Shown here in pieces: positions 1 to 64,000 of a DNA stretch of 64,000 nt. Source of the DNA: a virus; the IMG/VR virus record IMGVR_UViG_3300033273_000208, positions 9,884 to 73,883 of that record; one strand, 5' to 3'. The position numbers and the translations under genes were made by a program. Numbering within the stretch: the stretch's first letter is position 1; every line of letters starts with the position of its first letter. The notes beneath the pieces were generated by a model that worked only from the letters and a program-made list of their open reading frames with translations, did not search any database and was not told the origin of the DNA.

Positions 1-185
1 AACTGCGGTACATGTGGAATGAACAACAGTTCCAAACTCTCATTCCTAAGTTAAAGACACCAGGCAAAACCATCCCACAATATATGAATGACTCATGGTA
101 TTGGTTAGGGTGGGGTATCCATGGCAATCGTACCCACTATGCATATCAATACCATCGAAAGATGGAACTGAAATATGTAATGTGA
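1..185 (+). CDS. 3' end of a probable phage-tail-lysozyme-like protein (partial)
   Basis: Frame from nt 3 reads LRYMWNEQQF...PGKTIPQYM..WYWLGWGIHGNRTHYAY..., recalled as cyanophage Phage_lysozyme2-like C-terminus; stop TGA 183-185 lies inside the promoter box GTGACA. Confidence 0.5.
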   Translation, partial: LRYMWNEQQFQTLIPKLKTPGKTIPQYMNDSWYWLGWGIHGNRTHYAYQYHRKMELKYVM

Positions 186-241
186 CAATCCAATAACCTT
201 CACACGGGGCAGCGTTGCTGCCCCGTTTCTGTGTGTATAAT
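182..241 (+). promoter_or_regulatory. early promoter repeat, copy 1
   Basis: GTGACA 182-187, CTTCAC 198-203, TATAAT 236-241; 10-bp GC-rich inverted repeat 204-226 in between. Confidence 0.75.
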
Positions 242-266
242 GAAGAGGTCCAAACGACACAAGACA

Positions 267-782
267 ATGGCAGGCGGCATTCAGAAAGGCATGGTTGCTA
301 CTGATGCACATGCACGCAAACTTGACAACCAATGTAAAGTCCTCAAAGAGGAGATTGCAGACGTTTTGCAATACACTGGTGTGACATTACAGAAAAAACT
401 GAAGAAGAATCAAATCCCTGGTGGTAAGGGTGCTTGCGAACCTGATGGTGGCGCATGGTTCTACAAAGGCAAACTGATTGCAGTGTTTGAAGGTAAGAAA
501 CAGCAGGACGCTGGTAATGCTATCGAACGCTGGTTCAAGAACAACTACATCTGCCGCAAGATTAACCCTGATGTGTCATACGTCACCTTTGCAATCGGTG
601 ATGGTGCATACTCTGATGGTGTGATCGGTAAGGCACTCAACGTTGCACATCTTGATGGGTTTGATACATATAATGCTGGTGGCAACTCTTGCTTCTTTAA
701 CACTCAAGGTTTTACAAAAGAAGAGATCCGTGCTATCATGATTAAAGTCCTTGCAGAGCGTATTCAGAATGAGGATAGTTGA
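267..782 (+). CDS. EcoRI/MunI-family PD-(D/E)xK endonuclease (minimal, no adjacent methylase)
   Basis: PDGG (441-452), EGKKQ, AGNAIERWFKN, YVTF..G are collinear with EcoRI PDGG..EAKHQ..AGNAIERSHKN..YVLF..G; start moved to ATG 267, downstream of the -10. Confidence 0.8.
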   Translation: MAGGIQKGMVATDAHARKLDNQCKVLKEEIADVLQYTGVTLQKKLKKNQIPGGKGACEPDGGAWFYKGKLIAVFEGKKQQDAGNAIERWFKNNYICRKINPDVSYVTFAIGDGAYSDGVIGKALNVAHLDGFDTYNAGGNSCFFNTQGFTKEEIRAIMIKVLAERIQNEDS

Positions 783-1338
783 CAACTACTTTCCACAATG
801 GATGGTGGATAAGAATGCAGAAGAGTTCCAACTTATACCCGTAACTTATACCAACTCACCCTACGGTCAGTATGAAGTGAGTCGGTTCTTTGGTCAGTTA
901 CTTATCGATGAGGAGCGATGGATTGCACCTATCGCCCCTCATTGGTTTGTGGACTATTTGCATATGTGTGTATGCAATGATCTCTTGTTGGACTATAAAA
1001 TCCAAAAACTTGATCGCTGCCTGCTGAACGTGCAAACACCTGGGCAGAACGCCCAAAGTCACACGGATTGGGATGTTCTAAAGGAAAGCGACAGAATCAG
1101 TGGTCTGTATTACATCAGAGGCGATGGTGACACTCTATTTGTTAATGAACAGGGTGATACTATGAGTGTTGAGTGCAAACCAGGGCGATTAGTGCTGTTT
1201 GACAGTACAATATGGCATGAGGGTTGTCCTCCTGTGAGTGAACCTATTCGATACACTCTCGGGTATGTCTGGAAGTGTGCCAGTCCACTCTCTGTCCACG
1301 ATCCCCAGGATTTGTGCAACCCTGTGCCTATACTATGA
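769..1338 (+). CDS. 2OG-Fe(II) oxygenase (prolyl-4-hydroxylase-like)
   Basis: HTD...GDT.F...PGRLVLFDS..WH...R iron/2OG motifs; overlaps the nuclease stop. Confidence 0.8.
   Translation: MRIVDNYFPQWMVDKNAEEFQLIPVTYTNSPYGQYEVSRFFGQLLIDEERWIAPIAPHWFVDYLHMCVCNDLLLDYKIQKLDRCLLNVQTPGQNAQSHTDWDVLKESDRISGLYYIRGDGDTLFVNEQGDTMSVECKPGRLVLFDSTIWHEGCPPVSEPIRYTLGYVWKCASPLSVHDPQDLCNPVPIL
1277..1334 (+). promoter_or_regulatory. early promoter repeat, copy 2
   Basis: GTGCCA 1277-1282, TGTCCAC 1293-1299, TATACT 1329-1334. Confidence 0.75.
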
Positions 1339-1360
1339 GGGTACCAAACAAGGACACCAA

Positions 1361-1543
1361 ATGTACGGAATCCGCCCCGCTCGTTACACCATCGAGGAAC
1401 TGGTTGCACAGTCCCGCAATACTATCCGCAACGTGGAAAGTGTCACTCAACCCCAACCGATCGTGTGGTGCTCAACTAACGGTCGCTATGTTGTGAACCC
1501 TGAGTTTGCACAGTGGAAGAACGGTAAGTTCCAAGAAGTGTGA
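1361..1543 (+). CDS. hypothetical early protein (60 aa)
   Basis: ATG 1361 follows promoter copy 2 and AGGA; MYGIRPARYTIEEL... Confidence 0.65.
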   Translation: MYGIRPARYTIEELVAQSRNTIRNVESVTQPQPIVWCSTNGRYVVNPEFAQWKNGKFQEV

Positions 1544-1551
1544 TAGAATAT

Positions 1552-1583
1552 GGGGAAATCATTAAGAATGTCCTGATTTCCCC
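1552..1583 (+). terminator. intergenic hairpin (terminator-like)
   Basis: GGGGAAATCA-N12-TGATTTCCCC, weak T tract. Confidence 0.45.
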
Positions 1584-1622
1584 ACTTTCATGCTTAAATA
1601 CTATTAACTTCGCAAGATAAGC

Positions 1623-1814
1623 ATGGATTGGAGCAGCACCACAAAACAACAGAAACGTAAGGATGCATTTCACATCTTTTACGAAAGTGTGTTGAAACCC
1701 GATCATGAACTCCGTCAGGATGCTCATGAACAACAATGTTATCATGAGTTGTTAGAATGGAGGGGCGAAATCATCGCTTATCTCGATAAGCGTCGCAACG
1801 AAGAGTTTAACTAA
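1623..1814 (+). CDS. cyanophage hypothetical protein
   Basis: 63-aa ORF; TTAAATA late-like element about 1594. Confidence 0.7.
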   Translation: MDWSSTTKQQKRKDAFHIFYESVLKPDHELRQDAHEQQCYHELLEWRGEIIAYLDKRRNEEFN

Positions 1815-2047
1815 TGACCCAACACTTTACATGCACATCCACTGAACCATATGATCGCCATTGGTATAAAGTATGGTGCAAAGATAACACATGTAAAGTG
1901 TTTCAATCATATGATGAAGTCTTGACCGTTTATTGGAACTTTCACCAACACATTTCTCATGTCGAAGTCATTGACCCCAGACCAGAATCCGAAGGAGGAT
2001 TTGCAACTAACACCCGAAGACGACGGTCTAAGGGTAAGCGAAAATGA
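1814..2047 (+). CDS. hypothetical protein
   Basis: TAATG stop/start coupling; 77 aa. Confidence 0.7.
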   Translation: MTQHFTCTSTEPYDRHWYKVWCKDNTCKVFQSYDEVLTVYWNFHQHISHVEVIDPRPESEGGFATNTRRRRSKGKRK

Positions 2048-2213
2048 AGATGGAACTTTACAAATAGAGTGGGATCCTAATGATGCACGTTGGTCTATGT
2101 TCAATGACTTCACTGAGCAAGACTTCATCGACATGGTTACATCCTATTGCAAGACAGTTCTAGATGAACATGGTGTAGATTATTCTGACATCATTGAGGA
2201 AGATGAACTGTGA
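1959..2213 (+). CDS. acidic hypothetical protein (start uncertain, possibly TTG 2001)
   Basis: ENEDGTLQIEWDPND motif typical of small cyanophage ORFs. Confidence 0.65.
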   Translation: MSKSLTPDQNPKEDLQLTPEDDGLRVSENEDGTLQIEWDPNDARWSMFNDFTEQDFIDMVTSYCKTVLDEHGVDYSDIIEEDEL

Positions 2214-2380
2214 TCACAGCATACATTGCATCTCTCACATTTGCATTAGGTGGAGCACTTGGTTTTAAGGTAGGTGTATTCCTTGGATGGAAATGGGGTG
2301 CAGATGATGAACGTTATGTTGCATCCAAACTTAGACAACAAGCAGCACACGAGTTAGTTATCAAAGACCCATGGCAATAG
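2210..2380 (+). CDS. 56-aa single-TM protein (not in ORF track)
   Basis: GTGA overlap; MITAYIASLTFALGGALGFKVGVFLGWKWG...; fills the gap between neighbours. Confidence 0.6.
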   Translation: MITAYIASLTFALGGALGFKVGVFLGWKWGADDERYVASKLRQQAAHELVIKDPWQ

Positions 2381-2586
2381 TAGTAAGACAGAAACGTCCA
2401 GTTGAACAAACATGGGACTTTGATGATATTGACAGTGCTAAAGAGTTCGCTTACAATCAATACCACGAGAAAAGAGAACTGGTCACCGTGGAGATTGATG
2501 GTGCTATTGTGTGCCTATTCAGTGATCCAGATCCAAATCTATCAAACGCTGACTCACACCTAGACTACAGGAATCAAACACTATGA
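2371..2586 (+). CDS. hypothetical protein
   Basis: 71-aa ORF in tightly packed cluster. Confidence 0.65.
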   Translation: MAIVVRQKRPVEQTWDFDDIDSAKEFAYNQYHEKRELVTVEIDGAIVCLFSDPDPNLSNADSHLDYRNQTL

Positions 2587-2828
2587 CACCCCGCCGCCTC
2601 ACAATCCGCCAACTCAACATCATTCTAGATTCACTCGCATCGTATCATCTAGAGGTTGAATCCTTTGACAATGATGAACTGGTTTCAGAAGTGTGGGATA
2701 CGATTGATCTCATCGGTAACTATCGTGAGTGGATGATGCATCAATCGATCACGGATAACAGTGACATTGATGTACCTTACGATGAGATCACTAAGTTCTT
2801 CGAGGTGGGTGAGATTGGTGCACCATAA
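2583..2828 (+). CDS. acidic hypothetical protein
   Basis: ATGA overlap; 81 aa. Confidence 0.7.
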   Translation: MTPRRLTIRQLNIILDSLASYHLEVESFDNDELVSEVWDTIDLIGNYREWMMHQSITDNSDIDVPYDEITKFFEVGEIGAP

Positions 2829-2861
2829 TATCTATTTGCCCCATCGACCCTCTATGCCCCC

Positions 2862-2919
2862 GTGACAGTCGGCAAAGCGGTCTACAGGCGCTTGTGGACG
2901 CCTCTCAGGCGTGTATTAT
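2862..2919 (+). promoter_or_regulatory. early promoter repeat, copy 3
   Basis: GTGACA 2862-2867, GGTCTAC 2879-2885, TATTAT 2914-2919. Confidence 0.75.
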
Positions 2920-2943
2920 TAAAGAGTCAAAGGAACGCACCTC

Positions 2944-3216
2944 ATGCAACTTTCCAACTCCGTCTGCATCGTTGACTTCTTCCCCGAGGCATTTATTGCC
3001 GAGGCATGTGAAGAAAAGGGTGTAAAGACTGTCGTCAAGCGTTTTATCAAGCGTGTGACTTTCCCTTCTGATTATGGCAAAGCACAGCAATCTTGGTCTG
3101 TTGTTACTGCTCTCACCTTCTCCAATGAGGTCGCTGAGCGTATTGCTAACGGCGCTGTGGTTACTGGTTTCAACACTGAAAAGTGCCCTGACTCCTATAC
3201 TCCTTGCTTCTGCTGA
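2944..3216 (+). CDS. hypothetical early protein
   Basis: follows promoter copy 3 and AAGGA; 90 aa. Confidence 0.75.
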   Translation: MQLSNSVCIVDFFPEAFIAEACEEKGVKTVVKRFIKRVTFPSDYGKAQQSWSVVTALTFSNEVAERIANGAVVTGFNTEKCPDSYTPCFC

Positions 3217-3218
3217 TC

Positions 3219-3476
3219 ATGTTCCCCATTTATATCCAGCAACCCCCATCTGTGGGGTTCGCTGTTGATGAGATTCCCGTTGAGATTGTTCAGTATTGTG
3301 CTGACTTTACTCAACTCAATCCCTACGATCAATACAACAAAATGGAGCAAGATCTCCGTTTAGTTGACTGTTACTGGATGCATCTTGGTTATTATGGAAC
3401 TCCTGCAAACATTATGGAAGAAGTTCGACGCGAACATTTCCGCACTCGTCCACCTCTACGTCCTGTCTTTGATTGA
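3219..3476 (+). CDS. hypothetical protein
   Basis: ATG just after the upstream stop. Confidence 0.65.
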   Translation: MFPIYIQQPPSVGFAVDEIPVEIVQYCADFTQLNPYDQYNKMEQDLRLVDCYWMHLGYYGTPANIMEEVRREHFRTRPPLRPVFD

Positions 3477-3601
3477 TGCCTGACACTTACACTTTCACTG
3501 GTGATGCTGTTACCTTCCTTGGTTTGGTTGGTGTTACTTCGGCGTTTATCATTGTTGTTACTGCTTTCCGTCGTTTCTTCAACTCTCCTTACAACAAGTG
3601 A
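3476..3601 (+). CDS. 41-aa single-TM micropeptide (not in ORF track)
   Basis: TGATG and GTGA coupling at both ends; MPDTYTFTGDAVTFLGLVGVTSAFIIVVTAFRRFFNSPYNK. Confidence 0.7.
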   Translation: MPDTYTFTGDAVTFLGLVGVTSAFIIVVTAFRRFFNSPYNK

Positions 3602-3810
3602 GCACTACAGTTTCTAAAGTCTTCAACGCGATTGATTTCACTGATAGTGAAGCAAACTGCTTGCTTCATTTCTTACAACAAGCACAAGAATGTGGGTATC
3701 CTAGTGCTAACGAACCCTACTACCCCACGATTAACACAATCCTGAACAAATACTACACCGAACTCAACAACCAAGAGCAAAACTGCACGTTTCGTGAGTA
3801 TGACTACTGA
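3598..3810 (+). CDS. hypothetical protein
   Basis: GTGA overlap; 70 aa. Confidence 0.65.
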   Translation: MSTTVSKVFNAIDFTDSEANCLLHFLQQAQECGYPSANEPYYPTINTILNKYYTELNNQEQNCTFREYDY

Positions 3811-4018
3811 ATACACTAGAGAACAACTTATCGATGCATTATGTGCAGAGTGGGATTATCTCTGCCATGATGATTTCGATCCTGATGTAGATCCCACGAC
3901 AGAAGAGTATCGTGAAGATCTCAACAACTATACTCTCGAACAGTTAATCGCAGAAACGAATACTGACGAGGATGGTTACACTCTCACCGAATACATGGAG
4001 AACTATGGATGTAGTTAA
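3800..4018 (+). CDS. very acidic hypothetical protein
   Basis: MTTEYTREQLIDALCAEWDYLCHDDFDPD... Confidence 0.75.
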   Translation: MTTEYTREQLIDALCAEWDYLCHDDFDPDVDPTTEEYREDLNNYTLEQLIAETNTDEDGYTLTEYMENYGCS

Positions 4019-4091
4019 TGCTTCACTGATTGCAACTGGTTTGTTGACTCTTGGTGGTCTAATCCTGTTTTTCAAAGTAATCTATCGGTAG
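4005..4091 (+). CDS. 28-aa single-TM micropeptide (not in ORF track)
   Basis: GGAG upstream; MDVVNASLIATGLLTLGGLILFFKVIYR. Confidence 0.55.
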   Translation: MDVVNASLIATGLLTLGGLILFFKVIYR

Positions 4092-4097
4092 GGTAGT

Positions 4098-4158
4098 GTG
4101 CCAGTTGGTCAAACCGTCCACCATCGCTTGATTTCCGCACCAATCGGTGCAATACTAT
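4098..4158 (+). promoter_or_regulatory. early promoter repeat, copy 4
   Basis: GTGCCAGTTGGTCAAACCGTCCAC 4098-4121; -10 AATACT/TACTAT 4151-4158. Confidence 0.75.
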
Positions 4159-4180
4159 GAGAGTTAAAGAAAGCAACGCA

Positions 4181-4450
4181 ATGCAACTCCTCCCAAACGC
4201 AGTCACGACCGCAACCTATCGTCGTGAGACCCGTTTTTTCTTCGATGATGATACCTCTGCGAGCGAGTTCAAGACCATCAAGAAACTGACCTCTTTTCCT
4301 GATTCTGGTGATGTCCGCCGCCGCACTTTGCGTGAGTGGCAGGAAATGAACCCCTCCATCGTTCGTATCACTTTCAAGGACACTCCTGTCCTGGTTGATA
4401 ACACTCCCGACGAGATTACCCGTTTCAAAGTAGCAAACCTCTCCCGATGA
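4181..4450 (+). CDS. hypothetical early protein
   Basis: ATG 4181 downstream of promoter copy 4. Confidence 0.7.
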   Translation: MQLLPNAVTTATYRRETRFFFDDDTSASEFKTIKKLTSFPDSGDVRRRTLREWQEMNPSIVRITFKDTPVLVDNTPDEITRFKVANLSR

Positions 4451-4587
4451 TTACACAACAAGACCGTGAGTTTGTTGACTTTTTGTTTAGCAAACTCACG
4501 AAGCATGTTGACACCGACATGATAGATTTGCAGGATGATGATACCTGCTGTGACCATCTTAACTTTCAACAACTCGAACTCTTCTGA
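4447..4587 (+). CDS. 46-aa acidic peptide ending QQLELF (not in ORF track)
   Basis: ATGA overlap; MITQQDREFVDFLFSKLTKHVDTDMIDLQDDDTCCDHLNFQQLELF. Confidence 0.7.
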   Translation: MITQQDREFVDFLFSKLTKHVDTDMIDLQDDDTCCDHLNFQQLELF

Positions 4588-4608
4588 ACACTCTTAACTA
4601 ACACTCTC

Positions 4609-4869
4609 ATGCTTAAGAAAGTCTCCGAGTCTAAACAAACACCTTCACCAGTTATTGTCAACAAAGGAAAGCATGGATACAACTGCTGGGTGTATGTAAG
4701 CACGATTCAGAAGAATCAAAACACTTACCATAAGTATAAAGTTGCCAACAAGTTTGGCAAGAAGTTTGTATCTAAAAAGGATGCACTTATGTACGGTTGG
4801 GCAACAATCAACGGACACGATGTTTCAACCTATGATGTACCAATGCGACACAAACCAGTCGCTCGCTGA
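4609..4869 (+). CDS. basic hypothetical protein
   Basis: 86 aa, Lys-rich. Confidence 0.65.
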   Translation: MLKKVSESKQTPSPVIVNKGKHGYNCWVYVSTIQKNQNTYHKYKVANKFGKKFVSKKDALMYGWATINGHDVSTYDVPMRHKPVAR

Positions 4870-4873
4870 CGGT

Positions 4874-4946
4874 GTGACAGTTCCTCAGGTGGTTTCTCGG
4901 TTTTGTATCACCACGAACTACCTGGGTCTGGCATCTCGTGTATCTT
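4874..4946 (+). promoter_or_regulatory. early promoter repeat, copy 5 (about 15 bp longer)
   Basis: GTGACAGTT 4874; TCGTGTATCTTAGA shared with copy 6; TATCTT 4941-4946. Confidence 0.65.
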
Positions 4947-4973
4947 AGAAACATGGAAAACAACCAAACCGAC

Positions 4974-5201
4974 ATGACCATCACTCCCGCATTCATCGAT
5001 GCTCTCGATAGCGTGCAGGCGTTCTGTCTTGACATGAACCCCGACATCGATATGGCATACGATTACGTCTGCGAGCAGGCAGGAATCGACTCCTTTGTTT
5101 GCAACAATGCTGCATGGGATATGTTCTACGATGTGTGGGAAAAGATCATGGATGACAACAATGTCCCTGATCATGTTCGTGCTGGTGACTATCGCTACTG
5201 A
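4974..5201 (+). CDS. acidic hypothetical early protein
   Basis: ATG 4974 (alternative 4953) after promoter copy 5. Confidence 0.7.
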   Translation: MTITPAFIDALDSVQAFCLDMNPDIDMAYDYVCEQAGIDSFVCNNAAWDMFYDVWEKIMDDNNVPDHVRAGDYRY

Positions 5202-5238
5202 TTCACGACTTTCTCACACTAACCCCACTCAAATCATC

Positions 5239-5436
5239 ATGAATCGTTACTGCATCGAAGTTGACCGCATTGAACGTGATGGCAGCATTTTCCACCTCGT
5301 TCAATATAGGGAACTGAAACCCACTAAATCACTCTGGGCACACAAACTGCAGTTGGAAAAACTCACTAATCGCATTGCTGAGGAACTCAAATACTATCAA
5401 GTTCCTTACAAACGCTATAGCGTGAGCATGGCGTAA
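5239..5436 (+). CDS. hypothetical protein
   Basis: MNRYCIEVDRIE...; ATG after short C/A-rich leader. Confidence 0.65.
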   Translation: MNRYCIEVDRIERDGSIFHLVQYRELKPTKSLWAHKLQLEKLTNRIAEELKYYQVPYKRYSVSMA

Positions 5437-5483
5437 TGCCTCCCAAATACGACGCAAACTGGTTCACTAACTACAACAAAACA

Positions 5484-5654
5484 ATGGCAACTTACAACCC
5501 CTACGTTGATACCCTCGTCGAGATGGGTTACGATCGCACTGACTGCCAGATGGCAGGTCGTGATGCTACCTATCCTCGTACGATTCACGGTCGTGTTTTT
5601 AACACCAAAGAAGAGTACGATGAGGCACTCGCTGACTTTATCAACGGTCTCTGA
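5484..5654 (+). CDS. hypothetical protein (start 5484 or 5436)
   Basis: MATYNPYVDTLVEMGYD... Confidence 0.65.
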   Translation: MATYNPYVDTLVEMGYDRTDCQMAGRDATYPRTIHGRVFNTKEEYDEALADFINGL

Positions 5655-5662
5655 TTAACATC

Positions 5663-5824
5663 ATGCGAATCATTCTTGCTTCAGTAGTTGTAATCTTTGG
5701 CAGCATGATTGGTCTTGCTGCTATCAACTCAGTCTCTCAAATGCAGGACGCTAAGATGACACGATTCTGCAAACAAATCCCCGTAGGCGCATCCTACGAT
5801 GAAATGTGCGCTAAGTATCGTTAA
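5663..5824 (+). CDS. 53-aa membrane-anchored/secreted peptide with Cys pair (not in ORF track)
   Basis: MRIILASVVVIFGSMIGLAAIN...FC...MC; fills intergenic gap. Confidence 0.65.
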   Translation: MRIILASVVVIFGSMIGLAAINSVSQMQDAKMTRFCKQIPVGASYDEMCAKYR

Positions 5825-5864
5825 TCACGCGCAACACTAACTAACAACAATCACACACACAATC

Positions 5865-6086
5865 ATGGACCGCTCTGAAATCCAACGCCAATATGTTGAC
5901 TGCATCGTTGATGGCATGGACCTTGACGATTGCTTGGCACTGTTAAAAGATTGCCTCAATGCTGACCTGGAAGTGTATAGTGACAAGGAACTGATTGAAG
6001 AGGTTAATCAATACTATCCTCACCTGATTGAAGAGGATAGTGAAGAGAATAGTGAGGAACCAAGCGAAGCGACGGGTTGGCAGTGA
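5865..6086 (+). CDS. very acidic hypothetical protein
   Basis: 73 aa; stop TGA lies within GTGACA of promoter copy 6. Confidence 0.75.
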   Translation: MDRSEIQRQYVDCIVDGMDLDDCLALLKDCLNADLEVYSDKELIEEVNQYYPHLIEEDSEENSEEPSEATGWQ

Positions 6087-6140
6087 CAGTTGGACAAACC
6101 GTCCACTATCACCGCACAGACCCCTAAGATCGTGTATCTT
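6083..6140 (+). promoter_or_regulatory. early promoter repeat, copy 6
   Basis: GTGACAGTTGGACAAACCGTCCAC 6083-6106 (22/24 identical to copy 4); TATCTT 6135-6140. Confidence 0.8.
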
Positions 6141-6144
6141 AGAG

Positions 6145-6224
6145 AAGTGGAGGGGAACAGGACACCCGATCATCACTCCTAGCGAGTCAGTTGGCAACTC
6201 TACTGCTGATGATAAACTCCACTT
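6145..6224 (+). ncRNA. candidate structured leader / small RNA
   Basis: nested inverted repeats AAGTGGAG/CTCCACTT, ATCATCA/TGATGAT, GAGT/ACTC beginning at the predicted +1. Confidence 0.4.
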
Positions 6225-6257
6225 TTTCCTAACACTTTTCACCTCTCTTTTCTCATC

Positions 6258-6590
6258 ATGCGTAAAATCGAGCAGGCAATGAACACCGCCATCGCTAACA
6301 ACGACAACTGGCAATCTGGCAATACTTCTGTTCACTTTAACGAGGAAGAAAACCTCTCCGTTGTGCGTCTGCACGGCAACAAGATTGCCGAGATCGGTGA
6401 GGGTTTCATCCGCCTCTTTGACGGCGGTTGGCAATCCAACACCACCAAATCTCGTCTGAATGCTATTCTCTCTGAGCACGGAGAATGTGGTGATAAAGTA
6501 TTCGCAAAGGACTTCGATTGGTTCCTGCAAATGAATACTGCCCAAGGTCTTTCTGTTGTTCCTTTCTTCTCTTCGATGCGCCTGGGTTGA
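6258..6590 (+). CDS. conserved phage hypothetical protein
   Basis: MRKIE...LHGNKIA...DGGWQSNTTKSRLNA, recalled as a recurrent cyanophage early family. Confidence 0.8.
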   Translation: MRKIEQAMNTAIANNDNWQSGNTSVHFNEEENLSVVRLHGNKIAEIGEGFIRLFDGGWQSNTTKSRLNAILSEHGECGDKVFAKDFDWFLQMNTAQGLSVVPFFSSMRLG

Positions 6591-6775
6591 TGTTGAAAGC
6601 ACTCAACAAATCTCGTTCCGCTAACTACTATGCGAATCAAGTGAAAGTATTGCTTTTGATTGTAATCGGCGTCCTTATCTATCACTCACAGGACGCCCGA
6701 TTCTTTATCTCTGACCGCCTTCAGGATGCATCAGAGTTTATTCGTCCCGAACCCAATCTTCAGTTTCGTTATTGA
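6590..6775 (+). CDS. single-TM hypothetical protein
   Basis: TGATG coupling; VLLLIVIGVLIY. Confidence 0.65.
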   Translation: MLKALNKSRSANYYANQVKVLLLIVIGVLIYHSQDARFFISDRLQDASEFIRPEPNLQFRY

Positions 6776-6777
6776 TC

Positions 6778-7191
6778 ATGCTTGAGACTCTGACTAACAC
6801 TCCCATCAACACATTGATCTGCTGTTTGTGTGAAGCACTGGACCAACATTATCGTCTTTACACTGTAAAATCCTTCCGCCGTCGTGTTTCCTCAGGCAAC
6901 GATGATACGGGGTATTTCCAACGTCAACTGGATGCAATCCGCAATGATCAGTATGATTGGAACATTTCTTTCGATGTAGAGGAAGGACGCAAGTATGCTA
7001 AGATTATAATGACTCAGAGCGGATCACGTTCTGTTCATGCTTTCATAGATATGAAGACGGGTGACGTATATAAACCCGCATCCTTTTCTAAACCTGCCAA
7101 AGGTGTACGTTACAACCTGTTTGACAAGAACTCCCGTGAAGAGTGTTATCGTCGAGCAGATTGGGCAGGTGATTATCTCTATCTTCGCTGA
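6778..7191 (+). CDS. conserved phage hypothetical protein
   Basis: GRKYAKI...VHAFID.KTGDVYKPAS..KPAKGVRYNL, recalled as a widespread myovirus family. Confidence 0.8.
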   Translation: MLETLTNTPINTLICCLCEALDQHYRLYTVKSFRRRVSSGNDDTGYFQRQLDAIRNDQYDWNISFDVEEGRKYAKIIMTQSGSRSVHAFIDMKTGDVYKPASFSKPAKGVRYNLFDKNSREECYRRADWAGDYLYLR

Positions 7192-7194
7192 TTC

Positions 7195-7839
7195 ATGACT
7201 AATCCACTCTCCGACAATCTCACTGAAGAGGTATTACATAAGAACCAAACATTTGCCTGTTTTCCACAAGCAATCTCCGCATTTGATGTTCCCGATCATT
7301 CAAACATCAAACAACAAATCCTCTCTTGGATGAGAACAAAGGAACTCGTTCCTGAACACTCAAGGAGAATGATTTCCCACAATGTTGTTACTGTAGGCAA
7401 TGACAATGAACTGCTCAATGAGAATCCTAATCTCAAAGAAATCTTCCTCAATCTTGTCAACAAACACAATGAAGATGCATGGGCATATTCATCAAGATTT
7501 GACATACAAGAATCCTACTTAGAGGTAGCATCCCAAGGTGCAATCTATGCTCCTCATGAACATTCAAACGCCCTCTATTCTGCCACCTATTTTCTCAACT
7601 TTGATAAGAAATCTCATTCCCCACTCAAGTTCAGACGACACATTGTTTCATCTCATTTCCCTGTATTGCAGATCGAATGTAGTACACAAACAGCATTCAA
7701 TCAACCCGATTGCTATGTACCACATGAAGAAGGAACATTGTTAATCTATCCACCTAATCTGACTCATGGATATGAATCAAATCTAGCAGACAATCGTATC
7801 ACTTTCTCATTCAATGTTGTCCCGATAGGAGTGAACTAA
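7195..7839 (+). CDS. 2OG-Fe(II) oxygenase (TIGR02466-like)
   Basis: PHEH.N..YSATYF...EGTLLIYP..L.HG...RITFSFN. Confidence 0.85.
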   Translation: MTNPLSDNLTEEVLHKNQTFACFPQAISAFDVPDHSNIKQQILSWMRTKELVPEHSRRMISHNVVTVGNDNELLNENPNLKEIFLNLVNKHNEDAWAYSSRFDIQESYLEVASQGAIYAPHEHSNALYSATYFLNFDKKSHSPLKFRRHIVSSHFPVLQIECSTQTAFNQPDCYVPHEEGTLLIYPPNLTHGYESNLADNRITFSFNVVPIGVN

Positions 7840-7850
7840 GAGACGCGCAG

Positions 7851-7885
7851 TTTTCCACAACTTTTTCCACATATCCTGTGGAAAA
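7851..7885. promoter_or_regulatory. cluster of three perfect cyanobacterial-type DnaA boxes
   Basis: TTTTCCACA 7851-7859 and 7863-7871; TGTGGAAAA 7877-7885; further copies at 7260-7268 and 8196-8204. Confidence 0.6.
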
Positions 7886-8032
7886 CTGTGTATTTTAGAA
7901 ATGCTTCAAAAAACATACATTAGTGCTCTATAGTTCGTGTTAATGTGTGTGGTTATTGTTGCCTCGGACTGTAACACATTGACAGCGAGTTGGCAACACT
8001 CCCAGGACATTTCTGAAACCCTCACAAACCCC

Positions 8033-8061
8033 TTGACAATACTCAAAAAATCATACATAAT
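8033..8061 (+). promoter_or_regulatory. sigma70-type promoter
   Basis: TTGACA-N17-CATAAT. Confidence 0.8.
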
Positions 8062-8099
8062 AGCAGAGTCCTTCACTAACACTTTCATTCACTAATCTC

Positions 8100-8279
8100 A
8101 TGGGTCGTACGTACAAGAAGAACGACATTCACAACACTCGCCGTCCCAAATCTATTCGAGAGAAGCGTAACTGGGGCAACAAAGATAGGCGAGAGTTTTC
8201 CACAGATTCCACCGATACATATTCGGATAAGTATCGCAAACACTTCACCACTTCTGATGACTATTACGAGGCAGATTGA
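8100..8279 (+). CDS. 59-aa protein, basic N-terminus (not in ORF track)
   Basis: MGRTYKKNDIHNTRRPKSIREKR...; directly downstream of the sigma70 promoter. Confidence 0.7.
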   Translation: MGRTYKKNDIHNTRRPKSIREKRNWGNKDRREFSTDSTDTYSDKYRKHFTTSDDYYEAD

Positions 8280-8410
8280 TGGATGATTTCGATGCACAAG
8301 ACTGGATTGATTACATGCTCTCCGATGATGATGAGATCACCGAAGATATCGATCTCGATGATGCTATGATGCCCGAGTTTGCCCATGATTGCCGAGGAGA
8401 TTGGAGTTGA
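8279..8410 (+). CDS. 43-aa extremely acidic peptide (not in ORF track)
   Basis: TGATG coupling, GAGG upstream; 17 D/E versus 1 R. Confidence 0.6.
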   Translation: MDDFDAQDWIDYMLSDDDEITEDIDLDDAMMPEFAHDCRGDWS

Positions 8411-8580
8411 AAACTATCACTCTCAACACTAATCCTTCAGTGGATATTCTAATCTGGGAAGACCGCCGTAAACACTTCTGGCGATACGATTACGATGGTT
8501 GTCCTAAGTTTGGTCCATTTCGTTCTTATGACTTAGCATTGCAAGATGCACTCTTTTACAGTAAACAATCCAATGCCTGA
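8407..8580 (+). CDS. hypothetical protein
   Basis: TTGA overlap, GAGGAG upstream; ...HFWRYDY...FGPF. Confidence 0.6.
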   Translation: MKTITLNTNPSVDILIWEDRRKHFWRYDYDGCPKFGPFRSYDLALQDALFYSKQSNA

Positions 8581-8767
8581 AAAGTATCAACTATTGCTAG
8601 ATCTTTACGACGCAGGATCACTACCACCCGATGAACAGGTAGAGTTAGCACAGTTCCTGATTGATACGGGTTTGAGTGAGGAACTCGTACAGTACCAGAG
8701 ATTCACTGACTACATGATTGCAGAGGGTTTCTGTTATGATGTGAGTCTCGGTGAGTATCACATGTGA
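8573..8767 (+). CDS. hypothetical protein
   Basis: MPEKYQLLLDLYD...AQFLIDTGL. Confidence 0.7.
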   Translation: MPEKYQLLLDLYDAGSLPPDEQVELAQFLIDTGLSEELVQYQRFTDYMIAEGFCYDVSLGEYHM

Positions 8768-8769
8768 GT

Positions 8770-9095
8770 CACAGTTAGTATAACATAGGGGATGCAATCG
8801 TGTCCCCATTTCGCTATATTAAAAAGTACCTATTCGCTAACCTACAAAAGTATAGGATCGCCCTAGTGTTATCTCTCTCTAAAAATATTTCCAGGGGTTC
8901 TGAGACCCCCCAGACCCTCGCTACGACCCCCCGTGAGGAATGGTCGTATATCTTTCTATGCCTAAAAGAGATTGCAAATATCTTTCTACAAAATATTTTT
9001 CTCAGTGGTAAAAAGTTTCTCAGACCTGTGCGTGCTGACGTATACGTTTGGTTATATCACAAACACTGAGAAATCTATATACTGTTATACAAACT
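8770..9095. other. non-coding AT-rich/palindromic region, candidate replication origin element
   Basis: hairpin GGGGA..TCCCC about 8788-8807, repeated TTCGCTA, two AAAATATTT palindromes, GACCCCCC repeats; at the early/late boundary. Confidence 0.4.
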
Positions 9096-9107
9096 CAGGA
9101 GTATCAG

Positions 9108-9275
9108 ATGAGTAAGAGATATGTCTTAGAGGTCCAGGAAGGGGACGATGGTGAAGTATTTGTACAGTTACCTGATGAACTCCTAGAAGAGGCAGGATGG
9201 CGTGAAGGAGATACCTTAGAATACTCTGAGGACATCGATGGTACAATAATGCTCAAGAAGGTTGATGAGGAATGA
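9108..9275 (+). CDS. AbrB/MazE/SpoVT-like swapped-hairpin protein
   Basis: GEVFVQLPDELLEEAGWREGDTLEY...DGTIMLKK; GGAG RBS. Confidence 0.7.
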   Translation: MSKRYVLEVQEGDDGEVFVQLPDELLEEAGWREGDTLEYSEDIDGTIMLKKVDEE

Positions 9276-9319
9276 CTCTCGAAAACCGCGAAACCAAAAA
9301 CCGCGTTTAACCCAACATT

Positions 9320-9541
9320 ATGGACAACTTGAACGAAAACTTTAAGAACATTGCTGAAGCATTTAATCATACAAATGCTCGCTTACAGTTACTAGAGGAG
9401 GCGGTCTCCAAAATGCCACCGCCAGGTCCAGCAATGATTCAGTACAAACCTCCTGGGTCGGAAGAGTATAAAAACCTAAAACAAGTCTTCGATGATCTCT
9501 ATGACAGGATAAATACAATCGAGACAGTTCTTGGTATTTAA
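9320..9541 (+). CDS. hypothetical coiled-coil protein
   Basis: 73-aa ORF coupled to next gene. Confidence 0.7.
   Translation: MDNLNENFKNIAEAFNHTNARLQLLEEAVSKMPPPGPAMIQYKPPGSEEYKNLKQVFDDLYDRINTIETVLGI
9509..9515 (+). promoter_or_regulatory. T4-type late promoter
   Basis: ATAAATA 25 nt before the 9541 start. Confidence 0.65.
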
Positions 9542-12500
9542 TGCCTGCCTATATTATTGAGACGGGAAGATCTTATCGTAATCCAATCGAGTCTAAAGAC
9601 TTTGAGAAGCGTTGGAATAGCGATGAGTATGAAGGCGTGCCTGATGGGTATCAGATCAAGTTCCTGGGTGCAGGTCCTGGGTCGTTACCCTTAGGCAAAG
9701 ACAATGTGCACTACATTGGTGATGAAGAAGAAGTCTGCACCAACTGTGATAGTGATAGAAGAGAAGTATACAGACACTATCGCGGTACAGGTGGCAATGG
9801 ATTTGATCATACCTATACCATAGAGAACCGTATCCGTAAGGAGGATATGGCAGGTGAACGTGGTAAAGGTAAGGTAGCAAAGAAATATAACGCAGAACCT
9901 CGTTCTAACAGACCTGTGTTCTACGTATTGGAGTCTGCCTCTTCAGGTGGTACTCAGTTTTATCGTCATTACAACAACGATATCAACAATACAAAAATCT
10001 CGTCCAACAACTCTGAGGGTAGTGGATGGGAAAATACGGGCACTCTAGGGTACATACACACCACAGAGGCGGGTGCTGCTACTCATGGGGCAGACTATAC
10101 CCCTCTGTATCATTATTATGCAGGTGCACCGAAGTATGATGACTTCTATACTATCAATCCTGCAGGTGAAGTAAACCTCTCAGGCGGTCCTATACCCCCC
10201 AAGGAGGCGAGAAAGGGGGAGTATGTATACCAAGGCATCATCGGTTATGTATATACTGGTGGTTTTGGGTCACAGAAATCAAAGCAAGTTGTTGATATTG
10301 GTCTGATTGGACCGACTGGACAGTGTGTAGACAAGTCTGGTTGGTATCAATGGGCAGAGCCATGGTCATATTTCAGGTATAGATGGGGTAGACGAGGCGA
10401 TACTGACTCCAGATTTGAGGGACCACCCAATATGAACGGGTGGGGAGACGCAGATTACGTCGAAGTTGCCGATCCAGAAGCAAACTTTGAGTGGGCATAC
10501 GGTCTAAACGGCGCAATCAAGGGTGCCGTTCCTCGATATCTGGGATTTGAGGACATGTACGACTCCCAGTTTGTCTATTATTTGTACGATACGTCGTATC
10601 CGTGGAACGGTCCTATCTTTGGAATCCAATATACACTGTCAGATGCGGGGTGTTGCCCTAACTCAACGTGTTCAGATGGACAAGATAGATCATATCCTTG
10701 CTGTATTCGCACCTATTCTTACCATTCTCACTTCTATCAGATCCGTCAGGACTCCTGGGAGACGACAAAATCAACTTTGACGCTCTCCGATATGTCCACA
10801 CAGGGCGTAAATGAGTCGTTCTGGACAGTTGGCACGGATTCTAGACGCATTTTCTTCCGTTATACTAGCACAACTGGCGCATTTAGGCGTGGTGAATCGG
10901 TAAATGGGTGGACAATCACGTCTGTTCGTTACTTTGGTGACGAAAATAAGGCGGGTTTTATGGATTTGGGTGAGACAGATGCGGAATCTGGTAACGGAAA
11001 CCCCTTTACATACAACCAACAGATCACTTCTGCCGATGGAGGCACCGCAGTTGTGCTTGCTGGGTACGGTATTGGCGACAAATGTGCGTTCTTTGGCGTA
11101 TATGAGTTCCCCAAGAAGATCACTTACTTCCAAGTTGAGATCGATCCTAACGCATTAGTCGCATCTAGGACGCTTGATGAGGCAAAACTGGAGGCAGTGA
11201 TCAATGAAGCGGGTGAACTAGCGCAAGTTAAGATCGTAAATGGTGGTTATGGATATCGTTTTGAGGATACTACCATCTCAGTTTCGTCTCCTGGCATCAT
11301 GGAGGACTTCTCTCCTGGCGATTATGCGTCAGAAATGATGAATCAGACGCCTTTGGACAACAATCTGAGTAATGCAAAGGTTGCTGGTTACCCACAAGAG
11401 ACAAATCAGGACTACGATATGCAGATGCATAACGCAATCCAGAAAACTTCCAACACCTTAGCGCAGTCTGACGAAAAAACTGCAGGTAAAGCAGTCTACA
11501 ATCGCGGCAAAACCGTCCTCCAGAAGCAAGCAAAGGTCATTGTAGAGGAGATGGACGCAAATGGAAGCATTCTCCGCGTTGCAATCACTGATCCTGGGTC
11601 GGGATACTCCCCAGATTTCCCTCCTTTGGTCGCAGTTGTGATTCCAGAGAAGGTATCACGTGGATTTGAAGGTCAAGATACCTCTGGATTTGACCCTGTG
11701 AACTCAGGTGCACTCAAAAATGTCAAGGATCTGGTCGGAAACGACGGTGGATTCGACTTAGAGAGCGTATTGAGCGAAGGTTTTAGCAAAATCGAAGAAG
11801 GATTGAGCGTAGAAATACCTCAAGGTTACATGAAAGTGACCGATGTGCACAAATCTGACAAGACTGTGCTCTGCCAAGACCTTCCTGCGACTTGTTTAGA
11901 CCTCGTTATGCCTGGTGTGGTGTCTGATGCACTTCCAACAGAGGAATCTTTCAGGGAAGTACGCAAAGTTTCGGATGGAATCAACGATTATTTGAATGGT
12001 CCCTTCTCTCAAGCACGACAAGCAGCGCAGGAATCGGACCAAAGGTCTGCGGCACTGTCTGGTGTCTATGGTTGGAACGGTGGAAAGGCGTGTATTGAGA
12101 TCCCCCAACCCAAAACTTACGCTGTAAGTCGTTTCTTTGACATGCCTTGCTCCTACAGGGGCACTTCTAACCCACTCAGTCCACTGGAAGACCCCAAACC
12201 TGTGGCATTTGGGTGGGTTGTACACAAATATTGTGCCTCTGAGGCAGAAGATGCCACATTCAAGGTTTCAATGCGGTTAGAGGGGCATACAGTGGGGTCT
12301 CAGGGGCAAGATTTTATGGACTTCCTGCGAGATAAAATGCCTGCAGCGAAGTTGACACCCACTAGAAAGGTTTCTGGACTCGCAAAGACCCATCCTTGCT
12401 TCCGTGGAGGCATTCAGGGACGCTGTTACCGAGATCCCAATGGTCCTGGTTACGTTTTTGTGCCCATTGGACTGGATGAGAACACATTTGACTACAACAG

Positions 12501-13068
12501 ATCGAGTTTTACTGAGTTTGAGCAGTTCCAACTTTGGTTGCATGACAATATTGCGACTTATACACCCAACTTCTTGGTCGGACCTTGGACTTGGAGTTTT
12601 ACAAACGAAGATCCAGAAACGGGCGAGGAAACAACAGAAGAGTTTAGCGATTCCACCACCATTACTGCGATTGCAGCAGAACCTTGGGTGAATGGTGCGC
12701 CGCCAAACGAATGTTGGGATACTTATGTGCGTGGTGTTACTGCCTCAGATGGTCCTTTGGACGTTTTCTGCGGATGGGACGCCAACGGACAACCTATTGC
12801 GGGTACTACATATGATCAAGTACCCGAACTCATGAGTGTCTGTGCGGCTCTTGAGAATGTCAACGATGTTTCTATTGCAGTACAACCAGGCAGAATGCAG
12901 GGTGGTAACCCAAGTATGGTCTTAGGACCATATGTCGGTCAGATGAAAGTACGGAACTACCTAACAGGTGCGACCATTGTTTATTCCAAGGCAGTTCAGT
13001 ATTTGAGCAATCCATACTTCAGTGAATGTGACGTTGACATCCAAAGCGTTATTGGAGCTGGATTCTAA
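9541..13068 (+). CDS. large virion structural protein (baseplate-associated)
   Basis: 1175 aa; N-terminal DUF5648-like repeats (LYHYY..DDFYT..GYVY), GGxGY beta repeats shared with gp7; position before PAAR/gp25. Confidence 0.7.
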   Translation: MPAYIIETGRSYRNPIESKDFEKRWNSDEYEGVPDGYQIKFLGAGPGSLPLGKDNVHYIGDEEEVCTNCDSDRREVYRHYRGTGGNGFDHTYTIENRIRKEDMAGERGKGKVAKKYNAEPRSNRPVFYVLESASSGGTQFYRHYNNDINNTKISSNNSEGSGWENTGTLGYIHTTEAGAATHGADYTPLYHYYAGAPKYDDFYTINPAGEVNLSGGPIPPKEARKGEYVYQGIIGYVYTGGFGSQKSKQVVDIGLIGPTGQCVDKSGWYQWAEPWSYFRYRWGRRGDTDSRFEGPPNMNGWGDADYVEVADPEANFEWAYGLNGAIKGAVPRYLGFEDMYDSQFVYYLYDTSYPWNGPIFGIQYTLSDAGCCPNSTCSDGQDRSYPCCIRTYSYHSHFYQIRQDSWETTKSTLTLSDMSTQGVNESFWTVGTDSRRIFFRYTSTTGAFRRGESVNGWTITSVRYFGDENKAGFMDLGETDAESGNGNPFTYNQQITSADGGTAVVLAGYGIGDKCAFFGVYEFPKKITYFQVEIDPNALVASRTLDEAKLEAVINEAGELAQVKIVNGGYGYRFEDTTISVSSPGIMEDFSPGDYASEMMNQTPLDNNLSNAKVAGYPQETNQDYDMQMHNAIQKTSNTLAQSDEKTAGKAVYNRGKTVLQKQAKVIVEEMDANGSILRVAITDPGSGYSPDFPPLVAVVIPEKVSRGFEGQDTSGFDPVNSGALKNVKDLVGNDGGFDLESVLSEGFSKIEEGLSVEIPQGYMKVTDVHKSDKTVLCQDLPATCLDLVMPGVVSDALPTEESFREVRKVSDGINDYLNGPFSQARQAAQESDQRSAALSGVYGWNGGKACIEIPQPKTYAVSRFFDMPCSYRGTSNPLSPLEDPKPVAFGWVVHKYCASEAEDATFKVSMRLEGHTVGSQGQDFMDFLRDKMPAAKLTPTRKVSGLAKTHPCFRGGIQGRCYRDPNGPGYVFVPIGLDENTFDYNRSSFTEFEQFQLWLHDNIATYTPNFLVGPWTWSFTNEDPETGEETTEEFSDSTTITAIAAEPWVNGAPPNECWDTYVRGVTASDGPLDVFCGWDANGQPIAGTTYDQVPELMSVCAALENVNDVSIAVQPGRMQGGNPSMVLGPYVGQMKVRNYLTGATIVYSKAVQYLSNPYFSECDVDIQSVIGAGF

Positions 13069-13601
13069 TGGCATATGGATTTCTAAAACCTGTCGCAGCG
13101 CATAATGCACTGCCTTGTAGTGGTCACGGTCTCTGTTTGCCACCCACCATTCACTCGGTTCAGTGGTGTGGCACTCCGCCGATCCCATATACAATCAAAG
13201 TCAAAGACTTTACTTGTTGGTGGCCACCATATCCATTGGTACCACTAACTGCTCTCAATCCACTGAGGGCAATGGTGCTTGTGCACTTTCTCCCGATCTA
13301 TTTGTTGGGGGATACGTTCATTCCCCATTTCAGTACATGCACAAACATTGTTATATACTTATGCCCATGTGGAAACTCCATTTGTCCTAAACCAACACCT
13401 TTTGCTTGTTCAATCCTGACGATTGAGGATGCAGGTGGTATAGGACACCCAAGAGTTCTATTCACAACAACACTGACTGTGTTTGCATTGAAACTGCCAG
13501 TTGGCAGAATGCTCGATCCCCTCGGAATCGGATTCCCTGGGTGGTCATATCCTTGCAGTTCTGTTGTTGCATGGGGATCTGCTACGGTCTGGTCGTCCTG
13601 A
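13068..13601 (+). CDS. PAAR-like baseplate spike tip (gp5.4-like), Cys-rich
   Basis: CSGH...GDTFIPH...GH.R...PVGRMLD...C.SVVA.GSATV. Confidence 0.7.
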   Translation: MAYGFLKPVAAHNALPCSGHGLCLPPTIHSVQWCGTPPIPYTIKVKDFTCWWPPYPLVPLTALNPLRAMVLVHFLPIYLLGDTFIPHFSTCTNIVIYLCPCGNSICPKPTPFACSILTIEDAGGIGHPRVLFTTTLTVFALKLPVGRMLDPLGIGFPGWSYPCSSVVAWGSATVWSS

Positions 13602-13604
13602 TCG

Positions 13605-13613
13605 TGCTATAAT
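13605..13613 (+). promoter_or_regulatory. extended -10 promoter
   Basis: TGcTATAAT. Confidence 0.65.
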
Positions 13614-13640
13614 ATTCAAGTCCACTACACGACACACACT

Positions 13641-13790
13641 ATGCCTGCTAAAGCGAAAGTTGGTTCTTCTCGGGTTGTTTTCGAGTCGGGTCCTCCGAAG
13701 CGGACTCGTCAAGGTCGCAGTTCAAACACGAAACTGTCTGCCACCTCTCGTAATGGCGCTAAGAAGCGTTATCGGGGTCAAGGTAAGTAA
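13641..13790 (+). CDS. 49-aa very basic conserved cyanophage protein (not in ORF track)
   Basis: MPAKAK...PKRTRQG...KKRYRGQGK. Confidence 0.75.
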   Translation: MPAKAKVGSSRVVFESGPPKRTRQGRSSNTKLSATSRNGAKKRYRGQGK

Positions 13791-13984
13791 TGAGTAAAGT
13801 TAAAACTACACCCCAGTTGGTTGATGAGGCTAACTGGGGTCTTTTTCGGGCAACTATGAATCTGCCCGCCGCGGCCGAGCATTGTGGAATGTCACAGAGA
13901 GAAATGAAAATGACTTTCCGTGAGTTCCTTAAATACCATCATGAAGACTATGAGCATGTAACTCAACTGTTCTTCAACATTTAA
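13790..13984 (+). CDS. small HTH-like hypothetical protein
   Basis: MNLPAAAEHCGMSQREMK. Confidence 0.65.
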   Translation: MSKVKTTPQLVDEANWGLFRATMNLPAAAEHCGMSQREMKMTFREFLKYHHEDYEHVTQLFFNI

Positions 13985-13991
13985 TCATAAA

Positions 13992-14012
13992 GGTCTCTCC
14001 CAAAGAGAGACC
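13992..14012 (+). terminator. hairpin after the small operon
   Basis: GGTCTCTC-ccaaa-GAGAGACC; no T tract. Confidence 0.4.
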
Positions 14013-14035
14013 AAATATGCACTGGGATTGGGGAG

Positions 14036-14042
14036 ATAAATA
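14036..14042 (+). promoter_or_regulatory. T4-type late promoter
   Basis: ATAAATA (another at 14189-14195 before gp25). Confidence 0.65.
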
Positions 14043-14100
14043 ACTTTGAGCGATAGCAACCGCTTAAAAAGTTCTGTTGATCCTTAAGCAAGAGAAACAG

Positions 14101-14292
14101 ATGGCTAACAATCCGATACCTGACCATGTGCCTAGCATCATGGAGCAACAGTTTGGCACAAGGGTACTAATCACTGACCCAAAAGCTGATAAATATCTGA
14201 AGTTAGCACACAAAAACGATCCGCCCAACGATCGTCTTTCAAAATGGTGTGGTGGTAAAAATGGGTTCGATGATTACGTTGAACGTCTCTAA
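14101..14292 (+). CDS. hypothetical protein
   Basis: MANNPIPD...; coupled to gp25. Confidence 0.7.
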   Translation: MANNPIPDHVPSIMEQQFGTRVLITDPKADKYLKLAHKNDPPNDRLSKWCGGKNGFDDYVERL

Positions 14293-14705
14293 TGCCCGCT
14301 TATAGATTTAGATCTGAAAAGTTCCTTAGTAGAGGGTACAAAGACCTTGCAGTTTCTTTCAAGGCAAATCCCAATACTAAGGATTTTAGTGTGGTTAAAA
14401 ATGAGAACGCAATCAAACAGTCCATCAGAAACCTGATGCTTACTGCGTTTGGTGAGCGTCCTTTCCAACCTGGGATTGGTTCTAGAATCAAAGGTCTTCT
14501 CTTTGAACCATTTGATGTGTTCTTGGCAGAAGAAATGAAGACAGAGATTAGAAACACTGTTGAAAGACTGGAACCAAGGGTCGAACTTCAGAATGTATTC
14601 ATCCGCGAAAACCCCGATGCTGGGGAACTCAATGTGACTATTGAATATATCATTATTGGTCAAACAATAACCCAAACTGTAGATTTCCTCCTAGAGGTCG
14701 CATAA
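14292..14705 (+). CDS. gp25: baseplate wedge subunit gp25
   Basis: YKDL...AIKQSIRNL..T..GERPFQP.IGS.I..LLFEP...EPRV. Confidence 0.95.
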   Translation: MPAYRFRSEKFLSRGYKDLAVSFKANPNTKDFSVVKNENAIKQSIRNLMLTAFGERPFQPGIGSRIKGLLFEPFDVFLAEEMKTEIRNTVERLEPRVELQNVFIRENPDAGELNVTIEYIIIGQTITQTVDFLLEVA

Positions 14706-14706
14706 C

Positions 14707-16776
14707 ATGCCAGCCGTACCCTCTCAACTTACATCCCTTGATTTCTTTGAGATCAAGGAATCAATCAAGTCATATCTGAGAACTCGTGATGAGTTCAGCG
14801 ATTATGATTTTGAGGGGTCGTCTGCCTCTTATCTGATTGATATCTTAGCATACAACACGTACTACTCTGCGTTCAATGCCAACATGGCGCTGAACGAGAC
14901 TTTCCTTGAGTCGGCAACTGTTAGAGATAACATTGTTCGTGTTGCTAAGCAACTTAACTACACCCCCAGATCGATCAAAGCAGCTAGAGCTTGTGTTCGT
15001 ATCAACGTTCAAACCTCTGCTATTGGTTCTTCTACAAACTTCCCCGAAACCGTTACCCTTAGAAAGGGTGATGTGTTCGTTTCTAGAAACCTGACCGATA
15101 CTTTCATCTTTGCGGTTAGGAGTGATGTTCAAGTTTCGGTAGATCCGCAAACTGGACTTGCTGAGTTTAGCAAAATCATCTTCTACCAAGGAAACCTACT
15201 CAACTTTGAGTATACCGTTGATGATACTAAAGATCAGGACTTCATCGTTCCTTCGGAGAACGTTGATACTGAACTCATCAGAGTCTTTGTACGTCCTAAC
15301 GTACAGTCTCAAGAAACTGACGAGTATTCCCCTGTTGGAAACGCTGTGAACCTCGACGGAGGAAGTCGTGTGTACTTCCTTGAGGAAGCAGATGACCTCA
15401 GATATAAGATTATCTTTGGAGATGGCGTCCTGGGGCGTAAACTGCTCAATGGTGAGGTTATTAACATTGAGTATATCCGCACTGCGGGTCCAGAAGCAAA
15501 CGGTTGTACTGATTTTGCCTTTACTGGTCTGATTGTTGACTCTGAGGGTCGTCCTATTCCTCCTCAGAACATTATCATCACAACTATTGATGCTGCAACT
15601 GACGCTGAGGTCCGTGAATCGCCTCTGAGCATCAAGTTCAATGCTCCTAGATCGTTTGCGACACAAAACCGTGCCGTAACCGAGTCTGACTATGAGTTCA
15701 TCACCAAAAAGATCTATCCCCAAGCGGCATCGGTCACTGCATATGGTGGTGAGAAGTTAAATCCGCCGATTTACGGAAAAGTGTACATCGCTATCCGTTC
15801 TAAGTCGGGTACAAGACTGAATGCAACGACAAAAGCACAGATTAAGAACAATCTGCTTCCATATGCAATGGCGTCAATCGAGCCTGTCATTACAGACCCG
15901 ACTTCGTTCTTCGTTGTTCCCAAATCTTGGGTATATTACGATGGAAACTGCGCTGTGAAGAGTTCTGCAGAACTGAAGACCGATCTTCTCCGCAGTATTG
16001 ACAAATATAACGCTGCTGGCCAATCAAATCGCTTTGGTGGTCGTATTGAAGGTTCAAAATACAGCTCTATGCTGGATGCGACCAATCCCTGCATCTCTGG
16101 TAGCGTTACTCAACTCTCTTTGGGTCAAAATCTGGAAAACTTCACTTTCGGTACCGTATTTACCGAGTGTCTGGATTTTGGTAACCCCATTCATAACCCC
16201 AATGACCTGACAGGCAATGATGGCGATGGTAATCAGTGTGCACCTGTCTTCTCATCCGTAAAATCGGGCGTATTCTACGCTACAGGATATACAGCAGATC
16301 TTGTAGACCTGATTGCTGGTGGAATCAGCACCACTCAGGTTGCGAATACAATCGTTAGTGTGGATCAAGAAACTCTCGTCCCCGTAAACATCAGGGACGA
16401 TGGTAGAGGGTCATTGATGCTCGTTACGACCAGAAACGAGAAAGAACTCATTTTGAATAGTAACGTTGGTACTGTGGATTATTCCTCAGGTATCGTCTGT
16501 GTTGGACCCATTGCTATTGCAGGTACACCAGACGATACAGAACGCCTTCCTGTGTCGGTTAACCCCTATTCGTCTTCTATCGTCATTCCCCCTGGTGTGG
16601 ATCCTGCAATCTTCAATCCTGGTGTTTTCCCCATTGATTACAACACCAATAATAACGTGACATCGCCCTTCGATCCTAACAACTTCGACTCCTGGAACTA
16701 CGGAACGACCGACATAAATATCATTGATTATCCCACGGATACGTTTGTGTATCCTGAGTTCGAGTCTTGTTTCTAA
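14707..16776 (+). CDS. gp6: baseplate wedge subunit gp6
   Basis: LDFFEIK...DYDFEGS...LIDILAYNTYY...FLESA..R; QNRAVT..DY. Confidence 0.95.
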   Translation: MPAVPSQLTSLDFFEIKESIKSYLRTRDEFSDYDFEGSSASYLIDILAYNTYYSAFNANMALNETFLESATVRDNIVRVAKQLNYTPRSIKAARACVRINVQTSAIGSSTNFPETVTLRKGDVFVSRNLTDTFIFAVRSDVQVSVDPQTGLAEFSKIIFYQGNLLNFEYTVDDTKDQDFIVPSENVDTELIRVFVRPNVQSQETDEYSPVGNAVNLDGGSRVYFLEEADDLRYKIIFGDGVLGRKLLNGEVINIEYIRTAGPEANGCTDFAFTGLIVDSEGRPIPPQNIIITTIDAATDAEVRESPLSIKFNAPRSFATQNRAVTESDYEFITKKIYPQAASVTAYGGEKLNPPIYGKVYIAIRSKSGTRLNATTKAQIKNNLLPYAMASIEPVITDPTSFFVVPKSWVYYDGNCAVKSSAELKTDLLRSIDKYNAAGQSNRFGGRIEGSKYSSMLDATNPCISGSVTQLSLGQNLENFTFGTVFTECLDFGNPIHNPNDLTGNDGDGNQCAPVFSSVKSGVFYATGYTADLVDLIAGGISTTQVANTIVSVDQETLVPVNIRDDGRGSLMLVTTRNEKELILNSNVGTVDYSSGIVCVGPIAIAGTPDDTERLPVSVNPYSSSIVIPPGVDPAIFNPGVFPIDYNTNNNVTSPFDPNNFDSWNYGTTDINIIDYPTDTFVYPEFESCF
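16714..16720 (+). promoter_or_regulatory. T4-type late promoter
   Basis: ATAAATA upstream of gp7. Confidence 0.6.
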
Positions 16777-16781
16777 GATAA

Positions 16782-19700
16782 ATGCAAAAGAACATCAACG
16801 TATCTGACAGAGTTGCTTATCAGGTACCTGATTTTATCAGGGAAGAAGATCAGCAGTTCGTAGACTTCCTGTTTGAATACTACAAGTCACAGGAAAAGAC
16901 AGGCAGGCCCTTTGACATCCTCAATAACGTCAATCTCTACCTGGACGTTGATTCTTATTCTCAGAGAACCCTCTCTGCAGGCACCACACTGCTCAAGGAC
17001 ATCGGTTTCGTTGAAGACCTCATTGAGGTTGAGTCGATTGATGGATTTATCGAAAAGGATGGCAGCATCCTGATCGATAATGAAGTCATCTACTACGAAT
17101 CGCTGACTAGAGGTCCTGATGCGATTCTGACCCCTGGCATTTCGATCGAAGAGTTCAAGAAGAAAGAACAACTCCTGGAATCTCCGTTCCAATACTTTGA
17201 TGGCGTCCAAAACACCTTTGATCTACGATTCCTTGGTGAACCGATTCAACCCGTCTCGGCAGATCACCTCATTGTGCGTGTTTATGGCGTAGCACAGATT
17301 CCTGGTGAAGACTATTTCGTTGAAGGCGACACTATTCGCTTTGCAACACCCCCTAGAGAAAAACTCGGCACCGATGACCCGAACACAACCTCCATTATCT
17401 ACATGGTGGGTTTTGCGGACATCAATATCGACACTCTGGACGAAAATCCAATCCAAGATGGTTCTAAGACCCATCCGCTTCGCTTTGGTACTCAGTTCTA
17501 TACTCCAGTATCAGAAGTTGGTCTGATCGTCAACAGAAATGGTGTCTTCCAGCAACCATTTGTTGATTATGTGATCTATCAGACTACTGCTGATGGCACA
17601 TACATTGAGTTCCGTGGTTTGCAACTGTCTGCCAGCGAAAGACTGACGATTCGTTCGATTGAGTACATTTCTCCCGCTGTTGGATCGGGGGCTCAGATCG
17701 TTTCTAGTGTCAATGAAGACGGTCTTCTGATCGACCTCCTGGTTAAAGAGGGTGGTAGTGGTTATCGCCTTGAGTTTGCACCCAAAGTAACCATTACTCC
17801 GTCTGACCTTGGTGGTGTCGGTGCAACTGCACGTAGTTTGATCGGTGGTGCTAAAAATATTAACTTGATCGGTGGTGGTCAGGGATATACCTCATATAAC
17901 CCCCCTCTGATTGAGATTGCTCCCCCTACAAACCCCTATGGCACTCAAGCAACAGCAGAACTGGTTGTTGATGATGAAACTGGTCAGGTAAGTTCCCTCA
18001 AGATCACTAACTCTGGTTCTGGTTACGACTTCATCCCCGCAGTTAGTTTTAAGAACCCCAGTGGTGCTGCGATTACCGATCCTGAGATTGACAGTGAGGG
18101 TCGTCTGGTAACCGACAGCATTAGTGTGACTAATGGTGGTCTTGGTTATTCCAATCCCCCTCTGGTACATATTGACCAGGCTCCTGTAGGTGGCATTGAT
18201 GCCCAAGCAGTCGCTGTTTTGAACCCTGAGGGCATTGTGGTCCAAGTTGTGATCACAAACCGTGGTAGAGGGTATACCAATGCCCCCAGAGCACGTATTA
18301 TTCAACCCGTTGGTGCACAAGTCCTTGGTGTGACTGTTGCATCTGGTTCAGTTACTGACATTGAACTGCTGACTGGTGGTAGAGGTTACGTTGACCCCCC
18401 ATCTGTCTATATTGTCGATGATCGTAAGGACTCTGCTGGTCTCCCCATCGGCGGTACTGGTGCAACTGCTGTTGCAACCATCTTTAACGGTGAAATCACA
18501 GATATCAGCATTACCAACTTTGGTGAGGGGTATGATCCCGCATTCCCACCGAAAATCTACATTGCAGAACCTCAAGCGGCTAGAGCATCTGTAGATATCG
18601 GTTTTGATGAGGTTACTGGATTTGAAATCAACACACCTGGCTCTGGGTACAAACCCTCTGCTCTGGTGGGCTGTGTGCGTGGCACCAGCGGAACCATCTC
18701 CTACGATAATGTAGGAAACCAAATCTTTGCAACCGAATCTCAACTCAAACTCAGCAATCATATTGCTGGTGCTGAAGTTGTCTCTCTCGACACACTTTTC
18801 TTACGTCAGATCTTTGATAAGATTCGCCGTCAGTACCTGCCGACCATTCGACTGGATTATACCAAGGTAAATCCCGTTCAGGTCATCAAACGTATCCGTG
18901 ACTTCTATGTATCTAAGGGTACTAAGACTGCAACTCAGTTCCTGTTCAAAGTTCTGTTTGGTGAAGAGGTTGATGTCTACTATCCCCGCGATGAGGTCAT
19001 TTCTCCTTCTGCTGCAAGTTGGGTTGTTGATACCATCCTTCGTGCAACCCTTATTGAGGGTAACCCAGACGATCTGATCGATGGTGAGATCGTTCAACTC
19101 GTAGATGAAGTCGATACTAACGTTACTGCTGCTTCTGCATTGATTGAGAACGTTATCTCGATTATTAAAGGCACTGACACCATTTACGAACTGGCAATCT
19201 CTGAAGAAACCCTTCAGGGCAAGTTTATCATCCCATATAAGACAAAACTGGTTGAGTTTCTGAGCAAGACTGATCAGATCATCACTGTGGACTCCACAAT
19301 CGGATGGCCTGCAAGAAACGGTACAATCCGAATCAATGATGAGGAAGTTGTTCAGTATAAAGAGCGTTCACTGAACCAGTTCATCGAATGTACTCGTTCT
19401 AAGAACGGTGTGGTTGAAGATTGGGATCCTGGCACTATTATCTATTCTGATATCTACGTTTACGTCAACTATGGCACTGATCAGCAGTGCAAACTGCGTA
19501 TTCTGGGTATTGCTGAAGCAGGAAGTACAACTCTCGACGATACTGGTTCTTACTACCTCGAAGGCGATAAACTGACCGTTGCATCTCTTGGTGCTACCGA
19601 TCAGGACGAAAAACTGTCCTCTTGGTTGTACAACGTCAAAAAACTGATTTCGGTTGAGTCTGCAACTCCTGGTGGTCAGAATAATCAGACTGCAACCATC

Positions 19701-22700
19701 GTAACAAGCAATCCTCATGGTTTGCTGGTGGAAGATAACGTGACAGTCTATGGTGCAAACCCAACTGTCTATAACGGCACTTTCCAAGTCACAGCACGTC
19801 TTGATGAGTATACATTCTCCTATCAGATGCTTGCTCCTACGGATATTATTCCTCAGGGCAACATTCTGCTGTCGGTTGACCTAAACCGTGGTAAGTCCGA
19901 CGTTACTGCGATCAATACTGCGATCACACCGTTTACCAGTAATATCCAAAACTCGTTCTTCAATGCACAGTATGTTTATGCTGCTGCAACGGGTCTTCCC
20001 AACTACAAAGTTGGTCCGTTTATTGGCACTGCACTGATTCCTGGTAACCAACGCAAACTCTTGCGTTTCCCCAGAAAGGCAACAACGGTCTCCAAGCGTG
20101 AAACTGTAAGACCCAACACTGCCGTTGGTGCATGGGTCAATGGTGTTTCTGTATGGTCCTATAAGTCCTCTGAGTTCCTGCGCTATGGTCCCCTGACAAG
20201 CATTGACATCACTAATGGTGGTCAAGGGTATGACGCTGGCAATAAACCACAACTGGAGATTTCTGGTGGTGGTGGATCTGGTGCAACTGCAGAAGTTACC
20301 GTTAATGGTTCCCTGTTCTCCATTGAGGTCACTGACGGTGGTACTGGATATAAGACACAACCTCTGGTGTCGGTTGTTGGTGGCGATGGCATTGGTGCTA
20401 CAGCACAAGCCGTTATCACTGGTGGTCGTGTAAGTCGTGTTCTGGTCGAACAACCTGGAACTGGATATACATCCCAACCCCTGATCTCTATTACTGGTGG
20501 TGGCGGTAGTGGTGCTACAGCAACTGCAAGTGTCCGTGGTCCTATTTCTGCAGTAACTCTGACCAATGCTGGTTCTGGTTACACAGAACTTCCCACTATT
20601 AACCTAAACTCTGGTTCTGGTGCTCTTGCACAACCAATCGTTATCAATGGTCGTATTGTCTCTATTGCTATCATCAACTCTGGTAGTGGTTACACAACTG
20701 CACCCAACATTGTGATTAACGGCGATGGTTTTGGTGCTATCGCAAAAGCAGTCATTGGAACTATCGGTGAAGATAAGGGTAAGGTCATTAGTGTCCAGAT
20801 CCTGAACAAGGGCATTAACTATACTCAGGGCAATACAACAATCCGTTTGGAGGCAGTTGGTGAGTTTGCAACGTTCAAACCCAATGTTTTCCAATGGACC
20901 AAGAACCTGCATTATGATCTTGCAGACAAGTATGACTTTGCAAGAGGTTATGTCTTCACAGGTTACAATAACCAGTTCGGTGGCGAATATGCACACCTCG
21001 TTGACCCGAAAGAACTGCGCTATGTAGTTGGTGACAACGTATTCCTGGATCCTGCAACAAATACATTCCAAGAACAGACTGCTAACAACGAGCACTCTCC
21101 GATTCTTGGTTGGGCATACGATGGTAACCCCATCTATGGACCATATGGTTATATCGACCCCACAGACCAGAATAGTGGTCTGAGAAGACTCCGTTCTTCT
21201 TATCAGTTGAAGTCTTCACTGGTCTACGAGGTAGACTCCAACCCCAATCCCACTCGTGGCGATGGTCCTCCGCTGAGTGAGTATCCTGCTGGTACATTCG
21301 TTGATGACTACGAGTATGCATTCCAGTTGGGTGATCTGGACCCCTACAACGGTCGTTTCTGTAAGACCCCCGAGTATCCTGACGGCACTTATGCATATTT
21401 CGTCACTATTGACGAATCTGATGCGGGTCAAGCAGTATTCCCATATATCATTGGTCCTGAGTTCTATTCTCAACCAGATACCTGGAATATGAGTCAGGAT
21501 GCGACTCAGGATAATATTCCTTCCGATGTTGTCCGTTTCCGCGATCCGTTTACCGAAGTTGACATTGATGTTGATCGTCAACCCAACAGAGAACCAGATA
21601 TCCTGACTACAGAACTTGAGGCATATCCTCTGATCTTGGAAATCCAAGATACTAACGGTGATGGCATCATTGACTCTAATGAGCAGTTAGAAACTATCGA
21701 ACTCTCTGAAGAATCAACTCTACAAATCTATGATTACTTCCCAACTGTTTCTGACGAGTCTAGAGTTGATATTGAAGTCGAAACTATTACTAAGTTTGAA
21801 TCCGCACAGATTGACGGATTCGTTATCGAAAATCCTGGTGTTTCTTATCAGGTAGATGACGTTATCTTCTTCAATAATGAGGGATCTGGTGGTTTTGGTG
21901 CTTCTGCAGCGGTTTCTGCTGTTGAAGGTCTCAGCATCCTCGGATATCAGAAGATCATTGAAGATGATGTGGTATACGGTAAGATTACCACTGATGGTAA
22001 CCACGAACTGTATGTTGGTGATGAGGTAATCGTTACATCTACAGTTATCCCCGACAATACCAATAAAACCTACTATACCAAGGTTGTTTCTGGTATTGAG
22101 GATATTGTCATTGATCAAGAGGGAGTTGGTTACAACGAATCGATTCCTCCCACATATGAACTGATCACGACTTCTGGTCAGGATGCAGTATTTAATCTGA
22201 ACGTTACTCAGACTGGTCAGATTACAGAGGCTCAGATCAGCATTATCAACTCTGGTAATCAGTATGATCCTGAGAATCCTCCACAAGTACGTGTCTCCCA
22301 CCCACAAATCTTCAAGAAGACTCGCTACTATGCTGGTGAATACAGAGAAACCACTCAGAGTGAGGAAACTCTTGGTGTATTCAATGTCAACCACTCACTG
22401 ACAAATGCTCTTCGTTATACCTATGTCTGTGGTTCCATCACTAAGTCAGATGGCACAACCGCTGCATGGATTGCTAAGTTTAACGATGTTGGCGATCTGA
22501 TTTGGGATCGTACACTCGAAACCATCGATGGTATCACCAAGACTGCTAGATTCAAGCAGATGTACCTCGATGAGCGTGCAGAGAATGACATTATCTATGT
22601 TGTTGGTGAAACTGAGTACGATAATGCAAACAATCGTCCCGACATCCTACTCGTTAAGTATGAGTCGGCATTTGACAATGCAAACCAACCCGAAGGTCAA

Positions 22701-25700
22701 GTAAGATACCAGAAGGAGATTTCTGGTGTGTCTGGTACTACTCGTCGTGACTATGCGATGGGTATCACCCTTGGCGAAGAAGAAAGAGTATACATCTGCG
22801 GTTATACCGACACCAACTCACCCGACCCCGATGATATGTGGGTCATTCAGATGAATGAAGAAGGTGAGATGAGAGAGAAGCGTAAGTTCTCTTCTTCGGA
22901 TGATGATGAGCGTATGCACCAGATCAAGTATCTGGGTGATGCAAGATATCTGTTTGTCGGCATGAATATGTCCGACTATTACATGATTATTGGTGAGTTC
23001 TTCTTCGATGGTAATAACATCGAACTTTCCTATGCTAAGAACATCAATATCTCTGGTGGTAGACCCCAGAATCCTCGTTTCACGATTGACAACTATAATG
23101 ATGTATATCTGACATTTGATATCTTTAACAATGCCATCCAGAAGAACTCTGCTGTTGGTATTGCCAAGTTTGCTTATGATCAGATCAATGCTAATGAACC
23201 CACCTGGGATTGGTATAAAATCCTTGCACCTAGCACAGAGTTTGTTTCTATCACCAATGCAGACATCAATATTGATATTTTTGGTAATGTGACCCTGGTC
23301 ACTGACACCAAACTTACCGAAAACACCAGAAAAGTTGGTGCTCACTATATTAAGTTTGATGGTGAGATTCTTAAGCAATCTACTATCGAAGATGTTGACA
23401 CAGTTGGTGTTCAGGCAACAACCCACACTGTTGATGATTCGGGAGACCTGATCATCTTTGGTCAGAAGCAAAAGTCCGATCAAGCGGCATCTTACCGTTT
23501 TGATGGTTCTGAGGGTAGTGGCGGATTTATTTCTGCTATTACTAACATTACTGGCACTGCCGCAACTCGTGGTGCTGGTGTTGGTACTCTTGGTTCTATT
23601 TCTGCGGCAGATCAAATCAGAGCAACCAATATCGGCACTCTGACTACTGCAACTGCTGTCAACGTTCTCCGTGCTGGTAAGATCTCAACCGTTGGTGGAT
23701 TTAGTGCTGCTGATGTTCGACGTGCAGGTACCGTCCTTGATCTGGAGAACTTCAGTGCTGCTGATGCCCGTCGTGGTGGTGCAGTTAATGGTGTAACCAA
23801 CATCTCCGCTGCAGATCCGAAGCGTGGTGGTGTTATTGCATCTGTAAACAATATTGGTGCTGCAGATCAAGCAAGAGGTGGTCGAATCACCTTGATGGCA
23901 AATATCTCTGCTGCAGACCCCATCCGTGGTGGTAATATCCTCGGTGTTGGTAATGTTAGTGCTTCCGATCCTTCCAGAACTGCTGGAACATATCAGGCTG
24001 TTACCTATACAACATCTGGTAGTGGTGTTAATGCCGTCTTTGATATTACAGTCAATGCTGCAGGTGCAGCAATCATTACAGTTGTAAATGGTGGTATTTC
24101 GTTTGCAATCAACGAAACAATCACTGTTGCTGACGCTCAGTTGGGCGGTGGTGGTGCACCTGATGTGACATTCCAAGTCAATGCTATTGGTGGTTTTAAC
24201 TACACAAATGTTCCTGTAACCAGTACAGATGTAAACAGCACTGGTTCTGGTGCCACTGTGGATGTTGGTGTTTCTTCCACTGGTGATGTTTCCTTGACAG
24301 TCAACCAAGGTGGTATTGGATACTATAACGGTGAGACTCTGACCATTTCCGATTCGGATATCGGTGCCTCTGGTGCAGCGAACCCAACGTTTGATGTATC
24401 TGGTCTTGGTGGATTCTCTTATACCAACGTTGCTAGCACAAACAATGGTGTTGGTGTTAATGCAACCTTTAACGTAACTATTGATGGCACGGGTGCGGCA
24501 ATCGTTGTACAGGTCAATCAGGGTGGTCTTGCATATGCTGCAGGCGACACAGTAACCATTTCAGATTCTCTGCTTGGCAATAATGGTGCAGCAAACCTGA
24601 CCTTTGATGTTGAAACGATTACTGCTCCTGCAACATATACAAACGTTGCTGCCACTTCGACAAGTGGCATCGGTACAAATGCAACGTTCTCCGTCACTAT
24701 CGATGCTAACGGTGCCGCATCTATCGTATCTGGCACTCCTGCTGGTCTGTCTTATGCGGTCGGTGACACCATTACGATTGCAGACACATCTCTGGGCAAT
24801 AGTGGTGCTGCTGACCTCACATTTGAGGTAGCAACCATCAAAGCACCCCCTCTGTATAGCAACGTTGCTACAACATCTAATGGTGCTGGTTCTGGTCTGA
24901 CTCTGCAGGTCACTATCAATGCAGATGGTTCTGTAGCATTCTTGAACGTCACCGATCCTGGTAATGGATATGTGGTTGGTGATACCATCACTATCCAAGA
25001 TGCAGATGTTGGTGGTACTGGTGCTCCAAATATTACTGCAGATGTTGAGTCTGTTGGTGGTGGTGCAATCTATACCGTAAGCAACTTTACGAGCACTGGT
25101 TCTGGTACTGGTGCCACATTCAACGTCACTGTTGACAGTAGTGGTGCTATTTCTCAGGTAAATATCATTAACAGTGGTAATGGATTCGTTGCTAACGAGA
25201 CCGTGACTGTTCCCGATAGTGAACTGGGTAACAACGGCGGTGCAGACTTCACATTCAATGTGACTGCAACTAACGGCATTACTTATAGTGGTATCTCCAC
25301 GTGGACATCCAGCAATAATGCATATGGTGGTGGTACTGGTGCAGTATTCAACATTGAGTTGGATAACCTGGGTAACTTTACAGCACTGACACCAATCAGC
25401 CGTGGTGCAAACTTTGTTCTTAACGACACAATCACCATCCCAGATTCTCAGTTGGGTAACACTGGGGCACCTGATGTAGTCCTGAGTGTGGCGTCCATTG
25501 AGGGTCATACTTACAATAATATTTCTGCCACCACAAGTGGAACTGGCGAACTCGCAACCTTCAATGTTGTCGTTGATGGCAATGGTCTGGCAACACCTAC
25601 TGTTAATGACCCTGGTAGAGAATATCAAACTGGTGATACATTCACCATTACCGATGCTCAACTTGGCAACTTTGGTGGTGCTAATCTGACCTTTGAGGTC

Positions 25701-28700
25701 ACCGTACTTCAAGGTATTGTCTATAGCAACATCAGTGCTTCTGAAGGCAGTGGCGTTAATGCATCTATCGACGTTAACGTTGATGCTAGCGGTGCTGTTA
25801 CTATCAATATGAATAAGACGGGTCGTGGATATCTGATTAGCGACACTCTGAGAGTAACTGATGCACAACTGGGTGGATATGGATATGCCGACATCACGTT
25901 TGATGTTCAAACAACCATTAACGTCTTTGATGAGACAAAACTGAACCGTGGTACTCCCCAATACTACAATGCAACCGATGCAACCATTGATACGGTTAAC
26001 TATAAGTGGGGAACTGGTTCTACTGCACTAACTGCAGCAAACCACTATGGTATTACAGGTTTCGACCTGAATACATCCGAGTGGACCCTGCAAGGTTGGT
26101 TCCGTATTGATAGTGCAACTCAAGCACTGAACAACTCTCAACCCACATTCTTCGAGACTCATCCTAATGATGGCAGCAACCCTTCCAATACGCTGAGACT
26201 GTATGTTGATGGTGATAGTGGTAGTGCAGACTATGGAAAACTGAAACTGGTCCATGAAGGAACCACTGACGTTGCGGTATCCGTTTCTGCTACTGTTTGG
26301 GCAACATTTGCTGGTGGCGCATGGGTTCATGTTGCACTGTCTAAGACTCAGCCCACATTGGGTGCATATGACTATGCAGCATACATCAACGGTCAACAGT
26401 TGGGTCTGTGGTCTGGTAGTACGGATGATATTGGTGTTGATGAAGTATACGTTGGTGGTATCAAAGTTCCAACAACATATACAACACTTATCGGTAACAT
26501 CGATGACTTTGTGATCGATGATGATAGTCAGTATTCTGGTGCTTCTTTCACTTTGCCTGATGCTGCTATTCCGATTAGAACAACAAACACTGGTGTATCG
26601 ATCTATAAGATCGATAGACAGCATGATCGTCGTGGAACATTTGCAGTAACTGATCTGCCGAACTCCACATCGGTTGCATTCCTCGCAGAATCTAACTGGT
26701 CATATAACACCCAGACTCAACCTGCAATGACTAACTGGGAGATTGGTCCTGGTGGTCTGCAGATTCTTGACTATGCTGAGGTTACCAGTCAGTTGACTAC
26801 AGGCATCTATACATTTGACTACGATTCCGTTCTGTACGGTTCTAAGACTTCTACCGTTCCTTCTCCTGGTGGAAAGAGACTTGTACTGTCTCCTGTCGTA
26901 ACACCAAAGTATTATATCAAGGATGCGACATATCAGAAGATTGATAGTGTCCAACAACTGACCTTTAATCAGGATGTCCGCTTTACTAAGGGGCAAATCC
27001 TGCAACAGTACAACGAGCAGGGCACTACCCAGCGTTACGGCACTATTGTTGAAGTTCCAGAGGGAACTATTGAGAATCCTGGTCTGGGCACAACCTACAA
27101 GATTGGTAACATCTTCCCTGCTGCAGCAACATTTAATACCACTGATAAAATCAGAAGCACCAGTGCAACTGATGCAGGTCTGAACGTTATTACTGGCATT
27201 ACATTCACAGTTGCTCGTGATTTTGCTGAATGGGAACAGGCGGCATCTTACATTGCTGGTGATCAGGTTTACTCTCAGGGTAATATTTACACAGCAACCA
27301 CCAATGGCACCGCTGGTACTAATGAACCAGTCCACACAACTGGCAATGCTAGCGATGGTGGTGTTTCTTGGGACTTCACAGTTTCTGCCAACACTCCCCT
27401 TGAAGTAGATCTGTCGAATACCCCATATCCTACACCTAAGGATCCTATCTGGACAAAACTGAAGATCTATGACATCGGTGATGTTGTCTACTACGGCAGA
27501 AACAAGTATACCGCAACTGCTGCTGGTCGTTCTTCTCAGAATCCTCCCACCCACACTACAGGCACTGCAACAGACGGTACTGTAACTTGGCAATATACTT
27601 CGACATATGATCCTCTGAGTGATTATGCAACCTTCAAAGAGTTTGATGCTGGTGAAAACTGGTATTCTCTCACGGTTAATAAAATCTACAGCGATTCCAA
27701 CTTCATTGCTAATGACAACCTTAGCATTGGTGGTTCGGTAACTGTCAATCCTAAAGAGGATGCACCCACTATCCTTCAAATCAATGGTATCGGTAGTGTC
27801 AAAGAGATCTCTCTCATTGCAGTTCTCGACAAGACAATCCTCGTTGATACGCAGGAAAGAACTGATCTTGTTTACTGTGTCGCAAATAGTGCACACAAAT
27901 ACTCCGCAAATGACATCCTGTTTACAGAAGGATTCAGCACAAGCGAGTTTAATGGTTCGTTCTTCGTCAGAGAAGTCTTCTCTTCTAGAGAGTTTACTTT
28001 CCAAGTTCGTGAAACACCTGCAGCAGAACCAGCATTCCTGCAGAACAGCATTGCTCGTGTAAACATTTACACTAAGCACCCAACTCTGCTTCTGATCAGG
28101 AACCACAACTACCTCTTTGATATGAGTGACAGCAGTAACCTTGGTTACTATCTGTCATTCTCTCAAGATAACGAGTTCAAACTGGAATACTCCTTCAATA
28201 ATATTGAACGTCAGGGAACTCCTGGTGTGTTTGACGGTACCAATGCACCATTCGTTAAACTCAAAGTTGACGGTCAAGTTACTAATATCTCTTATTACTT
28301 CGACCCCTCCAGAACTGGTGCAAACTCCCCTGTGGGTGATAAGTCCTTCATTGATGTTAAGAAGACACCGTTTGACGGCAGATATACCGTCAGCAAAGTT
28401 CTTTCTCAGACTGAGTTCCAGTTCCCACTGCTATTTGAACCTGAAAACAATAATGCCGAAATCGGTAGTGATGATCAGGGCAATCCATATTCCGTTTACT
28501 CCACAACATCCAAGAGAGCAATCGGTCCTATTGCAGACATCAAACTGATTTCTGCTGGTGGTTTCTATCAGAGACTGCCCATCATTTCCGATATTGCATC
28601 TTTCCGTCAGATTGAGCGTGTTGAGATTATCTCTGGTGGTTCTGAGTATGCTATCGGTACATATGATCAGGTGCCCATTAACGGTGACGGTGAAGGCGGT

Positions 28701-31700
28701 CTCTGCCGCATCGAAGTTGCAGTTGATGAAGAAATCGGTTCTGGCACTATCGTTAGCGTAACCGTTACCGATCCTGGTAAGGGATATACAACTGCAAGCA
28801 TCGACGTTGATGGAATCCAAGGTATTCTTGGTCCCACGCTGACTGGTTCGGGTGCTGATTTGGATGTCATCATTCCTGATGAGGGATCTGGTGCATCGGT
28901 CTTCCTGACTGGTAAGAATATTGGTAAGATCAAGAAACTCAAGAACAATGAGTTTGGTTATGGTTACTCCCACGACTACACTCTGAAACCTGAGATCACC
29001 TTCCCGATCAACCTGCAACTCTTCAATACCTCGATTCTGTCGCAGATCACCATCACCGATCCTGGTGCTGGATACACCTCTGCTCCTGCGGTGATCATTT
29101 CTGGTGGCGGTGGTGTTGGTGCCGAGGCAGTTGCAGTCGTTAAGAACAACCGTCTGAGTGAGATCCAGATCAAGAATCCTGGTGCTGGTTACTCTTCAGA
29201 ACCCAGCGTAACTCTGAAGTCTGAGTTCAACTACGTTGTCAACCTTGACTTGAACTACCTACAGTTCAACTTCCCTCATGGCATTACTAATGGTGCTGCT
29301 ATTCAGTTCCGTGCCGATGATGTTGGTACTACTGTTGGCGAACTGCCGAAGCCCAGTTCTGCTGGTTTGACCAGTTTGGTGGTGGGTCAAACCTACTATG
29401 CGATTGCTGGAGAATCCAACTCTCTGGAAGGTGACCAACTCCGCTTTGCACTGACTCCTGCCGACGCCGAGTCTGGTAACTTTATTACATTCCTGACTCA
29501 GGGTGCTGGTCGCCAAGTCCTGCTTACCGAGGTCTTCGGTGGTAAAGCAGAGGCAGTGGTTGAAACATCCAGATTCCTGGAAGGTGAGAAAGTCTATCAA
29601 GGCGATTCTGAAGAAACCGCAACCGTTTTTGCATATGTTTCTGAGAATAATGGTTGGCAGCTTGGTCCCAAGATTCTGAAACTTATCAATGCTACTGGCA
29701 CATTTGTGGTCGGTGAGCGTGTAAATGGTTCTGTGTCTCGTGCATCTGGTGTTATCGATAACGTTTCCCTTGCTAAGGGCGTCCTGAACATCGACTCTCT
29801 GACACAAACTCCTGGTAGATTCATCGATGACGTTGGTAAACCTTCCGAAATCGTTCAGAAGATTCAAGACTCCTTCTTCTACCAGAACTTCTCTTACGTC
29901 ATTAAGTCCACGATTCCCATCAACCGTTGGCGTGAGCAAATCCTGGAGAATAACCACCCGACTGGTTTCAACATGTTCGGTCAGCTTCAACTGGCTGGTG
30001 GTAAGGATATCTCTGGTCGTAAGGTTGGTACTGAGTTCATCAAGCAGGTGAACATCAATGAGTACGCCAATGTCAACCAAATCACATCCTTCGGTGCTGC
30101 TCAACCGATCTACACAGACTTCAACAATACTGAGGTTCTGTTCCGTAAGAAGCGTTTGACCAACTCTGAGGAAATCCTCACCTCCATCGTTAAGAAACTG
30201 GACGATATTGCCGATCAGTTTGATGGCATTCAAACAGCATTCAATCTTACGGTTGAGGGTGAACAGGTCATCGTTAAGAACAACCAGTTGTTGATCACCC
30301 TGAACGGTATCATTCAGGCACCTGTCGATGCTTACGATATTGTTGGTGGTCAGATCGTCTTCAAGGAAGCACCGAAGGCACCTTCTAAGGTTGTCTATCG
30401 TGATGTGGGTCTTGAGTTCCTGACTATAACTCGTCTGAACCTGACAGATGTTTCTGGCATCTATCCCGAGATTGGATATCAGATCTCTGGTGCTTCTAGC
30501 GATGCTTACGCAACTGTAGTCGCATCTGGTACGAATACAATCGATGTGGTTGATATTACAGGTGGTCCTTTCCAGAACAACGAAAGAATCGACGTTTCTG
30601 CTCTTGGATTCAGTGCACTGATTGGTTCACAGGAAGTCCTCACACAGTCCACACTGTATGAGTTTGATGAAACTCTGGTTTGCACCAACCGCAACCGTGG
30701 CAACCCGACTGCTCAGGTTAACGCGATCAACTTGGATGAAAACGGCGATGCCAGCAGTGCAATCGTTGTAAGCAAGACAACTGGTACTGCTAAGTATGAG
30801 ACTGGCGTCTTTGACTTCCGTCTGCAGGATATCATCTACTCCACTCGCTCCAACTTGGCGGCACGTATCACATTCCTGGCACCTTACAGAGATCCCGTCA
30901 CTGACGATGTTGTTGGCGAACAGATCCTGACTGCTGGTTCTTCGTTCTATGGTCTGCTGTTTGAGCGTATTGTTAGCACCAGCTATCCGAACATCCTGTT
31001 GGATGATATTTCTAAGTCCACCATCACACCTACCGAACTCTTTGACAACGAAGAGCGTATCAACTCGTTCTTCCTTGACTTTGAAGAAGTTCGTTCCACT
31101 GAGGTAACTTATACCGATCTTAGTAGTGGAGTCTTTAGTAATGGCGATGATATCCGTAACATTAAGGTCTTCTATAACAACCCCATTTACGGTGCTGCAT
31201 ATGGAACTGCTGCACCACGTTATTACGATGCTAGAAATCGCATTTCTGCATCCAAAGATGAAATCATTGACTTTGCAACTGCAGAGATTGCAGTTGAGCA
31301 TGAAGACTTCTACTATCCTGGTCAACCTCAAACCGACTCCCGTTCTAGATTCCGTGACGGTTATCGTCTGATCATCAAGAACAAGGATTGGATTGTTGCC
31401 AAGACTTATGAGGATATGATCCTCCAGTATCCTTCTCTGGTGGTTCCGAATAGTGATAAGTGTAAGCGTGACTTGGGACATTTTGTTGATGCAGTTGCAT
31501 ACGACACCTATGCAGGTGGTAACAAGTATGCTCGCAAGTTTATCCAGATGTACTTCACAGGTCAGGGTCTTGGTTATATCAACCAGCAACTTGCAGAAAC
31601 CACTTGGGCATATGGTCGTGCAGCAACCTACATGAAGGATGCTATCACTAACCAACTGTCTGGTACTGAGACTATTGATTCTGTGTTATACACCAAGTAT

Positions 31701-34700
31701 CAAGATCTTACAGTTACCGAAGGTGGCGCTACCTATGGTGCACCTGGCACTGTCTCCAACACCGATACTGGTGCTTGTGCAGATGTTCAATCGGCAGTTG
31801 ATACTTTGGCAACAGCGATCACTGAGACGCTGCTTGGTAACCAAGACTTCGACGACATTGACGCCGAAGAACCCACATATAATACTACCGAAGAAAAATG
31901 CCGTCGTGACGTTGGTTACTTCGTTGATGGTCTTGCGTCTGACGTTGGTCAGGGTGGCAACCTGGGTGTTGTTACCTGGGCACGTTTCTACTTCGAGAAT
32001 GGAACTTTCATCAGCAACGGTGTTGCTGGCGAAGAAGCAGAAACAATCACCGCTCTGAACAAAGCACGCGATCTTGCTAAAAGAGCAATCAACAACCTTC
32101 TGTATGAAAAGGATTTGACAATCCTGTATGATCCTGCATCTTACGGTGGTTCTGCTCCTGGTCATGACTATGATGCAAACTACGCTTCTGGTACTAACCA
32201 AGATGCAAGCAACTGTGCGGACGTTCAGTCCACCATTGACACTCTGACTACGATTGCTACAACTGCAATCAACAACCAGACACTTGCAAATATCAACGCT
32301 CTGTCCTCCATCGATGATGGTTCCTTCAGAGATGGTGAGACTATTCGTGTTATCAAGGTTGCATATAAGAACAAGTCCACAGGTCTGTTTAACAGATTGG
32401 ATTCTGTTCGCGGTGTCACCTCTGGTGCAACCATGACCCTGGAGGGTGTTAACTCTGGTCTTAAGTGGTTGTTTGCTTCCAGTGCAGGTGTCAATGGAAC
32501 GTTCCAAGACGATGAGTACATCACCAACTCCACCATCACCAACCCTGGTGCTGCACAAGTTACTCAGAGTGTTCTGAATGTCAAGTCCGACTTGGCAAAC
32601 AGCACTAAGTCTCTGAAGTTTGTTGCAAACTCCTGGCTGAAGAAGGCAGAGTCCTACGATGTAGACTTCGGAACTGGCGATTTCACTCTGGAAGGATGGT
32701 TCTACCCCACTGGCATTGTTGGTCAGCAAACCCTCTTTGACTTCCGTCGTACAGCGACTGAGGGTCTCATGATTGAGATGAACAACGACACTCTCCGTGT
32801 TTATAGCGGTTCAGGTACTGTCGTTATCATTTCCAATGCGGTCTTTACTGCTAACACCTGGCACCACGTTGCAGTCGTCAGAACATCTGGCGTGATGCTC
32901 GCATTCGTGGATGGTGTTCAAGCAGGTGGTAGTGCTACCAATAGCGATGACTTCGGATGGGGTCCTTGCTACATCGGTTCCGACTTGAATGGATCTAATG
33001 GTTTCATCGGTAATGCCGATCAGGTCGCAGTCTACAAGGGATATGCCAAGTTTACTTCGGCATTCACTGCACCCACTAGCAATGACTGGGATGATGAGAG
33101 AATCGTTCTTGGTCTGAATGCTGAACAACCCTTCATCGTTTCTACTGCTGAGGTTTATGCTCAGTTCAGTGGTCAGACAGTATCGTCTGCAACTGCTAAG
33201 AGAATCGACTACGCCGATAAGCGTGTAATCGTTGAGGACATTGATCTGGGTCGTGACTCCCATCGTGATGCGGCAGATCTTATCCTCAAGAACGATAAGT
33301 GGATCTCTGAGGTTGCTGTCGGTCGCATGAAGGCGAAGTATTCTGACTTCGTGTTGCCTGGTGATGATCCCGCAACCAACATATATCAAGGCACCTACTA
33401 TTGCCTCCGCGACACCGAAGAGTACATCCTCGACGCTATCGTTAAGGATCTCAAGTATGGTGGTGATTACTATACAACCGTCGCGGCCAAGGGTTACCTG
33501 GAGAAAGATGGCAGTCTGGACTTCATCGGCAAAGAACTTCTGCAATCCCTGTACGCATGGGAGCAAGCAGGTGAACTCTGCAAGTACGTTGTTTCGACAA
33601 CTGACACAGATCTGACCGATGCATACACTGAAAGACTCCGCATTCCTCTGACTGGTTCTGCTGCAACGCAGGCAGTTCTGGATAACATCGACGCTCTGAC
33701 TCAGAACATTCTGAACATCCTTGCACCTACTGGCGACCGCTTCCGCGACGCTGGCGATGCTCTGTGGTTGAACAGAACTTACATTGCTGAGGAAGTTGTT
33801 GGTTACATTGAGAACAAGTGGGAAGTTACCATCAATGGTACCTACTACGACAAACTGCAGATCCCTGGTGGTAACAACGGTCAGGTCTGCATCCGCGACA
33901 TCAAGGAGTACATCATTCCTGCAATCATTGCTGACCTGCTCACAGGTGGTAATGCAGCAGTCAACGAAGTCATCGACTTCTACCTGAATGGTGAGCAAGA
34001 TATCCTTCACGTCAGCGAAGAACTGCTGCCGATGCTGGATGCAATCTCCTACACCAAGTATCTGTCCACCAAGGCAATCAACCAACTGCTTGTTCAGTTC
34101 GGTCAAGCACCTGATCCTGCTCAGGGTTCTACAAACTACGACGATTACTACATCGCTCAGTACACTCAGGCAGTTCCCTACATCGATCACACGGTAACCG
34201 TGGATCCTCAGGGTTATGACGCCAACCGCGCTGATAACAACCTGCTGATTGATGCAGCAGACATGATTGAAAGGAACAAGAAGCAGATTGCTTCTGAGGC
34301 AGTCATGAGAATGAATGACCTCGCTAAGTTCCAAGATCTACAAATCCCTGGCGGTCAGCAGAACTGTATCGATGATGTGGTTGGTTTCATTGAGGCACTT
34401 GTCCACGACATTCGTCTGGGTGGCAACAGCAAGGTTTTTGATGCTGCTGAACTGTACATCGAACCTGAGAACAACTCCCTCCGTCACATTGAGAGTGAAG
34501 CAGAAGCATCCATCTACGCATACAAGATGGCGAGAGACATCTGTGTTCTCGCAATGCGTAACGGATTCGGACGCGATAACATCTATGGCTATGGGTCTGG
34601 TGAGGAAAATGATCCTAGCGTTGAGTCTTACGATCAGAACCCACAATCCTCTCGCATCATTGATGCTGCAAACATCCTCGACAGAAATATCCGTTTCATT

Positions 34701-37700
34701 GCTGAGGAAGCAGTTTATCGTACAACGATCCAGTATCCTTCCCTCACCATCCCTGGTGGCAACATCAACTGTGTCCACGACATTGCAGACACCCTGAATG
34801 CAATGGTCTTCAACATGAAGTACGGTGGCAACAACATGGTTTATGACGCTGCTGAGTTCTACGTGGGTACCTCTGGTCTCCAGCACGTTGCATCTCAGTC
34901 TGCTGAGTCTGTCTACGCATTCAACCAGGCACGCGACATTGCGATTCAGGTTATGCGTGCAGTGCCCGTTATCAACACTGGTAACGAGGTTCATGGGTTT
35001 GAGCAGAAGTATTATGACGAGCTCGACTACGAACCCTACAAGTCCAAAACCCGCGACTATGTGACTCTGGATGAGGCTGCTCTGACTGGTGGCACTACTG
35101 CAAACCGCTCTCGTGCTGCTGACGCATACAACCTGATCTACAACAACGCTCGCTGGATTGCAGAAGGCACCGTCAATACCTTCGTGGCATCTAATAGTTG
35201 GACAATCCCTAACGGCACCGAATCCTGTATCGATGATACTGAGCGTATCCTGAAAGGTGTTGCATATCACGTTGCTTACGGTGGTAACTCCTATGTCTGG
35301 GATTATGCAAACGAGTATGTCCAAAATGGACACATCGGTTCTCCCCAGAACGGTTGGACGCAGGCGATCTTCAACTACATCAACAGCAATATCCTGCCCG
35401 ATGTTATCCGCAACATCCAACCCACTGCAGCAAGTTCCTGGAACGCTGCAGGTCACACGGATCTTCAGCAATACAGAGATCTCACGATCACTACTGACGT
35501 GACCCAACCCGCATGTCCTACTGAGGTTGCTGCTGCTACAACGCTGCTGTCGATCGTTACCGATGCTGTGGTGAATGGCAACATGAACCACGCAGCTCGT
35601 ACCGTTCCTCCTGGCGGTGGTGCATGTGCAAACGTTGAGTCTACAATCACAGATCTGTTTGCAATCGTCACCGATACAATCAACAACTACACCAGTCTGG
35701 GTGGCGTTCCTCGCACACTGCCTAGCATCTGGCCTCTGAAGTACACCGCAGATTCTGCTGAGCGTGATCTCACCGTCACCTACGACAGTGCTGCTACTTC
35801 CTGGGGTACCACTTGCCAGAATGTTGAAACAACCATCAACGGTCTGTTTGATATCGTTCTGCAAACCATCACAGACGCAAGTGCTGCATCGCCCAGTAAC
35901 TACCTGGATAGTATCTCTAGAACACTGCCCACAAACGGATTCACCAACACTCTGTATCAGCAATATACCTGCTACAACGTGATTGATGCTGCATGGACTC
36001 TGTTCGATCTGATGCTGGATAGTCTGGGTTCTGGTTCCTACTCAAACCGCCTGACTGCAGAGTTCATTCGTAAGAATGATCACGCGATTACTGCTCGTGC
36101 TGTGGCAGCAACCTTGGCACAGTATCCTTCGGGCGATATCCCCGATCAGGCATATGCACAGGATGTTCTTGAAGCATGTATCTACGATATTGCAACTAAC
36201 GGCAACGCAGGTGCATTCAAACTCGCAAATGAATGGTTCGATGGTGAAGGTAACTTCATCGCTTACCCAGATATTCAGAGAATCCGCCTCCTGTACTGCA
36301 TGAACAAGGTTCGTGAGTATGCGAAGGATGTGATGTTCAACTTCAATGATATTGATTGGTCTTTGTACGATGTTTGGAGTCCTGAGCAAGTTCAGGGTTA
36401 TACTCCTCGCCTGGAATGGGATCAGGAGAGCACCGAGTTCAATATGGATTCCTCGTTCAACTGCCTGGAGTTTGCTATCGAGCGTGGCACATTCCCCTCT
36501 GACAACGTGGTCACATTCGTTGCTTCCACGGACGCTCAGAACCTCACCAACTCCTATAACGAAGGACAAGACTACAACACAGACCCCGCTCTGGTTCTTC
36601 TCACTCCGACAATCGAAGTTGGTTGGGAGCGCGAAGAAAATCGCGTACGCATCAACCGTACCAACTTCTTCCGCCGTGGCGATGTTCTGAAATATGTCCT
36701 CGCTTCTGCAACTTCCCTGGACGGTGCGAACGATCAAGATTACTACTACGTTCTCAACGCAGAACCGCAGTGGTTTGAGATCTCTCGTATGTCGAAGCAC
36801 GATGCTCGCTTCCGCGACTTCACTTTCGATCTTAACAACACAGGTAACCAGCAGTTCTTCACTGCTCGTCGTGCAGGTGTTACTCGCGTTGCCAACGATT
36901 ATGGAACACGCGATATCCAGACCCCCATCTCTGCTGGATTCAACATCGCAGACGTGCTCGTGGGCACGACAACTGGTGCTTCCGCCGAAGTATCGTCTAC
37001 CTTTATCAATAACGCAAAGATTGTTAAGACCTTCAAATACTATGGTCTTGAAACGATGTCTGAGACTACCTTCATCGACGGCGAACAAGTTGTCGTGCAG
37101 GGTGCCGTCACAAACAACGGTTATGTCATGCAGCACGTCATTCCTGACGAGTTTGACAACGGTTGGATCAAACTTGAAACACTCCAAGGCACAATCTCTC
37201 AGGGAGATACCATTGAGGGCATCACATCTGGTGCAACTGCGGTTGTAACTGCAGTTGAGGAAGATCGCCTGCTTCTCAATGCCAAGACTGGTATCTTTAG
37301 TCAGGGTGACTGGTTGTTCAAGAAAGATACCGCAACCGAAGCATATATTGATGTCTTCAATGACAAGCGTGGTGTTCTTACCGCAACTGACGGTGGTCGC
37401 ATCACTATGGACGTTGAAACAATCAATAGTTCCTGGGAAACTGGCGATGTAATCTACGGTTCCATCACAGACAAGTATCTTGATCTGGTTGGTATTGATG
37501 ACCAGGGACAAGCAATCTCCGTGAACACCTACGTGCACGGTCAGAAAATCTACAAACTGTCCCTCTCTAGCGTCTCACGCGATACGGGTTACACGGGCGA
37601 CTTTGTTTCTGGTGATACCGTATATCTGCTGCAAGGCACAACCGTTGCGGTACCTGGCATTACAGCAACTGTATCCCAGTGGGATTATCGCCCCGAGGAT

Positions 37701-39353
37701 GGTGTAAATGATCTTTATCTCACCTCACCCGTACAGACGGGTGGTGGAAACGTCCCCGTGAGTACATTTGGTGCAGGTGGTTACAACGTTGGTAAGTTTG
37801 AGAACCTCAACAACTTCCCGCTGATCTTTGCATCTGGCACCTTCGTCGAAACCTCCTATTCCGCTTACGGCAAGATCGCTAAGATCGATCAAACGGGCAC
37901 AACCGCTCGCTGCTGGTTGGAAGAAGTTGAAGGCGACTTCCTCACCAACATGACCATCACGTCCGATAATGGTTGGCAGGCAGGTGTCGCACTTGCGAAA
38001 GATTTGATTGGTCGTGTTGATCGCTACTTCCGTGGTTTCGACGGTTCTCAAACAACCTTCAAACTCACCATTGCTAACGGCGAACAATACCTGCCCGACC
38101 CCGCAGGTCACATGCTGATTTTCGTGAACGGCATCCTGCAACCCCCTGGCGCATCTGCATCGTACACCGCGTCTTCTGACGAGATTACGTTCACAGAGGC
38201 ACCTGAAGTTGGATCTGAGTTCATCGGTTACTACATCGGTAAACTCCGTCAACTGGATGATATCAGCTTCGAGTTTGACTCGCTCCGCTCCTCGTTCAAC
38301 CTCAAGTACCAGGGTGGTTTCTACTCCCTGACCCTGACTGAAGGTGTTTCTTCCAACACCATTCTGCCTGAGAACAACATCATCGTTTCCCTCAACGGCA
38401 TCATTCAGGAACCTGGAGTTGGTTATGAGATCGTTGGTTCTCGCATTATCTTCTCTGAGATTCCTCGCTCAGGCACGACCTTTGTAGCATTCAGCTACAT
38501 TGGTTCTGACGCGGACGTTATTGCTGCAACCGTCGTTCCCCCGATTGAATCGGGTGATCAACTATTCATCGAAGGTGAAGACGAGGCAGAACCCCGTGAG
38601 GTCGCTCTGATCGAATCCTCCAACTCGCTGGTTACCTTCGAGTACACAGGTACAGTCAAGGGTCGTAACGCTTCCGCTCTGGCGAACATTCGCCAAGGTA
38701 CGCTCTCCGCAGCAATCATCACCAACCCTGGTAACGGTTATACCACACGCCCGAATGTGGACGTGATTTCCTCCAGTGGTTTTGACGGTCGCGTACGTGC
38801 ACAAATGGGTGTCGCAAGCATCCAAGTTAAGACTCCTGGTGTTGGTTATGCACTGCCCGTGGTTAGCGTTCTGACAACGGTTGCCGATGACTTCACATCG
38901 CCTCAGGGACCTCCGATTAACGGTGGTTTTGATGTCTACGCAGGCGAAGCGATCGATGCTACTACTGGCGAAGTTATCACCATTGAGGCAGGTGCAATCC
39001 AGATCACACGCCAACCTCTGAACATCACAGTCAACCAAGGTCAGACTGCAGTGTTCAACGTGATCGCAGTGTTCAACGCTGCTGATGGCGATCCCATGGG
39101 CGTGACCGAAGGTCTGAACTATCAGTGGCAGAAGAAGAACTACGGCGAAACTAACTGGAACAACATCATCGGTGCAAACCAGGCAACATACACAACCAGC
39201 AGCACCATTCAAGGTGATGATGGTGATGAGTATAGAGTTGCAATCACATACGCAGGTGCAACACCTGTCTACTCCAACTCCTCTGTCCTCACGGTACAGA
39301 CGGGCGCTACTGTGATCGCCAACTTCGATCCCTCGTCTATTTTCGCACAATAA
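16782..39353 (+). CDS. gp7: giant baseplate wedge initiator gp7 (7523 aa, multidomain)
   Basis: N-term PDFIRE...FLFEYY, FYVSKGT..LFKVLFG; IQDSFFYQNFSY..HPTGFNMFG; between gp6 and gp8; contains YHYH-like, propeller-like, 2 LamG, CBM-like, helical Cys repeats and C-terminal Ig-like domains. Confidence 0.9.
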   Translation: MQKNINVSDRVAYQVPDFIREEDQQFVDFLFEYYKSQEKTGRPFDILNNVNLYLDVDSYSQRTLSAGTTLLKDIGFVEDLIEVESIDGFIEKDGSILIDNEVIYYESLTRGPDAILTPGISIEEFKKKEQLLESPFQYFDGVQNTFDLRFLGEPIQPVSADHLIVRVYGVAQIPGEDYFVEGDTIRFATPPREKLGTDDPNTTSIIYMVGFADINIDTLDENPIQDGSKTHPLRFGTQFYTPVSEVGLIVNRNGVFQQPFVDYVIYQTTADGTYIEFRGLQLSASERLTIRSIEYISPAVGSGAQIVSSVNEDGLLIDLLVKEGGSGYRLEFAPKVTITPSDLGGVGATARSLIGGAKNINLIGGGQGYTSYNPPLIEIAPPTNPYGTQATAELVVDDETGQVSSLKITNSGSGYDFIPAVSFKNPSGAAITDPEIDSEGRLVTDSISVTNGGLGYSNPPLVHIDQAPVGGIDAQAVAVLNPEGIVVQVVITNRGRGYTNAPRARIIQPVGAQVLGVTVASGSVTDIELLTGGRGYVDPPSVYIVDDRKDSAGLPIGGTGATAVATIFNGEITDISITNFGEGYDPAFPPKIYIAEPQAARASVDIGFDEVTGFEINTPGSGYKPSALVGCVRGTSGTISYDNVGNQIFATESQLKLSNHIAGAEVVSLDTLFLRQIFDKIRRQYLPTIRLDYTKVNPVQVIKRIRDFYVSKGTKTATQFLFKVLFGEEVDVYYPRDEVISPSAASWVVDTILRATLIEGNPDDLIDGEIVQLVDEVDTNVTAASALIENVISIIKGTDTIYELAISEETLQGKFIIPYKTKLVEFLSKTDQIITVDSTIGWPARNGTIRINDEEVVQYKERSLNQFIECTRSKNGVVEDWDPGTIIYSDIYVYVNYGTDQQCKLRILGIAEAGSTTLDDTGSYYLEGDKLTVASLGATDQDEKLSSWLYNVKKLISVESATPGGQNNQTATIVTSNPHGLLVEDNVTVYGANPTVYNGTFQVTARLDEYTFSYQMLAPTDIIPQGNILLSVDLNRGKSDVTAINTAITPFTSNIQNSFFNAQYVYAAATGLPNYKVGPFIGTALIPGNQRKLLRFPRKATTVSKRETVRPNTAVGAWVNGVSVWSYKSSEFLRYGPLTSIDITNGGQGYDAGNKPQLEISGGGGSGATAEVTVNGSLFSIEVTDGGTGYKTQPLVSVVGGDGIGATAQAVITGGRVSRVLVEQPGTGYTSQPLISITGGGGSGATATASVRGPISAVTLTNAGSGYTELPTINLNSGSGALAQPIVINGRIVSIAIINSGSGYTTAPNIVINGDGFGAIAKAVIGTIGEDKGKVISVQILNKGINYTQGNTTIRLEAVGEFATFKPNVFQWTKNLHYDLADKYDFARGYVFTGYNNQFGGEYAHLVDPKELRYVVGDNVFLDPATNTFQEQTANNEHSPILGWAYDGNPIYGPYGYIDPTDQNSGLRRLRSSYQLKSSLVYEVDSNPNPTRGDGPPLSEYPAGTFVDDYEYAFQLGDLDPYNGRFCKTPEYPDGTYAYFVTIDESDAGQAVFPYIIGPEFYSQPDTWNMSQDATQDNIPSDVVRFRDPFTEVDIDVDRQPNREPDILTTELEAYPLILEIQDTNGDGIIDSNEQLETIELSEESTLQIYDYFPTVSDESRVDIEVETITKFESAQIDGFVIENPGVSYQVDDVIFFNNEGSGGFGASAAVSAVEGLSILGYQKIIEDDVVYGKITTDGNHELYVGDEVIVTSTVIPDNTNKTYYTKVVSGIEDIVIDQEGVGYNESIPPTYELITTSGQDAVFNLNVTQTGQITEAQISIINSGNQYDPENPPQVRVSHPQIFKKTRYYAGEYRETTQSEETLGVFNVNHSLTNALRYTYVCGSITKSDGTTAAWIAKFNDVGDLIWDRTLETIDGITKTARFKQMYLDERAENDIIYVVGETEYDNANNRPDILLVKYESAFDNANQPEGQVRYQKEISGVSGTTRRDYAMGITLGEEERVYICGYTDTNSPDPDDMWVIQMNEEGEMREKRKFSSSDDDERMHQIKYLGDARYLFVGMNMSDYYMIIGEFFFDGNNIELSYAKNINISGGRPQNPRFTIDNYNDVYLTFDIFNNAIQKNSAVGIAKFAYDQINANEPTWDWYKILAPSTEFVSITNADINIDIFGNVTLVTDTKLTENTRKVGAHYIKFDGEILKQSTIEDVDTVGVQATTHTVDDSGDLIIFGQKQKSDQAASYRFDGSEGSGGFISAITNITGTAATRGAGVGTLGSISAADQIRATNIGTLTTATAVNVLRAGKISTVGGFSAADVRRAGTVLDLENFSAADARRGGAVNGVTNISAADPKRGGVIASVNNIGAADQARGGRITLMANISAADPIRGGNILGVGNVSASDPSRTAGTYQAVTYTTSGSGVNAVFDITVNAAGAAIITVVNGGISFAINETITVADAQLGGGGAPDVTFQVNAIGGFNYTNVPVTSTDVNSTGSGATVDVGVSSTGDVSLTVNQGGIGYYNGETLTISDSDIGASGAANPTFDVSGLGGFSYTNVASTNNGVGVNATFNVTIDGTGAAIVVQVNQGGLAYAAGDTVTISDSLLGNNGAANLTFDVETITAPATYTNVAATSTSGIGTNATFSVTIDANGAASIVSGTPAGLSYAVGDTITIADTSLGNSGAADLTFEVATIKAPPLYSNVATTSNGAGSGLTLQVTINADGSVAFLNVTDPGNGYVVGDTITIQDADVGGTGAPNITADVESVGGGAIYTVSNFTSTGSGTGATFNVTVDSSGAISQVNIINSGNGFVANETVTVPDSELGNNGGADFTFNVTATNGITYSGISTWTSSNNAYGGGTGAVFNIELDNLGNFTALTPISRGANFVLNDTITIPDSQLGNTGAPDVVLSVASIEGHTYNNISATTSGTGELATFNVVVDGNGLATPTVNDPGREYQTGDTFTITDAQLGNFGGANLTFEVTVLQGIVYSNISASEGSGVNASIDVNVDASGAVTINMNKTGRGYLISDTLRVTDAQLGGYGYADITFDVQTTINVFDETKLNRGTPQYYNATDATIDTVNYKWGTGSTALTAANHYGITGFDLNTSEWTLQGWFRIDSATQALNNSQPTFFETHPNDGSNPSNTLRLYVDGDSGSADYGKLKLVHEGTTDVAVSVSATVWATFAGGAWVHVALSKTQPTLGAYDYAAYINGQQLGLWSGSTDDIGVDEVYVGGIKVPTTYTTLIGNIDDFVIDDDSQYSGASFTLPDAAIPIRTTNTGVSIYKIDRQHDRRGTFAVTDLPNSTSVAFLAESNWSYNTQTQPAMTNWEIGPGGLQILDYAEVTSQLTTGIYTFDYDSVLYGSKTSTVPSPGGKRLVLSPVVTPKYYIKDATYQKIDSVQQLTFNQDVRFTKGQILQQYNEQGTTQRYGTIVEVPEGTIENPGLGTTYKIGNIFPAAATFNTTDKIRSTSATDAGLNVITGITFTVARDFAEWEQAASYIAGDQVYSQGNIYTATTNGTAGTNEPVHTTGNASDGGVSWDFTVSANTPLEVDLSNTPYPTPKDPIWTKLKIYDIGDVVYYGRNKYTATAAGRSSQNPPTHTTGTATDGTVTWQYTSTYDPLSDYATFKEFDAGENWYSLTVNKIYSDSNFIANDNLSIGGSVTVNPKEDAPTILQINGIGSVKEISLIAVLDKTILVDTQERTDLVYCVANSAHKYSANDILFTEGFSTSEFNGSFFVREVFSSREFTFQVRETPAAEPAFLQNSIARVNIYTKHPTLLLIRNHNYLFDMSDSSNLGYYLSFSQDNEFKLEYSFNNIERQGTPGVFDGTNAPFVKLKVDGQVTNISYYFDPSRTGANSPVGDKSFIDVKKTPFDGRYTVSKVLSQTEFQFPLLFEPENNNAEIGSDDQGNPYSVYSTTSKRAIGPIADIKLISAGGFYQRLPIISDIASFRQIERVEIISGGSEYAIGTYDQVPINGDGEGGLCRIEVAVDEEIGSGTIVSVTVTDPGKGYTTASIDVDGIQGILGPTLTGSGADLDVIIPDEGSGASVFLTGKNIGKIKKLKNNEFGYGYSHDYTLKPEITFPINLQLFNTSILSQITITDPGAGYTSAPAVIISGGGGVGAEAVAVVKNNRLSEIQIKNPGAGYSSEPSVTLKSEFNYVVNLDLNYLQFNFPHGITNGAAIQFRADDVGTTVGELPKPSSAGLTSLVVGQTYYAIAGESNSLEGDQLRFALTPADAESGNFITFLTQGAGRQVLLTEVFGGKAEAVVETSRFLEGEKVYQGDSEETATVFAYVSENNGWQLGPKILKLINATGTFVVGERVNGSVSRASGVIDNVSLAKGVLNIDSLTQTPGRFIDDVGKPSEIVQKIQDSFFYQNFSYVIKSTIPINRWREQILENNHPTGFNMFGQLQLAGGKDISGRKVGTEFIKQVNINEYANVNQITSFGAAQPIYTDFNNTEVLFRKKRLTNSEEILTSIVKKLDDIADQFDGIQTAFNLTVEGEQVIVKNNQLLITLNGIIQAPVDAYDIVGGQIVFKEAPKAPSKVVYRDVGLEFLTITRLNLTDVSGIYPEIGYQISGASSDAYATVVASGTNTIDVVDITGGPFQNNERIDVSALGFSALIGSQEVLTQSTLYEFDETLVCTNRNRGNPTAQVNAINLDENGDASSAIVVSKTTGTAKYETGVFDFRLQDIIYSTRSNLAARITFLAPYRDPVTDDVVGEQILTAGSSFYGLLFERIVSTSYPNILLDDISKSTITPTELFDNEERINSFFLDFEEVRSTEVTYTDLSSGVFSNGDDIRNIKVFYNNPIYGAAYGTAAPRYYDARNRISASKDEIIDFATAEIAVEHEDFYYPGQPQTDSRSRFRDGYRLIIKNKDWIVAKTYEDMILQYPSLVVPNSDKCKRDLGHFVDAVAYDTYAGGNKYARKFIQMYFTGQGLGYINQQLAETTWAYGRAATYMKDAITNQLSGTETIDSVLYTKYQDLTVTEGGATYGAPGTVSNTDTGACADVQSAVDTLATAITETLLGNQDFDDIDAEEPTYNTTEEKCRRDVGYFVDGLASDVGQGGNLGVVTWARFYFENGTFISNGVAGEEAETITALNKARDLAKRAINNLLYEKDLTILYDPASYGGSAPGHDYDANYASGTNQDASNCADVQSTIDTLTTIATTAINNQTLANINALSSIDDGSFRDGETIRVIKVAYKNKSTGLFNRLDSVRGVTSGATMTLEGVNSGLKWLFASSAGVNGTFQDDEYITNSTITNPGAAQVTQSVLNVKSDLANSTKSLKFVANSWLKKAESYDVDFGTGDFTLEGWFYPTGIVGQQTLFDFRRTATEGLMIEMNNDTLRVYSGSGTVVIISNAVFTANTWHHVAVVRTSGVMLAFVDGVQAGGSATNSDDFGWGPCYIGSDLNGSNGFIGNADQVAVYKGYAKFTSAFTAPTSNDWDDERIVLGLNAEQPFIVSTAEVYAQFSGQTVSSATAKRIDYADKRVIVEDIDLGRDSHRDAADLILKNDKWISEVAVGRMKAKYSDFVLPGDDPATNIYQGTYYCLRDTEEYILDAIVKDLKYGGDYYTTVAAKGYLEKDGSLDFIGKELLQSLYAWEQAGELCKYVVSTTDTDLTDAYTERLRIPLTGSAATQAVLDNIDALTQNILNILAPTGDRFRDAGDALWLNRTYIAEEVVGYIENKWEVTINGTYYDKLQIPGGNNGQVCIRDIKEYIIPAIIADLLTGGNAAVNEVIDFYLNGEQDILHVSEELLPMLDAISYTKYLSTKAINQLLVQFGQAPDPAQGSTNYDDYYIAQYTQAVPYIDHTVTVDPQGYDANRADNNLLIDAADMIERNKKQIASEAVMRMNDLAKFQDLQIPGGQQNCIDDVVGFIEALVHDIRLGGNSKVFDAAELYIEPENNSLRHIESEAEASIYAYKMARDICVLAMRNGFGRDNIYGYGSGEENDPSVESYDQNPQSSRIIDAANILDRNIRFIAEEAVYRTTIQYPSLTIPGGNINCVHDIADTLNAMVFNMKYGGNNMVYDAAEFYVGTSGLQHVASQSAESVYAFNQARDIAIQVMRAVPVINTGNEVHGFEQKYYDELDYEPYKSKTRDYVTLDEAALTGGTTANRSRAADAYNLIYNNARWIAEGTVNTFVASNSWTIPNGTESCIDDTERILKGVAYHVAYGGNSYVWDYANEYVQNGHIGSPQNGWTQAIFNYINSNILPDVIRNIQPTAASSWNAAGHTDLQQYRDLTITTDVTQPACPTEVAAATTLLSIVTDAVVNGNMNHAARTVPPGGGACANVESTITDLFAIVTDTINNYTSLGGVPRTLPSIWPLKYTADSAERDLTVTYDSAATSWGTTCQNVETTINGLFDIVLQTITDASAASPSNYLDSISRTLPTNGFTNTLYQQYTCYNVIDAAWTLFDLMLDSLGSGSYSNRLTAEFIRKNDHAITARAVAATLAQYPSGDIPDQAYAQDVLEACIYDIATNGNAGAFKLANEWFDGEGNFIAYPDIQRIRLLYCMNKVREYAKDVMFNFNDIDWSLYDVWSPEQVQGYTPRLEWDQESTEFNMDSSFNCLEFAIERGTFPSDNVVTFVASTDAQNLTNSYNEGQDYNTDPALVLLTPTIEVGWEREENRVRINRTNFFRRGDVLKYVLASATSLDGANDQDYYYVLNAEPQWFEISRMSKHDARFRDFTFDLNNTGNQQFFTARRAGVTRVANDYGTRDIQTPISAGFNIADVLVGTTTGASAEVSSTFINNAKIVKTFKYYGLETMSETTFIDGEQVVVQGAVTNNGYVMQHVIPDEFDNGWIKLETLQGTISQGDTIEGITSGATAVVTAVEEDRLLLNAKTGIFSQGDWLFKKDTATEAYIDVFNDKRGVLTATDGGRITMDVETINSSWETGDVIYGSITDKYLDLVGIDDQGQAISVNTYVHGQKIYKLSLSSVSRDTGYTGDFVSGDTVYLLQGTTVAVPGITATVSQWDYRPEDGVNDLYLTSPVQTGGGNVPVSTFGAGGYNVGKFENLNNFPLIFASGTFVETSYSAYGKIAKIDQTGTTARCWLEEVEGDFLTNMTITSDNGWQAGVALAKDLIGRVDRYFRGFDGSQTTFKLTIANGEQYLPDPAGHMLIFVNGILQPPGASASYTASSDEITFTEAPEVGSEFIGYYIGKLRQLDDISFEFDSLRSSFNLKYQGGFYSLTLTEGVSSNTILPENNIIVSLNGIIQEPGVGYEIVGSRIIFSEIPRSGTTFVAFSYIGSDADVIAATVVPPIESGDQLFIEGEDEAEPREVALIESSNSLVTFEYTGTVKGRNASALANIRQGTLSAAIITNPGNGYTTRPNVDVISSSGFDGRVRAQMGVASIQVKTPGVGYALPVVSVLTTVADDFTSPQGPPINGGFDVYAGEAIDATTGEVITIEAGAIQITRQPLNITVNQGQTAVFNVIAVFNAADGDPMGVTEGLNYQWQKKNYGETNWNNIIGANQATYTTSSTIQGDDGDEYRVAITYAGATPVYSNSSVLTVQTGATVIANFDPSSIFAQ
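23523..25915 (+). repeat. protein-level repeat block in gp7: 9 short SAADxxRGG units followed by 9 units of about 72 aa
   Basis: read from the translation; see finding. Confidence 0.8.
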
Positions 39354-39356
39354 ATA
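39350..39356 (+). promoter_or_regulatory. T4-type late promoter
   Basis: ATAAATA overlapping the gp7 stop. Confidence 0.65.
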
Positions 39357-39366
39357 GTCAAAAACG

Positions 39367-40962
39367 ATGACAGCAACTGCTGAGTACAATCCATCAACTA
39401 ACATTCTGACAGTTACGGGGGACGGGTTGCCAACCCCCGTGTCTTACGGAACGTTCCCTAATGCAAACAACCCAAACACTGTTACTGAACAGGCGTTTGA
39501 GCATGACTTCTTTTTTAGAGGTGGTACATTTGGCATTGCTAGAACGTTTGATGATAATACTTGGTCGAAAGAAGGATACGTTATTACTATCCCACTATCA
39601 CCAGATGACAATGCACTTTTGAGTTCAGACCCCCTTTCTGGAACCATTCGTCCTGGAGACAACTTACTGTTTGTATTCAGTGATGGAAGAAAGCAAAAGT
39701 TTGTCTATCAAGGTACAACATTTACTTCTACTCCTGGTAACTGCTGGAGAAGTACAGACACAACCCTCGATCTGATTGTTGCCGATTCGTCTTATGGCGA
39801 TACTGGAACATACACATATTATGACCAGAGAGACGGCAGAACGCCGACTCCCCTGGGCATCATTGGCATATCCTCAAATGGTGTTGCTCTATTCAATCCT
39901 AGTGCTGGTGCTGGTGGAAACCCACCGCCAGGATTCAACTGGAACGCACACTATGAGTTATCGCCTGTAGATTTTGGTGATGATGAGTGTGGTGGACACC
40001 CCGAAAACACAGGACAATATCACTATCATGATAGTCATTTCTTGGACTGTTGGAAGGAAGGTTCCATCATGTCAACATACAATGATTATTATGGTCTGAC
40101 TCAGTACAACGGGAACAATCTTAGACACCCAGATGGTCACTCTAAGATGGTCGGTATCGCTTTTGATGGATTCCCTGTATATGGTCCATATGCATATACA
40201 GATCCCTGGGATAATGAATCTGAGATTACGTATATGACTTCATCGTACGATCTCAAGCCTATCGAACCCGATGGTAGACCTACCTATGGCAGCACCCTCC
40301 AGAACCCCCCTGCAGGGTCATTTATACAGGACTGGGAGTACAACGAAGGGCAGGGTTCACTTGACTATCATAACGGGCGTTTCTGCCTCACTCCAGAATA
40401 TCCTGACGGCACATATGCATACTTCCTGACAGTTGATGAAACAGGAGATGCACAGTTCCCATACATGGTGGGTCTGACATCCAGACAGTCTCTTGATCAA
40501 CCAGCAAACAATGGTGCTGCTGCACCCCCCGATCCTGGTTCTGGTGGTGAAGGTGGTGGCGGTGTTGCACCCACTCTACAGATCAATACACAACCCCAGA
40601 ACGTCACACTCAACAGCGGACAGGTTGCAACATTCTCTGTTTCTGCAACTATCCTCCCCGAGAATGGACCCAAGTCTTATCAGTGGTTCAGATCTACTGA
40701 CGGTGGTTTCTCATACTCCACTCTCAATGGTGCAACGTCCTCGTCCTACACCTTCACTGCACTGTCTTATATGACAGGGTATAAGTTCAAAGTAGAGATT
40801 AGTGGACCTATTGGTGCCCCCGCACCTGCACAAAACTCTCCACTGACTTCAGATGTTGCAACTCTAACCGTAACAGGGGTGGGTGGTTCAACTGGTGATA
40901 CTCAGTTTGATTCTACTGCGACAACGTTCGACAGCACATCTACCCGTTTCGATCAAACCTAA
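39367..40962 (+). CDS. YHYH-domain virion protein with C-terminal Ig-like domain
   Basis: NGVALFNP...CGGHP...YHYH...HS..VG.AFDGFPVYGP...NGRF..TPEYP.GTYAY; QPQNVT...SYQWFRS. Confidence 0.85.
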   Translation: MTATAEYNPSTNILTVTGDGLPTPVSYGTFPNANNPNTVTEQAFEHDFFFRGGTFGIARTFDDNTWSKEGYVITIPLSPDDNALLSSDPLSGTIRPGDNLLFVFSDGRKQKFVYQGTTFTSTPGNCWRSTDTTLDLIVADSSYGDTGTYTYYDQRDGRTPTPLGIIGISSNGVALFNPSAGAGGNPPPGFNWNAHYELSPVDFGDDECGGHPENTGQYHYHDSHFLDCWKEGSIMSTYNDYYGLTQYNGNNLRHPDGHSKMVGIAFDGFPVYGPYAYTDPWDNESEITYMTSSYDLKPIEPDGRPTYGSTLQNPPAGSFIQDWEYNEGQGSLDYHNGRFCLTPEYPDGTYAYFLTVDETGDAQFPYMVGLTSRQSLDQPANNGAAAPPDPGSGGEGGGGVAPTLQINTQPQNVTLNSGQVATFSVSATILPENGPKSYQWFRSTDGGFSYSTLNGATSSSYTFTALSYMTGYKFKVEISGPIGAPAPAQNSPLTSDVATLTVTGVGGSTGDTQFDSTATTFDSTSTRFDQT

Positions 40963-40987
40963 ATAGCACTATAAAAGTCCGAGAACT

Positions 40988-42496
40988 ATGTCTAAGCAGA
41001 ATATTGGTATTGGTTCTGCCGCTAATGACGGTACTGGCGACACCCTACGAGATGGTGCCGTCAAACTCAATAACGTCATCGACGAACTGTATGATCGACT
41101 TGGTAATGGTACCGATATTTTGATCAATATCGGTGCTGGTATCACAGACGGTCAAGTTCTTCGTTTTAGAACCGACCCACAATCAGAGTTTTATGGGGAT
41201 CACCTGGATACCCTGACAGCAGATCTTGATGTCAGTGGGTATAACATCATCTCCAATAGCAACGGCAATATCACGCTCAAGCCAAGTGGCGTTGGTGATA
41301 TTAACTTCTGGGGTGGTAACAGTGGCACACCATATACCTATATTGATGGTGCAGATGGATACCTGAAGTGGTATGCACCTTACAGTGAGTTGACAGACCT
41401 ACCCAACGCTACCAACCACCATGGCATGTTTGCTCATGTTCATGACACAGGTAAGGGATACTTCGCACACTCCTCTTCTTGGATTGAACTGGTTGACGTA
41501 ACCAGCAGTATTGGTGACTTGGCTGACGTTGACATGACTGTCGGTGGTGGTCCCTCCAATGGTCAAATCTTGAAGTGGAACTCCACAACTTCTAAGTTTG
41601 AACCTGCAAACGACGCTACCTCTGAGGGTGGTGGAGGAGGTACCACTCAGAACCTATGGGAAACATTTAATGCTGACACTGGCACCACAACTGCTAGTGC
41701 TGCACAGGATGTACTGACAATCACTGGTGGTACAAACATTTCAACGTCTATCTCTGGTGATACTCTCACTATTGATATGACTGGTGCTCTGGGTGATCCA
41801 GATCAAAACCTGTTCAGTGTGATCGGTTCGGATAGTGGTAACAAGACTGCTACTACAACCACATCCCAAATCAACCTTATTGGCGGCACAGGTATTTCGA
41901 CAGCGATTTCTGGCGACGACCTGACAATCACTAACGATTCCCCCAATATCACCCAGAACCTGTATGAAACCATCAGTGGTGATACTGGAAGTCAAACTGC
42001 ATCTGCTGCAACTGCTGAGGTAACTTTCACTGGTGGTACAGGGATTGCCACCGTAGTCACTGGTGATGGTACTAGCACAACGGTTACTATTAACAACACT
42101 GCTGCTGCTCTGCCCTCTGTTGCCGAAGGTCAGTCGATTGTCGGTACAGGGACAGACACATATAGTGCATATGCATCTCCCGTTCTTTCTTGGAGCGTGA
42201 GTGCAAATGGAAGCACAGCATATAGATTTGATGGTCCTGGTCTGAGCAATACTACAGACAACCCAACAATCTATGTCTATAGAGGTTTCACATACAGATT
42301 CAACAATACCACTGGTACAGGACATCCGTTTGAAATCCGTGTTGGATCTGGTGGTGCTGCAGTAACAGACGGTGTATCTGGATCTACAACTGGCGTTCTG
42401 GTGTACACAGTTCCTATGTCTGTGTCAGCAGGTACGACTTATGTGTATCAGTGCACCATCCACGGTGGGATGGTTGGAAACATTGTAGTGGTCTGA
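40988..42496 (+). CDS. gp9/gp10-like tail-fibre connector with C-terminal cupredoxin-like domain
   Basis: KQNIGIG..ANDGTGDTLR N-terminus; three QNL(W/F/Y)..D.G..TA repeats; HPF...YQCTIHGGM; CTAAATA at 40959. Confidence 0.8.
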   Translation: MSKQNIGIGSAANDGTGDTLRDGAVKLNNVIDELYDRLGNGTDILINIGAGITDGQVLRFRTDPQSEFYGDHLDTLTADLDVSGYNIISNSNGNITLKPSGVGDINFWGGNSGTPYTYIDGADGYLKWYAPYSELTDLPNATNHHGMFAHVHDTGKGYFAHSSSWIELVDVTSSIGDLADVDMTVGGGPSNGQILKWNSTTSKFEPANDATSEGGGGGTTQNLWETFNADTGTTTASAAQDVLTITGGTNISTSISGDTLTIDMTGALGDPDQNLFSVIGSDSGNKTATTTTSQINLIGGTGISTAISGDDLTITNDSPNITQNLYETISGDTGSQTASAATAEVTFTGGTGIATVVTGDGTSTTVTINNTAAALPSVAEGQSIVGTGTDTYSAYASPVLSWSVSANGSTAYRFDGPGLSNTTDNPTIYVYRGFTYRFNNTTGTGHPFEIRVGSGGAAVTDGVSGSTTGVLVYTVPMSVSAGTTYVYQCTIHGGMVGNIVVV

Positions 42497-42499
42497 TAA

Positions 42500-44359
42500 A
42501 TGGCAAGAACAGTCCCAGGAAGCGGCGCTCAAATATCTCCAATATTCAACAGTACCTACGGTGTTCGTGAGGTATATGTGGTTGATGGTGGATCTGGATA
42601 TGATGCCAATGATCCGCCACAACTTACTATTGGTAACTGTGGCACACCTCTTCGTGATGCTGTTTTAAGACCTATTATCAATACTGCAGGTGAGATTCAG
42701 GCAGTAGAAGTTCTTGATCCTGGTGAAGGATATAGTCCACTCCGTCTTGTAATCGATAGTACAGATGCTGGTGCTGCAGGTGCTAACGGTCAAGTCTTTT
42801 TGAACGAAACTGGTGGTATTGACTACATCCAGTTGACCAGAAATGGTGATAACTATTTCGGTGGCACTACCGCATCGATTGTCGGCGGTGGTGGTGCTGG
42901 TGCTGAGTTGGTACCTGTTACTGGTTTTGTGACTGGTTTATCTCTGGAAAATGTCGGTCGCAACTATACCAGAGACGACATTGCTCTCGTGATCGCTGGC
43001 GGTGGTGGTGAAGGTGCAACAGGCATCTGTGAGGTAAACGAGTTTGGTCAGGTTGAGAACATCAACATCAGTAACCCTGGTGAGTTCTTCGAGACTCCTC
43101 CCATCATTCAGTTGATTGGTGGTGGTGGATCTGGTGCAACTGCTGAAGCAGTTGTCAATCTCGGTAGGATTGAACAAATCAACATCACAAACCCTGGCGA
43201 TGGATATACTTCTGCCCCTCAGGTTATCTTCACAAGAAATACGAACCTTGTCAGAACTGCAAGAAATAGACAGTCTCTGAACTCAGTCCTGTATAACATT
43301 ACTGGTCTTACTTCAGACGTTGGTGTTTCGGACACCACAATCAACGTTGAAACCACTGCAGCATTCCCTGGTTCAGGAAAGGCACAGATTGGTAAAGAGA
43401 TCTTCCGTTATACATCTAAGACTGCCACTCAGTTCAGGGGCATTACAAGAGGTATTAACTTCAAGTATGACCAGAAAGTTATTCTGGATGCTTTGCAGAA
43501 TGACCCCAACACTGGAATAACTGGATATCAGTTTGCCATCAACGATCGAGTTCGTCGTGTTCAAGAATCGGCAGATAACAAGATCGCTATTGTTTATGAC
43601 TGGAGACCCGAAACCAGAGAACTGTATCTGGTGTTTGAGGTTGACGAACTGGCATTCATTGATGCTGGTAAATCTCAGGCAGAGACAAAGATTATCACAT
43701 TTATTGCTGGTGTTGCTGGTTCTTCTGGAACTGGTGTGGAACCTCACGTAATCCTGGATTCTCCTGGTGATGAGATTGTTCTGTTTACATCTCCACTTTC
43801 AGTTAGACCCGACAGTAAGTTTGAAGATGATGATGAACTAGAGGGTGCAGGTGATGGCATCATCGATATCATCAATACAGGCACTGACTTTGAATATGAA
43901 GTCAGTCTTGATGGCGGTATTGCTTCATCTAAATATGGTATTGAGGAAACTGTTGGTGGACAGAATACCACACTTCTCCAGATTGGTGATCGTGTGTATG
44001 ACGGTAGTCAATCACCTCTAGTTGCAACAGTTCAAGGTGCAGGTGCACTTGGAGACGGCGAATCTCACTCCGCCGACATCAGAATGATCATCAAAGATTG
44101 GAATGGCATCACACAGTTCTTGGTTGGTGAAACCATTCTCTCTTCAGTTTCTGGTGTTAGTGCAACTCTAGATTCTGTGGATTATTCGCCCACAGGATAT
44201 GGCACAGGATATGTGCAACTCAATCTATCCGCCCCCGTCAATAATGGTACGAACTATAAGTTCGATCCAACTGATGCTATTTCTGGTGGTAGCACAAGTG
44301 CGTCGGGTAATCTCTGGGAGGTCTATTACGATTACCTCCTGAGGAACGAACCAGAATAA
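42500..44359 (+). CDS. virion structural protein with GSGY beta repeats
   Basis: 619 aa; repeats shared with gp7. Confidence 0.75.
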   Translation: MARTVPGSGAQISPIFNSTYGVREVYVVDGGSGYDANDPPQLTIGNCGTPLRDAVLRPIINTAGEIQAVEVLDPGEGYSPLRLVIDSTDAGAAGANGQVFLNETGGIDYIQLTRNGDNYFGGTTASIVGGGGAGAELVPVTGFVTGLSLENVGRNYTRDDIALVIAGGGGEGATGICEVNEFGQVENINISNPGEFFETPPIIQLIGGGGSGATAEAVVNLGRIEQINITNPGDGYTSAPQVIFTRNTNLVRTARNRQSLNSVLYNITGLTSDVGVSDTTINVETTAAFPGSGKAQIGKEIFRYTSKTATQFRGITRGINFKYDQKVILDALQNDPNTGITGYQFAINDRVRRVQESADNKIAIVYDWRPETRELYLVFEVDELAFIDAGKSQAETKIITFIAGVAGSSGTGVEPHVILDSPGDEIVLFTSPLSVRPDSKFEDDDELEGAGDGIIDIINTGTDFEYEVSLDGGIASSKYGIEETVGGQNTTLLQIGDRVYDGSQSPLVATVQGAGALGDGESHSADIRMIIKDWNGITQFLVGETILSSVSGVSATLDSVDYSPTGYGTGYVQLNLSAPVNNGTNYKFDPTDAISGGSTSASGNLWEVYYDYLLRNEPE

Positions 44360-44361
44360 CC

Positions 44362-44369
44362 TATAAATA
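44362..44369 (+). promoter_or_regulatory. T4-type late promoter
   Basis: perfect TATAAATA. Confidence 0.85.
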
Positions 44370-44391
44370 AAGGGAAGGGTAAAACAGCATA

Positions 44392-45927
44392 ATGGCGTTA
44401 CTTACTGACCAGTTTAGGATTTTTACTGCCAACAAGTTCATCAAGGCATTGGAGGGTCCAGATCCCATCCAATCTGACATTGATGCTGGGGCAAGTAGAG
44501 ACCGTCTGTACGTTTTCATTGGTCGTCCACAATCGTGGGACAATGAAAATAATCCACCGACACCTATTGACTCTTTCCAAGAGTTCTCAGATGTCTTTGA
44601 TGATATGATTTCGCTTAAGCGTGTGCTTGCGAATGATGTCATTCAAGTTATCCGTCGTGTGGACTGGACACCTCCCGAACAAACCACTGGTGGTTTGGGT
44701 TATGTCTATGACATGTATCGTCATGACTATAGTTCTACCAAGACGGCATCGTCTGGTGCTACCAAACTGTATGACGCTGACTTCTACGTGGTCAACTCCT
44801 CGTATCAGGTCTATAAGTGCATCTACAACGGAACATCCCCTTCTGATCCGAACGGTAAGCCCTCGACTGTTGAACCGACTGGTACTTCCACATCTGTTAT
44901 CACTACCTCCGACGGTTATCGCTGGAAGTATATGTATACCATCCCTGTGGGACAGGTGCTGAAGTTCTTCTCTGGCGAATATATGCCAGTGTTGAGTGAC
45001 GTTGCTGTGCAGTCTGATGCTATCGGTGGAGAAATCGACACTGTTGTTATTCAGGCATCTGGTGCTGGTTACAACAACGGCACCTATGAAAACGTTCCCA
45101 TTAAGGGTGACGGTACTGGTGGTCGTGTATCACTGGTTGTTGATGGTGGTAAGGTCGTTTCTGCAACCGTGACCTCTGGTGGTTCTGGTTACACATTCGG
45201 TAAAGTCATCATCGACGAAGTGAACGGTATTGGTGCTGGCGCTGGTGCAGGTGCAACTATCGACGTTATTATCCCCCCTGTTGGCGGTCACGGTGCTGTA
45301 CCCCCCGTCGAACTGGGTGGTTTCCGAGTAATGATCAACACAAAGTTCACCTACGCTGAAGGTAGCGGTGACTTCCCGACCGATAACGACTATCGTCGTA
45401 TTGGTCTGGTGATCAACCCCAAGAGATTCGGTACCGCTGAACTGGTATCCGACCTCACCTTGTCTGGAACGTATGCATCCATCTTCCCCGCATCGTTTAC
45501 AGGTCAGTTCCAAACTGATGAAATCATCACACAATCCCGTACCGTTGGTGGTCAGCAAGTGACTGCTCGTGGACGAGTCATCTCCTGGAACTCCACAACC
45601 AAAGTTTTGAAGTATTACCAGAACAGAGTTGACGGTGTGTTCCCTGAAATCACAGGTAACCTCGTTGAGTTTGAAGGTGGTAACGCAATCGTTGGTGCTA
45701 CATCTGGTACCTCTGGTGACCCAGATATTAACTTCCCGATTGTCGCAGGTGCATCAACTCGTGTTATCAACAACACAGAATATGACCTGGGTATGTCATT
45801 CACAAACGGATATGCATCTCCTGAGATCGAACCGAACTCTGGCGATGTCATCTACATAGATAACAGGAGCGCGATTTCTCGTGCTGGTGACCAAATCGAA
45901 GATATCAAAATCGTAATCGAGTTCTAA
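44392..45927 (+). CDS. gp8: baseplate wedge subunit gp8
   Basis: LLTDQFRI...LYVFIGRPQSW...VYKCIYN...DGYRWKYMYT...IEDIKIVIEF. Confidence 0.92.
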   Translation: MALLTDQFRIFTANKFIKALEGPDPIQSDIDAGASRDRLYVFIGRPQSWDNENNPPTPIDSFQEFSDVFDDMISLKRVLANDVIQVIRRVDWTPPEQTTGGLGYVYDMYRHDYSSTKTASSGATKLYDADFYVVNSSYQVYKCIYNGTSPSDPNGKPSTVEPTGTSTSVITTSDGYRWKYMYTIPVGQVLKFFSGEYMPVLSDVAVQSDAIGGEIDTVVIQASGAGYNNGTYENVPIKGDGTGGRVSLVVDGGKVVSATVTSGGSGYTFGKVIIDEVNGIGAGAGAGATIDVIIPPVGGHGAVPPVELGGFRVMINTKFTYAEGSGDFPTDNDYRRIGLVINPKRFGTAELVSDLTLSGTYASIFPASFTGQFQTDEIITQSRTVGGQQVTARGRVISWNSTTKVLKYYQNRVDGVFPEITGNLVEFEGGNAIVGATSGTSGDPDINFPIVAGASTRVINNTEYDLGMSFTNGYASPEIEPNSGDVIYIDNRSAISRAGDQIEDIKIVIEF

Positions 45928-45928
45928 A

Positions 45929-48900
45929 ATGCCCCAGAATACTAATCTGAACATTAGTCCTTATTTTGACGACTTCGATAAGGACAAAAACTTTTACAGA
46001 GTTCTCTTTAGACCAGGATTCCCCATCCAGGCTAGGGAACTTACCTCGATGCAGACTATTCTGCAGAACCAAATCGAGTCCATGGGTCAACACTTCTTCA
46101 AAGAAGGTGCCATGGTCATTCCTGGTCAGATTGGTTACGACCTGAATGTTAAAGCAGTTATCCTGCAACAAAACTTTCTGGGGGTTGATGTTGAGAACTA
46201 CCGTGAGCAACTGCACGGACAACTGATTACTGGCGTTACATCTGGTGTTAAGGCAAAGGTTCTGTACTCTATTCCTGCTACAGAATCCGATAGAGGATAT
46301 ATCACACTGTACGTTAAGTATGTTGACTCTGGCGATACCGTTTCGGCAGAAAATGTCAAAGAGTTTATCGATAACGAACAACTCTACGCTGAGAACGAGA
46401 TTACCTTTGGATCAACCCTGATTGAGGTTTCTTCTCCGTTTGCACAACTTTTGCCTGCTGAGTCAACTGCAACGGGTTCTGTTGCATACATCAATGCTGG
46501 TGTGTATTTCATCAGAGGTTACTTTGTAGACGTGGAGTCTGCATACCTTCTGCTGGATCAATACACCAACAACCCTTCTTATCGTGTTGGTCTTGAGGTC
46601 AGTGAGTCGATTATCACCCCTGAGGATGATCCCTCACTGAACGACAATGCTGCTGGTTCTTCTAACTATTCTGCCCCTGGTGGACATAGATTCCGCATTA
46701 GAACTACCCTCACTAAGAAAGCAATCAATGATGATACTGATAAGAACTTCATTGAACTGCTGAGAATCAACAACAGTAAGGTTGAGCAGGTCGTTAATAA
46801 GACTGCATATTCCGAACTGGAGCGTTCTCTTGCACGCCGTACGTTTGAAGAGAGTGGCGACTACGTTGTAGATACGTTTGACGTTACTGCCCGTGAGCAC
46901 CTTGATGATTTCTTCAACAACGGTGTTTACAGAACTGGAGAAGTTTCCCCCGATGGCGTTTCTGCTTCTGATGAGTACCTTGCTGTTGAGGTTGGTCCTG
47001 GTAGAGCATATGTTAGAGGTTATAGAACCGAGTTCTTGACTTCTCAGTATGCTTCTGTTCCCAAACCCAGAACATTCAAAACCAGAGAGAACGGTATTAT
47101 TTCGTTTGAACTCGGCAACTTTGTCGAAGTTTACGACGTTTATGGCAATCCACAAATCAGTGGTGACGGTGTTAACGATGCATATCAGATCATCGAACTC
47201 CGTGACAACTGGATGATCGCACCTAACGACACAACCGATTATTCCACTTACACTGGTTCTTCCCAGGGTAACATGATCGGTAAGGCTCGTGTCGTCCAGA
47301 TGAAGTATGTGAAGACTGATACCACACTCGGTACAGACTTCCACAACCTCTACATGATGGACATTCAAATGTTCACGGTGATGAACTTCAAGGCAAACGT
47401 CGTTCTGCAAGCAGGCGATGTTATTGAAGGTCGTACATCTGGTGCTAGAGCATATGTCTATGAAGGTGCAACAACGGGTCAGAACCGTAAGTATGTGACA
47501 CTCTATCAGGTGTCTGGCACATTTACAAATGGTGAGGTCGTCACAAGAGACGGTCGTGTCGTGGGTGAGATTGATGCTGTGTTCGGTTATCAGTTCCAAG
47601 ACACCAGATCCATGGTTGGTAGAAACCAGGGTTCGGCAATCGTTTTTGGTTGTAACGTCAGCCTGAAGGATCAGTATGCAATCGACTGCTATAACGTTGA
47701 TGTTGATCAGACCACTAACCAACTCCTTTATGGTTATGGTTCCAACTTTGGTACAGAACTCCGCCCTGGTGAAGTTCTCCGTGTAACTGGTACATCCCTG
47801 AAGGGCGAAAACACTCTCCGCATTAAGAGAGTTGACCCAACAGCGATTGATGCTACAGAAGCAAACTCTGCAACTTCCGTCTCAAACTACATCTTTGACT
47901 ATGCCAATCAAACGGCAATCCTCGATACGACTCTGACTAAGGGTACCATTCCTGATGGCGAATATGCTCAGGGTGTGGTCATTCGTATGAGACCGTATCT
48001 GCAGATGAAGTCATATCAGAACGGTGAACTCAGCATTGACTTGCCATATCGTTCGATGCGTTCTCTGGAAGACGAATCGTTCTTCGTCTATAGATCGTTT
48101 GTTAATAAGGTTGTAAGTAACGGTGATATCACTATCACTCTCCCCGAGTCTGAGGCATTCGGTTCACTGGATGAAGGTGACTTCACTCTTACGGTTGCTG
48201 CTCAATCTGGTTCTTCCTATACAGTTGGACAGAACCTCGATCTGGAAACAGAAAATGATGCACAGAATCTGACAGTTAGTTTTGGTGCTGAGAGACAGTC
48301 CATTACTGTTCAAGGTCTGACAGGTGTTACTTCGGTTCACCTGAATGCACTGGTCTCAAAAAATACCGTCTCCAGAAAGATCAAGACTGCATCTAAGATG
48401 CGTGTCCTGAAAGTTATTAAGACGAATCAGCAGAACGATACTCTGAAGTTTGGTCTTGCTTACGGTAACCTGTACGGTACTCGTATTGAAGACCGTGAGA
48501 TCTCGATGGGTCTGAACGATGTCTATAAGATTCATGCTGTATATGAGTCTGAGACTGATCAAGATGCACAGATTCCATATGTTGTTCTTGACTCAGCAAC
48601 CTTCTTTGATGTTGGTTCTGTTGTTGTCGGTCGTACCTCTGGTGCTAGAGCACGAGTCGTATCGTTTGTCAACTCCACCCTCCGTCTCTATAACGTATCT
48701 CTGAATAACGTTCCGTTCGTTCCTGGTGAGATTATCGACGGTTTTGACGATGATGGCATTGCACTGACTGCACTGATTGATGACGCTGATGGATCTGTCG
48801 TCCTTGGTGCTAGAAACATTACATCATCGTTCACTCTGGATCCTCAGCAAGGTTCACACTTTACTGATGTTTCCAAACTGATTCGTGAACCCAACATCAC

Positions 48901-51900
48901 TGCTCCTACAAGGAAACTGATCATTATCTTTGATTACTTCCTGCATGAGCAGACTGGTGATTATTTCTCTGCACAATCTTACACAGGTATTCCTTTCAAG
49001 GAAATCCCTAACTACAAACTTGACGGTAGTATCAACTTCCTGGTTGACCAGATTGACTTCCGTCCTGCAGTTGGTGAGCAAGCAGAAGGTTCGGGTACGG
49101 TAGGCAACCCCTACTATGTGAACTGTACCTCTCTTGACTTCGACTCCCGTGTATTCTCTACGCAGAACAATGCTGCTGGTGGATCCACAATCTTCGATAT
49201 CATGCGTGTAGAGACAGCATTCCGTGCTGACTACTCCTGGTATCAACCCAGACTTGACCACATCTATCTGGGTCACAATAACGAAATCATCGTTGCTCAG
49301 GGTAAACCTGGGGATGATCTTCTTCCTCCCGACAAGGTTGAGAATGCCATGTTGCTTGCAACTATGGAACTCAAACCATATGTCTACAATCCTGAGCGTG
49401 ACGTAATCATCAGCCCTGAGCAGATTCGTCGCTTCACGATGAAGGACATTGGTGACCTTGAGGCACGTCTTGCACAAGTTGAATACTACACCTCCCTGTC
49501 TCTGCTTGAAGTTCAGGCAGACAACACCAAGTCCTACGATGCTAACGGTCTTGATAGATTCAAGAACGGTTATGTTGTGGATGACTTCACCGATCATACA
49601 GTTGGTGATGTTCTGAGTCCTGACTACAAGTGCTCCTTGGACTTCAGAGAAGGTATTCTCCGTCCGTCTCACTACACAACTAACGTTGCTCTTGAGTGGA
49701 ACGAGACTTCCTCTAGCAGTATTGTCAAGCACGAAGCAAACGTTCTGACACTTCCATACACCGAGGAAGTTATCGTTGAGCAACCATATGCTTCCCGTCA
49801 AGAGAACGTTAACCCGTTCAACGTGTTTACATTCATTGGTCGTATCGACCTCCTGCCGTCTTCTGACGACTGGATCGACACCAAGCGTCTGCCTGCAAGA
49901 GTTGAGAACGTCGAAGGTGACTTCTCTGCAGTTGCTAGAGACCTGAACATCGACCAGAACGGTTTCGCTCCTATTCAGTGGGGTTCTTGGCAGACCAACT
50001 GGACTGGTGAAACACTACAATCCAGAAACAGATTCCTGTCTAGATCTGGTAGATATGGTGTTGGTCGTCAGTTGGGTCGTGCTGGTCACGGTCAGCGTCG
50101 TCAAGGTCTCTTCTACCTGCACGAACGTCGTACCTATCGTGTTGTTAATAACCAGACACGTCAAGGTGTGAGAACTCGTGTTGTTCCTCGTGTTGATCGC
50201 AAGTCTCTGGGTGACAGCATTCTGTCTCAGACAGCAATCCCCTGGATTCGTTCCAGAAACGTGGGTTACAAGGTTTCTCGTATGAAACCCAATACTCGTT
50301 TCTATGCATTCTTCGACAACGTGAATGTAAACAACTACATGATGCCTAAGATCATCGAGTTGGTGAAGAACTCTTCTGCAGACCCCAATACAAACGAAAC
50401 ACCGTTTGTTGTTGGTGAGACTGTTGTTGGTTCTACATCTGGTTGCCGTTTGAAAGTTGCTAACCCGAATGATGGTGGTCAGTTCAACCCCTATACTGGC
50501 ACATCCTCCCCGCTGCCCGAGTCTTATGCATCGCAGACAGATATCCTAAACATTGACGTTACTGCTCTGGCAGAAACCAAGAACCCTGATTACTACGGCA
50601 ACATTGCTGTCGGTGAGGTCCTTGTCGGTCAAACCTCTGGTGCTCGTGCTGTCGTCAAGGATCGTCGTCTGATCTCCAACAACGTTGGTGAGATTGCTGG
50701 TACTCTGTTTATTCCAAACCCAAACGAGGATGCAAACCCCCGTTTCGCAACAGGTACTCGTACTTTCCGTTTTACAACGAATGCCGATAACAGCAAACTG
50801 CCAGGCACCGTTGACTCTTCTGCTGAAACAACTTACGAAGCAAGAGGTGTTCTGAACACTGTCCAAGAAAACATCCTAGCAGTTCGTAACGCTGAGATTG
50901 TTCGTGACACGGTTTCGAGTACAAGAAACGTTATCTCTACAAGAACAGAGACACGTCAGATTGGTTGGTATGACCCTCTGGCACAATCCTTCATCCTCGA
51001 CGAAGAAGGTGGTATGTTCCTGAACTCGGTTGACATCTTCTTTGCAACCAAGGACGCGAACATTCCCATCTCTATGCAGATTCGTACCATGGAGAATGGT
51101 TATCCGACTGGCGTTATTTTGCCGTTCTCGGATATCACACTCAATCCCTCCCAGGTAGAAACATCTGAGAACGCTGCTATTGCAACCAAGTTCACATTCC
51201 GCGCACCTGTTTACATCAAGCAGTCCACAGAATACTGTTTTGTTCTGCTGTCCGACTCCAACGAATACAAGGTTTGGATCTCCAGAATGGGTGACGTTGA
51301 TGTCTCTGGTACAAGAACGATCTCTGAGCAACCGTATGCTGGTGTTCTGTTCAAGTCTCAGAACGCATCTACCTGGACCGCCGACCAGTATGAAGACCTG
51401 AAGTTCCGCATCAACCGCTGCATCTTCGGTCCTACATCTGGTACTGCAGTCTTCAATAACTGCACTCTGGGTAAGGGTAATGGTGGTGTTCACAATCTCG
51501 TTGAGAACCCGATCCAAACTCTCAAACCCAAACAGATTATTGATCTTCCTGTCGGATTTGCTGAGTCGTTCACCGTTGGTGCTCGTTTGATTCAGGATCC
51601 CTCCAATGCAGCAGGTACCATTGTCGAATATGACACCACTGGTTCTATTCCAAGACTGACCCTTAATGATCTTGAAGGCACAATCGCAACTGGTTTCCTC
51701 CAGCAAGGTGGCGGTATCTTCAACGTGTTCAAGTCCTCTCAGTCACTGGTAACCATCACAACATCTGTGGTTCAGAACGGTGCATTCCAAGCAGGTCAAG
51801 TCATTACTAATGGTGGTGATGCTGAAGCAACCGTGGTTTCTTTCGACGAAAACACAGGGATTATTGAAGCAAACTTCTGTAAGGGTACCTTCACTGATGC

Positions 51901-53284
51901 TGACACAATCAGCAATACTGCCAGTGTAACTGCAACGATTGTTGCATCAGGTGTTGTCTATAGTGGCGACTCTCGTTCTGGATATCCTACTGCTTCACCC
52001 ACTTACGACTCTGACGAGAAGGAAGTGCTGGTATATCACAAGAACCACGGTATGCACGAACGTAGCAACAACATCACTGTTGAAGGCATCGTTTCCGAAG
52101 TTGGTGGTACAACTCTGACATCTACTCTTGCTGCTGATGCAACAAACATCGCAGTACAGGATGCTCTGTCATTCCACATCATCATCAACAACAAAGACGT
52201 TGGTACTACCAACCCTGGTTATATCAAGATCGGTGATGAGATCATTGCATATAGTGCAATCTCTTCAACTGGTCAAACCATCACTGTTGCTCCTTCTGGT
52301 CGTGGTGCTGATGGCACTGCTGCCGTTGAGCACCCCGCAGGATCTGTAGTTGAGTGCTACAACCTGGATGGTATTCCTCTGATCGAACTGAACAAAACAC
52401 ACGAACAGATCTCCTGCCCATGGTTGGATACTTACATGCTGCACACCACAAGTGTTGCAAGCAACGGTATCCGTGGCGGTGGTAAGAATGTCTTTGCATC
52501 TCAGAACGTACAGTTCGAGACCATCACCCCGACATTGAAGGTTATGAACCTTCCAGAAACTGCTGTTCGTGCCTTGGTAAATACTACTACGGCGACTTCG
52601 ATCGGTGATGGTTCAACTAACATCGACCAAGCATCGTTCATCAACACTGGTGACTATGAAGAGATTGTTCTCAACGAACTGAACCAGTTTGCAACTCCCA
52701 GAATGATTGCTTCTCAAATCAATGAGAACAACAAAATGGAAGGTAGCAAGTCTCTGACGATGCAAGTTCAACTCAGCACACAAAACACAAATCTGTCACC
52801 TGTTGTTGACCTTGACCGCTGCTCTTTGATCACTACATCCAATCGTATCAACTATTGGCCAGGTGGTTCTGCTGTTATTCCTTCTCAGGCAAACATTGAT
52901 AGAACTGCTGACACCTCTACCGATCCTGTTGGTGATCAAAATGACGCTGTGTATCTCACCCGTCTCGCAAGACTCACAAACGAATCTCGTTCTTTGAAAC
53001 TTCAGTTCCAGATTACAAGATCTGATGAGTCGTACATCTATCCTTATTACAAGGTGTTCACTTTCGGTTCTTCTACTAGACCTGAAGAAGTGGATTGGAT
53101 TCCGTTCCCGACAACAATCGAGTACGACGACACCCCATCCGAAGAACTCCTCTGGAAGGATTATGAATATGAAGTCAACGGATTGAACTTCAACGCTTTC
53201 CAAATCAAGTTGGTGATGAAGTCGAAGAACCAAGCACGAGTACCGCTCATCGCGGACATGAGAGCAATCGCACTCGCTACTTAA
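45929..53284 (+). CDS. large virion structural protein (VrlC/DUF4815-like)
   Basis: NLNISPYFDDFD.DKNFYRVLFRPG.PIQARELT; RFKNGYVVDDF; DPLAQSF; 2451 aa. Confidence 0.85.
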   Translation: MPQNTNLNISPYFDDFDKDKNFYRVLFRPGFPIQARELTSMQTILQNQIESMGQHFFKEGAMVIPGQIGYDLNVKAVILQQNFLGVDVENYREQLHGQLITGVTSGVKAKVLYSIPATESDRGYITLYVKYVDSGDTVSAENVKEFIDNEQLYAENEITFGSTLIEVSSPFAQLLPAESTATGSVAYINAGVYFIRGYFVDVESAYLLLDQYTNNPSYRVGLEVSESIITPEDDPSLNDNAAGSSNYSAPGGHRFRIRTTLTKKAINDDTDKNFIELLRINNSKVEQVVNKTAYSELERSLARRTFEESGDYVVDTFDVTAREHLDDFFNNGVYRTGEVSPDGVSASDEYLAVEVGPGRAYVRGYRTEFLTSQYASVPKPRTFKTRENGIISFELGNFVEVYDVYGNPQISGDGVNDAYQIIELRDNWMIAPNDTTDYSTYTGSSQGNMIGKARVVQMKYVKTDTTLGTDFHNLYMMDIQMFTVMNFKANVVLQAGDVIEGRTSGARAYVYEGATTGQNRKYVTLYQVSGTFTNGEVVTRDGRVVGEIDAVFGYQFQDTRSMVGRNQGSAIVFGCNVSLKDQYAIDCYNVDVDQTTNQLLYGYGSNFGTELRPGEVLRVTGTSLKGENTLRIKRVDPTAIDATEANSATSVSNYIFDYANQTAILDTTLTKGTIPDGEYAQGVVIRMRPYLQMKSYQNGELSIDLPYRSMRSLEDESFFVYRSFVNKVVSNGDITITLPESEAFGSLDEGDFTLTVAAQSGSSYTVGQNLDLETENDAQNLTVSFGAERQSITVQGLTGVTSVHLNALVSKNTVSRKIKTASKMRVLKVIKTNQQNDTLKFGLAYGNLYGTRIEDREISMGLNDVYKIHAVYESETDQDAQIPYVVLDSATFFDVGSVVVGRTSGARARVVSFVNSTLRLYNVSLNNVPFVPGEIIDGFDDDGIALTALIDDADGSVVLGARNITSSFTLDPQQGSHFTDVSKLIREPNITAPTRKLIIIFDYFLHEQTGDYFSAQSYTGIPFKEIPNYKLDGSINFLVDQIDFRPAVGEQAEGSGTVGNPYYVNCTSLDFDSRVFSTQNNAAGGSTIFDIMRVETAFRADYSWYQPRLDHIYLGHNNEIIVAQGKPGDDLLPPDKVENAMLLATMELKPYVYNPERDVIISPEQIRRFTMKDIGDLEARLAQVEYYTSLSLLEVQADNTKSYDANGLDRFKNGYVVDDFTDHTVGDVLSPDYKCSLDFREGILRPSHYTTNVALEWNETSSSSIVKHEANVLTLPYTEEVIVEQPYASRQENVNPFNVFTFIGRIDLLPSSDDWIDTKRLPARVENVEGDFSAVARDLNIDQNGFAPIQWGSWQTNWTGETLQSRNRFLSRSGRYGVGRQLGRAGHGQRRQGLFYLHERRTYRVVNNQTRQGVRTRVVPRVDRKSLGDSILSQTAIPWIRSRNVGYKVSRMKPNTRFYAFFDNVNVNNYMMPKIIELVKNSSADPNTNETPFVVGETVVGSTSGCRLKVANPNDGGQFNPYTGTSSPLPESYASQTDILNIDVTALAETKNPDYYGNIAVGEVLVGQTSGARAVVKDRRLISNNVGEIAGTLFIPNPNEDANPRFATGTRTFRFTTNADNSKLPGTVDSSAETTYEARGVLNTVQENILAVRNAEIVRDTVSSTRNVISTRTETRQIGWYDPLAQSFILDEEGGMFLNSVDIFFATKDANIPISMQIRTMENGYPTGVILPFSDITLNPSQVETSENAAIATKFTFRAPVYIKQSTEYCFVLLSDSNEYKVWISRMGDVDVSGTRTISEQPYAGVLFKSQNASTWTADQYEDLKFRINRCIFGPTSGTAVFNNCTLGKGNGGVHNLVENPIQTLKPKQIIDLPVGFAESFTVGARLIQDPSNAAGTIVEYDTTGSIPRLTLNDLEGTIATGFLQQGGGIFNVFKSSQSLVTITTSVVQNGAFQAGQVITNGGDAEATVVSFDENTGIIEANFCKGTFTDADTISNTASVTATIVASGVVYSGDSRSGYPTASPTYDSDEKEVLVYHKNHGMHERSNNITVEGIVSEVGGTTLTSTLAADATNIAVQDALSFHIIINNKDVGTTNPGYIKIGDEIIAYSAISSTGQTITVAPSGRGADGTAAVEHPAGSVVECYNLDGIPLIELNKTHEQISCPWLDTYMLHTTSVASNGIRGGGKNVFASQNVQFETITPTLKVMNLPETAVRALVNTTTATSIGDGSTNIDQASFINTGDYEEIVLNELNQFATPRMIASQINENNKMEGSKSLTMQVQLSTQNTNLSPVVDLDRCSLITTSNRINYWPGGSAVIPSQANIDRTADTSTDPVGDQNDAVYLTRLARLTNESRSLKLQFQITRSDESYIYPYYKVFTFGSSTRPEEVDWIPFPTTIEYDDTPSEELLWKDYEYEVNGLNFNAFQIKLVMKSKNQARVPLIADMRAIALAT

Positions 53285-53347
53285 TACTTAAAGCTATATC
53301 TGTTCTTCTGAACCCTTACAGTGTTATTCTAATCAGATTATTAGATT

Positions 53348-53608
53348 ATGTCAAGTCTTGATCCATATGAAGAAGGATATATTCCCGTTGAAGGTAGAGA
53401 CAACCTTTTTCGGGATCCTTACTCAAAAGCGATTGTCAATACAGACAAATCGGAGTACGCTAAATACATGGATGCTGTAAAGCGCCGAGAGTCTCAAACA
53501 AACAAAGTTGACTCTTTACAAAAGGAGGTTTCTGATCTAAAATCAGACATCCAGTATATGAAAACCTTACTAATGAAACTTGCAAAGGAGGACAACGATG
53601 CCCGCTGA
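53348..53608 (+). CDS. conserved coiled-coil hypothetical protein
   Basis: VEGRDNLFRDPYSKAIVNTD... Confidence 0.8.
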   Translation: MSSLDPYEEGYIPVEGRDNLFRDPYSKAIVNTDKSEYAKYMDAVKRRESQTNKVDSLQKEVSDLKSDIQYMKTLLMKLAKEDNDAR

Positions 53609-53804
53609 AGTGACCGAAACTATGGAACAGAGTGAACTGCTCGCTAACTTTCGTGAACGTTACACCAAACTTCTCGAAACAAACAAAGAACTTACTCAGC
53701 AAATCAAGAATAATGAGGCACAAGCACTGAAACTGCTTGGAGCAATCGAAACCCTAGAGTATTTGGGACAAGAAAGTGAAACCGCTGAAACCCCCGAAGA
53801 ATGA
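53598..53804 (+). CDS. coiled-coil hypothetical protein (possible fibre chaperone)
   Basis: GGAGG RBS; LKLLGAIETLE. Confidence 0.75.
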   Translation: MPAEVTETMEQSELLANFRERYTKLLETNKELTQQIKNNEAQALKLLGAIETLEYLGQESETAETPEE

Positions 53805-53809
53805 TACAG

Positions 53810-53833
53810 AGAGTCCTTCGGGACTCTTTTTTT
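53810..53833 (+). terminator. rho-independent terminator with cUUCGg loop
   Basis: AGAGTCC-TTCG-GGACTCT followed by a T tract. Confidence 0.9.
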
Positions 53834-53838
53834 CTGGC

Positions 53839-53845
53839 ATAAATA
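53839..53845 (+). promoter_or_regulatory. T4-type late promoter
   Basis: ATAAATA. Confidence 0.75.
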
Positions 53846-53885
53846 ACTAGAAGGCAAGGTACCGCTGGCACTATCTTAATAAGCA

Positions 53886-56800
53886 ATGGCAAATAGAATC
53901 CAACTAAGACGTGACGGTGCTCAGCAGTGGGCAAACGTCAACCCAATCCTCGCTCAGGGTGAACTCGGAATCGAGATCGACACTTCGCGTATTAAGATTG
54001 GTGATGGTGTTACACCCTGGAACTCGTTGAAATATGAGCGACCAATCGAGACTGAATCGAACACTGCAAATACGCTCGTCAAGCGTGATGCTGACGGTAA
54101 CTTCTCTGCAGGTGCGATTACTGGTTCTCTGATTGGTAACTCTGCAACAGCAACTCGTCTTGCCAACACTCGAACTATCACCCTTGCTGGTGACATGTCG
54201 GGTTCTGCTTCTTTTGATGGTTCTGCAAACGTCAACATCACTGCAGAACTGAACTATGTGACATCGTTGCCACACTACGACCCTGGCAACCTGTCTGCTA
54301 CTGGTACCTACACTCAGTTGACAATCGACTCTCGTGGTCGTATTATTAACGCTTCAAACCCGACAAGTTTGTCTCAGTTCGGCATTACTGACGCTCAACC
54401 GTTGGACTCCGACCTGACCTCTCTGGCAAACATGACAGGTTTTGGTTTGATCTCTAGACAGGGATCGGGTGATCTTGTCAACCGTACAATCACTGGTGCT
54501 GCTGCACGTATTGTTGTTACTAACGGTACTGGTCAGTCTGCAAACCCACTGATTGATCTTGCTGATACCCCTGTCGTTGTTGGTCAATACAACCCCAACG
54601 ACAACTTGTCAAACTCTCTGGTCTCGATTGCTGGTAACGGCAACCAGACAGTTAATGCTACACAACTGACAGTTGACCGCTATGGTCGTCTGACACAGGC
54701 ATTGACTATTCCGATTGCTACAGCAACTGAGGGTTCGATCTATCCTGCATATGACAATGGAACTGCATATGATAGGTTTGATATCATCGAAGCATCCAAT
54801 GGTCGTGTTTATCAGGCAGCAATCCGTGACATCGGTGCTGGTCTTGGCGAACCGACACATACGGATACTTCTGATGCGGGTGGTTGGAGATATCTCTGGT
54901 CTGCACAGATTGAGCAAAAAGGTCTTGCATCGTTTGCTCAGGAAGACTTTAATGTTACTGTTTGGGATGGGACCAACAGCACTATCGGCGGTCATGTAAC
55001 TATCGCTGAGAATGCAGTAGAAAACTATCAGTTACAATCCCACGGTCTGTTGATGTTCACAGACCAAAATACCACTGAAACTTTTGAGCTCGACCGAGAG
55101 CGTACCACAGATAATGCATATCATGGTATTACTAAAATCAATCACCTCAACGTCAATAATCGCGGCGGTAACGTTGCTTTCCGAGTTGTTGGCTACGATA
55201 CTGCTGAGTATCCCTTCCAACCTTCCATCCTGTCGCAGGGTAATAACTATCCCGCTGTTAATCCTGATGATCCTAACGGCAATGGGAGTGCCACCAGTGG
55301 TTCAAGTCTCACTGGCGCTGTTGACATTAACCTTGACACTACCCTTTCTGGTAATCTTACCCTCGACGTTACGAAGGTAGATCAGTTTATCAAGCGTACC
55401 AGTGGCAATCTGGAGATTGCTCTTGAAGTCGATGAGACGAGTAATCGTTCCATGGACATCAACGTTACCAACGCTGGTGCTGGTGATGCAGTTCTGAACA
55501 TCACCGCTGATCAGGACATTACTATTAGTGTTACTGATGTTGACCACAGAGTCAACGTTGAAGACTTCCATTTCCAAGACAACGTTCTATCTACCACAAA
55601 CTCCACCCTCGTCCTTGATCCTAATGATGACGACGATGTTACTGGTGTTGTTCGTATCCGTGGTGACCTGACCGTTGACGGCGTAACAACCACAGTCAAC
55701 TCGACAGTTGTTACAATCGATGACGTTATCGTTAAGTTGGGTGGCGATACTGCTCCCATCATCGATGATGGTAAAGATAGAGGTATTGAGTTCAACTACT
55801 ATGACACACAAGCACGGGTTGGATTCTTCGGTTGGGACGAAGATTACACGGACGCTAACATATGGAACGGCACTGGTGGCTATAGGTTCCTCTACAACGC
55901 GACTAACTCAAGCGAAGTTCTTACTGGTACTGACGCTCCTCTCATTGCTGGTAACCTCAGGCTCACAACAAACACAGGATCCTTATCTACCACGTCTGGC
56001 ACCCTGGTAGTAACAGGTGGTACTGGTATTTCTGAGAGACTGTATGTTGGTGGTCGCACATTCCTTGAGAGCGAGACACATGTCTATGACAACCTTTCTC
56101 TTCGTGCAGACAATAAACAGTTTTTGGTTACTACTGCTGGTAGCAACGTCAAGTTCAGAGTTGAAAGCAACACTGGTGACACTACCACTTGGGGTACGTT
56201 CTATGCTTGGGGTCAGACTCAAGTTGATGATAACGTTATCTTCAAGCAGACTTCTACTGAGTCTGGCAAGAGATTTGTCATCATGGATGACACGGTTGAA
56301 GAGTTTACTGTTGACTACACCACAGGTAATGTTCACACCGAAGGTCAACTTGATGTTGACGGCGCAGTAACCTTTAACAATACTCTTGATGTTGATGGTG
56401 CTGTAACCCTCAACAACACTTTGGATGTTGATCTGGATTCCGTCTTCCACGACGACATCACACTTGATACTAATAATAAGTTCTTCACTATTACTAACGG
56501 TGCAGTACAGACATTCCGTGTTGCATCTACAAGTGGTGATACTGATATTGAAGGTACCCTGAATGTTGGTGCTTTCAGTACATTCGAGAACACCACAAAC
56601 ATCACGGTTGATGCAACTTCTTCCGAGTCTGACATTACTCTGACTCTTGATGGCAACACTACCTTTGAGGGTGGCGTTAACATCGAGAAGGATGTTCGTA
56701 TTGCAACCGATCTCTACGTTGCTGATCGCATTGTAGTTAAGGATGCTGGCACTGCTCGTACCCGTCCTTCCCTGCTGAACAACGTCGATATCAAGTATCA

Positions 56801-59800
56801 TGCATATCTTGGTTCTAGCAATGCTCAGAACTCCACCTATGCAAATGACGCCGCTGCAAACCTGAGAGTTGCAGGTGGTGCTGGTATCGTTCAAGACCTG
56901 CACGTTGGTGATGACTTCTACGTTGGTAAAGTCGGTTCTGCTGATACAGTTGAGTTCTCTGTCCTTGGCGAATCTGGTTACACAACCATCGGTCGTGTGG
57001 GTCAGGGTAACGCTACTGACGGTGCTCTGGTTGTTCATGGTGATGCGACATTCAACCGCGAAGTCAACATTACTGGATACAACACAACCATCGGTGACGC
57101 AAATACTGACGTACTGACAGTCAATGCAGTATCCACCTTCACCGATGACGTAACCGTTAATGGTGATCTGCAAGTAGATCAGAATGTGATCATCAACCAG
57201 AACCTCACAGTCCATGGCACGACCACCACTGTGAACTCAACGGTTGTCACTATTGACGATCCCATCTTAACCCTGGGTGGTGACACTGCACCTGCATCCA
57301 ACGATGGTCTGGACAAAGGTATTGAGTTCAGATATTATGATAATACTGCACGTCTTGGTTTCTTTGGTTGGGACGAGTCTGCAGCACGCTATGCGTTCTA
57401 TCACAACGCAACAAACACCACTGAGGTATTCAGCGGCACTCGCTCGGGTATTGATGCTGGTTCTTTGAAACTGTTTGACACCACTAATGCAACAAACCCT
57501 GCTTCTGGTACTCTTATCGTTGGCGGTGGCGCTAGCGTCGGTCTCGATCTTTATGTGGGCGATGACCTCAACGTTACAGACAATGTAACTGTTGGTGGTA
57601 ACATTGCTGCAACTGGTGCAATCAGCACACAAAGCAACTTTAGTGTCCAGACAGTATTCACTGTTGCACAGACAACTGGTAACACCTACATTGGTGGTAC
57701 TCTGCAGGTCAATGGCAACGCTACGATTGGTAATGCTGGCACCGATGCACATGTCGTCACTGGTACTGTTACCTTTAACCAAGCGATCACTTCGACCGAC
57801 ATCACTGCCGATCAGATCAAAATCGGCGTTGATGCATCTAATGAAATCGGCACCACTGCTGGCAATCTGATCCTGGATTCTGCTGGTGGTACTGTTAACG
57901 TCACAGATGATCTGGACGTTGACAACAACCTGAATGTAGATGGCAACGCTATCATCGATGGCACTTTGCAGGTTGACGGTGTACTGACACTTGGTAGTGC
58001 ATCTAACCAAGTTCACACCCTGAACGGTAGTTTCCGTATGCAGGACAACCTCTGGGTGACCAACTATGCATTCATCGATGGCGTTCACATTGGTGGTAAT
58101 GGTGGTCCTCAAGGTCTCTGGGGTAATGGTGGTAATCTGATCCTCGACGCATCAACCAATATTGTTGAGGCAACTTCTAACTTCATTGTTAGAGATGACC
58201 TGACCGTTGATGATAACGTTACCCTTGGTAGTTCCAACACAGATACTCTGACGGTTAATGCTACATCGACCTTCCTTGCTGCGATTACATCTACAGACAT
58301 CACAGCAGATAATATCAAGATCGGTGTCGATGGTTCTTCCGAGATCAGTACAACCTCTGGTAACCTAACTCTGGACTCCTTCACTGGAGAGACAATCATT
58401 GATGACAATACCAACATCACTGGTACTCTGGATGTTGATGGTCAAGTAACTATCACCGATGGCATTCTTGTTAATGCTGCCAACGAATCGCTGTATCTGC
58501 AAAACGGTTCGGGAGTCAACAAGTTCGTCGTTGACTTTAACTCTGGTAATACTGACATTGCAGGCACACTCGATGTAGCTGGTGCAACAGTTCTTGCAAG
58601 CACATTCAATACTCAGGGTGCTGCAGACTTTGACAGCACAGTCAACATTGATGGTATCACTACTATCACCGATACCTCCAACTCTAACCTTGTTAGCACT
58701 CTGCTTGGCATTGGTGACATGGCATTGGATGTTGCTGGTGGTGCTAAGGTTGCTGGTAACGTGGGTGTTGGTGGAGACTTCAAGGTCTATGGTGACTTTG
58801 AGGTTGATGGTAACGTCCTTCAGAAAGGCAACCAGGAGTTCAGAGGTCGTATTGAGTTTTCCAAGAATGAGACCCCAAGTTCTCTGACTTCCAACGCACC
58901 TCTGATGGTGACGAATGGTGGTATCACAGTTTATGAGCACTCATACTTCGGTCAGGATCTCTACATCGGTCCTAACGCTGCAACCACAATCTCCCTCTAT
59001 GGTGCAACTGGTAATGCAACATTTGCTGGTACTCTGGGCGTAACTGGTGCTACAACTCTGAGCACTGTGTCTGCTTCCAGCATCACCACAACTGCATCTG
59101 TGAGCGTTGGTGGTTCGTTGCTTATCAACACCAATAAGTTTACTGTCACTGGTTCTACAGGTAATACTTCAATCGCAGGTACCCTGGATGTCACTGGAGC
59201 AACAAATCTCAACAGCACACTGAACGTTGTCAACGCTGTTGACTTTAGCAGCACGCTGAATGTTGATGGTGCAGCAACCTTCAATAGCACTATTACTCAG
59301 AACAGTACATCTCGTTTCAACGACAACATTGTTCTGCAGGGTGCAAGCAAGACACTGCAACTTAATAATGGTGCTGGCACTACCAAGATTGAACTGCAAT
59401 CGACAAGTGGCAATATCACTGCTGGCGGTCTGACAACTACCAACTCCCTGGATGTAACCACCAATACAACTATCGGTGGTACCCTGGGTGTTACGGGTCA
59501 GATCACTGGTAACCTCACTGGCGACCTCACAGGTACCGCAGACAAAGCGAATCTGGTTGATGTCACAGAGACTGCAACATCGAACCTTACTTACTATCCT
59601 GCATTCGTTTCTGCGAATACTGGATTCACCGAGATCCGTACAGACTCTCAGAACCTCACCTATAACCCCAGCACCAACACGCTGACGGTTAACAACTTCA
59701 AATCAACTACTGACTTTGAAGTCCAAGGTAACTTGAATATCACTGGCAATATTACTTATAATCAGGCACAGGTTGGTAGTATTGCAAACCACGATACCGA

Positions 59801-60596
59801 TGCTCTGGCAGAAGGCGTCACCAACCTCTACTTCACCAATGAGAGAGTTGATGATCGTGTTGCTGCATTGGTTGATGGCGGCACAGGCATTTCGGCAACG
59901 TATAACGATGCTGGCAACCTGCTGTCCCTGGCAGTTGACTTCGGTGAGATCAGCACTTCCGATCTGACAGAGGGTACAAACCTCTTCTATACCAACGCTC
60001 GTGCTGATGCTCGTGTGAATCTGCAGACGGGTTCAAACCTGGATCTGTCCCAGAAGACTACAAGCGATCTGGCAGAAGGTACAAATCTGTATCACACAAC
60101 TGCTCGTGTTCGCGGTGCAATCAGTGCAACTGGTTCACTGTCTTACAATGCATCGACTGGTGAACTGTCCTATACCGCACCCACTCTTGCTGCTGTTGCT
60201 ACTTCTGGTGCATACAGCGATCTGAGTGGTACACCTAACCTTGCTGCCGTTGCTACTTCTGGTGCATATGGTGATTTGAGTGGCACACCTAGCCTTGCTG
60301 CTGTTGCTACCTCTGGTGCATACAGCGATCTGAGTGGCACACCCACAATCAGCACCTTTGGTGCTTCTCTAGTTGATGATGCTAACGCTGCTACTGCTCG
60401 TACCACATTGGGTCTGGGTAGTGCTGCTACTACAAACAGCAGTGCTTATGCAACTTCTGCTCAAGGTACAACTGCCGATGATACTGACAGTGATCTGGAT
60501 TCTCTGTATACCGCTCTCAATGCGATCGGTACTAACTCTGCTATCACCAACGTCGCTGGTCTTAAGGCTGCTCTCGCTGCTCTCGTTCGCTCCTGA
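53886..60596 (+). CDS. long fibre protein (Mtd/hyaluronidase-like N-terminus, triple-beta repeats)
   Basis: RIQLRRD...NPILAQGELGIE.DT..IKIGDG.T.WNSL; many LxVxG repeats; TxDLxEGTNLY repeats; located before gp13. Confidence 0.85.
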   Translation: MANRIQLRRDGAQQWANVNPILAQGELGIEIDTSRIKIGDGVTPWNSLKYERPIETESNTANTLVKRDADGNFSAGAITGSLIGNSATATRLANTRTITLAGDMSGSASFDGSANVNITAELNYVTSLPHYDPGNLSATGTYTQLTIDSRGRIINASNPTSLSQFGITDAQPLDSDLTSLANMTGFGLISRQGSGDLVNRTITGAAARIVVTNGTGQSANPLIDLADTPVVVGQYNPNDNLSNSLVSIAGNGNQTVNATQLTVDRYGRLTQALTIPIATATEGSIYPAYDNGTAYDRFDIIEASNGRVYQAAIRDIGAGLGEPTHTDTSDAGGWRYLWSAQIEQKGLASFAQEDFNVTVWDGTNSTIGGHVTIAENAVENYQLQSHGLLMFTDQNTTETFELDRERTTDNAYHGITKINHLNVNNRGGNVAFRVVGYDTAEYPFQPSILSQGNNYPAVNPDDPNGNGSATSGSSLTGAVDINLDTTLSGNLTLDVTKVDQFIKRTSGNLEIALEVDETSNRSMDINVTNAGAGDAVLNITADQDITISVTDVDHRVNVEDFHFQDNVLSTTNSTLVLDPNDDDDVTGVVRIRGDLTVDGVTTTVNSTVVTIDDVIVKLGGDTAPIIDDGKDRGIEFNYYDTQARVGFFGWDEDYTDANIWNGTGGYRFLYNATNSSEVLTGTDAPLIAGNLRLTTNTGSLSTTSGTLVVTGGTGISERLYVGGRTFLESETHVYDNLSLRADNKQFLVTTAGSNVKFRVESNTGDTTTWGTFYAWGQTQVDDNVIFKQTSTESGKRFVIMDDTVEEFTVDYTTGNVHTEGQLDVDGAVTFNNTLDVDGAVTLNNTLDVDLDSVFHDDITLDTNNKFFTITNGAVQTFRVASTSGDTDIEGTLNVGAFSTFENTTNITVDATSSESDITLTLDGNTTFEGGVNIEKDVRIATDLYVADRIVVKDAGTARTRPSLLNNVDIKYHAYLGSSNAQNSTYANDAAANLRVAGGAGIVQDLHVGDDFYVGKVGSADTVEFSVLGESGYTTIGRVGQGNATDGALVVHGDATFNREVNITGYNTTIGDANTDVLTVNAVSTFTDDVTVNGDLQVDQNVIINQNLTVHGTTTTVNSTVVTIDDPILTLGGDTAPASNDGLDKGIEFRYYDNTARLGFFGWDESAARYAFYHNATNTTEVFSGTRSGIDAGSLKLFDTTNATNPASGTLIVGGGASVGLDLYVGDDLNVTDNVTVGGNIAATGAISTQSNFSVQTVFTVAQTTGNTYIGGTLQVNGNATIGNAGTDAHVVTGTVTFNQAITSTDITADQIKIGVDASNEIGTTAGNLILDSAGGTVNVTDDLDVDNNLNVDGNAIIDGTLQVDGVLTLGSASNQVHTLNGSFRMQDNLWVTNYAFIDGVHIGGNGGPQGLWGNGGNLILDASTNIVEATSNFIVRDDLTVDDNVTLGSSNTDTLTVNATSTFLAAITSTDITADNIKIGVDGSSEISTTSGNLTLDSFTGETIIDDNTNITGTLDVDGQVTITDGILVNAANESLYLQNGSGVNKFVVDFNSGNTDIAGTLDVAGATVLASTFNTQGAADFDSTVNIDGITTITDTSNSNLVSTLLGIGDMALDVAGGAKVAGNVGVGGDFKVYGDFEVDGNVLQKGNQEFRGRIEFSKNETPSSLTSNAPLMVTNGGITVYEHSYFGQDLYIGPNAATTISLYGATGNATFAGTLGVTGATTLSTVSASSITTTASVSVGGSLLINTNKFTVTGSTGNTSIAGTLDVTGATNLNSTLNVVNAVDFSSTLNVDGAATFNSTITQNSTSRFNDNIVLQGASKTLQLNNGAGTTKIELQSTSGNITAGGLTTTNSLDVTTNTTIGGTLGVTGQITGNLTGDLTGTADKANLVDVTETATSNLTYYPAFVSANTGFTEIRTDSQNLTYNPSTNTLTVNNFKSTTDFEVQGNLNITGNITYNQAQVGSIANHDTDALAEGVTNLYFTNERVDDRVAALVDGGTGISATYNDAGNLLSLAVDFGEISTSDLTEGTNLFYTNARADARVNLQTGSNLDLSQKTTSDLAEGTNLYHTTARVRGAISATGSLSYNASTGELSYTAPTLAAVATSGAYSDLSGTPNLAAVATSGAYGDLSGTPSLAAVATSGAYSDLSGTPTISTFGASLVDDANAATARTTLGLGSAATTNSSAYATSAQGTTADDTDSDLDSLYTALNAIGTNSAITNVAGLKAALAALVRS
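60186..60347 (+). repeat. 3 x 54-bp near-perfect tandem repeat (LAAVATSGAYSDLSGTPx)
   Basis: units 60186-60239, 60240-60293, 60294-60347. Confidence 0.9.
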
Positions 60597-60602
60597 TAAC
60601 TA

Positions 60603-61403
60603 ATGGCATCTCCAACATCCAAAGCAGAACTCAAGGAATACTGCCTCCGTAGACTGGGTAAACCAGTCTTGGAGGTCAACGTATCCGATGATCAAGTCGA
60701 TGACGCTATCGACTATACTCTGCAAAAGTTCCAACAGTTCCATTACGATGGGGCAGAGCGTGTATATCTCAAGCACCTGTTTACTGCTGATGAGATTGCT
60801 GCTGGCAAAACAAATACAGACCATACCGCTGTAGACAACACTACAGTTTGGCAAGAGCAGAACTCATACCTTTCAGTTCCTCAGCATATTCTCTCCATTG
60901 AGGGCATGTTTGCCTTTACCGATAAGGGCACTAAGAACATGTTTGATATTCGTTATCAACTGCGTCTGAATGATCTGTATGACTTTACGTCTACACAGTT
61001 CTATCATTACTACATGATTCAGCAGCACCTTGAGACCATTGACTTCCTGCTGGAAGGAATGAAACCCATTCGCTATTCGCAAGTACAGGATAGACTGTAT
61101 CTTGATTTCGACTGGACTGAGGATGCTCTGGAAGATCAGTATGTTGTGATCAAAGCATGGCGTGCACTTGATCCTACGACATGGACAGAAATCTATAATC
61201 AGATGTGGGTCAAGGACTACGCTACTGCAAAGATTAAAAAGCAGTGGGGTCAGAACCTCACCAAGTTCCAAGGTGTTCAGATGCCTGGTGGCGTTACCCT
61301 GAATGGTGAGATGATCTACAATGATGCTGTAGAAGAACTCAAGATCCTGGACGAACAACTTCGCACTACTTGGGAAACTCCGCCCCTAGACATGATCGGA
61401 TGA
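60603..61403 (+). CDS. gp13: neck protein gp13
   Basis: LKEYCLRRLGKPVLEVNV.DDQ; K.QWGQNL.KF.GVQMPGGVTLNG. Confidence 0.95.
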   Translation: MASPTSKAELKEYCLRRLGKPVLEVNVSDDQVDDAIDYTLQKFQQFHYDGAERVYLKHLFTADEIAAGKTNTDHTAVDNTTVWQEQNSYLSVPQHILSIEGMFAFTDKGTKNMFDIRYQLRLNDLYDFTSTQFYHYYMIQQHLETIDFLLEGMKPIRYSQVQDRLYLDFDWTEDALEDQYVVIKAWRALDPTTWTEIYNQMWVKDYATAKIKKQWGQNLTKFQGVQMPGGVTLNGEMIYNDAVEELKILDEQLRTTWETPPLDMIG

Positions 61404-61404
61404 T

Positions 61405-62520
61405 ATGGCACTTAACTCATACTTCACACAAGGCACCTCAGGGGAACAGAACCTAACTGAGGATCTGATCATCGAACAAATCAAGATGTTCGGTAAGAAT
61501 GTGTATTACGTTCCCCGCACACTTGTAAAAGAAGATAACGTCTTTACAGAGGACACCATGAGCACTTTTGATGGTGCTTATGAGATGGAGGTCTATGTAG
61601 AGGATGCTGGTGGTTTCCGTGGAGATGGAGATGTCTTCTCTAGGTTTGGTGTGCGTATCTCCGACCAAGTTACTTTTATTGTATCCAGAAAAAGATTTAC
61701 TGAGGCAGTTGATAATAACGCTACCCTCATCGTAGAAGGTAGACCCAATGAGGGTGACCTTGTTTGGTTCCCTCTTGCTGGCAAGATGTTTGAGATTCAG
61801 TTCGTAGAGCACGAAACTCCCTTCTACCAGTTGGGCAAGCAATACGTTTGGGGTCTGCGTTGTGAACTCTTCGAGTACAGCGACGAGAACTTCGACACTG
61901 GAGTTGCGGAGATTGATACTGTCGAAACTACATTCGCCAATGCTATTAAACTTGTTATGGATGCGGGTGGCACTGGAGCATTTATAGTGGGTGAAGAAAT
62001 CGTTGGCGATCTTTACCTTGCTACGGCGACTGCGACCTTAACGAGTGGTGCTGTTAGTGCTGTCACAATCACAGATGGTGGTCAGCACTACAAGTCTTCT
62101 CTGCCACCCACAGTCACATTTAGTGGAGGAGGAGGAAGCGATGCTGCGGGTACTGCTACAGTTTCTGCTGCTGGGATTGTCACTGGTATTACTATCACAA
62201 ATGGTGGCACTGGTTACACTTCTGCACCTACTGTCACAATCGACTACTCACCAAAAGATAATAGAGCAGAAGTCAAGTCTTGGAATGTCTCCACAAGAGA
62301 ACTTCAAATCATCAACCGCACAGGAACCTTTAATACTGGAGAGACCGTAACTGGTCTTACATCTGGTGCTAAATGGAGTCCTGAGTCTTACAACACTATA
62401 AATAATGTGAACTCTGAGTATGATCAGAACTTCGCCATAGAAACAGTTGCTGACGGTATTATTGACTTTACCGAGAGCAATCCGTTCGGTGAGTTCGGTA
62501 ACAAGTCTGGGACACTGTAA
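61405..62520 (+). CDS. gp14: neck protein gp14
   Basis: EQ.L.EDLIIEQIKMFG..VYY.PR; RPNEGDL..FP; PFYQLGK; DF.E.NPFG. Confidence 0.95.
   Translation: MALNSYFTQGTSGEQNLTEDLIIEQIKMFGKNVYYVPRTLVKEDNVFTEDTMSTFDGAYEMEVYVEDAGGFRGDGDVFSRFGVRISDQVTFIVSRKRFTEAVDNNATLIVEGRPNEGDLVWFPLAGKMFEIQFVEHETPFYQLGKQYVWGLRCELFEYSDENFDTGVAEIDTVETTFANAIKLVMDAGGTGAFIVGEEIVGDLYLATATATLTSGAVSAVTITDGGQHYKSSLPPTVTFSGGGGSDAAGTATVSAAGIVTGITITNGGTGYTSAPTVTIDYSPKDNRAEVKSWNVSTRELQIINRTGTFNTGETVTGLTSGAKWSPESYNTINNVNSEYDQNFAIETVADGIIDFTESNPFGEFGNKSGTL
62397..62404 (+). promoter_or_regulatory. T4-type late promoter
   Basis: TATAAATA inside gp14, upstream of gp15. Confidence 0.65.
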
Positions 62521-63317
62521 TGCTAGGAACGTATACTTATCACGAAATCATTAGGAAAACTGTCGTAGGTTTTGGCACGATCTTCAATAACATTGAGGTG
62601 CGTCGCACTAGCGGCAGTAGAACCGAGGTTATGAAGGTGCCGTTGGCATACGGTCCTAAGCAGAAGTTCTTGGCACGTTTGCGTCAAGTCGGGGATCTTA
62701 CCTCTAAGGATGCTACCCAGATCACTCTTCCTCGTATCTCTTTTGAGATGCAGGGTATTTCATACGACCCTACAAGGAAGGTTTCTCCTACTCAGTATAT
62801 TAGACACACAACTTCTGAGGGTGGCACTAACAAATCATTTATGCCTGTGCCGTACAACATCAACTTTGAGTTGTCGGTTCTGGCAAAGAATCAGGATGAT
62901 GCTCTGCAAATCATTGAGCAAATCCTTCCTATTTTCCAACCCTCGTTTAACATCACCCTTAATCTAGTCCCTGACTTAGGTGAGAAAAAAGATTATCCGA
63001 TTACATTGACTTCGGTTGATTATGAGGATGTGTATGAGGGAGACTACGATACTCGTAGAACTCTGGTATACACACTGCAGTTTGTTGCCAAGACCTATCT
63101 GTACGGTCCTGTCGCTGACGCAACCTCTGAAGTTATCACCAAGGCAATCGTTGATTATGCAACTGATTCTAAGATCACTGCTGCTCGTGAGGTACGTTAT
63201 ACAGTAACGCCTGAACCTGCAGATGCGGATCCTGATGATGATTTCGGATTCAATGAACTCTATAGTGAATATACAGATGGACTCTCAAGAAACCCAACAA
63301 CGGGCGTTGACGAATAA
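62520..63317 (+). CDS. gp15: tail sheath stabiliser / tail terminator gp15
   Basis: YHEIIRKTVVGFGT.FNNI; VPLAYGPKQKFLAR; LPRISFE; EQILP.FQP. Confidence 0.95.
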   Translation: MLGTYTYHEIIRKTVVGFGTIFNNIEVRRTSGSRTEVMKVPLAYGPKQKFLARLRQVGDLTSKDATQITLPRISFEMQGISYDPTRKVSPTQYIRHTTSEGGTNKSFMPVPYNINFELSVLAKNQDDALQIIEQILPIFQPSFNITLNLVPDLGEKKDYPITLTSVDYEDVYEGDYDTRRTLVYTLQFVAKTYLYGPVADATSEVITKAIVDYATDSKITAAREVRYTVTPEPADADPDDDFGFNELYSEYTDGLSRNPTTGVDE

Positions 63318-63720
63318 GTTTGATGGCATTGAGGATGCTCTCAATGTTCAAACTGATATTGTTCCTGTACCTGCAGAGGAAGCAGAGGTTGTGGATACAA
63401 CTGCAAGCAAAGAACAACTGAAGAAAGACTATGAGTACAGCAGGGGTCATCTCTATGCTCTGATCGAGAAAGGTCAGGAAGCAGTGGATGGTATTCTTGA
63501 GTTGGCACAGGAGTCTGATCAACCTCGTGCTTATGAGGTTGCTGGTCAGTTGATTAAGCACGTCGGTGATGTTGCAGACAAACTGGCAGATCTCCACAAG
63601 AAGGTTGCTGATATTGAGGCACCCAAGAAGAGCAAGGAAGTCAATACAACAAACAACACTATGTTTGTTGGTAGCACTGCGGATCTTGCCAAGTTCCTAA
63701 AAGCACAACAAGATAAATAG
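63307..63720 (+). CDS. gp16: terminase small subunit gp16 (start uncertain)
   Basis: DYEYSR..LY.LIEKGQEA.DGILELAQESD.PRAYEVAGQLIK; FVGSTADL. Confidence 0.93.
   Translation: MTNKFDGIEDALNVQTDIVPVPAEEAEVVDTTASKEQLKKDYEYSRGHLYALIEKGQEAVDGILELAQESDQPRAYEVAGQLIKHVGDVADKLADLHKKVADIEAPKKSKEVNTTNNTMFVGSTADLAKFLKAQQDK
63713..63719 (+). promoter_or_regulatory. T4-type late promoter
   Basis: ATAAATA. Confidence 0.65.
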
Positions 63721-63743
63721 TCTAGTAAGAACCGAGTATTGAC

Positions 63744-64000
63744 ATGTCACGTAGAGTTATTGTACAGGCAACTGAGGTTACTCTCTCTGCCCCCACCAAT
63801 CTGGGTAAAGCTAGATTGGTTAGAGTATTGAATGATACTACTGGTAGCATTATTCTTACTATCGATGATGCTGCCGCTGCTGCCGATCCTCTCCGTAATG
63901 AGTATAAAGTTCTCGGATCCAGAGACATCACCATTGCTGCTGGTGAAGAACTGTTTCTTGAAAAGGAACCACTAGAAACCATTGATGGTGCTGGTTTGAA
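63744..64000 (+). CDS. small structural/hypothetical protein (partial, runs off window)
   Basis: MSRRVIVQATEVTLSAPTNLGKARLVRVLN... open to the window end. Confidence 0.7.
   Translation, partial: MSRRVIVQATEVTLSAPTNLGKARLVRVLNDTTGSIILTIDDAAAAADPLRNEYKVLGSRDITIAAGEELFLEKEPLETIDGAGL

Follow-up and report, generated by a model that had tools for sequence, protein, structure and literature searches.

The 64,000-nucleotide stretch of marine cyanophage DNA analyzed here (the window; positions 9,884 to 73,883 of IMG/VR record IMGVR_UViG_3300033273_000208) harbors, close to its start, a gene for a putative nuclease resembling EcoRI, and its sequence is devoid of the tetranucleotide AATT. The locus raises the question of whether a phage can retain a restriction enzyme for a frequent 4-bp site without the modification enzyme, its genome having been rewritten to lose the site.

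The nuclease gene and its relationship to EcoRI

The open frame at 267–782 (+ strand) encodes a predicted compact EcoRI-family PD-(D/E)XK nuclease of 171 amino acids; an alternative ATG at position 240 would extend it to 180 amino acids. The three motifs listed in an earlier reading of the letters alone (the sequence-only reading) were found at the positions claimed: PDGG (P59-D60-G61-G62; 441–452, + strand), which aligns with P90-D91-G-G of the EcoRI family and includes the catalytic Asp; E75-G-K77-K-Q79 (489–503, + strand), which aligns with EcoRI E111-A-K113-H-Q115 and supplies the catalytic Glu and Lys along with a Gln by which the inner thymine is read; and GNAIER (G83-N-A-I-E-R88; 513–530, + strand), which aligns with EcoRI G140-R145, the segment reading the inner AATT. 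An intrinsic-terminator-like hairpin, called strong (204–226, + strand; a 10-bp stem, 8 pairs of which are G-C, followed by a T-rich tail), ends the upstream unit just ahead of the nuclease gene, and a −10-like hexamer, TATAAT (236–241, + strand), lies 25 nt 5′ of the ATG. The same reading had described the gene as driven by an early promoter; the terminator and the hexamer are present, but the consensus scan ahead of the ORF returned no −35/−10 pair, and with no partner −35 the promoter call is weak. At its 3′ end the gene overlaps by 14 nt that of a 2OG-Fe(II) oxygenase (PF13640; 769–1338, + strand). The lineage is represented in seawater metagenomes of several studies, and relatives of the stretch were detected in 20 public sequencing runs from 9 studies; the two RNA libraries held only ~90%-identical fragments of other relatives, with most of the gene uncovered.

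Neither Pfam nor NCBIfam assigned the 171-amino-acid protein to a family. It failed to reach the gathering threshold of PF02963, to which 3 of 27 close homologues matched weakly (best E 0.011) and one distant family representative scored 19.2 bits, short of the cut-off of 22. Searches of PDB chains by sequence, either with the single protein or with a 27-sequence profile, also gave nothing meaningful, and structure-based and profile-profile methods were therefore needed to establish homology. With the AF2 model (pLDDT 80.8), the top five Foldseek matches were all EcoRI (E 7e-6 to 7e-5), and MunI was absent among the structural matches listed. Superposition of the model on 1ERI with VIA-align gave a Z of 14.0 and an rmsd of 2.9 Å over 150 of the 171 residues, the next unrelated match having a Z of 9.2. 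Alignment by hhalign of a 50-sequence family profile with three genuine members of the EcoRI family (405–499 bits against PF02963) gave 98.3% probability and an E of 2.6e-14 over 163 aligned columns.

In the hhalign register, PDGG, ExKxQ, and GNAIER correspond to EcoRI residues 90–93, 111–115, and 140–145, respectively. D60, E75, and K77, which pair with EcoRI D91, E111, and K113, are invariant in the 50 family representatives; Q79 pairs with Q115, and G83–R88 is identical to EcoRI G140–R145. Across the family, down to ~31% identity, no substitution occurs at D60, G62, E75, K77, G83, N84, A85, or R88. In EcoRI, recognition of the inner AATT falls to Arg145 and to the Asn141/Ala142 main chain, with Ala142 wedging the central step and Gln115 reading the inner thymine (PMC4081073). 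The arms of EcoRI are deleted in the phage protein, which has 171 residues against 277: it lacks the 21-residue inner arm that precedes GNAIER in EcoRI, the outer arm, a portion of the N-terminal region, the M137/A138 part of the extended chain, and other insertions. A lysine that does not vary within the cyanophage group, K122, pairs with EcoRI R200, a contact of the outer G; hence, some flank preference is possible. The homology proposed by the sequence-only reading was thus upheld by Foldseek, VIA-align, and hhalign, and the product of ORF 267–782, as modeled and aligned, is a stripped-down EcoRI homologue.

Two-copy prediction of the nuclease gave a score of 0.60 (best of 3 controls, 0.01), although this pass may simply reflect the likeness to EcoRI, since the EcoRI dimer has already been solved. 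Of 30 proteins solved as one-chain pairs, 20 reach the mark, as does 1 of 23 whose solved structure is a single chain; agreement between runs was at least 91% of contacts, with a partner pLDDT of at least 76, for which the solved EcoRI dimer may likewise account. The predicted interface is symmetric and runs along the helix beginning at GNAIER.

The family is virus-borne, comprises 277 clusters at 50% identity, and corresponds to PHROG 2400 (“unknown function”), its GenBank name being “hypothetical protein.” A scan of cellular genome contigs with the pattern GNAIERW, which is narrow, matched once, in an Aquirufa MAG (contig of 2.9 kb), and we read this as near absence of the family from cellular genomes. 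Our literature search found no earlier description of this nuclease family or of AATT avoidance in cyanophages.

AATT in this lineage and in related cyanomyoviruses

The 64-kb window (1–64,000, both strands) contained no AATT against 282 ± 15 sites expected from dinucleotide shuffles. None occurred in the remaining 9.9 kb of the contig (G000), a Markov-2 model predicting 232 for all of its 73.9 kb, nor in the 4.3 kb of non-coding DNA, where ~26 were expected. Permutation of synonymous codons in 54 ORFs gave an expectation of 288 ± 13 sites (minimum 248) against none seen, and the synonymous dodging of AATT is therefore real; total absence and dodging, both asserted in the sequence-only reading, withstood all of these null models. 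Its description of the DNA as AT-rich needs correction, the G+C content being 45.7% and the AT excess mild. Two sister-phage contigs with 87% nucleotide identity, G001 (111.9 kb) and G002 (90.0 kb), are likewise free of AATT. G000 and G001 differ by 8,044 substitutions over 63.7 kb (12.6% divergence), random placement of which would create 153–172 AATT sites; none exists. AATT avoidance is actively maintained in this lineage by purifying selection against new sites.

The only words wholly absent from this genome are AATT and CCGG. CCGG was counted zero times in this phage, and RGCY words were ~7-fold depleted. Both features are common to nearly all related cyanomyoviruses, with or without the nuclease gene; the missing CCGG is a trait of these phages at large and has nothing to do with the gene.

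Among 97 non-redundant cyanomyovirus loci, AATT was the top discriminator of 136 tetranucleotide classes between carriers of the nuclease gene (n = 38; median O/E 0.39) and non-carriers (n = 59; 0.84), with a Mann–Whitney p of 1.8e-13, which overstates independence as the carriers are phylogenetically related. The next-best discriminating words, AATC and AATG, are one-step neighbors of AATT and were enriched. In carriers, all 10 NAATTN classes were reduced to 0.26–0.63 of the non-carrier level, showing that the depletion is flank-independent. Together with the absence of every AATT here, this is compatible with a 4-bp AATT site, as far as word statistics go. The genomes of most carriers, which have the methylase discussed below, are 1.2- to 12-fold AATT-depleted, and the depletion is graded: where this methylase is present, O/E was 0.58 in G413, 0.27 in S-RIM2, and 0.08–0.16 in G409–G411 (38–80 kb each), while it is 0 in this lineage, where the methylase is absent. 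The check suggested in the sequence-only reading, whether carriage of the gene and AATT depletion go together across cyanomyoviruses, thus comes out positive.

An AATT-cutting enzyme of the host could also have imposed such a purge, the phage nuclease then being incidental, either an R-M remnant or a protein with another role. Phage evasion of restriction sites is well documented (PMC6286503), and because CCGG and RGCY were erased independently of the nuclease gene, this group evidently loses words as a matter of routine when pressed from outside, presumably by the restriction systems of hosts. However, the nearest gene-less relatives, as judged by their helicase (67–73% amino acid identity), share the absence of CCGG but not the AATT depletion (O/E 0.66–0.87); the rank of AATT as the single best discriminator of carriers also argues against this explanation, and G409–G411 are 6–12-fold AATT-depleted even though their CCGG content is normal. 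Host-driven avoidance therefore seems unlikely as the explanation, although it and self-immunity by site erasure are not exclusive and both can hold.

The methylase partner and its probable loss

In 43 of 48 IMG/VR loci, as well as in phages S-RIM2 and S-BM1, a D12/Dam-family N6-adenine methylase lies directly downstream of the nuclease gene. Methylases of this linked type (at least 90% identity) occurred in 64 of 50,697 phage records, all of them S-RIM2 and S-BM1 records, i.e., the group that carries the nuclease. Judged by its gene neighborhood, the nuclease is the putative restriction component of an R-M pair, completed by a Dam-family methylase, that is widespread in phages. In this lineage, by comparison, the whole of G000 and G001 (~118 kb together of an estimated 175–180 kb genome; CheckV completeness 41% and 63%) gave no match to the DNA methyltransferase families PF02086, PF01555, PF00145, PF13651, PF02384, and PF05869; a search with PF05063 (MT-A70) found no match even in control genomes. 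The lack of a methyltransferase reported for the window thus extends to ~118 kb of the lineage. In this sense the nuclease is an orphan, as the sequence-only reading had called it, but not a primordial one, as its relatives pair it with a methylase.

The slot occupied by the methylase in relatives is filled by another gene in both methylase-less sub-lineages; here it is taken by the 2OG-Fe(II) oxygenase, an arrangement found only in this lineage. The methylase appears to have been lost, leaving what would be a site-purged, methylase-less end state, and a quick tree did not require two independent losses. Between the two methylase-less sub-lineages the dN/dS of the nuclease was 0.09, indicating strong purifying selection after the apparent loss, which argues against an incidental nuclease in a genome purged by host restriction. 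The oxygenase model (pLDDT 76.9) matched prolyl hydroxylases and AlkB about equally; that this translationally coupled enzyme has nucleic acid as its substrate and demethylates, for instance, the protected DNA of rivals, is extremely unlikely.

One sister clade of carriers is discordant. L026, L034, and L142–L147 have an intact nuclease with all motifs and a near-normal AATT content (O/E 0.68–0.99), and no D12 methylase was found within 6–10 kb of the nuclease on their contigs, which are 5–11% complete. Abundant AATT in relatives carrying the gene had been named by the sequence-only reading as an observation that would contradict it, and in these fragmentary genomes it was in part encountered. 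If these genomes are truly unprotected, the enzyme is no free AATT cutter there; their tolerance of AATT without an adjoining methylase hints at protection encoded elsewhere.

Such protection could be present in our phage too, which would then possess an ordinary R-M system, its cognate methylase or another protective DNA modification being encoded in the unsequenced 35–40% of the genome. The contigs are 41–63% complete, G006, G411, and G413 bear a second D12 methylase distant from the nuclease, and the discordant clade hints in this direction. Nevertheless, the methylase-bearing relatives examined all tolerate AATT (O/E 0.07–0.86), whereas here none of the ~150–170 new sites expected at 12.6% divergence is seen; the six methylase families gave no match in ~118 kb, and another gene sits in the methylase slot in both sub-lineages. 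On this evidence a partner elsewhere is quite unlikely. That the EcoRI fold serves a different specificity or role (a 6-bp site, nicking, repair or recombination, homing), with only an indirect link to AATT, would suit the missing arms and M137/A138 segment, the lack of a Pfam or NCBIfam assignment, and the coexistence with AATT in the L026/L142 clade, but is very unlikely given that the catalytic and AATT-reading residues are all invariant down to 31% identity, that the methylase linked to the gene is strictly of a single type, that the depletion is AATT-specific and flank-independent, and that the only other word missing, CCGG, is missing independently of the gene.

Known systems and the proposed course of events

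EcoRI and RsrI (type IIP, G^AATTC; PF02963) are among the closest known counterparts, with a homologous fold (Z 14; hhalign 98.3%), the PD...ExK triad, a Gln following the Lys, and a GNAIER segment of identical sequence, all matching in order and register; the symmetric dimer predicted for the phage nuclease, via the helix starting at GNAIER, would be a further likeness. Unlike EcoRI with its 6-bp site, the phage nuclease probably has a 4-bp site, is virus-borne, and falls below the Pfam threshold. The EcoRI-type methylase belongs to PF13651, whereas the partner of the nuclease relatives is of the D12/Dam family and none was found in the DNA seen of this genome. MunI (C^AATTG), in which the counterpart of GNAIER is GNAHER, and MluCI, Tsp509I, and Sse9I (^AATT) share the AATT core. 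EcoRI, MunI, and MluCI were grouped as possibly mosaic relatives in a NAR 2014 review (PMC4081073), and beyond this one phrase our literature search found no cloned ^AATT enzymes related to EcoRI. The specificity predicted here is that of MluCI and Tsp509I; MunI and the ^AATT cutters are bacterial, are accompanied by cognate methylases, and are likened to the phage nuclease by site, not by sequence.

An endonuclease without a methylase is known in PacI, whose host lacks its 8-bp site. That site is a rare AT-only one in a GC-rich bacterium, whereas the word missing here, from at least 118 kb, has 4 bp and should occur several hundred times. The lytic myovirus T4 destroys host DNA with EndoII/DenA and EndoIV/DenB while its own DNA is exempt, but through genome-wide hydroxymethylcytosine and with nucleases of unrelated fold; the exemption here would be informational, the word itself being absent. 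Chloroviruses encode type II endonucleases of short specificity (2–4 bp), the R gene lying next to the M gene, e.g., R.CviAII/M.CviAII of PBCV-1; these endonucleases are believed to break down the host's DNA within minutes of infection, and a role in keeping out rival viruses was once proposed (PMC7019647). These viruses differ in infecting eukaryotic algae and in packaging the endonuclease into their particles; among them, R is always accompanied by its M, the orphans are methylases and not nucleases, and total site erasure in place of methylation has not been described. Phages normally avoid the sites of host enzymes and not of their own. Purging of restriction sites is common among them (PMC6286503).

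We consider it probable that ORF 267–782 encodes a methylase-free AATT restriction nuclease, with immunity via site erasure, derived from a former R-M pair. Most likely the protein is a type IIP endonuclease of EcoRI descent that is active as an Mg-dependent homodimer and cuts AATT, a specificity to which both motifs and genome statistics point; its cleavage activity, exact cut position, and target, and the order of purge before loss, are properties that we infer rather than demonstrate. The ancestral nuclease would have formed an R-M pair with a Dam-family N6-adenine methylase, as in most carrier cyanomyoviruses. Pared down to the catalytic core and the AATT-reading element, the nuclease would cut the 4-bp palindrome AATT. 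AATT depletion appears to have run to completion in this lineage; the methylase, dispensable after the purge, would then have been lost and the nuclease retained. The phage would be immune to its own nuclease because its DNA lacks the AATT target. The DNA of the host would be exposed, as would that of rival phages if unmethylated, both of which still contain AATT; the presumed target is the host chromosome and/or co-infecting phages.

In its full extent the scenario is possible but held tentatively: a lytic cyanophage would wield an unrestrained 4-bp cutter against its host and co-infecting phages, with self-immunity provided by the absence of AATT across a ~180-kb genome, reached stepwise through carriage of the gene, progressive site loss, complete purge, and methylase loss; elsewhere, the R-linked methylase would double as an immunity factor in phage–phage warfare.

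If true, this would be a natural case of a restriction enzyme for a frequent 4-bp site kept without its modification enzyme by rewriting the genome to lose the site, and the graded series of relatives suggests a possible path from an R-M pair to the methylase-free state. The analysis brings to light a family of minimal EcoRI-like nucleases that is virus-specific and had gone unannotated, and the 171-amino-acid protein, with its predicted EcoRI catalytic and AATT-reading core, may serve as a minimal scaffold for studying or engineering specificity. The cultured phages S-RIM2 and S-BM1 carry the probable complete R-M system, which makes the idea directly testable. For abundant marine cyanophages, the nuclease offers a candidate mechanism of host-DNA breakdown or inter-phage exclusion.

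EcoRI likeness of the phage nuclease

On the basis of DNA and protein similarity, the source of the window is a T4-like cyanomyovirus (Kyanoviridae) with a G+C content of 45.7%, and among isolates it is closest to the Synechococcus phages S-RIM2 and S-BM1, to which parts of it align at ∼75% nucleotide identity. The window spans bases 9884–73883 of its parent contig, G000 (IMG/VR; 73,883 bp; CheckV completeness 41%), which shows 87% identity over about 66 kb to two IMG/VR contigs of a sister phage, G001 (111,864 bp) and G002 (89,959 bp), which are 99.99% identical to each other and encode a nuclease 95% identical to that of G000. The nuclease gene at 267–782 (+) was found to be an open frame of 171 aa, as read earlier from the sequence alone. 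Its description as driven by an early promoter was not established, since only a strong terminator-like hairpin (204–226) and a TATAAT (236–241) were found upstream and the promoter scan scored no −35/−10 pair ahead of the ORF.

The protein falls in PHROGs family 2400 ("unknown function," E 4.5e-80), and no match was obtained in Pfam, NCBIfam or sequence searches of PDB chains. In a Foldseek search with its AlphaFold2 model (27 homologues as input, mean pLDDT 80.8), the best five PDB matches were all EcoRI (E 7e-6 to 7e-5). VIA-align matched residues 18–171 of the model to EcoRI 32–268 with a Z of 14.0 and an rmsd of 2.9 Å over 150 residues, the next unrelated chain scoring 9.2. Comparison by hhalign of a 50-member profile of the nuclease family with an alignment of three authentic members of the EcoRI family encoded in Bacteroidota genomes (PF02963, 405–499 bits) gave 98.3% probability and an E of 2.6e-14 over 163 columns. 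The register was exactly that proposed in the sequence-only reading, with P59-D60-G-G of the nuclease aligned to P90-D91-G-G of EcoRI, E75-x-K77-x-Q79 to E111-x-K113-x-Q115 and G83-N-A-I-E-R88 to G140–R145. Residues D60, G62, E75, K77, G83, N84, A85, and R88 are invariant across family representatives, down to 31% identity. In EcoRI, the inner AATT is read by Arg145 and the Asn141/Ala142 main chain, with Ala142 acting as a wedge at the central step and Gln115 recognizing the inner thymine (NAR 2014 review, PMC4081073). The phage nuclease lacks the 21-residue inner arm that in EcoRI separates Q115 from GNAIER, the insertion already noted as missing, along with other EcoRI insertions. Within the cyanophage group, an invariant K122 is aligned to R200 of EcoRI, which makes some contact with a flanking base conceivable.

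Prediction of a two-copy complex gave 0.60 for the nuclease against 0.01 for the best of three controls, a pass at a mark that 20 of 30 solved one-chain pairs and 1 of 23 solved single chains attain. Contact agreement between runs was at least 91% with a pLDDT of at least 76, and the predicted interface is symmetric, along the helix beginning at GNAIER. As a solved structure exists for the EcoRI dimer, the pass may only reflect likeness to it and does not amount to independent proof of a nuclease dimer.

AATT absence and its association with the gene

The word AATT was absent from both strands of the window, as the sequence-only reading had stated, against 282 ± 15 expected from dinucleotide shuffles. 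It was also absent from the other 9.9 kb of G000 (Markov-2 expectation for the whole contig, 232) and from G001 and G002 (339 and 281 expected), which likewise contain no CCGG. Permutation of synonymous codons among 54 ORFs, with proteins and codon usage kept, gave an expectation of 288 ± 13 (minimum 248), in agreement with the claim that synonymous choices dodge the word; non-coding DNA (4.3 kb), with about 26 expected, also had none. Synonymous change can always avoid AATT, and in the window genome it invariably has. The alignment of G000 with G001 (63,654 columns) contains 8,044 substitutions. Random placement of these would yield 153 ± 13 new AATT, or 172 ± 11 if codon phase is respected, and neither genome contains one. 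Therefore, selection against AATT is ongoing in the lineage and its absence is not an inherited accident.

Among tetranucleotides, only AATT and CCGG are absent from the contig, and four RGCY words (AGCT, GGCC, and GGCT/AGCC) are about 7-fold depleted. CCGG was also absent from nearly all sampled marine cyanomyovirus loci with or without the nuclease (L001, L002, and L062–L141), including 40 kb of S-RIM2 where about 30 were expected. This avoidance of CCGG and RGCY is separate and group-wide, with host restriction or another phage nuclease as possible causes.

To the loci compared, 80 further cyanomyovirus loci anchored on the neighboring helicase were added and near-duplicates removed, giving 38 nuclease-bearing loci and 59 lacking the gene, all of at least 5 kb. 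Among all 136 reverse-complement tetranucleotide classes, AATT was the best separator, with a median Markov-2 observed/expected ratio (O/E) of 0.39 for carriers against 0.84 for non-carriers (Mann–Whitney p 1.8e-13, which overstates independence as the loci are related), confirming that AATT depletion co-varies with the gene across cyanomyoviruses. The next two separating words, AATC and AATG, are one-step neighbors of AATT and were enriched in carriers, which span 34–46% G+C and 58–100% nuclease identity. In methylase-bearing carriers, all ten NAATTN classes were depleted to 0.26–0.63 of the non-carrier level, which suggests a 4-bp site rather than GAATTC or some other hexamer. Among relatives without the gene, those nearest to the window phage by helicase (67–73% amino acid identity) also lack CCGG, but their AATT O/E was 0.66–0.87. 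Three virus records from a phage background other than the marine Synechococcus group, G409 (L187–L190), G410 (L191–L192), and G411 (L193–L194), of 38–80 kb each, carry both nuclease and methylase; their CCGG O/E is about 1 and AATT is 6–12-fold depleted, showing that the effect on AATT moves together with the nuclease–methylase pair. Thus, AATT depletion follows the nuclease gene, while the lack of CCGG and the scarcity of RGCY are general to these phages.

The methylase partner and its probable loss

Clustering of a 1.84-billion-protein library at 50% identity places the nuclease family in 277 clusters, and the family appears nearly absent from cellular genomes, with one match among 185,579 prokaryote species genomes. 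This match (L181/L183), on a 2,951-bp contig of a freshwater Bacteroidota MAG (Aquirufa), probably represents phage DNA binned with the MAG. Of 50,697 phage records, 65 carry the family, all labelled Synechococcus phages and at least 60 of them S-RIM2 and S-BM1. In S-BM1, the nuclease gene overlaps the start of a 284-aa methylase by 4 nt, and the same methylase lies 3′ of the nuclease in 43 of 48 IMG/VR loci, within a few bases or after an extra ORF. In S-RIM2, this extra ORF (SWTG_00031; L001, 20614–21669; ∼350 aa, weak DUF6551 match) separates the two genes; homologues occur in L014, L019–L021, L041–L045, and L049, while S-BM1 and most other loci are without it, and it could have arrived as a mobile insertion or serve as a third component. 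The methylase is a D12-class, Dam-family N6-adenine methylase (PF02086, E 1e-30; TIGR00571, 136.7 bits, cut-off 114.85), and at ≥90% identity was found in 64 isolate records, all of the nuclease-carrying S-RIM2 and S-BM1. Its adjacency and restriction to carriers indicate that the nuclease gene is normally the restriction half of a phage-borne type II restriction–modification (R-M) pair. The methylase gene (S-BM1 SBM1_00186, L002 20516–21370; S-RIM2, L001 21678–22532) is annotated as "Dam DNA adenine methylase" (T4-GC_161). However, the GATC-type identity is doubtful, as the protein shares just 23–36% identity with the Dam-like methylases common in cyanophages and is restricted to loci that carry the nuclease.

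The window had been read as free of DNA methyltransferases, and none of PF02086, PF01555, PF00145, PF13651, PF02384, and PF05869 was found in G000 or G001, the lineage contigs (with G002) covering about 118 kb of the genome with about 60 kb unseen. In the relatives' methylase slot lies a 2OG-Fe(II) oxygenase gene (PF13640; 769–1338, +) with a 14-nt overlap with the nuclease stop, an arrangement kept in both sub-lineages and in no other carrier. The oxygenase model resembles prolyl hydroxylases and AlkB to about the same degree, and its fold therefore gives no pointer to a substrate. In a quick maximum-likelihood tree, the window lineage and the other methylase-less clade formed separate groups nested among methylase-bearing carriers, which, with modest support, suggests that methylase loss is derived. 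The dN/dS of 0.09 between the two methylase-less sub-lineages (G000 and G001/G002) indicates that the nuclease is still functional.

A proposed evolutionary series toward methylase-free immunity

The AATT levels fit an evolutionary series of three stages, namely, R-M carriage with mild depletion (O/E 0.58–0.86), strong depletion with the methylase still present (O/E 0.07–0.27), and complete purge with the methylase gone (O/E 0). Under the proposed mechanism, the nuclease would cut AATT, and its carriage would select against the word even in the presence of the methylase, perhaps as fast, recombination-driven replication outruns methylation. In the window lineage, the last sites would have vanished and rendered the methylase dispensable; the phage would be exempt through lack of the word, with host DNA and unmethylated rival phage DNA as substrates.

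One clade does not fit. Eight loci (L026, 1797–3277; L142, 6284–7764; L034 and L143–L147) encode an intact nuclease with all motifs and, 3′ of it, a DUF6267 protein with a KxDG-like motif in place of the methylase. No D12 methylase was found within 6–10 kb, nor in the 23-kb record G003, yet AATT is near-normal (O/E 0.68–0.99) in these low-GC contigs (about 36%). Protection may come from another part of these genomes, given that the contigs are 5–11% complete and that a second, distant D12 methylase is present in other cyanomyoviruses; should the genomes truly lack protection, the simple model would not hold for this clade.

Of the earlier interpretation, an EcoRI-fold nuclease with probable AATT specificity and methylase-free self-immunity by site erasure is well supported by the comparative tests, whereas early expression and a role in host degradation or rival exclusion are conjecture. 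Short-site type II systems that break down host DNA are also known from chloroviruses, but there the restriction enzyme always keeps its methylase (PMC7019647), in contrast to the window lineage. The nuclease is probably an EcoRI-lineage type II restriction enzyme that has reached an unusual evolutionary state, without a methylase. It belongs to a previously unannotated phage R-M family, testable in the cultured phage S-RIM2.

What the first reader, a model, noticed from the sequence alone, without database searches (positions are those of the whole stretch)
23523..25915. Russian-doll protein architecture: nine nested domains inserted in a LamG loop of gp7
Seen: nine consecutive 16-19-aa segments (FISAITNITGTAATRGAG, VGTLGSISAADQIRAT, NIGTLTTATAVNVLRAG, KISTVGGFSAADVRRAG, TVLDLENFSAADARRGG, AVNGVTNISAADPKRGG, VIASVNNIGAADQARGG, RITLMANISAADPIRGG, NILGVGNVSASDPSRTAG; 23523-23987) are followed by exactly nine units of about 72 aa (xYxNV..GxxATFxVTxD..G..GxxYxxGDTxTIxDxxLG..GAxxxTFxV; 23988-25915). 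Only the innermost pair is contiguous (..DPSRTAG-TY..). The block sits between SYRFDG and VFDE..KWGTGS..WTLQGWF, i.e. inside the N-terminal part of a LamG/ConA domain. Inference: the order is A1..A9 B9..B1, with each domain inserted into the same loop of the previous one, so the chain runs out by one strand per domain and returns, forming a monomeric hairpin rod with both ends at its base. This would be an unusual way to build an extensible fibre.
Basis: partly seen in the sequence, partly recalled or inferred. Interest (0 to 1): 0.85.

Follow-up and report, generated by a model that had tools for sequence, protein, structure and literature searches.

The report
Nine-deep nested domain stalk, cyanophage baseplate
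A giant baseplate protein of a T4-like cyanophage carries an 800-residue insert in which nine copies of one small beta-barrel domain appear to sit one inside the next like Russian dolls. This would make a hairpin-shaped stalk and would be nested more deeply than any case I found described.

Summary
Residues 2249-2402 of the 7,523-aa ORF (16782-39353, +) hold nine ~17-aa A units, and residues 2403-3045 hold nine ~72-aa B units.

- **A+B is one domain.** In about 45 other proteins, including two stand-alone 89-90-aa proteins, one A plus one B form a single contiguous ~88-aa domain.
- **The block is an insert.** It is 798 aa and is absent at exactly one point from the closest isolate orthologues (S-SZBM1, P-RSM6).
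- **The count is conserved.** It stays 9+9, with no unit gained or lost, in uncultured relatives down to 55% identity.
- **Fold predictions.** AlphaFold2 of the three innermost levels (A7A8A9-B1B2B3) gave pLDDT 91.5 and pTM 0.78. In VIA-align, one ~92-residue barrel (EF-Tu domain 3) superposes on model ranges 34-120, 16-191 or 1-265, which is the nested pairing. A trans test (A6-A8 against B2-B4) gave weak support. The full 827-aa fold left A1-A8 unplaced.

The claim that the block sits inside a LamG loop is not supported: it lies about 40 aa upstream of the Pfam LamG match. Co-variation of A and B counts could not be tested. The closest precedent is the six-level nested Si3 insert of cyanobacterial RNA polymerase. 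The scan noted the same architecture before on another genome (e1-6032529).

The parts
16782..39353 (+). Giant 7,523-aa virion/baseplate protein at the gp7 position, directly after the gp6-like ORF 14707-16776. It is the host of the insert.
   Evidence: The flanking region matches 292 cyanophage records annotated 'baseplate wedge initiator gp7', 'virion structural protein' or 'putative fiber', each directly after gp6. The Pfam Baseplate_wedge match is weak (E 2.5e-4).
23490..23525 (+). Upstream anchor SYRFDG plus linker SEGSGG (aa 2237-2248). This is the last conserved host sequence before the insert.
   Evidence: It aligns with ...HRFDD of S-SZBM1 and ...ARFEN of P-RSM6, where the block is absent.
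23526..23579 (+). A1 (aa 2249-2266). Proposed first strand of the outermost, basal barrel; partner B9.
   Evidence: Independent PSSM score 7.7 bits. Pairing is inferred only.
23580..23627 (+). A2 (aa 2267-2282); proposed partner B8.
   Evidence: PSSM 12.0 bits. Pairing is inferred.
23628..23678 (+). A3 (aa 2283-2299), degenerate in this phage; proposed partner B7, the most divergent B.
   Evidence: PSSM -8.9 bits here, but the unit is canonical in L138/P0008 and closer to the motif in L137.
23679..23729 (+). A4 (aa 2300-2316); proposed partner B6.
   Evidence: PSSM 12.1 bits.
23730..23780 (+). A5 (aa 2317-2333); proposed partner B5.
   Evidence: PSSM 4.6 bits.
23781..23831 (+). A6 (aa 2334-2350); proposed partner B4.
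   Evidence: Part of the trans-complementation test.
23832..23882 (+). A7 (aa 2351-2367); partner B3 in the AlphaFold2 model.
   Evidence: Strand at model residues 2-6, pLDDT about 85. Single ~90-residue barrels align to model range 1..262-267 with 70-84 residues.
23883..23933 (+). A8 (aa 2368-2384); partner B2 in the AlphaFold2 model.
   Evidence: Strand at model residues 17-23, pLDDT about 90. Barrels align to model range 16-19..190-195 with 65-85 residues.
23934..23987 (+). A9 (aa 2385-2402), contiguous with B1. This is the innermost, distal domain.
   Evidence: PSSM 30 bits. pLDDT 88-97 in both models.
23988..24197 (+). B1 (aa 2403-2472): strands 1-5 plus a short helix of the innermost barrel.
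24198..24416 (+). B2 (aa 2473-2545).
24417..24632 (+). B3 (aa 2546-2617).
24633..24851 (+). B4 (aa 2618-2690).
24852..25067 (+). B5 (aa 2691-2762).
25068..25280 (+). B6 (aa 2763-2833).
25281..25508 (+). B7 (aa 2834-2909); carries a 5-residue insertion after strand 1.
25509..25718 (+). B8 (aa 2910-2979).
25719..25916 (+). B9 (aa 2980-3045): the basal B unit. The chain returns to the host protein here.
25917..26051 (+). Host sequence resuming with INVFDETK... (aa 3046-3090). It lies between the insert and the LamG match.
   Evidence: It aligns with ALFDSTKQ... of S-SZBM1.
26052..26516 (+). Concanavalin-A-like / Laminin_G_3 domain (aa 3091-3245), downstream neighbour of the insert.
   Evidence: Pfam PF13385 at E 3.9e-5, 24.3 bits (below the 27.6-bit cut-off), profile positions 9-140. 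The insert-free orthologues score 32-36 bits.

Best explanation
The block is a nine-level recursive self-insertion of one small domain.

**The domain.** The complete domain is about 88 aa. It has an N-terminal strand with a conserved (I/V)SAAD..R.(A/G)G turn (the A part), followed by five more strands and a short helix (the B part). Together these are predicted to form a six-stranded beta-barrel.

**The nesting.** In this protein, each domain is interrupted between its first strand and the rest by the next copy. The chain therefore runs outwards giving one strand per domain (A1 to A9). It turns at the only uninterrupted copy (A9-B1), then runs back completing each barrel in reverse order. The pairs are A9/B1, A8/B2, and so on to A1/B9.

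**The result.** This gives a monomeric, self-complemented hairpin rod of nine barrels. Neighbouring barrels are joined by two chain crossings. Both ends meet at one point, which is why the whole 798 aa can sit as an optional insert in the giant gp7-position baseplate protein without disturbing it.

**Shown by computation:** the repeats, the one-domain nature of A+B, the single-point insertion, the conserved 9+9 count, and the predicted nested fold of the three innermost levels.

**Inferred:** the same pairing for levels 4-9; a rod length of roughly 20-27 nm, assuming about 2.5-3 nm per barrel; and the function. I take the function to be an accessory stalk or whisker projecting from the baseplate rim that contacts or spaces the host surface. 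No tip domain and no binding site were identified.
For: 1. **A+B is one domain elsewhere.** In a search of 1.84 billion representatives, 226 proteins matched at E<=1e-3, and many align to exactly A9+B1. In a MAFFT alignment, about 45 of them have the A motif directly joined to B. P0036 (89 aa) and P0039 (90 aa) are nothing but A+B. S-RIM14 has A-B copies in plain tandem.

2. **A1-A8 are copies of that first strand.** The independent PSSM scores 4.6-12.7 bits for seven of the eight (A3 fails), against 0.0 at best elsewhere in the protein.

3. **Single-point insertion.** S-SZBM1 and P-RSM6 (47-50% identical in the flanks) read ...RFDD-NTNA-LFDSTKQ... where this protein has ...RFDG-[798 aa]-VFDETK.... 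Four more isolates also lack the block. An insert like this needs its two ends close together.

4. **Conserved count.** Lineages L004/L005 (82% identity), L137/L139/L144 (63%) and L145, L146, L148, L149 (55-61%) all have 9 A and 9 B. The A array has no indel, and each unit keeps its own peculiarities.

5. **AlphaFold2 of A7A8A9-B1B2B3.** The alignment held collinear orthologues plus contiguous A-B proteins, so no pairing was imposed. Mean pLDDT was 91.5 and pTM 0.78; all five models scored 89-91.5. A7 and A8 are confident strands.

6. **The model is nested.** In VIA-align, the same compact ~92-residue barrel, E. coli EF-Tu residues 301-393, aligns 81-82 residues to model range 1..265 (A7+B3) and 74-75 residues to 34..120 (A9+B1). 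aIF2-gamma domain 3 aligns 70-73 residues to 16/17..191 (A8+B2). T4 gp18 residues 99-188 align to 36..120 and to 19..192. All are weak: Z 2.8-3.9, rmsd 3.1-4.7 A.

7. **Complex prediction, B2-B4 with A6-A8 as partner: weak support.**
   - Score 0.46 (runs 0.45-0.50); best of 3 controls 0.00.
   - The mark was reached by 58 of 80 solved complexes and 2 of 110 mismatched pairs. At 0.60 or under, it was reached by only 7 of those 80 and by both mismatches that passed.
   - Runs agree in at least 96% of contacts, and partner pLDDT is at least 81.
   - My own alignments were used, so the counts hold only roughly.
   - B2-B4 had pLDDT 91 with the A partner, and 53 and 71 with unrelated partners.

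8. **Mirror test.** Similarity among A units correlates with similarity among their proposed B partners (r 0.44, 2.8% of 40,000 permutations as high). The parallel pairing gives r -0.05.

9. **The family nests elsewhere.** P0034 has A, then B profile positions 8-29, then a complete A+B, then B positions 31-70.
Against: - The full 827-aa AlphaFold2 run did not dock A1-A8. Their pLDDT was below 50, they were modelled as coil or spurious helices, and pTM was 0.28. The alignment there held only three close orthologues for those columns.
- I had no coordinates. The pairing in the three-level model is read from first and last aligned residues of weak structural matches (all Z < 4).
- The trans test is only a weak pass.
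- The mirror tests are marginal: p about 0.03 by identity, 0.08 by BLOSUM. The unit-conservation correlation is r 0.55 with p about 0.07-0.13.
- Some relatives carry B units in tight tandem with only a fragment of A between them (P0023, P0069). A B unit may therefore tolerate lacking the strand.
- No homologue with a different, complete count was found.
- No experiment exists.
Confidence: 0.7

Rival explanations
1. Two independent tandem arrays. The nine B units are self-sufficient domains forming an ordinary beads-on-a-string rod. The nine A units are a flexible or extended tether (or a separate small beta structure) that merely brings the chain back. The equal counts are historical or set by length-matching, not by strand complementation.
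For: The full-length AlphaFold2 model leaves A1-A8 at pLDDT below 50 while B2-B9 still fold at 50-78. Relatives exist with B units in tight tandem and only a remnant of A between them (P0023 'VRTAG', P0069).
Against: - A units keep the exact motif that is an integral strand and turn of the contiguous domain.
- The A array has no indel across orthologues down to 55% identity.
- The three-level model places A7 and A8 confidently, and they co-align with B3 and B2 in single-barrel superpositions.
- B2-B4 confidence fell from 91 to 53-71 when the A partner was replaced.
Confidence: 0.14
2. Strand exchange between molecules. The A array of one copy of the protein completes the B units of a neighbouring copy in the baseplate, as in donor-strand exchange. 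This would tie subunits together rather than make a monomeric hairpin.
For: A6-A8 is predicted to bind B2-B4 as a separate chain, with weak support: score 0.46, best control 0.00; mark reached by 58 of 80 solved complexes and 2 of 110 mismatched pairs, but at 0.60 or under by only 7 of those 80 and by both mismatches that passed; runs agree in at least 96% of contacts; partner pLDDT at least 81; own alignments used, so the counts hold only roughly. The strands can therefore in principle be supplied in trans. Baseplate wedge proteins occur in multiple neighbouring copies (established knowledge of the T4 baseplate).
Against: A9 and B1 are joined without any linker, which fixes an intramolecular hairpin and its register. 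The single chain A7-B3 folds confidently on its own with pTM 0.78. The insert is optional in close relatives, which fits a self-contained module better than an assembly interface.
Confidence: 0.08
3. The A units pair with B units in some other register, for example A(i) with B(i) or shifted by one, so the architecture is interleaved rather than strictly nested.
For: None found beyond the fact that levels 4-9 were not modelled.
Against: With A9 fused directly to B1, the parallel register would need the chain to span the whole rod. Similarity matrices give r -0.05 for the parallel mapping against 0.44 for the nested one. The model ranges fit A8/B2 and A7/B3 exactly.
Confidence: 0.03

Closest known systems
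Si3 insertion of cyanobacterial RNA polymerase beta' (RpoC2): recursively nested sandwich-barrel hybrid motifs
   Same: One small beta domain family is inserted repeatedly into copies of itself. This makes an elongated arm (150 A in the crystal structure) that sits as an insert at one point of a host protein. Several domains are built from distant parts of the chain (PMC10895346). A 2026 survey of 2.7 million domains singles it out as a six-level nest (PMC13114784).
   Different: - The fold differs: no SBHM similarity was seen, and the best weak matches are EF-Tu-domain-3-like barrels.
- The nest is deeper and strictly regular: nine domains, always split after the first strand, against irregular connections and bifurcations in Si3.
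- It sits in a virion protein, not an enzyme.
- It is optional among close relatives.
- There is no solved structure.
Donor-strand complementation in chaperone-usher pili (established knowledge; not tested here)
   Same: An incomplete beta domain is completed by one strand supplied from outside its own contiguous sequence. Repeating this builds a rod.
   Different: In pili the strand comes from the next subunit (in trans), the fold is Ig-like, and the missing strand is C-terminal. Here the strands are proposed to come from the same chain (in cis), the strand is N-terminal, and the fold is a six-stranded barrel. The resemblance is in how it works, not in membership.
Contiguous A-B domain of cyanophage virion proteins (uncharacterised; annotated 'YadA domain-containing structural protein', 'fiber', 'tail protein')
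   Same: It is the same domain by sequence: phmmer hits down to 1e-47 for multi-copy proteins. BFVD Foldseek hits reach 2.6e-8 to cyanophage structural proteins.
   Different: There the copies are complete and arranged in tandem (S-RIM14, P0005, P0007) or single. Only this gp7 lineage has the canonical A units piled up before the B units.
Six-stranded beta-barrels of EF-Tu domain 3 and T4 tail-sheath gp18 domain I, and barrel domains of Mu/P1/E217/phi812/A-1(L) baseplate wedge proteins
   Same: Size and strand count are similar. VIA-align gives Z 3.1-3.9 over 74-84 residues at rmsd 3.1-3.5 A. Pfam Gp18_dom_I gives a faint match at E 0.071.
   Different: All scores lie in the range the tool describes as common arrangement. 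Foldseek finds nothing at E<=0.001 in the PDB, and there is no sequence match to any solved chain. This is a lead, not a classification.
Hairpin stalk of streptococcal antigen I/II adhesins, where A repeats pair with P repeats (recalled from memory; not checked here)
   Same: An N-terminal and a C-terminal repeat array from one chain pair in anti-parallel. This forms a long stalk with both ends at its base.
   Different: There, an alpha helix wraps a polyproline helix and a separate head domain sits at the tip. Here, strands complete barrels and no distinct tip domain exists.

Membership tests
Recursive (nested) domain-insertion architecture, A1-B1-C-B2-A2 type | A domain's sequence is interrupted by a complete domain, and the two pieces still form one fold. 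| tested here: met
   Prediction only. In the AlphaFold2 model of A7-B3, single ~90-residue barrels align to 1..265, 16..191 and 34..120. Sequence shows the same for P0034 at another loop.
Recursive (nested) domain-insertion architecture, A1-B1-C-B2-A2 type | The inserted domain is itself host to a further insertion, repeated to depth nine. | tested here: inconclusive
   Three levels were modelled confidently. Levels 4-9 follow only from nine A plus nine B units and the single-point insertion. The full-length model did not place A1-A8.
Si3 / sandwich-barrel hybrid motif family | SBHM fold or sequence similarity to it. | tested here: inconclusive
   No SBHM or RNA polymerase chain appears among the VIA-align or Foldseek rows, and no Pfam match was found. 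Absence from these lists does not exclude it.
Laminin_G_3 / concanavalin-A-like domain as host of the insert | The insertion point lies within the profile-defined domain. | tested here: not met
   PF13385 begins at profile position 9, 45 residues after the block. In insert-free S-SZBM1 and P-RSM6 it begins at profile positions 4-5, about 43 residues after the empty site. An extra N-terminal strand outside the Pfam model cannot be excluded.
T4-type gp7 baseplate wedge initiator | The gene lies directly downstream of gp6 in the baseplate module. | tested here: met
   The ORF follows the 689-aa ORF 14707-16776. Orthologues in S-RIM50, S-SZBM1, syn9, S-MbCM6 and ACG-2014d follow annotated gp6.
T4-type gp7 baseplate wedge initiator | Sequence-profile match to a baseplate wedge family. 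| tested here: inconclusive
   PF23786 Baseplate_wedge scores E 2.5e-4, 21 bits, below its 27-bit cut-off, over 41 residues.
YadA-type head repeats (the name used for relatives in GenBank) | Profile match to YadA head or stalk repeat families. | tested here: not met
   No YadA family was reported by Pfam at E<=1 for aa 2001-3500, or at E<=10 for A9+B1 and for P0036/P0039.
Chaperone-usher donor-strand complementation | An Ig-like pilin fold lacking its last strand, completed by the next subunit's N-terminal extension. | not tested
   Considered only as an analogy of mechanism. Fold, strand position and cis/trans all differ by inspection.

The most novel reading that the evidence does not exclude
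Stacking n first strands followed by n strand-less barrels may be a general, evolvable way in which phage virion proteins build stiff, monomeric, loop-insertable stalks. The same n-plus-n layout seems to recur with unrelated-looking short units in other proteins:
- P0006: nine ~16-aa 'FGQAIDTI' units, then nine tightly packed B units.
- P0064: about four units, then four B units.
- P0080: about three units, then three B units.

This window would then be the deepest regular domain nest known, nine levels against six in RNA polymerase Si3.
Probability: 0.45. Interest if true: 0.8.

Novelty: new variant of a known kind. Interest (0 to 1): 0.66.

Why it matters
If a structure confirms it, this would be the deepest and most regular case of a domain inserted into itself.

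- **A design principle.** A rod of any length could be made from one chain. Every joint would be double-stranded, and both ends would emerge at the same spot. Such a rod could be dropped into a surface loop of any protein.
- **Phage structure.** It would explain part of the unexplained mass of the giant gp7-position proteins of marine cyanomyoviruses. It would also mark a variable, probably host-facing appendage of their baseplate.
- **Methods.** Repeat finders and domain annotators that expect tandem copies will miss such architectures.

Tried and rejected
- **Full-length AlphaFold2 of the block** (827 aa, alignment A1): pLDDT 62.8, pTM 0.28, A1-A8 below 50. Uninformative for the outer levels. 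Foldseek with that model gave meaningless whole-chain matches.
- **Foldseek of the three-level model against the PDB:** nothing at E<=0.001. **phmmer against PDB sequences:** nothing below E 0.3. **Pfam on the block and on the single domain:** only noise.
- **Search for homologues with other counts:**
  - A degenerate DNA pattern for three A motifs at 17-codon spacing in IMG/VR returned 119 or more loci. Only one of them (L046, a near relative of the window) holds the array.
  - The search for related loci with the A side and the B9/LamG side gave only 9+9 lineages, plus truncated contigs.
  - The 7-A lineage L138 could not be extended.
  - The first homologous-protein run timed out.
- **Tandem Repeats Finder:** no DNA repeat.
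- **Unit-by-unit divergence** between the window and L004 shows no gradient. Unit conservation across seven orthologues correlates with the nested mapping only weakly (r 0.55, p about 0.07-0.13).
- **A global MAFFT alignment of 62 hits to the full block** smeared flanks over unrelated columns, so I did not use it for folding.
- **Idea rejected:** placing contiguous A-B homologues over A(i) and B(10-i) columns to give AlphaFold a co-evolution signal. That would have imposed the hypothesis.

Full report
**Context.** The window is the structural module of a T4-like cyanomyovirus. tblastn of the region finds only Synechococcus and Prochlorococcus phages. The finding lies in a single ORF, 16782-39353 on the + strand, of 7,523 aa. 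This ORF follows a gp6-like ORF. It is followed by baseplate and fibre-like ORFs and then by the neck genes.

Its relatives in 292 phage records sit directly after gp6. They are annotated 'baseplate wedge initiator gp7', 'virion structural protein' or 'putative fiber'. Pfam recognises only a few pieces of the giant protein:
- a YHYH domain;
- a weak Baseplate_wedge match;
- two concanavalin-A-like domains;
- a phycobilisome-protein domain.

**The observation.** Nine ~17-aa A units occupy aa 2249-2402, and nine 66-76-aa B units occupy aa 2403-3045. To avoid circularity I rebuilt both profiles from other proteins only.
- The B profile finds exactly nine units (i-Evalue 1e-26 to 9e-15).
- The A matrix scores eight of nine units at 4.6-30 bits. 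Nothing else in the protein exceeds 0.0 bits.
- A3 is degenerate here but canonical in more distant orthologues.
- There is no DNA-level repeat, so the copies are ancient.

**A plus B is one domain.** A search of 1.84 billion representative proteins gave 226 hits at E<=1e-3. Many of them align to precisely A9+B1.
- In an alignment of the shorter hits, about 45 carry the A motif fused to B.
- Two of them (P0036, P0039; 89 and 90 aa) consist of nothing else.
- In S-RIM14 and several metagenomic proteins, the complete domains stand in ordinary tandem.
- AlphaFold2 gives this domain six strands and a short helix at pLDDT around 90 or above.

**The block is an optional insert at one point.** The two closest isolate orthologues, S-SZBM1 and P-RSM6 (47-50% identical in the flanks), pass directly from ...RFDD to ...LFDSTKQ.... 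This protein has 798 extra residues between ...RFDG and ...VFDETK.... Four more distant isolates also lack the block.

An insert of this size at one point requires its two ends to meet. A linear string of nine domains would not give that, but a hairpin would.

The Pfam LamG match starts 45 residues after the block. In the insert-free orthologues it starts about 43 residues after the empty site.

**Conservation.** Uncultured relatives from IMG/VR and JGI at 95, 82, 63 and 55-61% identity all have nine A and nine B units. None has gained or lost a unit, and the A array has no indel at all. One more distant lineage (L138, also seen as P0008) has only seven A units, but its contig ends in the first B unit. 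I could not extend it.

**Structure prediction.**
- *Whole block.* The whole block did not fold convincingly. A9+B1 reached about 90, B2-B9 reached 50-78, and A1-A8 stayed below 50. That alignment had only three close orthologues over the A array.
- *Three innermost levels.* I then folded A7A8A9-B1B2B3 (267 aa). The alignment held six further orthologue lineages plus short proteins that cover A9-B1, and some also B2. Nothing in it pairs A7 or A8 with any B. The result was pLDDT 91.5 and pTM 0.78. All five models scored 89-91.5, with A7 and A8 as confident strands.
- *Reading the topology.* Coordinates are not returned, so I read the topology from structural alignments. VIA-align matches fall into three classes whose ends coincide with the nested domain boundaries: 34-42..116-120, 16-26..190-195 and 1-3..251-267. 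Each class has only 65-85 aligned residues.
- *Same target, alternative placements.* EF-Tu domain 3 (residues 301-393) aligns to 1..265 and to 34..120. Its homologue, aIF2-gamma domain 3, aligns to 16/17..191, and T4 gp18 residues 99-188 align to 36..120 and 19..192. A compact 90-residue barrel can cover model residues 1 to 265 with 81 aligned positions only if A7 packs with B3. The same holds for A8 with B2.
- *Limits.* The Z-scores are weak (2.8-3.9). They say little about fold kinship, but they do report which parts of the model form one compact body.

**Trans test.** B2-B4 was folded with A6-A8 as a separate partner, and the result was weak support.
- The score was 0.46 (runs 0.45-0.50), and the best of three controls scored 0.00.
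- That mark was reached by 58 of 80 solved complexes and by 2 of 110 mismatched pairs. At 0.60 or under, it was reached by only 7 of those 80 and by both mismatches that passed.
- The runs agree in at least 96% of contacts, and partner pLDDT is at least 81.
- My own alignments were used, so the counts hold only roughly.
- The B chain's own confidence was 91 with the A partner, and 53 and 71 with unrelated partners.

**History.** Pairwise similarity among A units correlates with that among their proposed partners (r 0.44; 2.8% of permutations as high by identity, 7.9% by BLOSUM). The parallel mapping gives no correlation. The most alike A units (A6-A8) face the most alike B units (B2-B4).

The family also nests elsewhere. 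P0034 has a complete A+B inserted between profile positions 29 and 31 of another copy.

Three further proteins show n short strand-like units ahead of n tightly packed B units:
- P0006 has nine plus nine. Eight of its short units are found by an HMM, and the ninth by spacing.
- P0064 has about four plus four.
- P0080 has about three plus three.

The last two counts were made by eye and should be treated as leads.

**Comparison with what is known.** Recursive self-insertion is documented for the Si3 arm of cyanobacterial RNA polymerase. There, several hybrid-motif domains are assembled from distant chain segments (PMC10895346). A 2026 survey of 2.7 million domains describes it as a six-level nest (PMC13114784).

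The present case shares the principle. It differs in fold, in depth (nine), in regularity (always split after strand one) and in setting (an optional virion appendage). I found no solved structure or named family for the domain. In BFVD it matches only uncharacterised cyanophage structural proteins.

The mechanism resembles donor-strand complementation of pili, but in cis. That comparison rests on established knowledge and was not tested here.

**Mechanism and function.** I take the block to be a self-complemented hairpin rod of nine barrels projecting from the baseplate protein. The double connection between neighbouring barrels should stiffen it. The coincident ends make it portable. I infer a role as an accessory host-facing stalk from three things: its position in a baseplate protein, its presence or absence among close relatives, and the use of the same domain in fibre-like proteins. 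No binding site was identified.

**Earlier notes of this scan.** After my own analysis, a look-up showed the same architecture had been noted on another genome. A follow-up agent there reached a similar verdict from sequence comparisons alone (e1-6032529). The three-level fold, the alignment-range reading and the trans test reported here add structural prediction to that.

Noticed in passing
window 31365-31673 (aa 4862-4964 of the giant ORF): Pfam Phycobilisome protein (PF00502) matches at E 1.2e-16, 61.5 bits, well above its 22.2-bit cut-off. This sits inside the virion baseplate protein. Another first-reader note (e1-6078518) flags the same region.
   Followed up: no
window 20979-21413 (aa 1400-1544): A YHYH domain (PF14240, E 9.6e-31) lies in the same giant protein.
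   Followed up: no
window 32658-33038 (aa 5293-5419): A second, stronger Laminin_G_3 domain (E 1.7e-18) lies further along the protein.
   Followed up: no
P0034 aa 199-376 (metagenomic protein, 932 aa): The same domain family is nested at a different loop. The order is A; then B profile positions 8-29; then a complete A+B; then B positions 31-70.
   Followed up: partly
P0006 aa 496-1290; P0064 aa ~180-540; P0080 aa ~300-555: Arrays of n short strand-like units of a different sequence type ('FGQAIDTI', 'GVGxFTFS', 'GQPIDQIG') come directly before n tightly packed B units. The counts are 9+9, about 4+4 and about 3+3. The last two were counted by eye.
   Followed up: partly
L138 (JGI contig Ga0213858_10000920), ORF aa 2243-2419; also P0008: A more distant orthologue lineage has only seven A units before its first B unit. 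The contig ends there, so the B count is unknown.
   Followed up: partly
window 44392-45927 (aa ~235-295), 61405-62520 (aa ~243-283), 9541-13068 (aa ~560-589): Single weak matches to the B profile occur in three other structural ORFs of the window: the 511-aa, 371-aa and 1,175-aa proteins (i-Evalue 6e-5 to 5e-3). Degenerate matches also occur in the N-terminal 'GxGY' repeats of the giant protein itself.
   Followed up: no
window 16782-39353 versus isolates: No phage record in the search collection carries the 9+9 block in its gp7-position protein. All complete copies found are from uncultured IMG/VR and JGI contigs. The search collection may leave out records of the window's own genome, or of one very near it.
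   Followed up: partly
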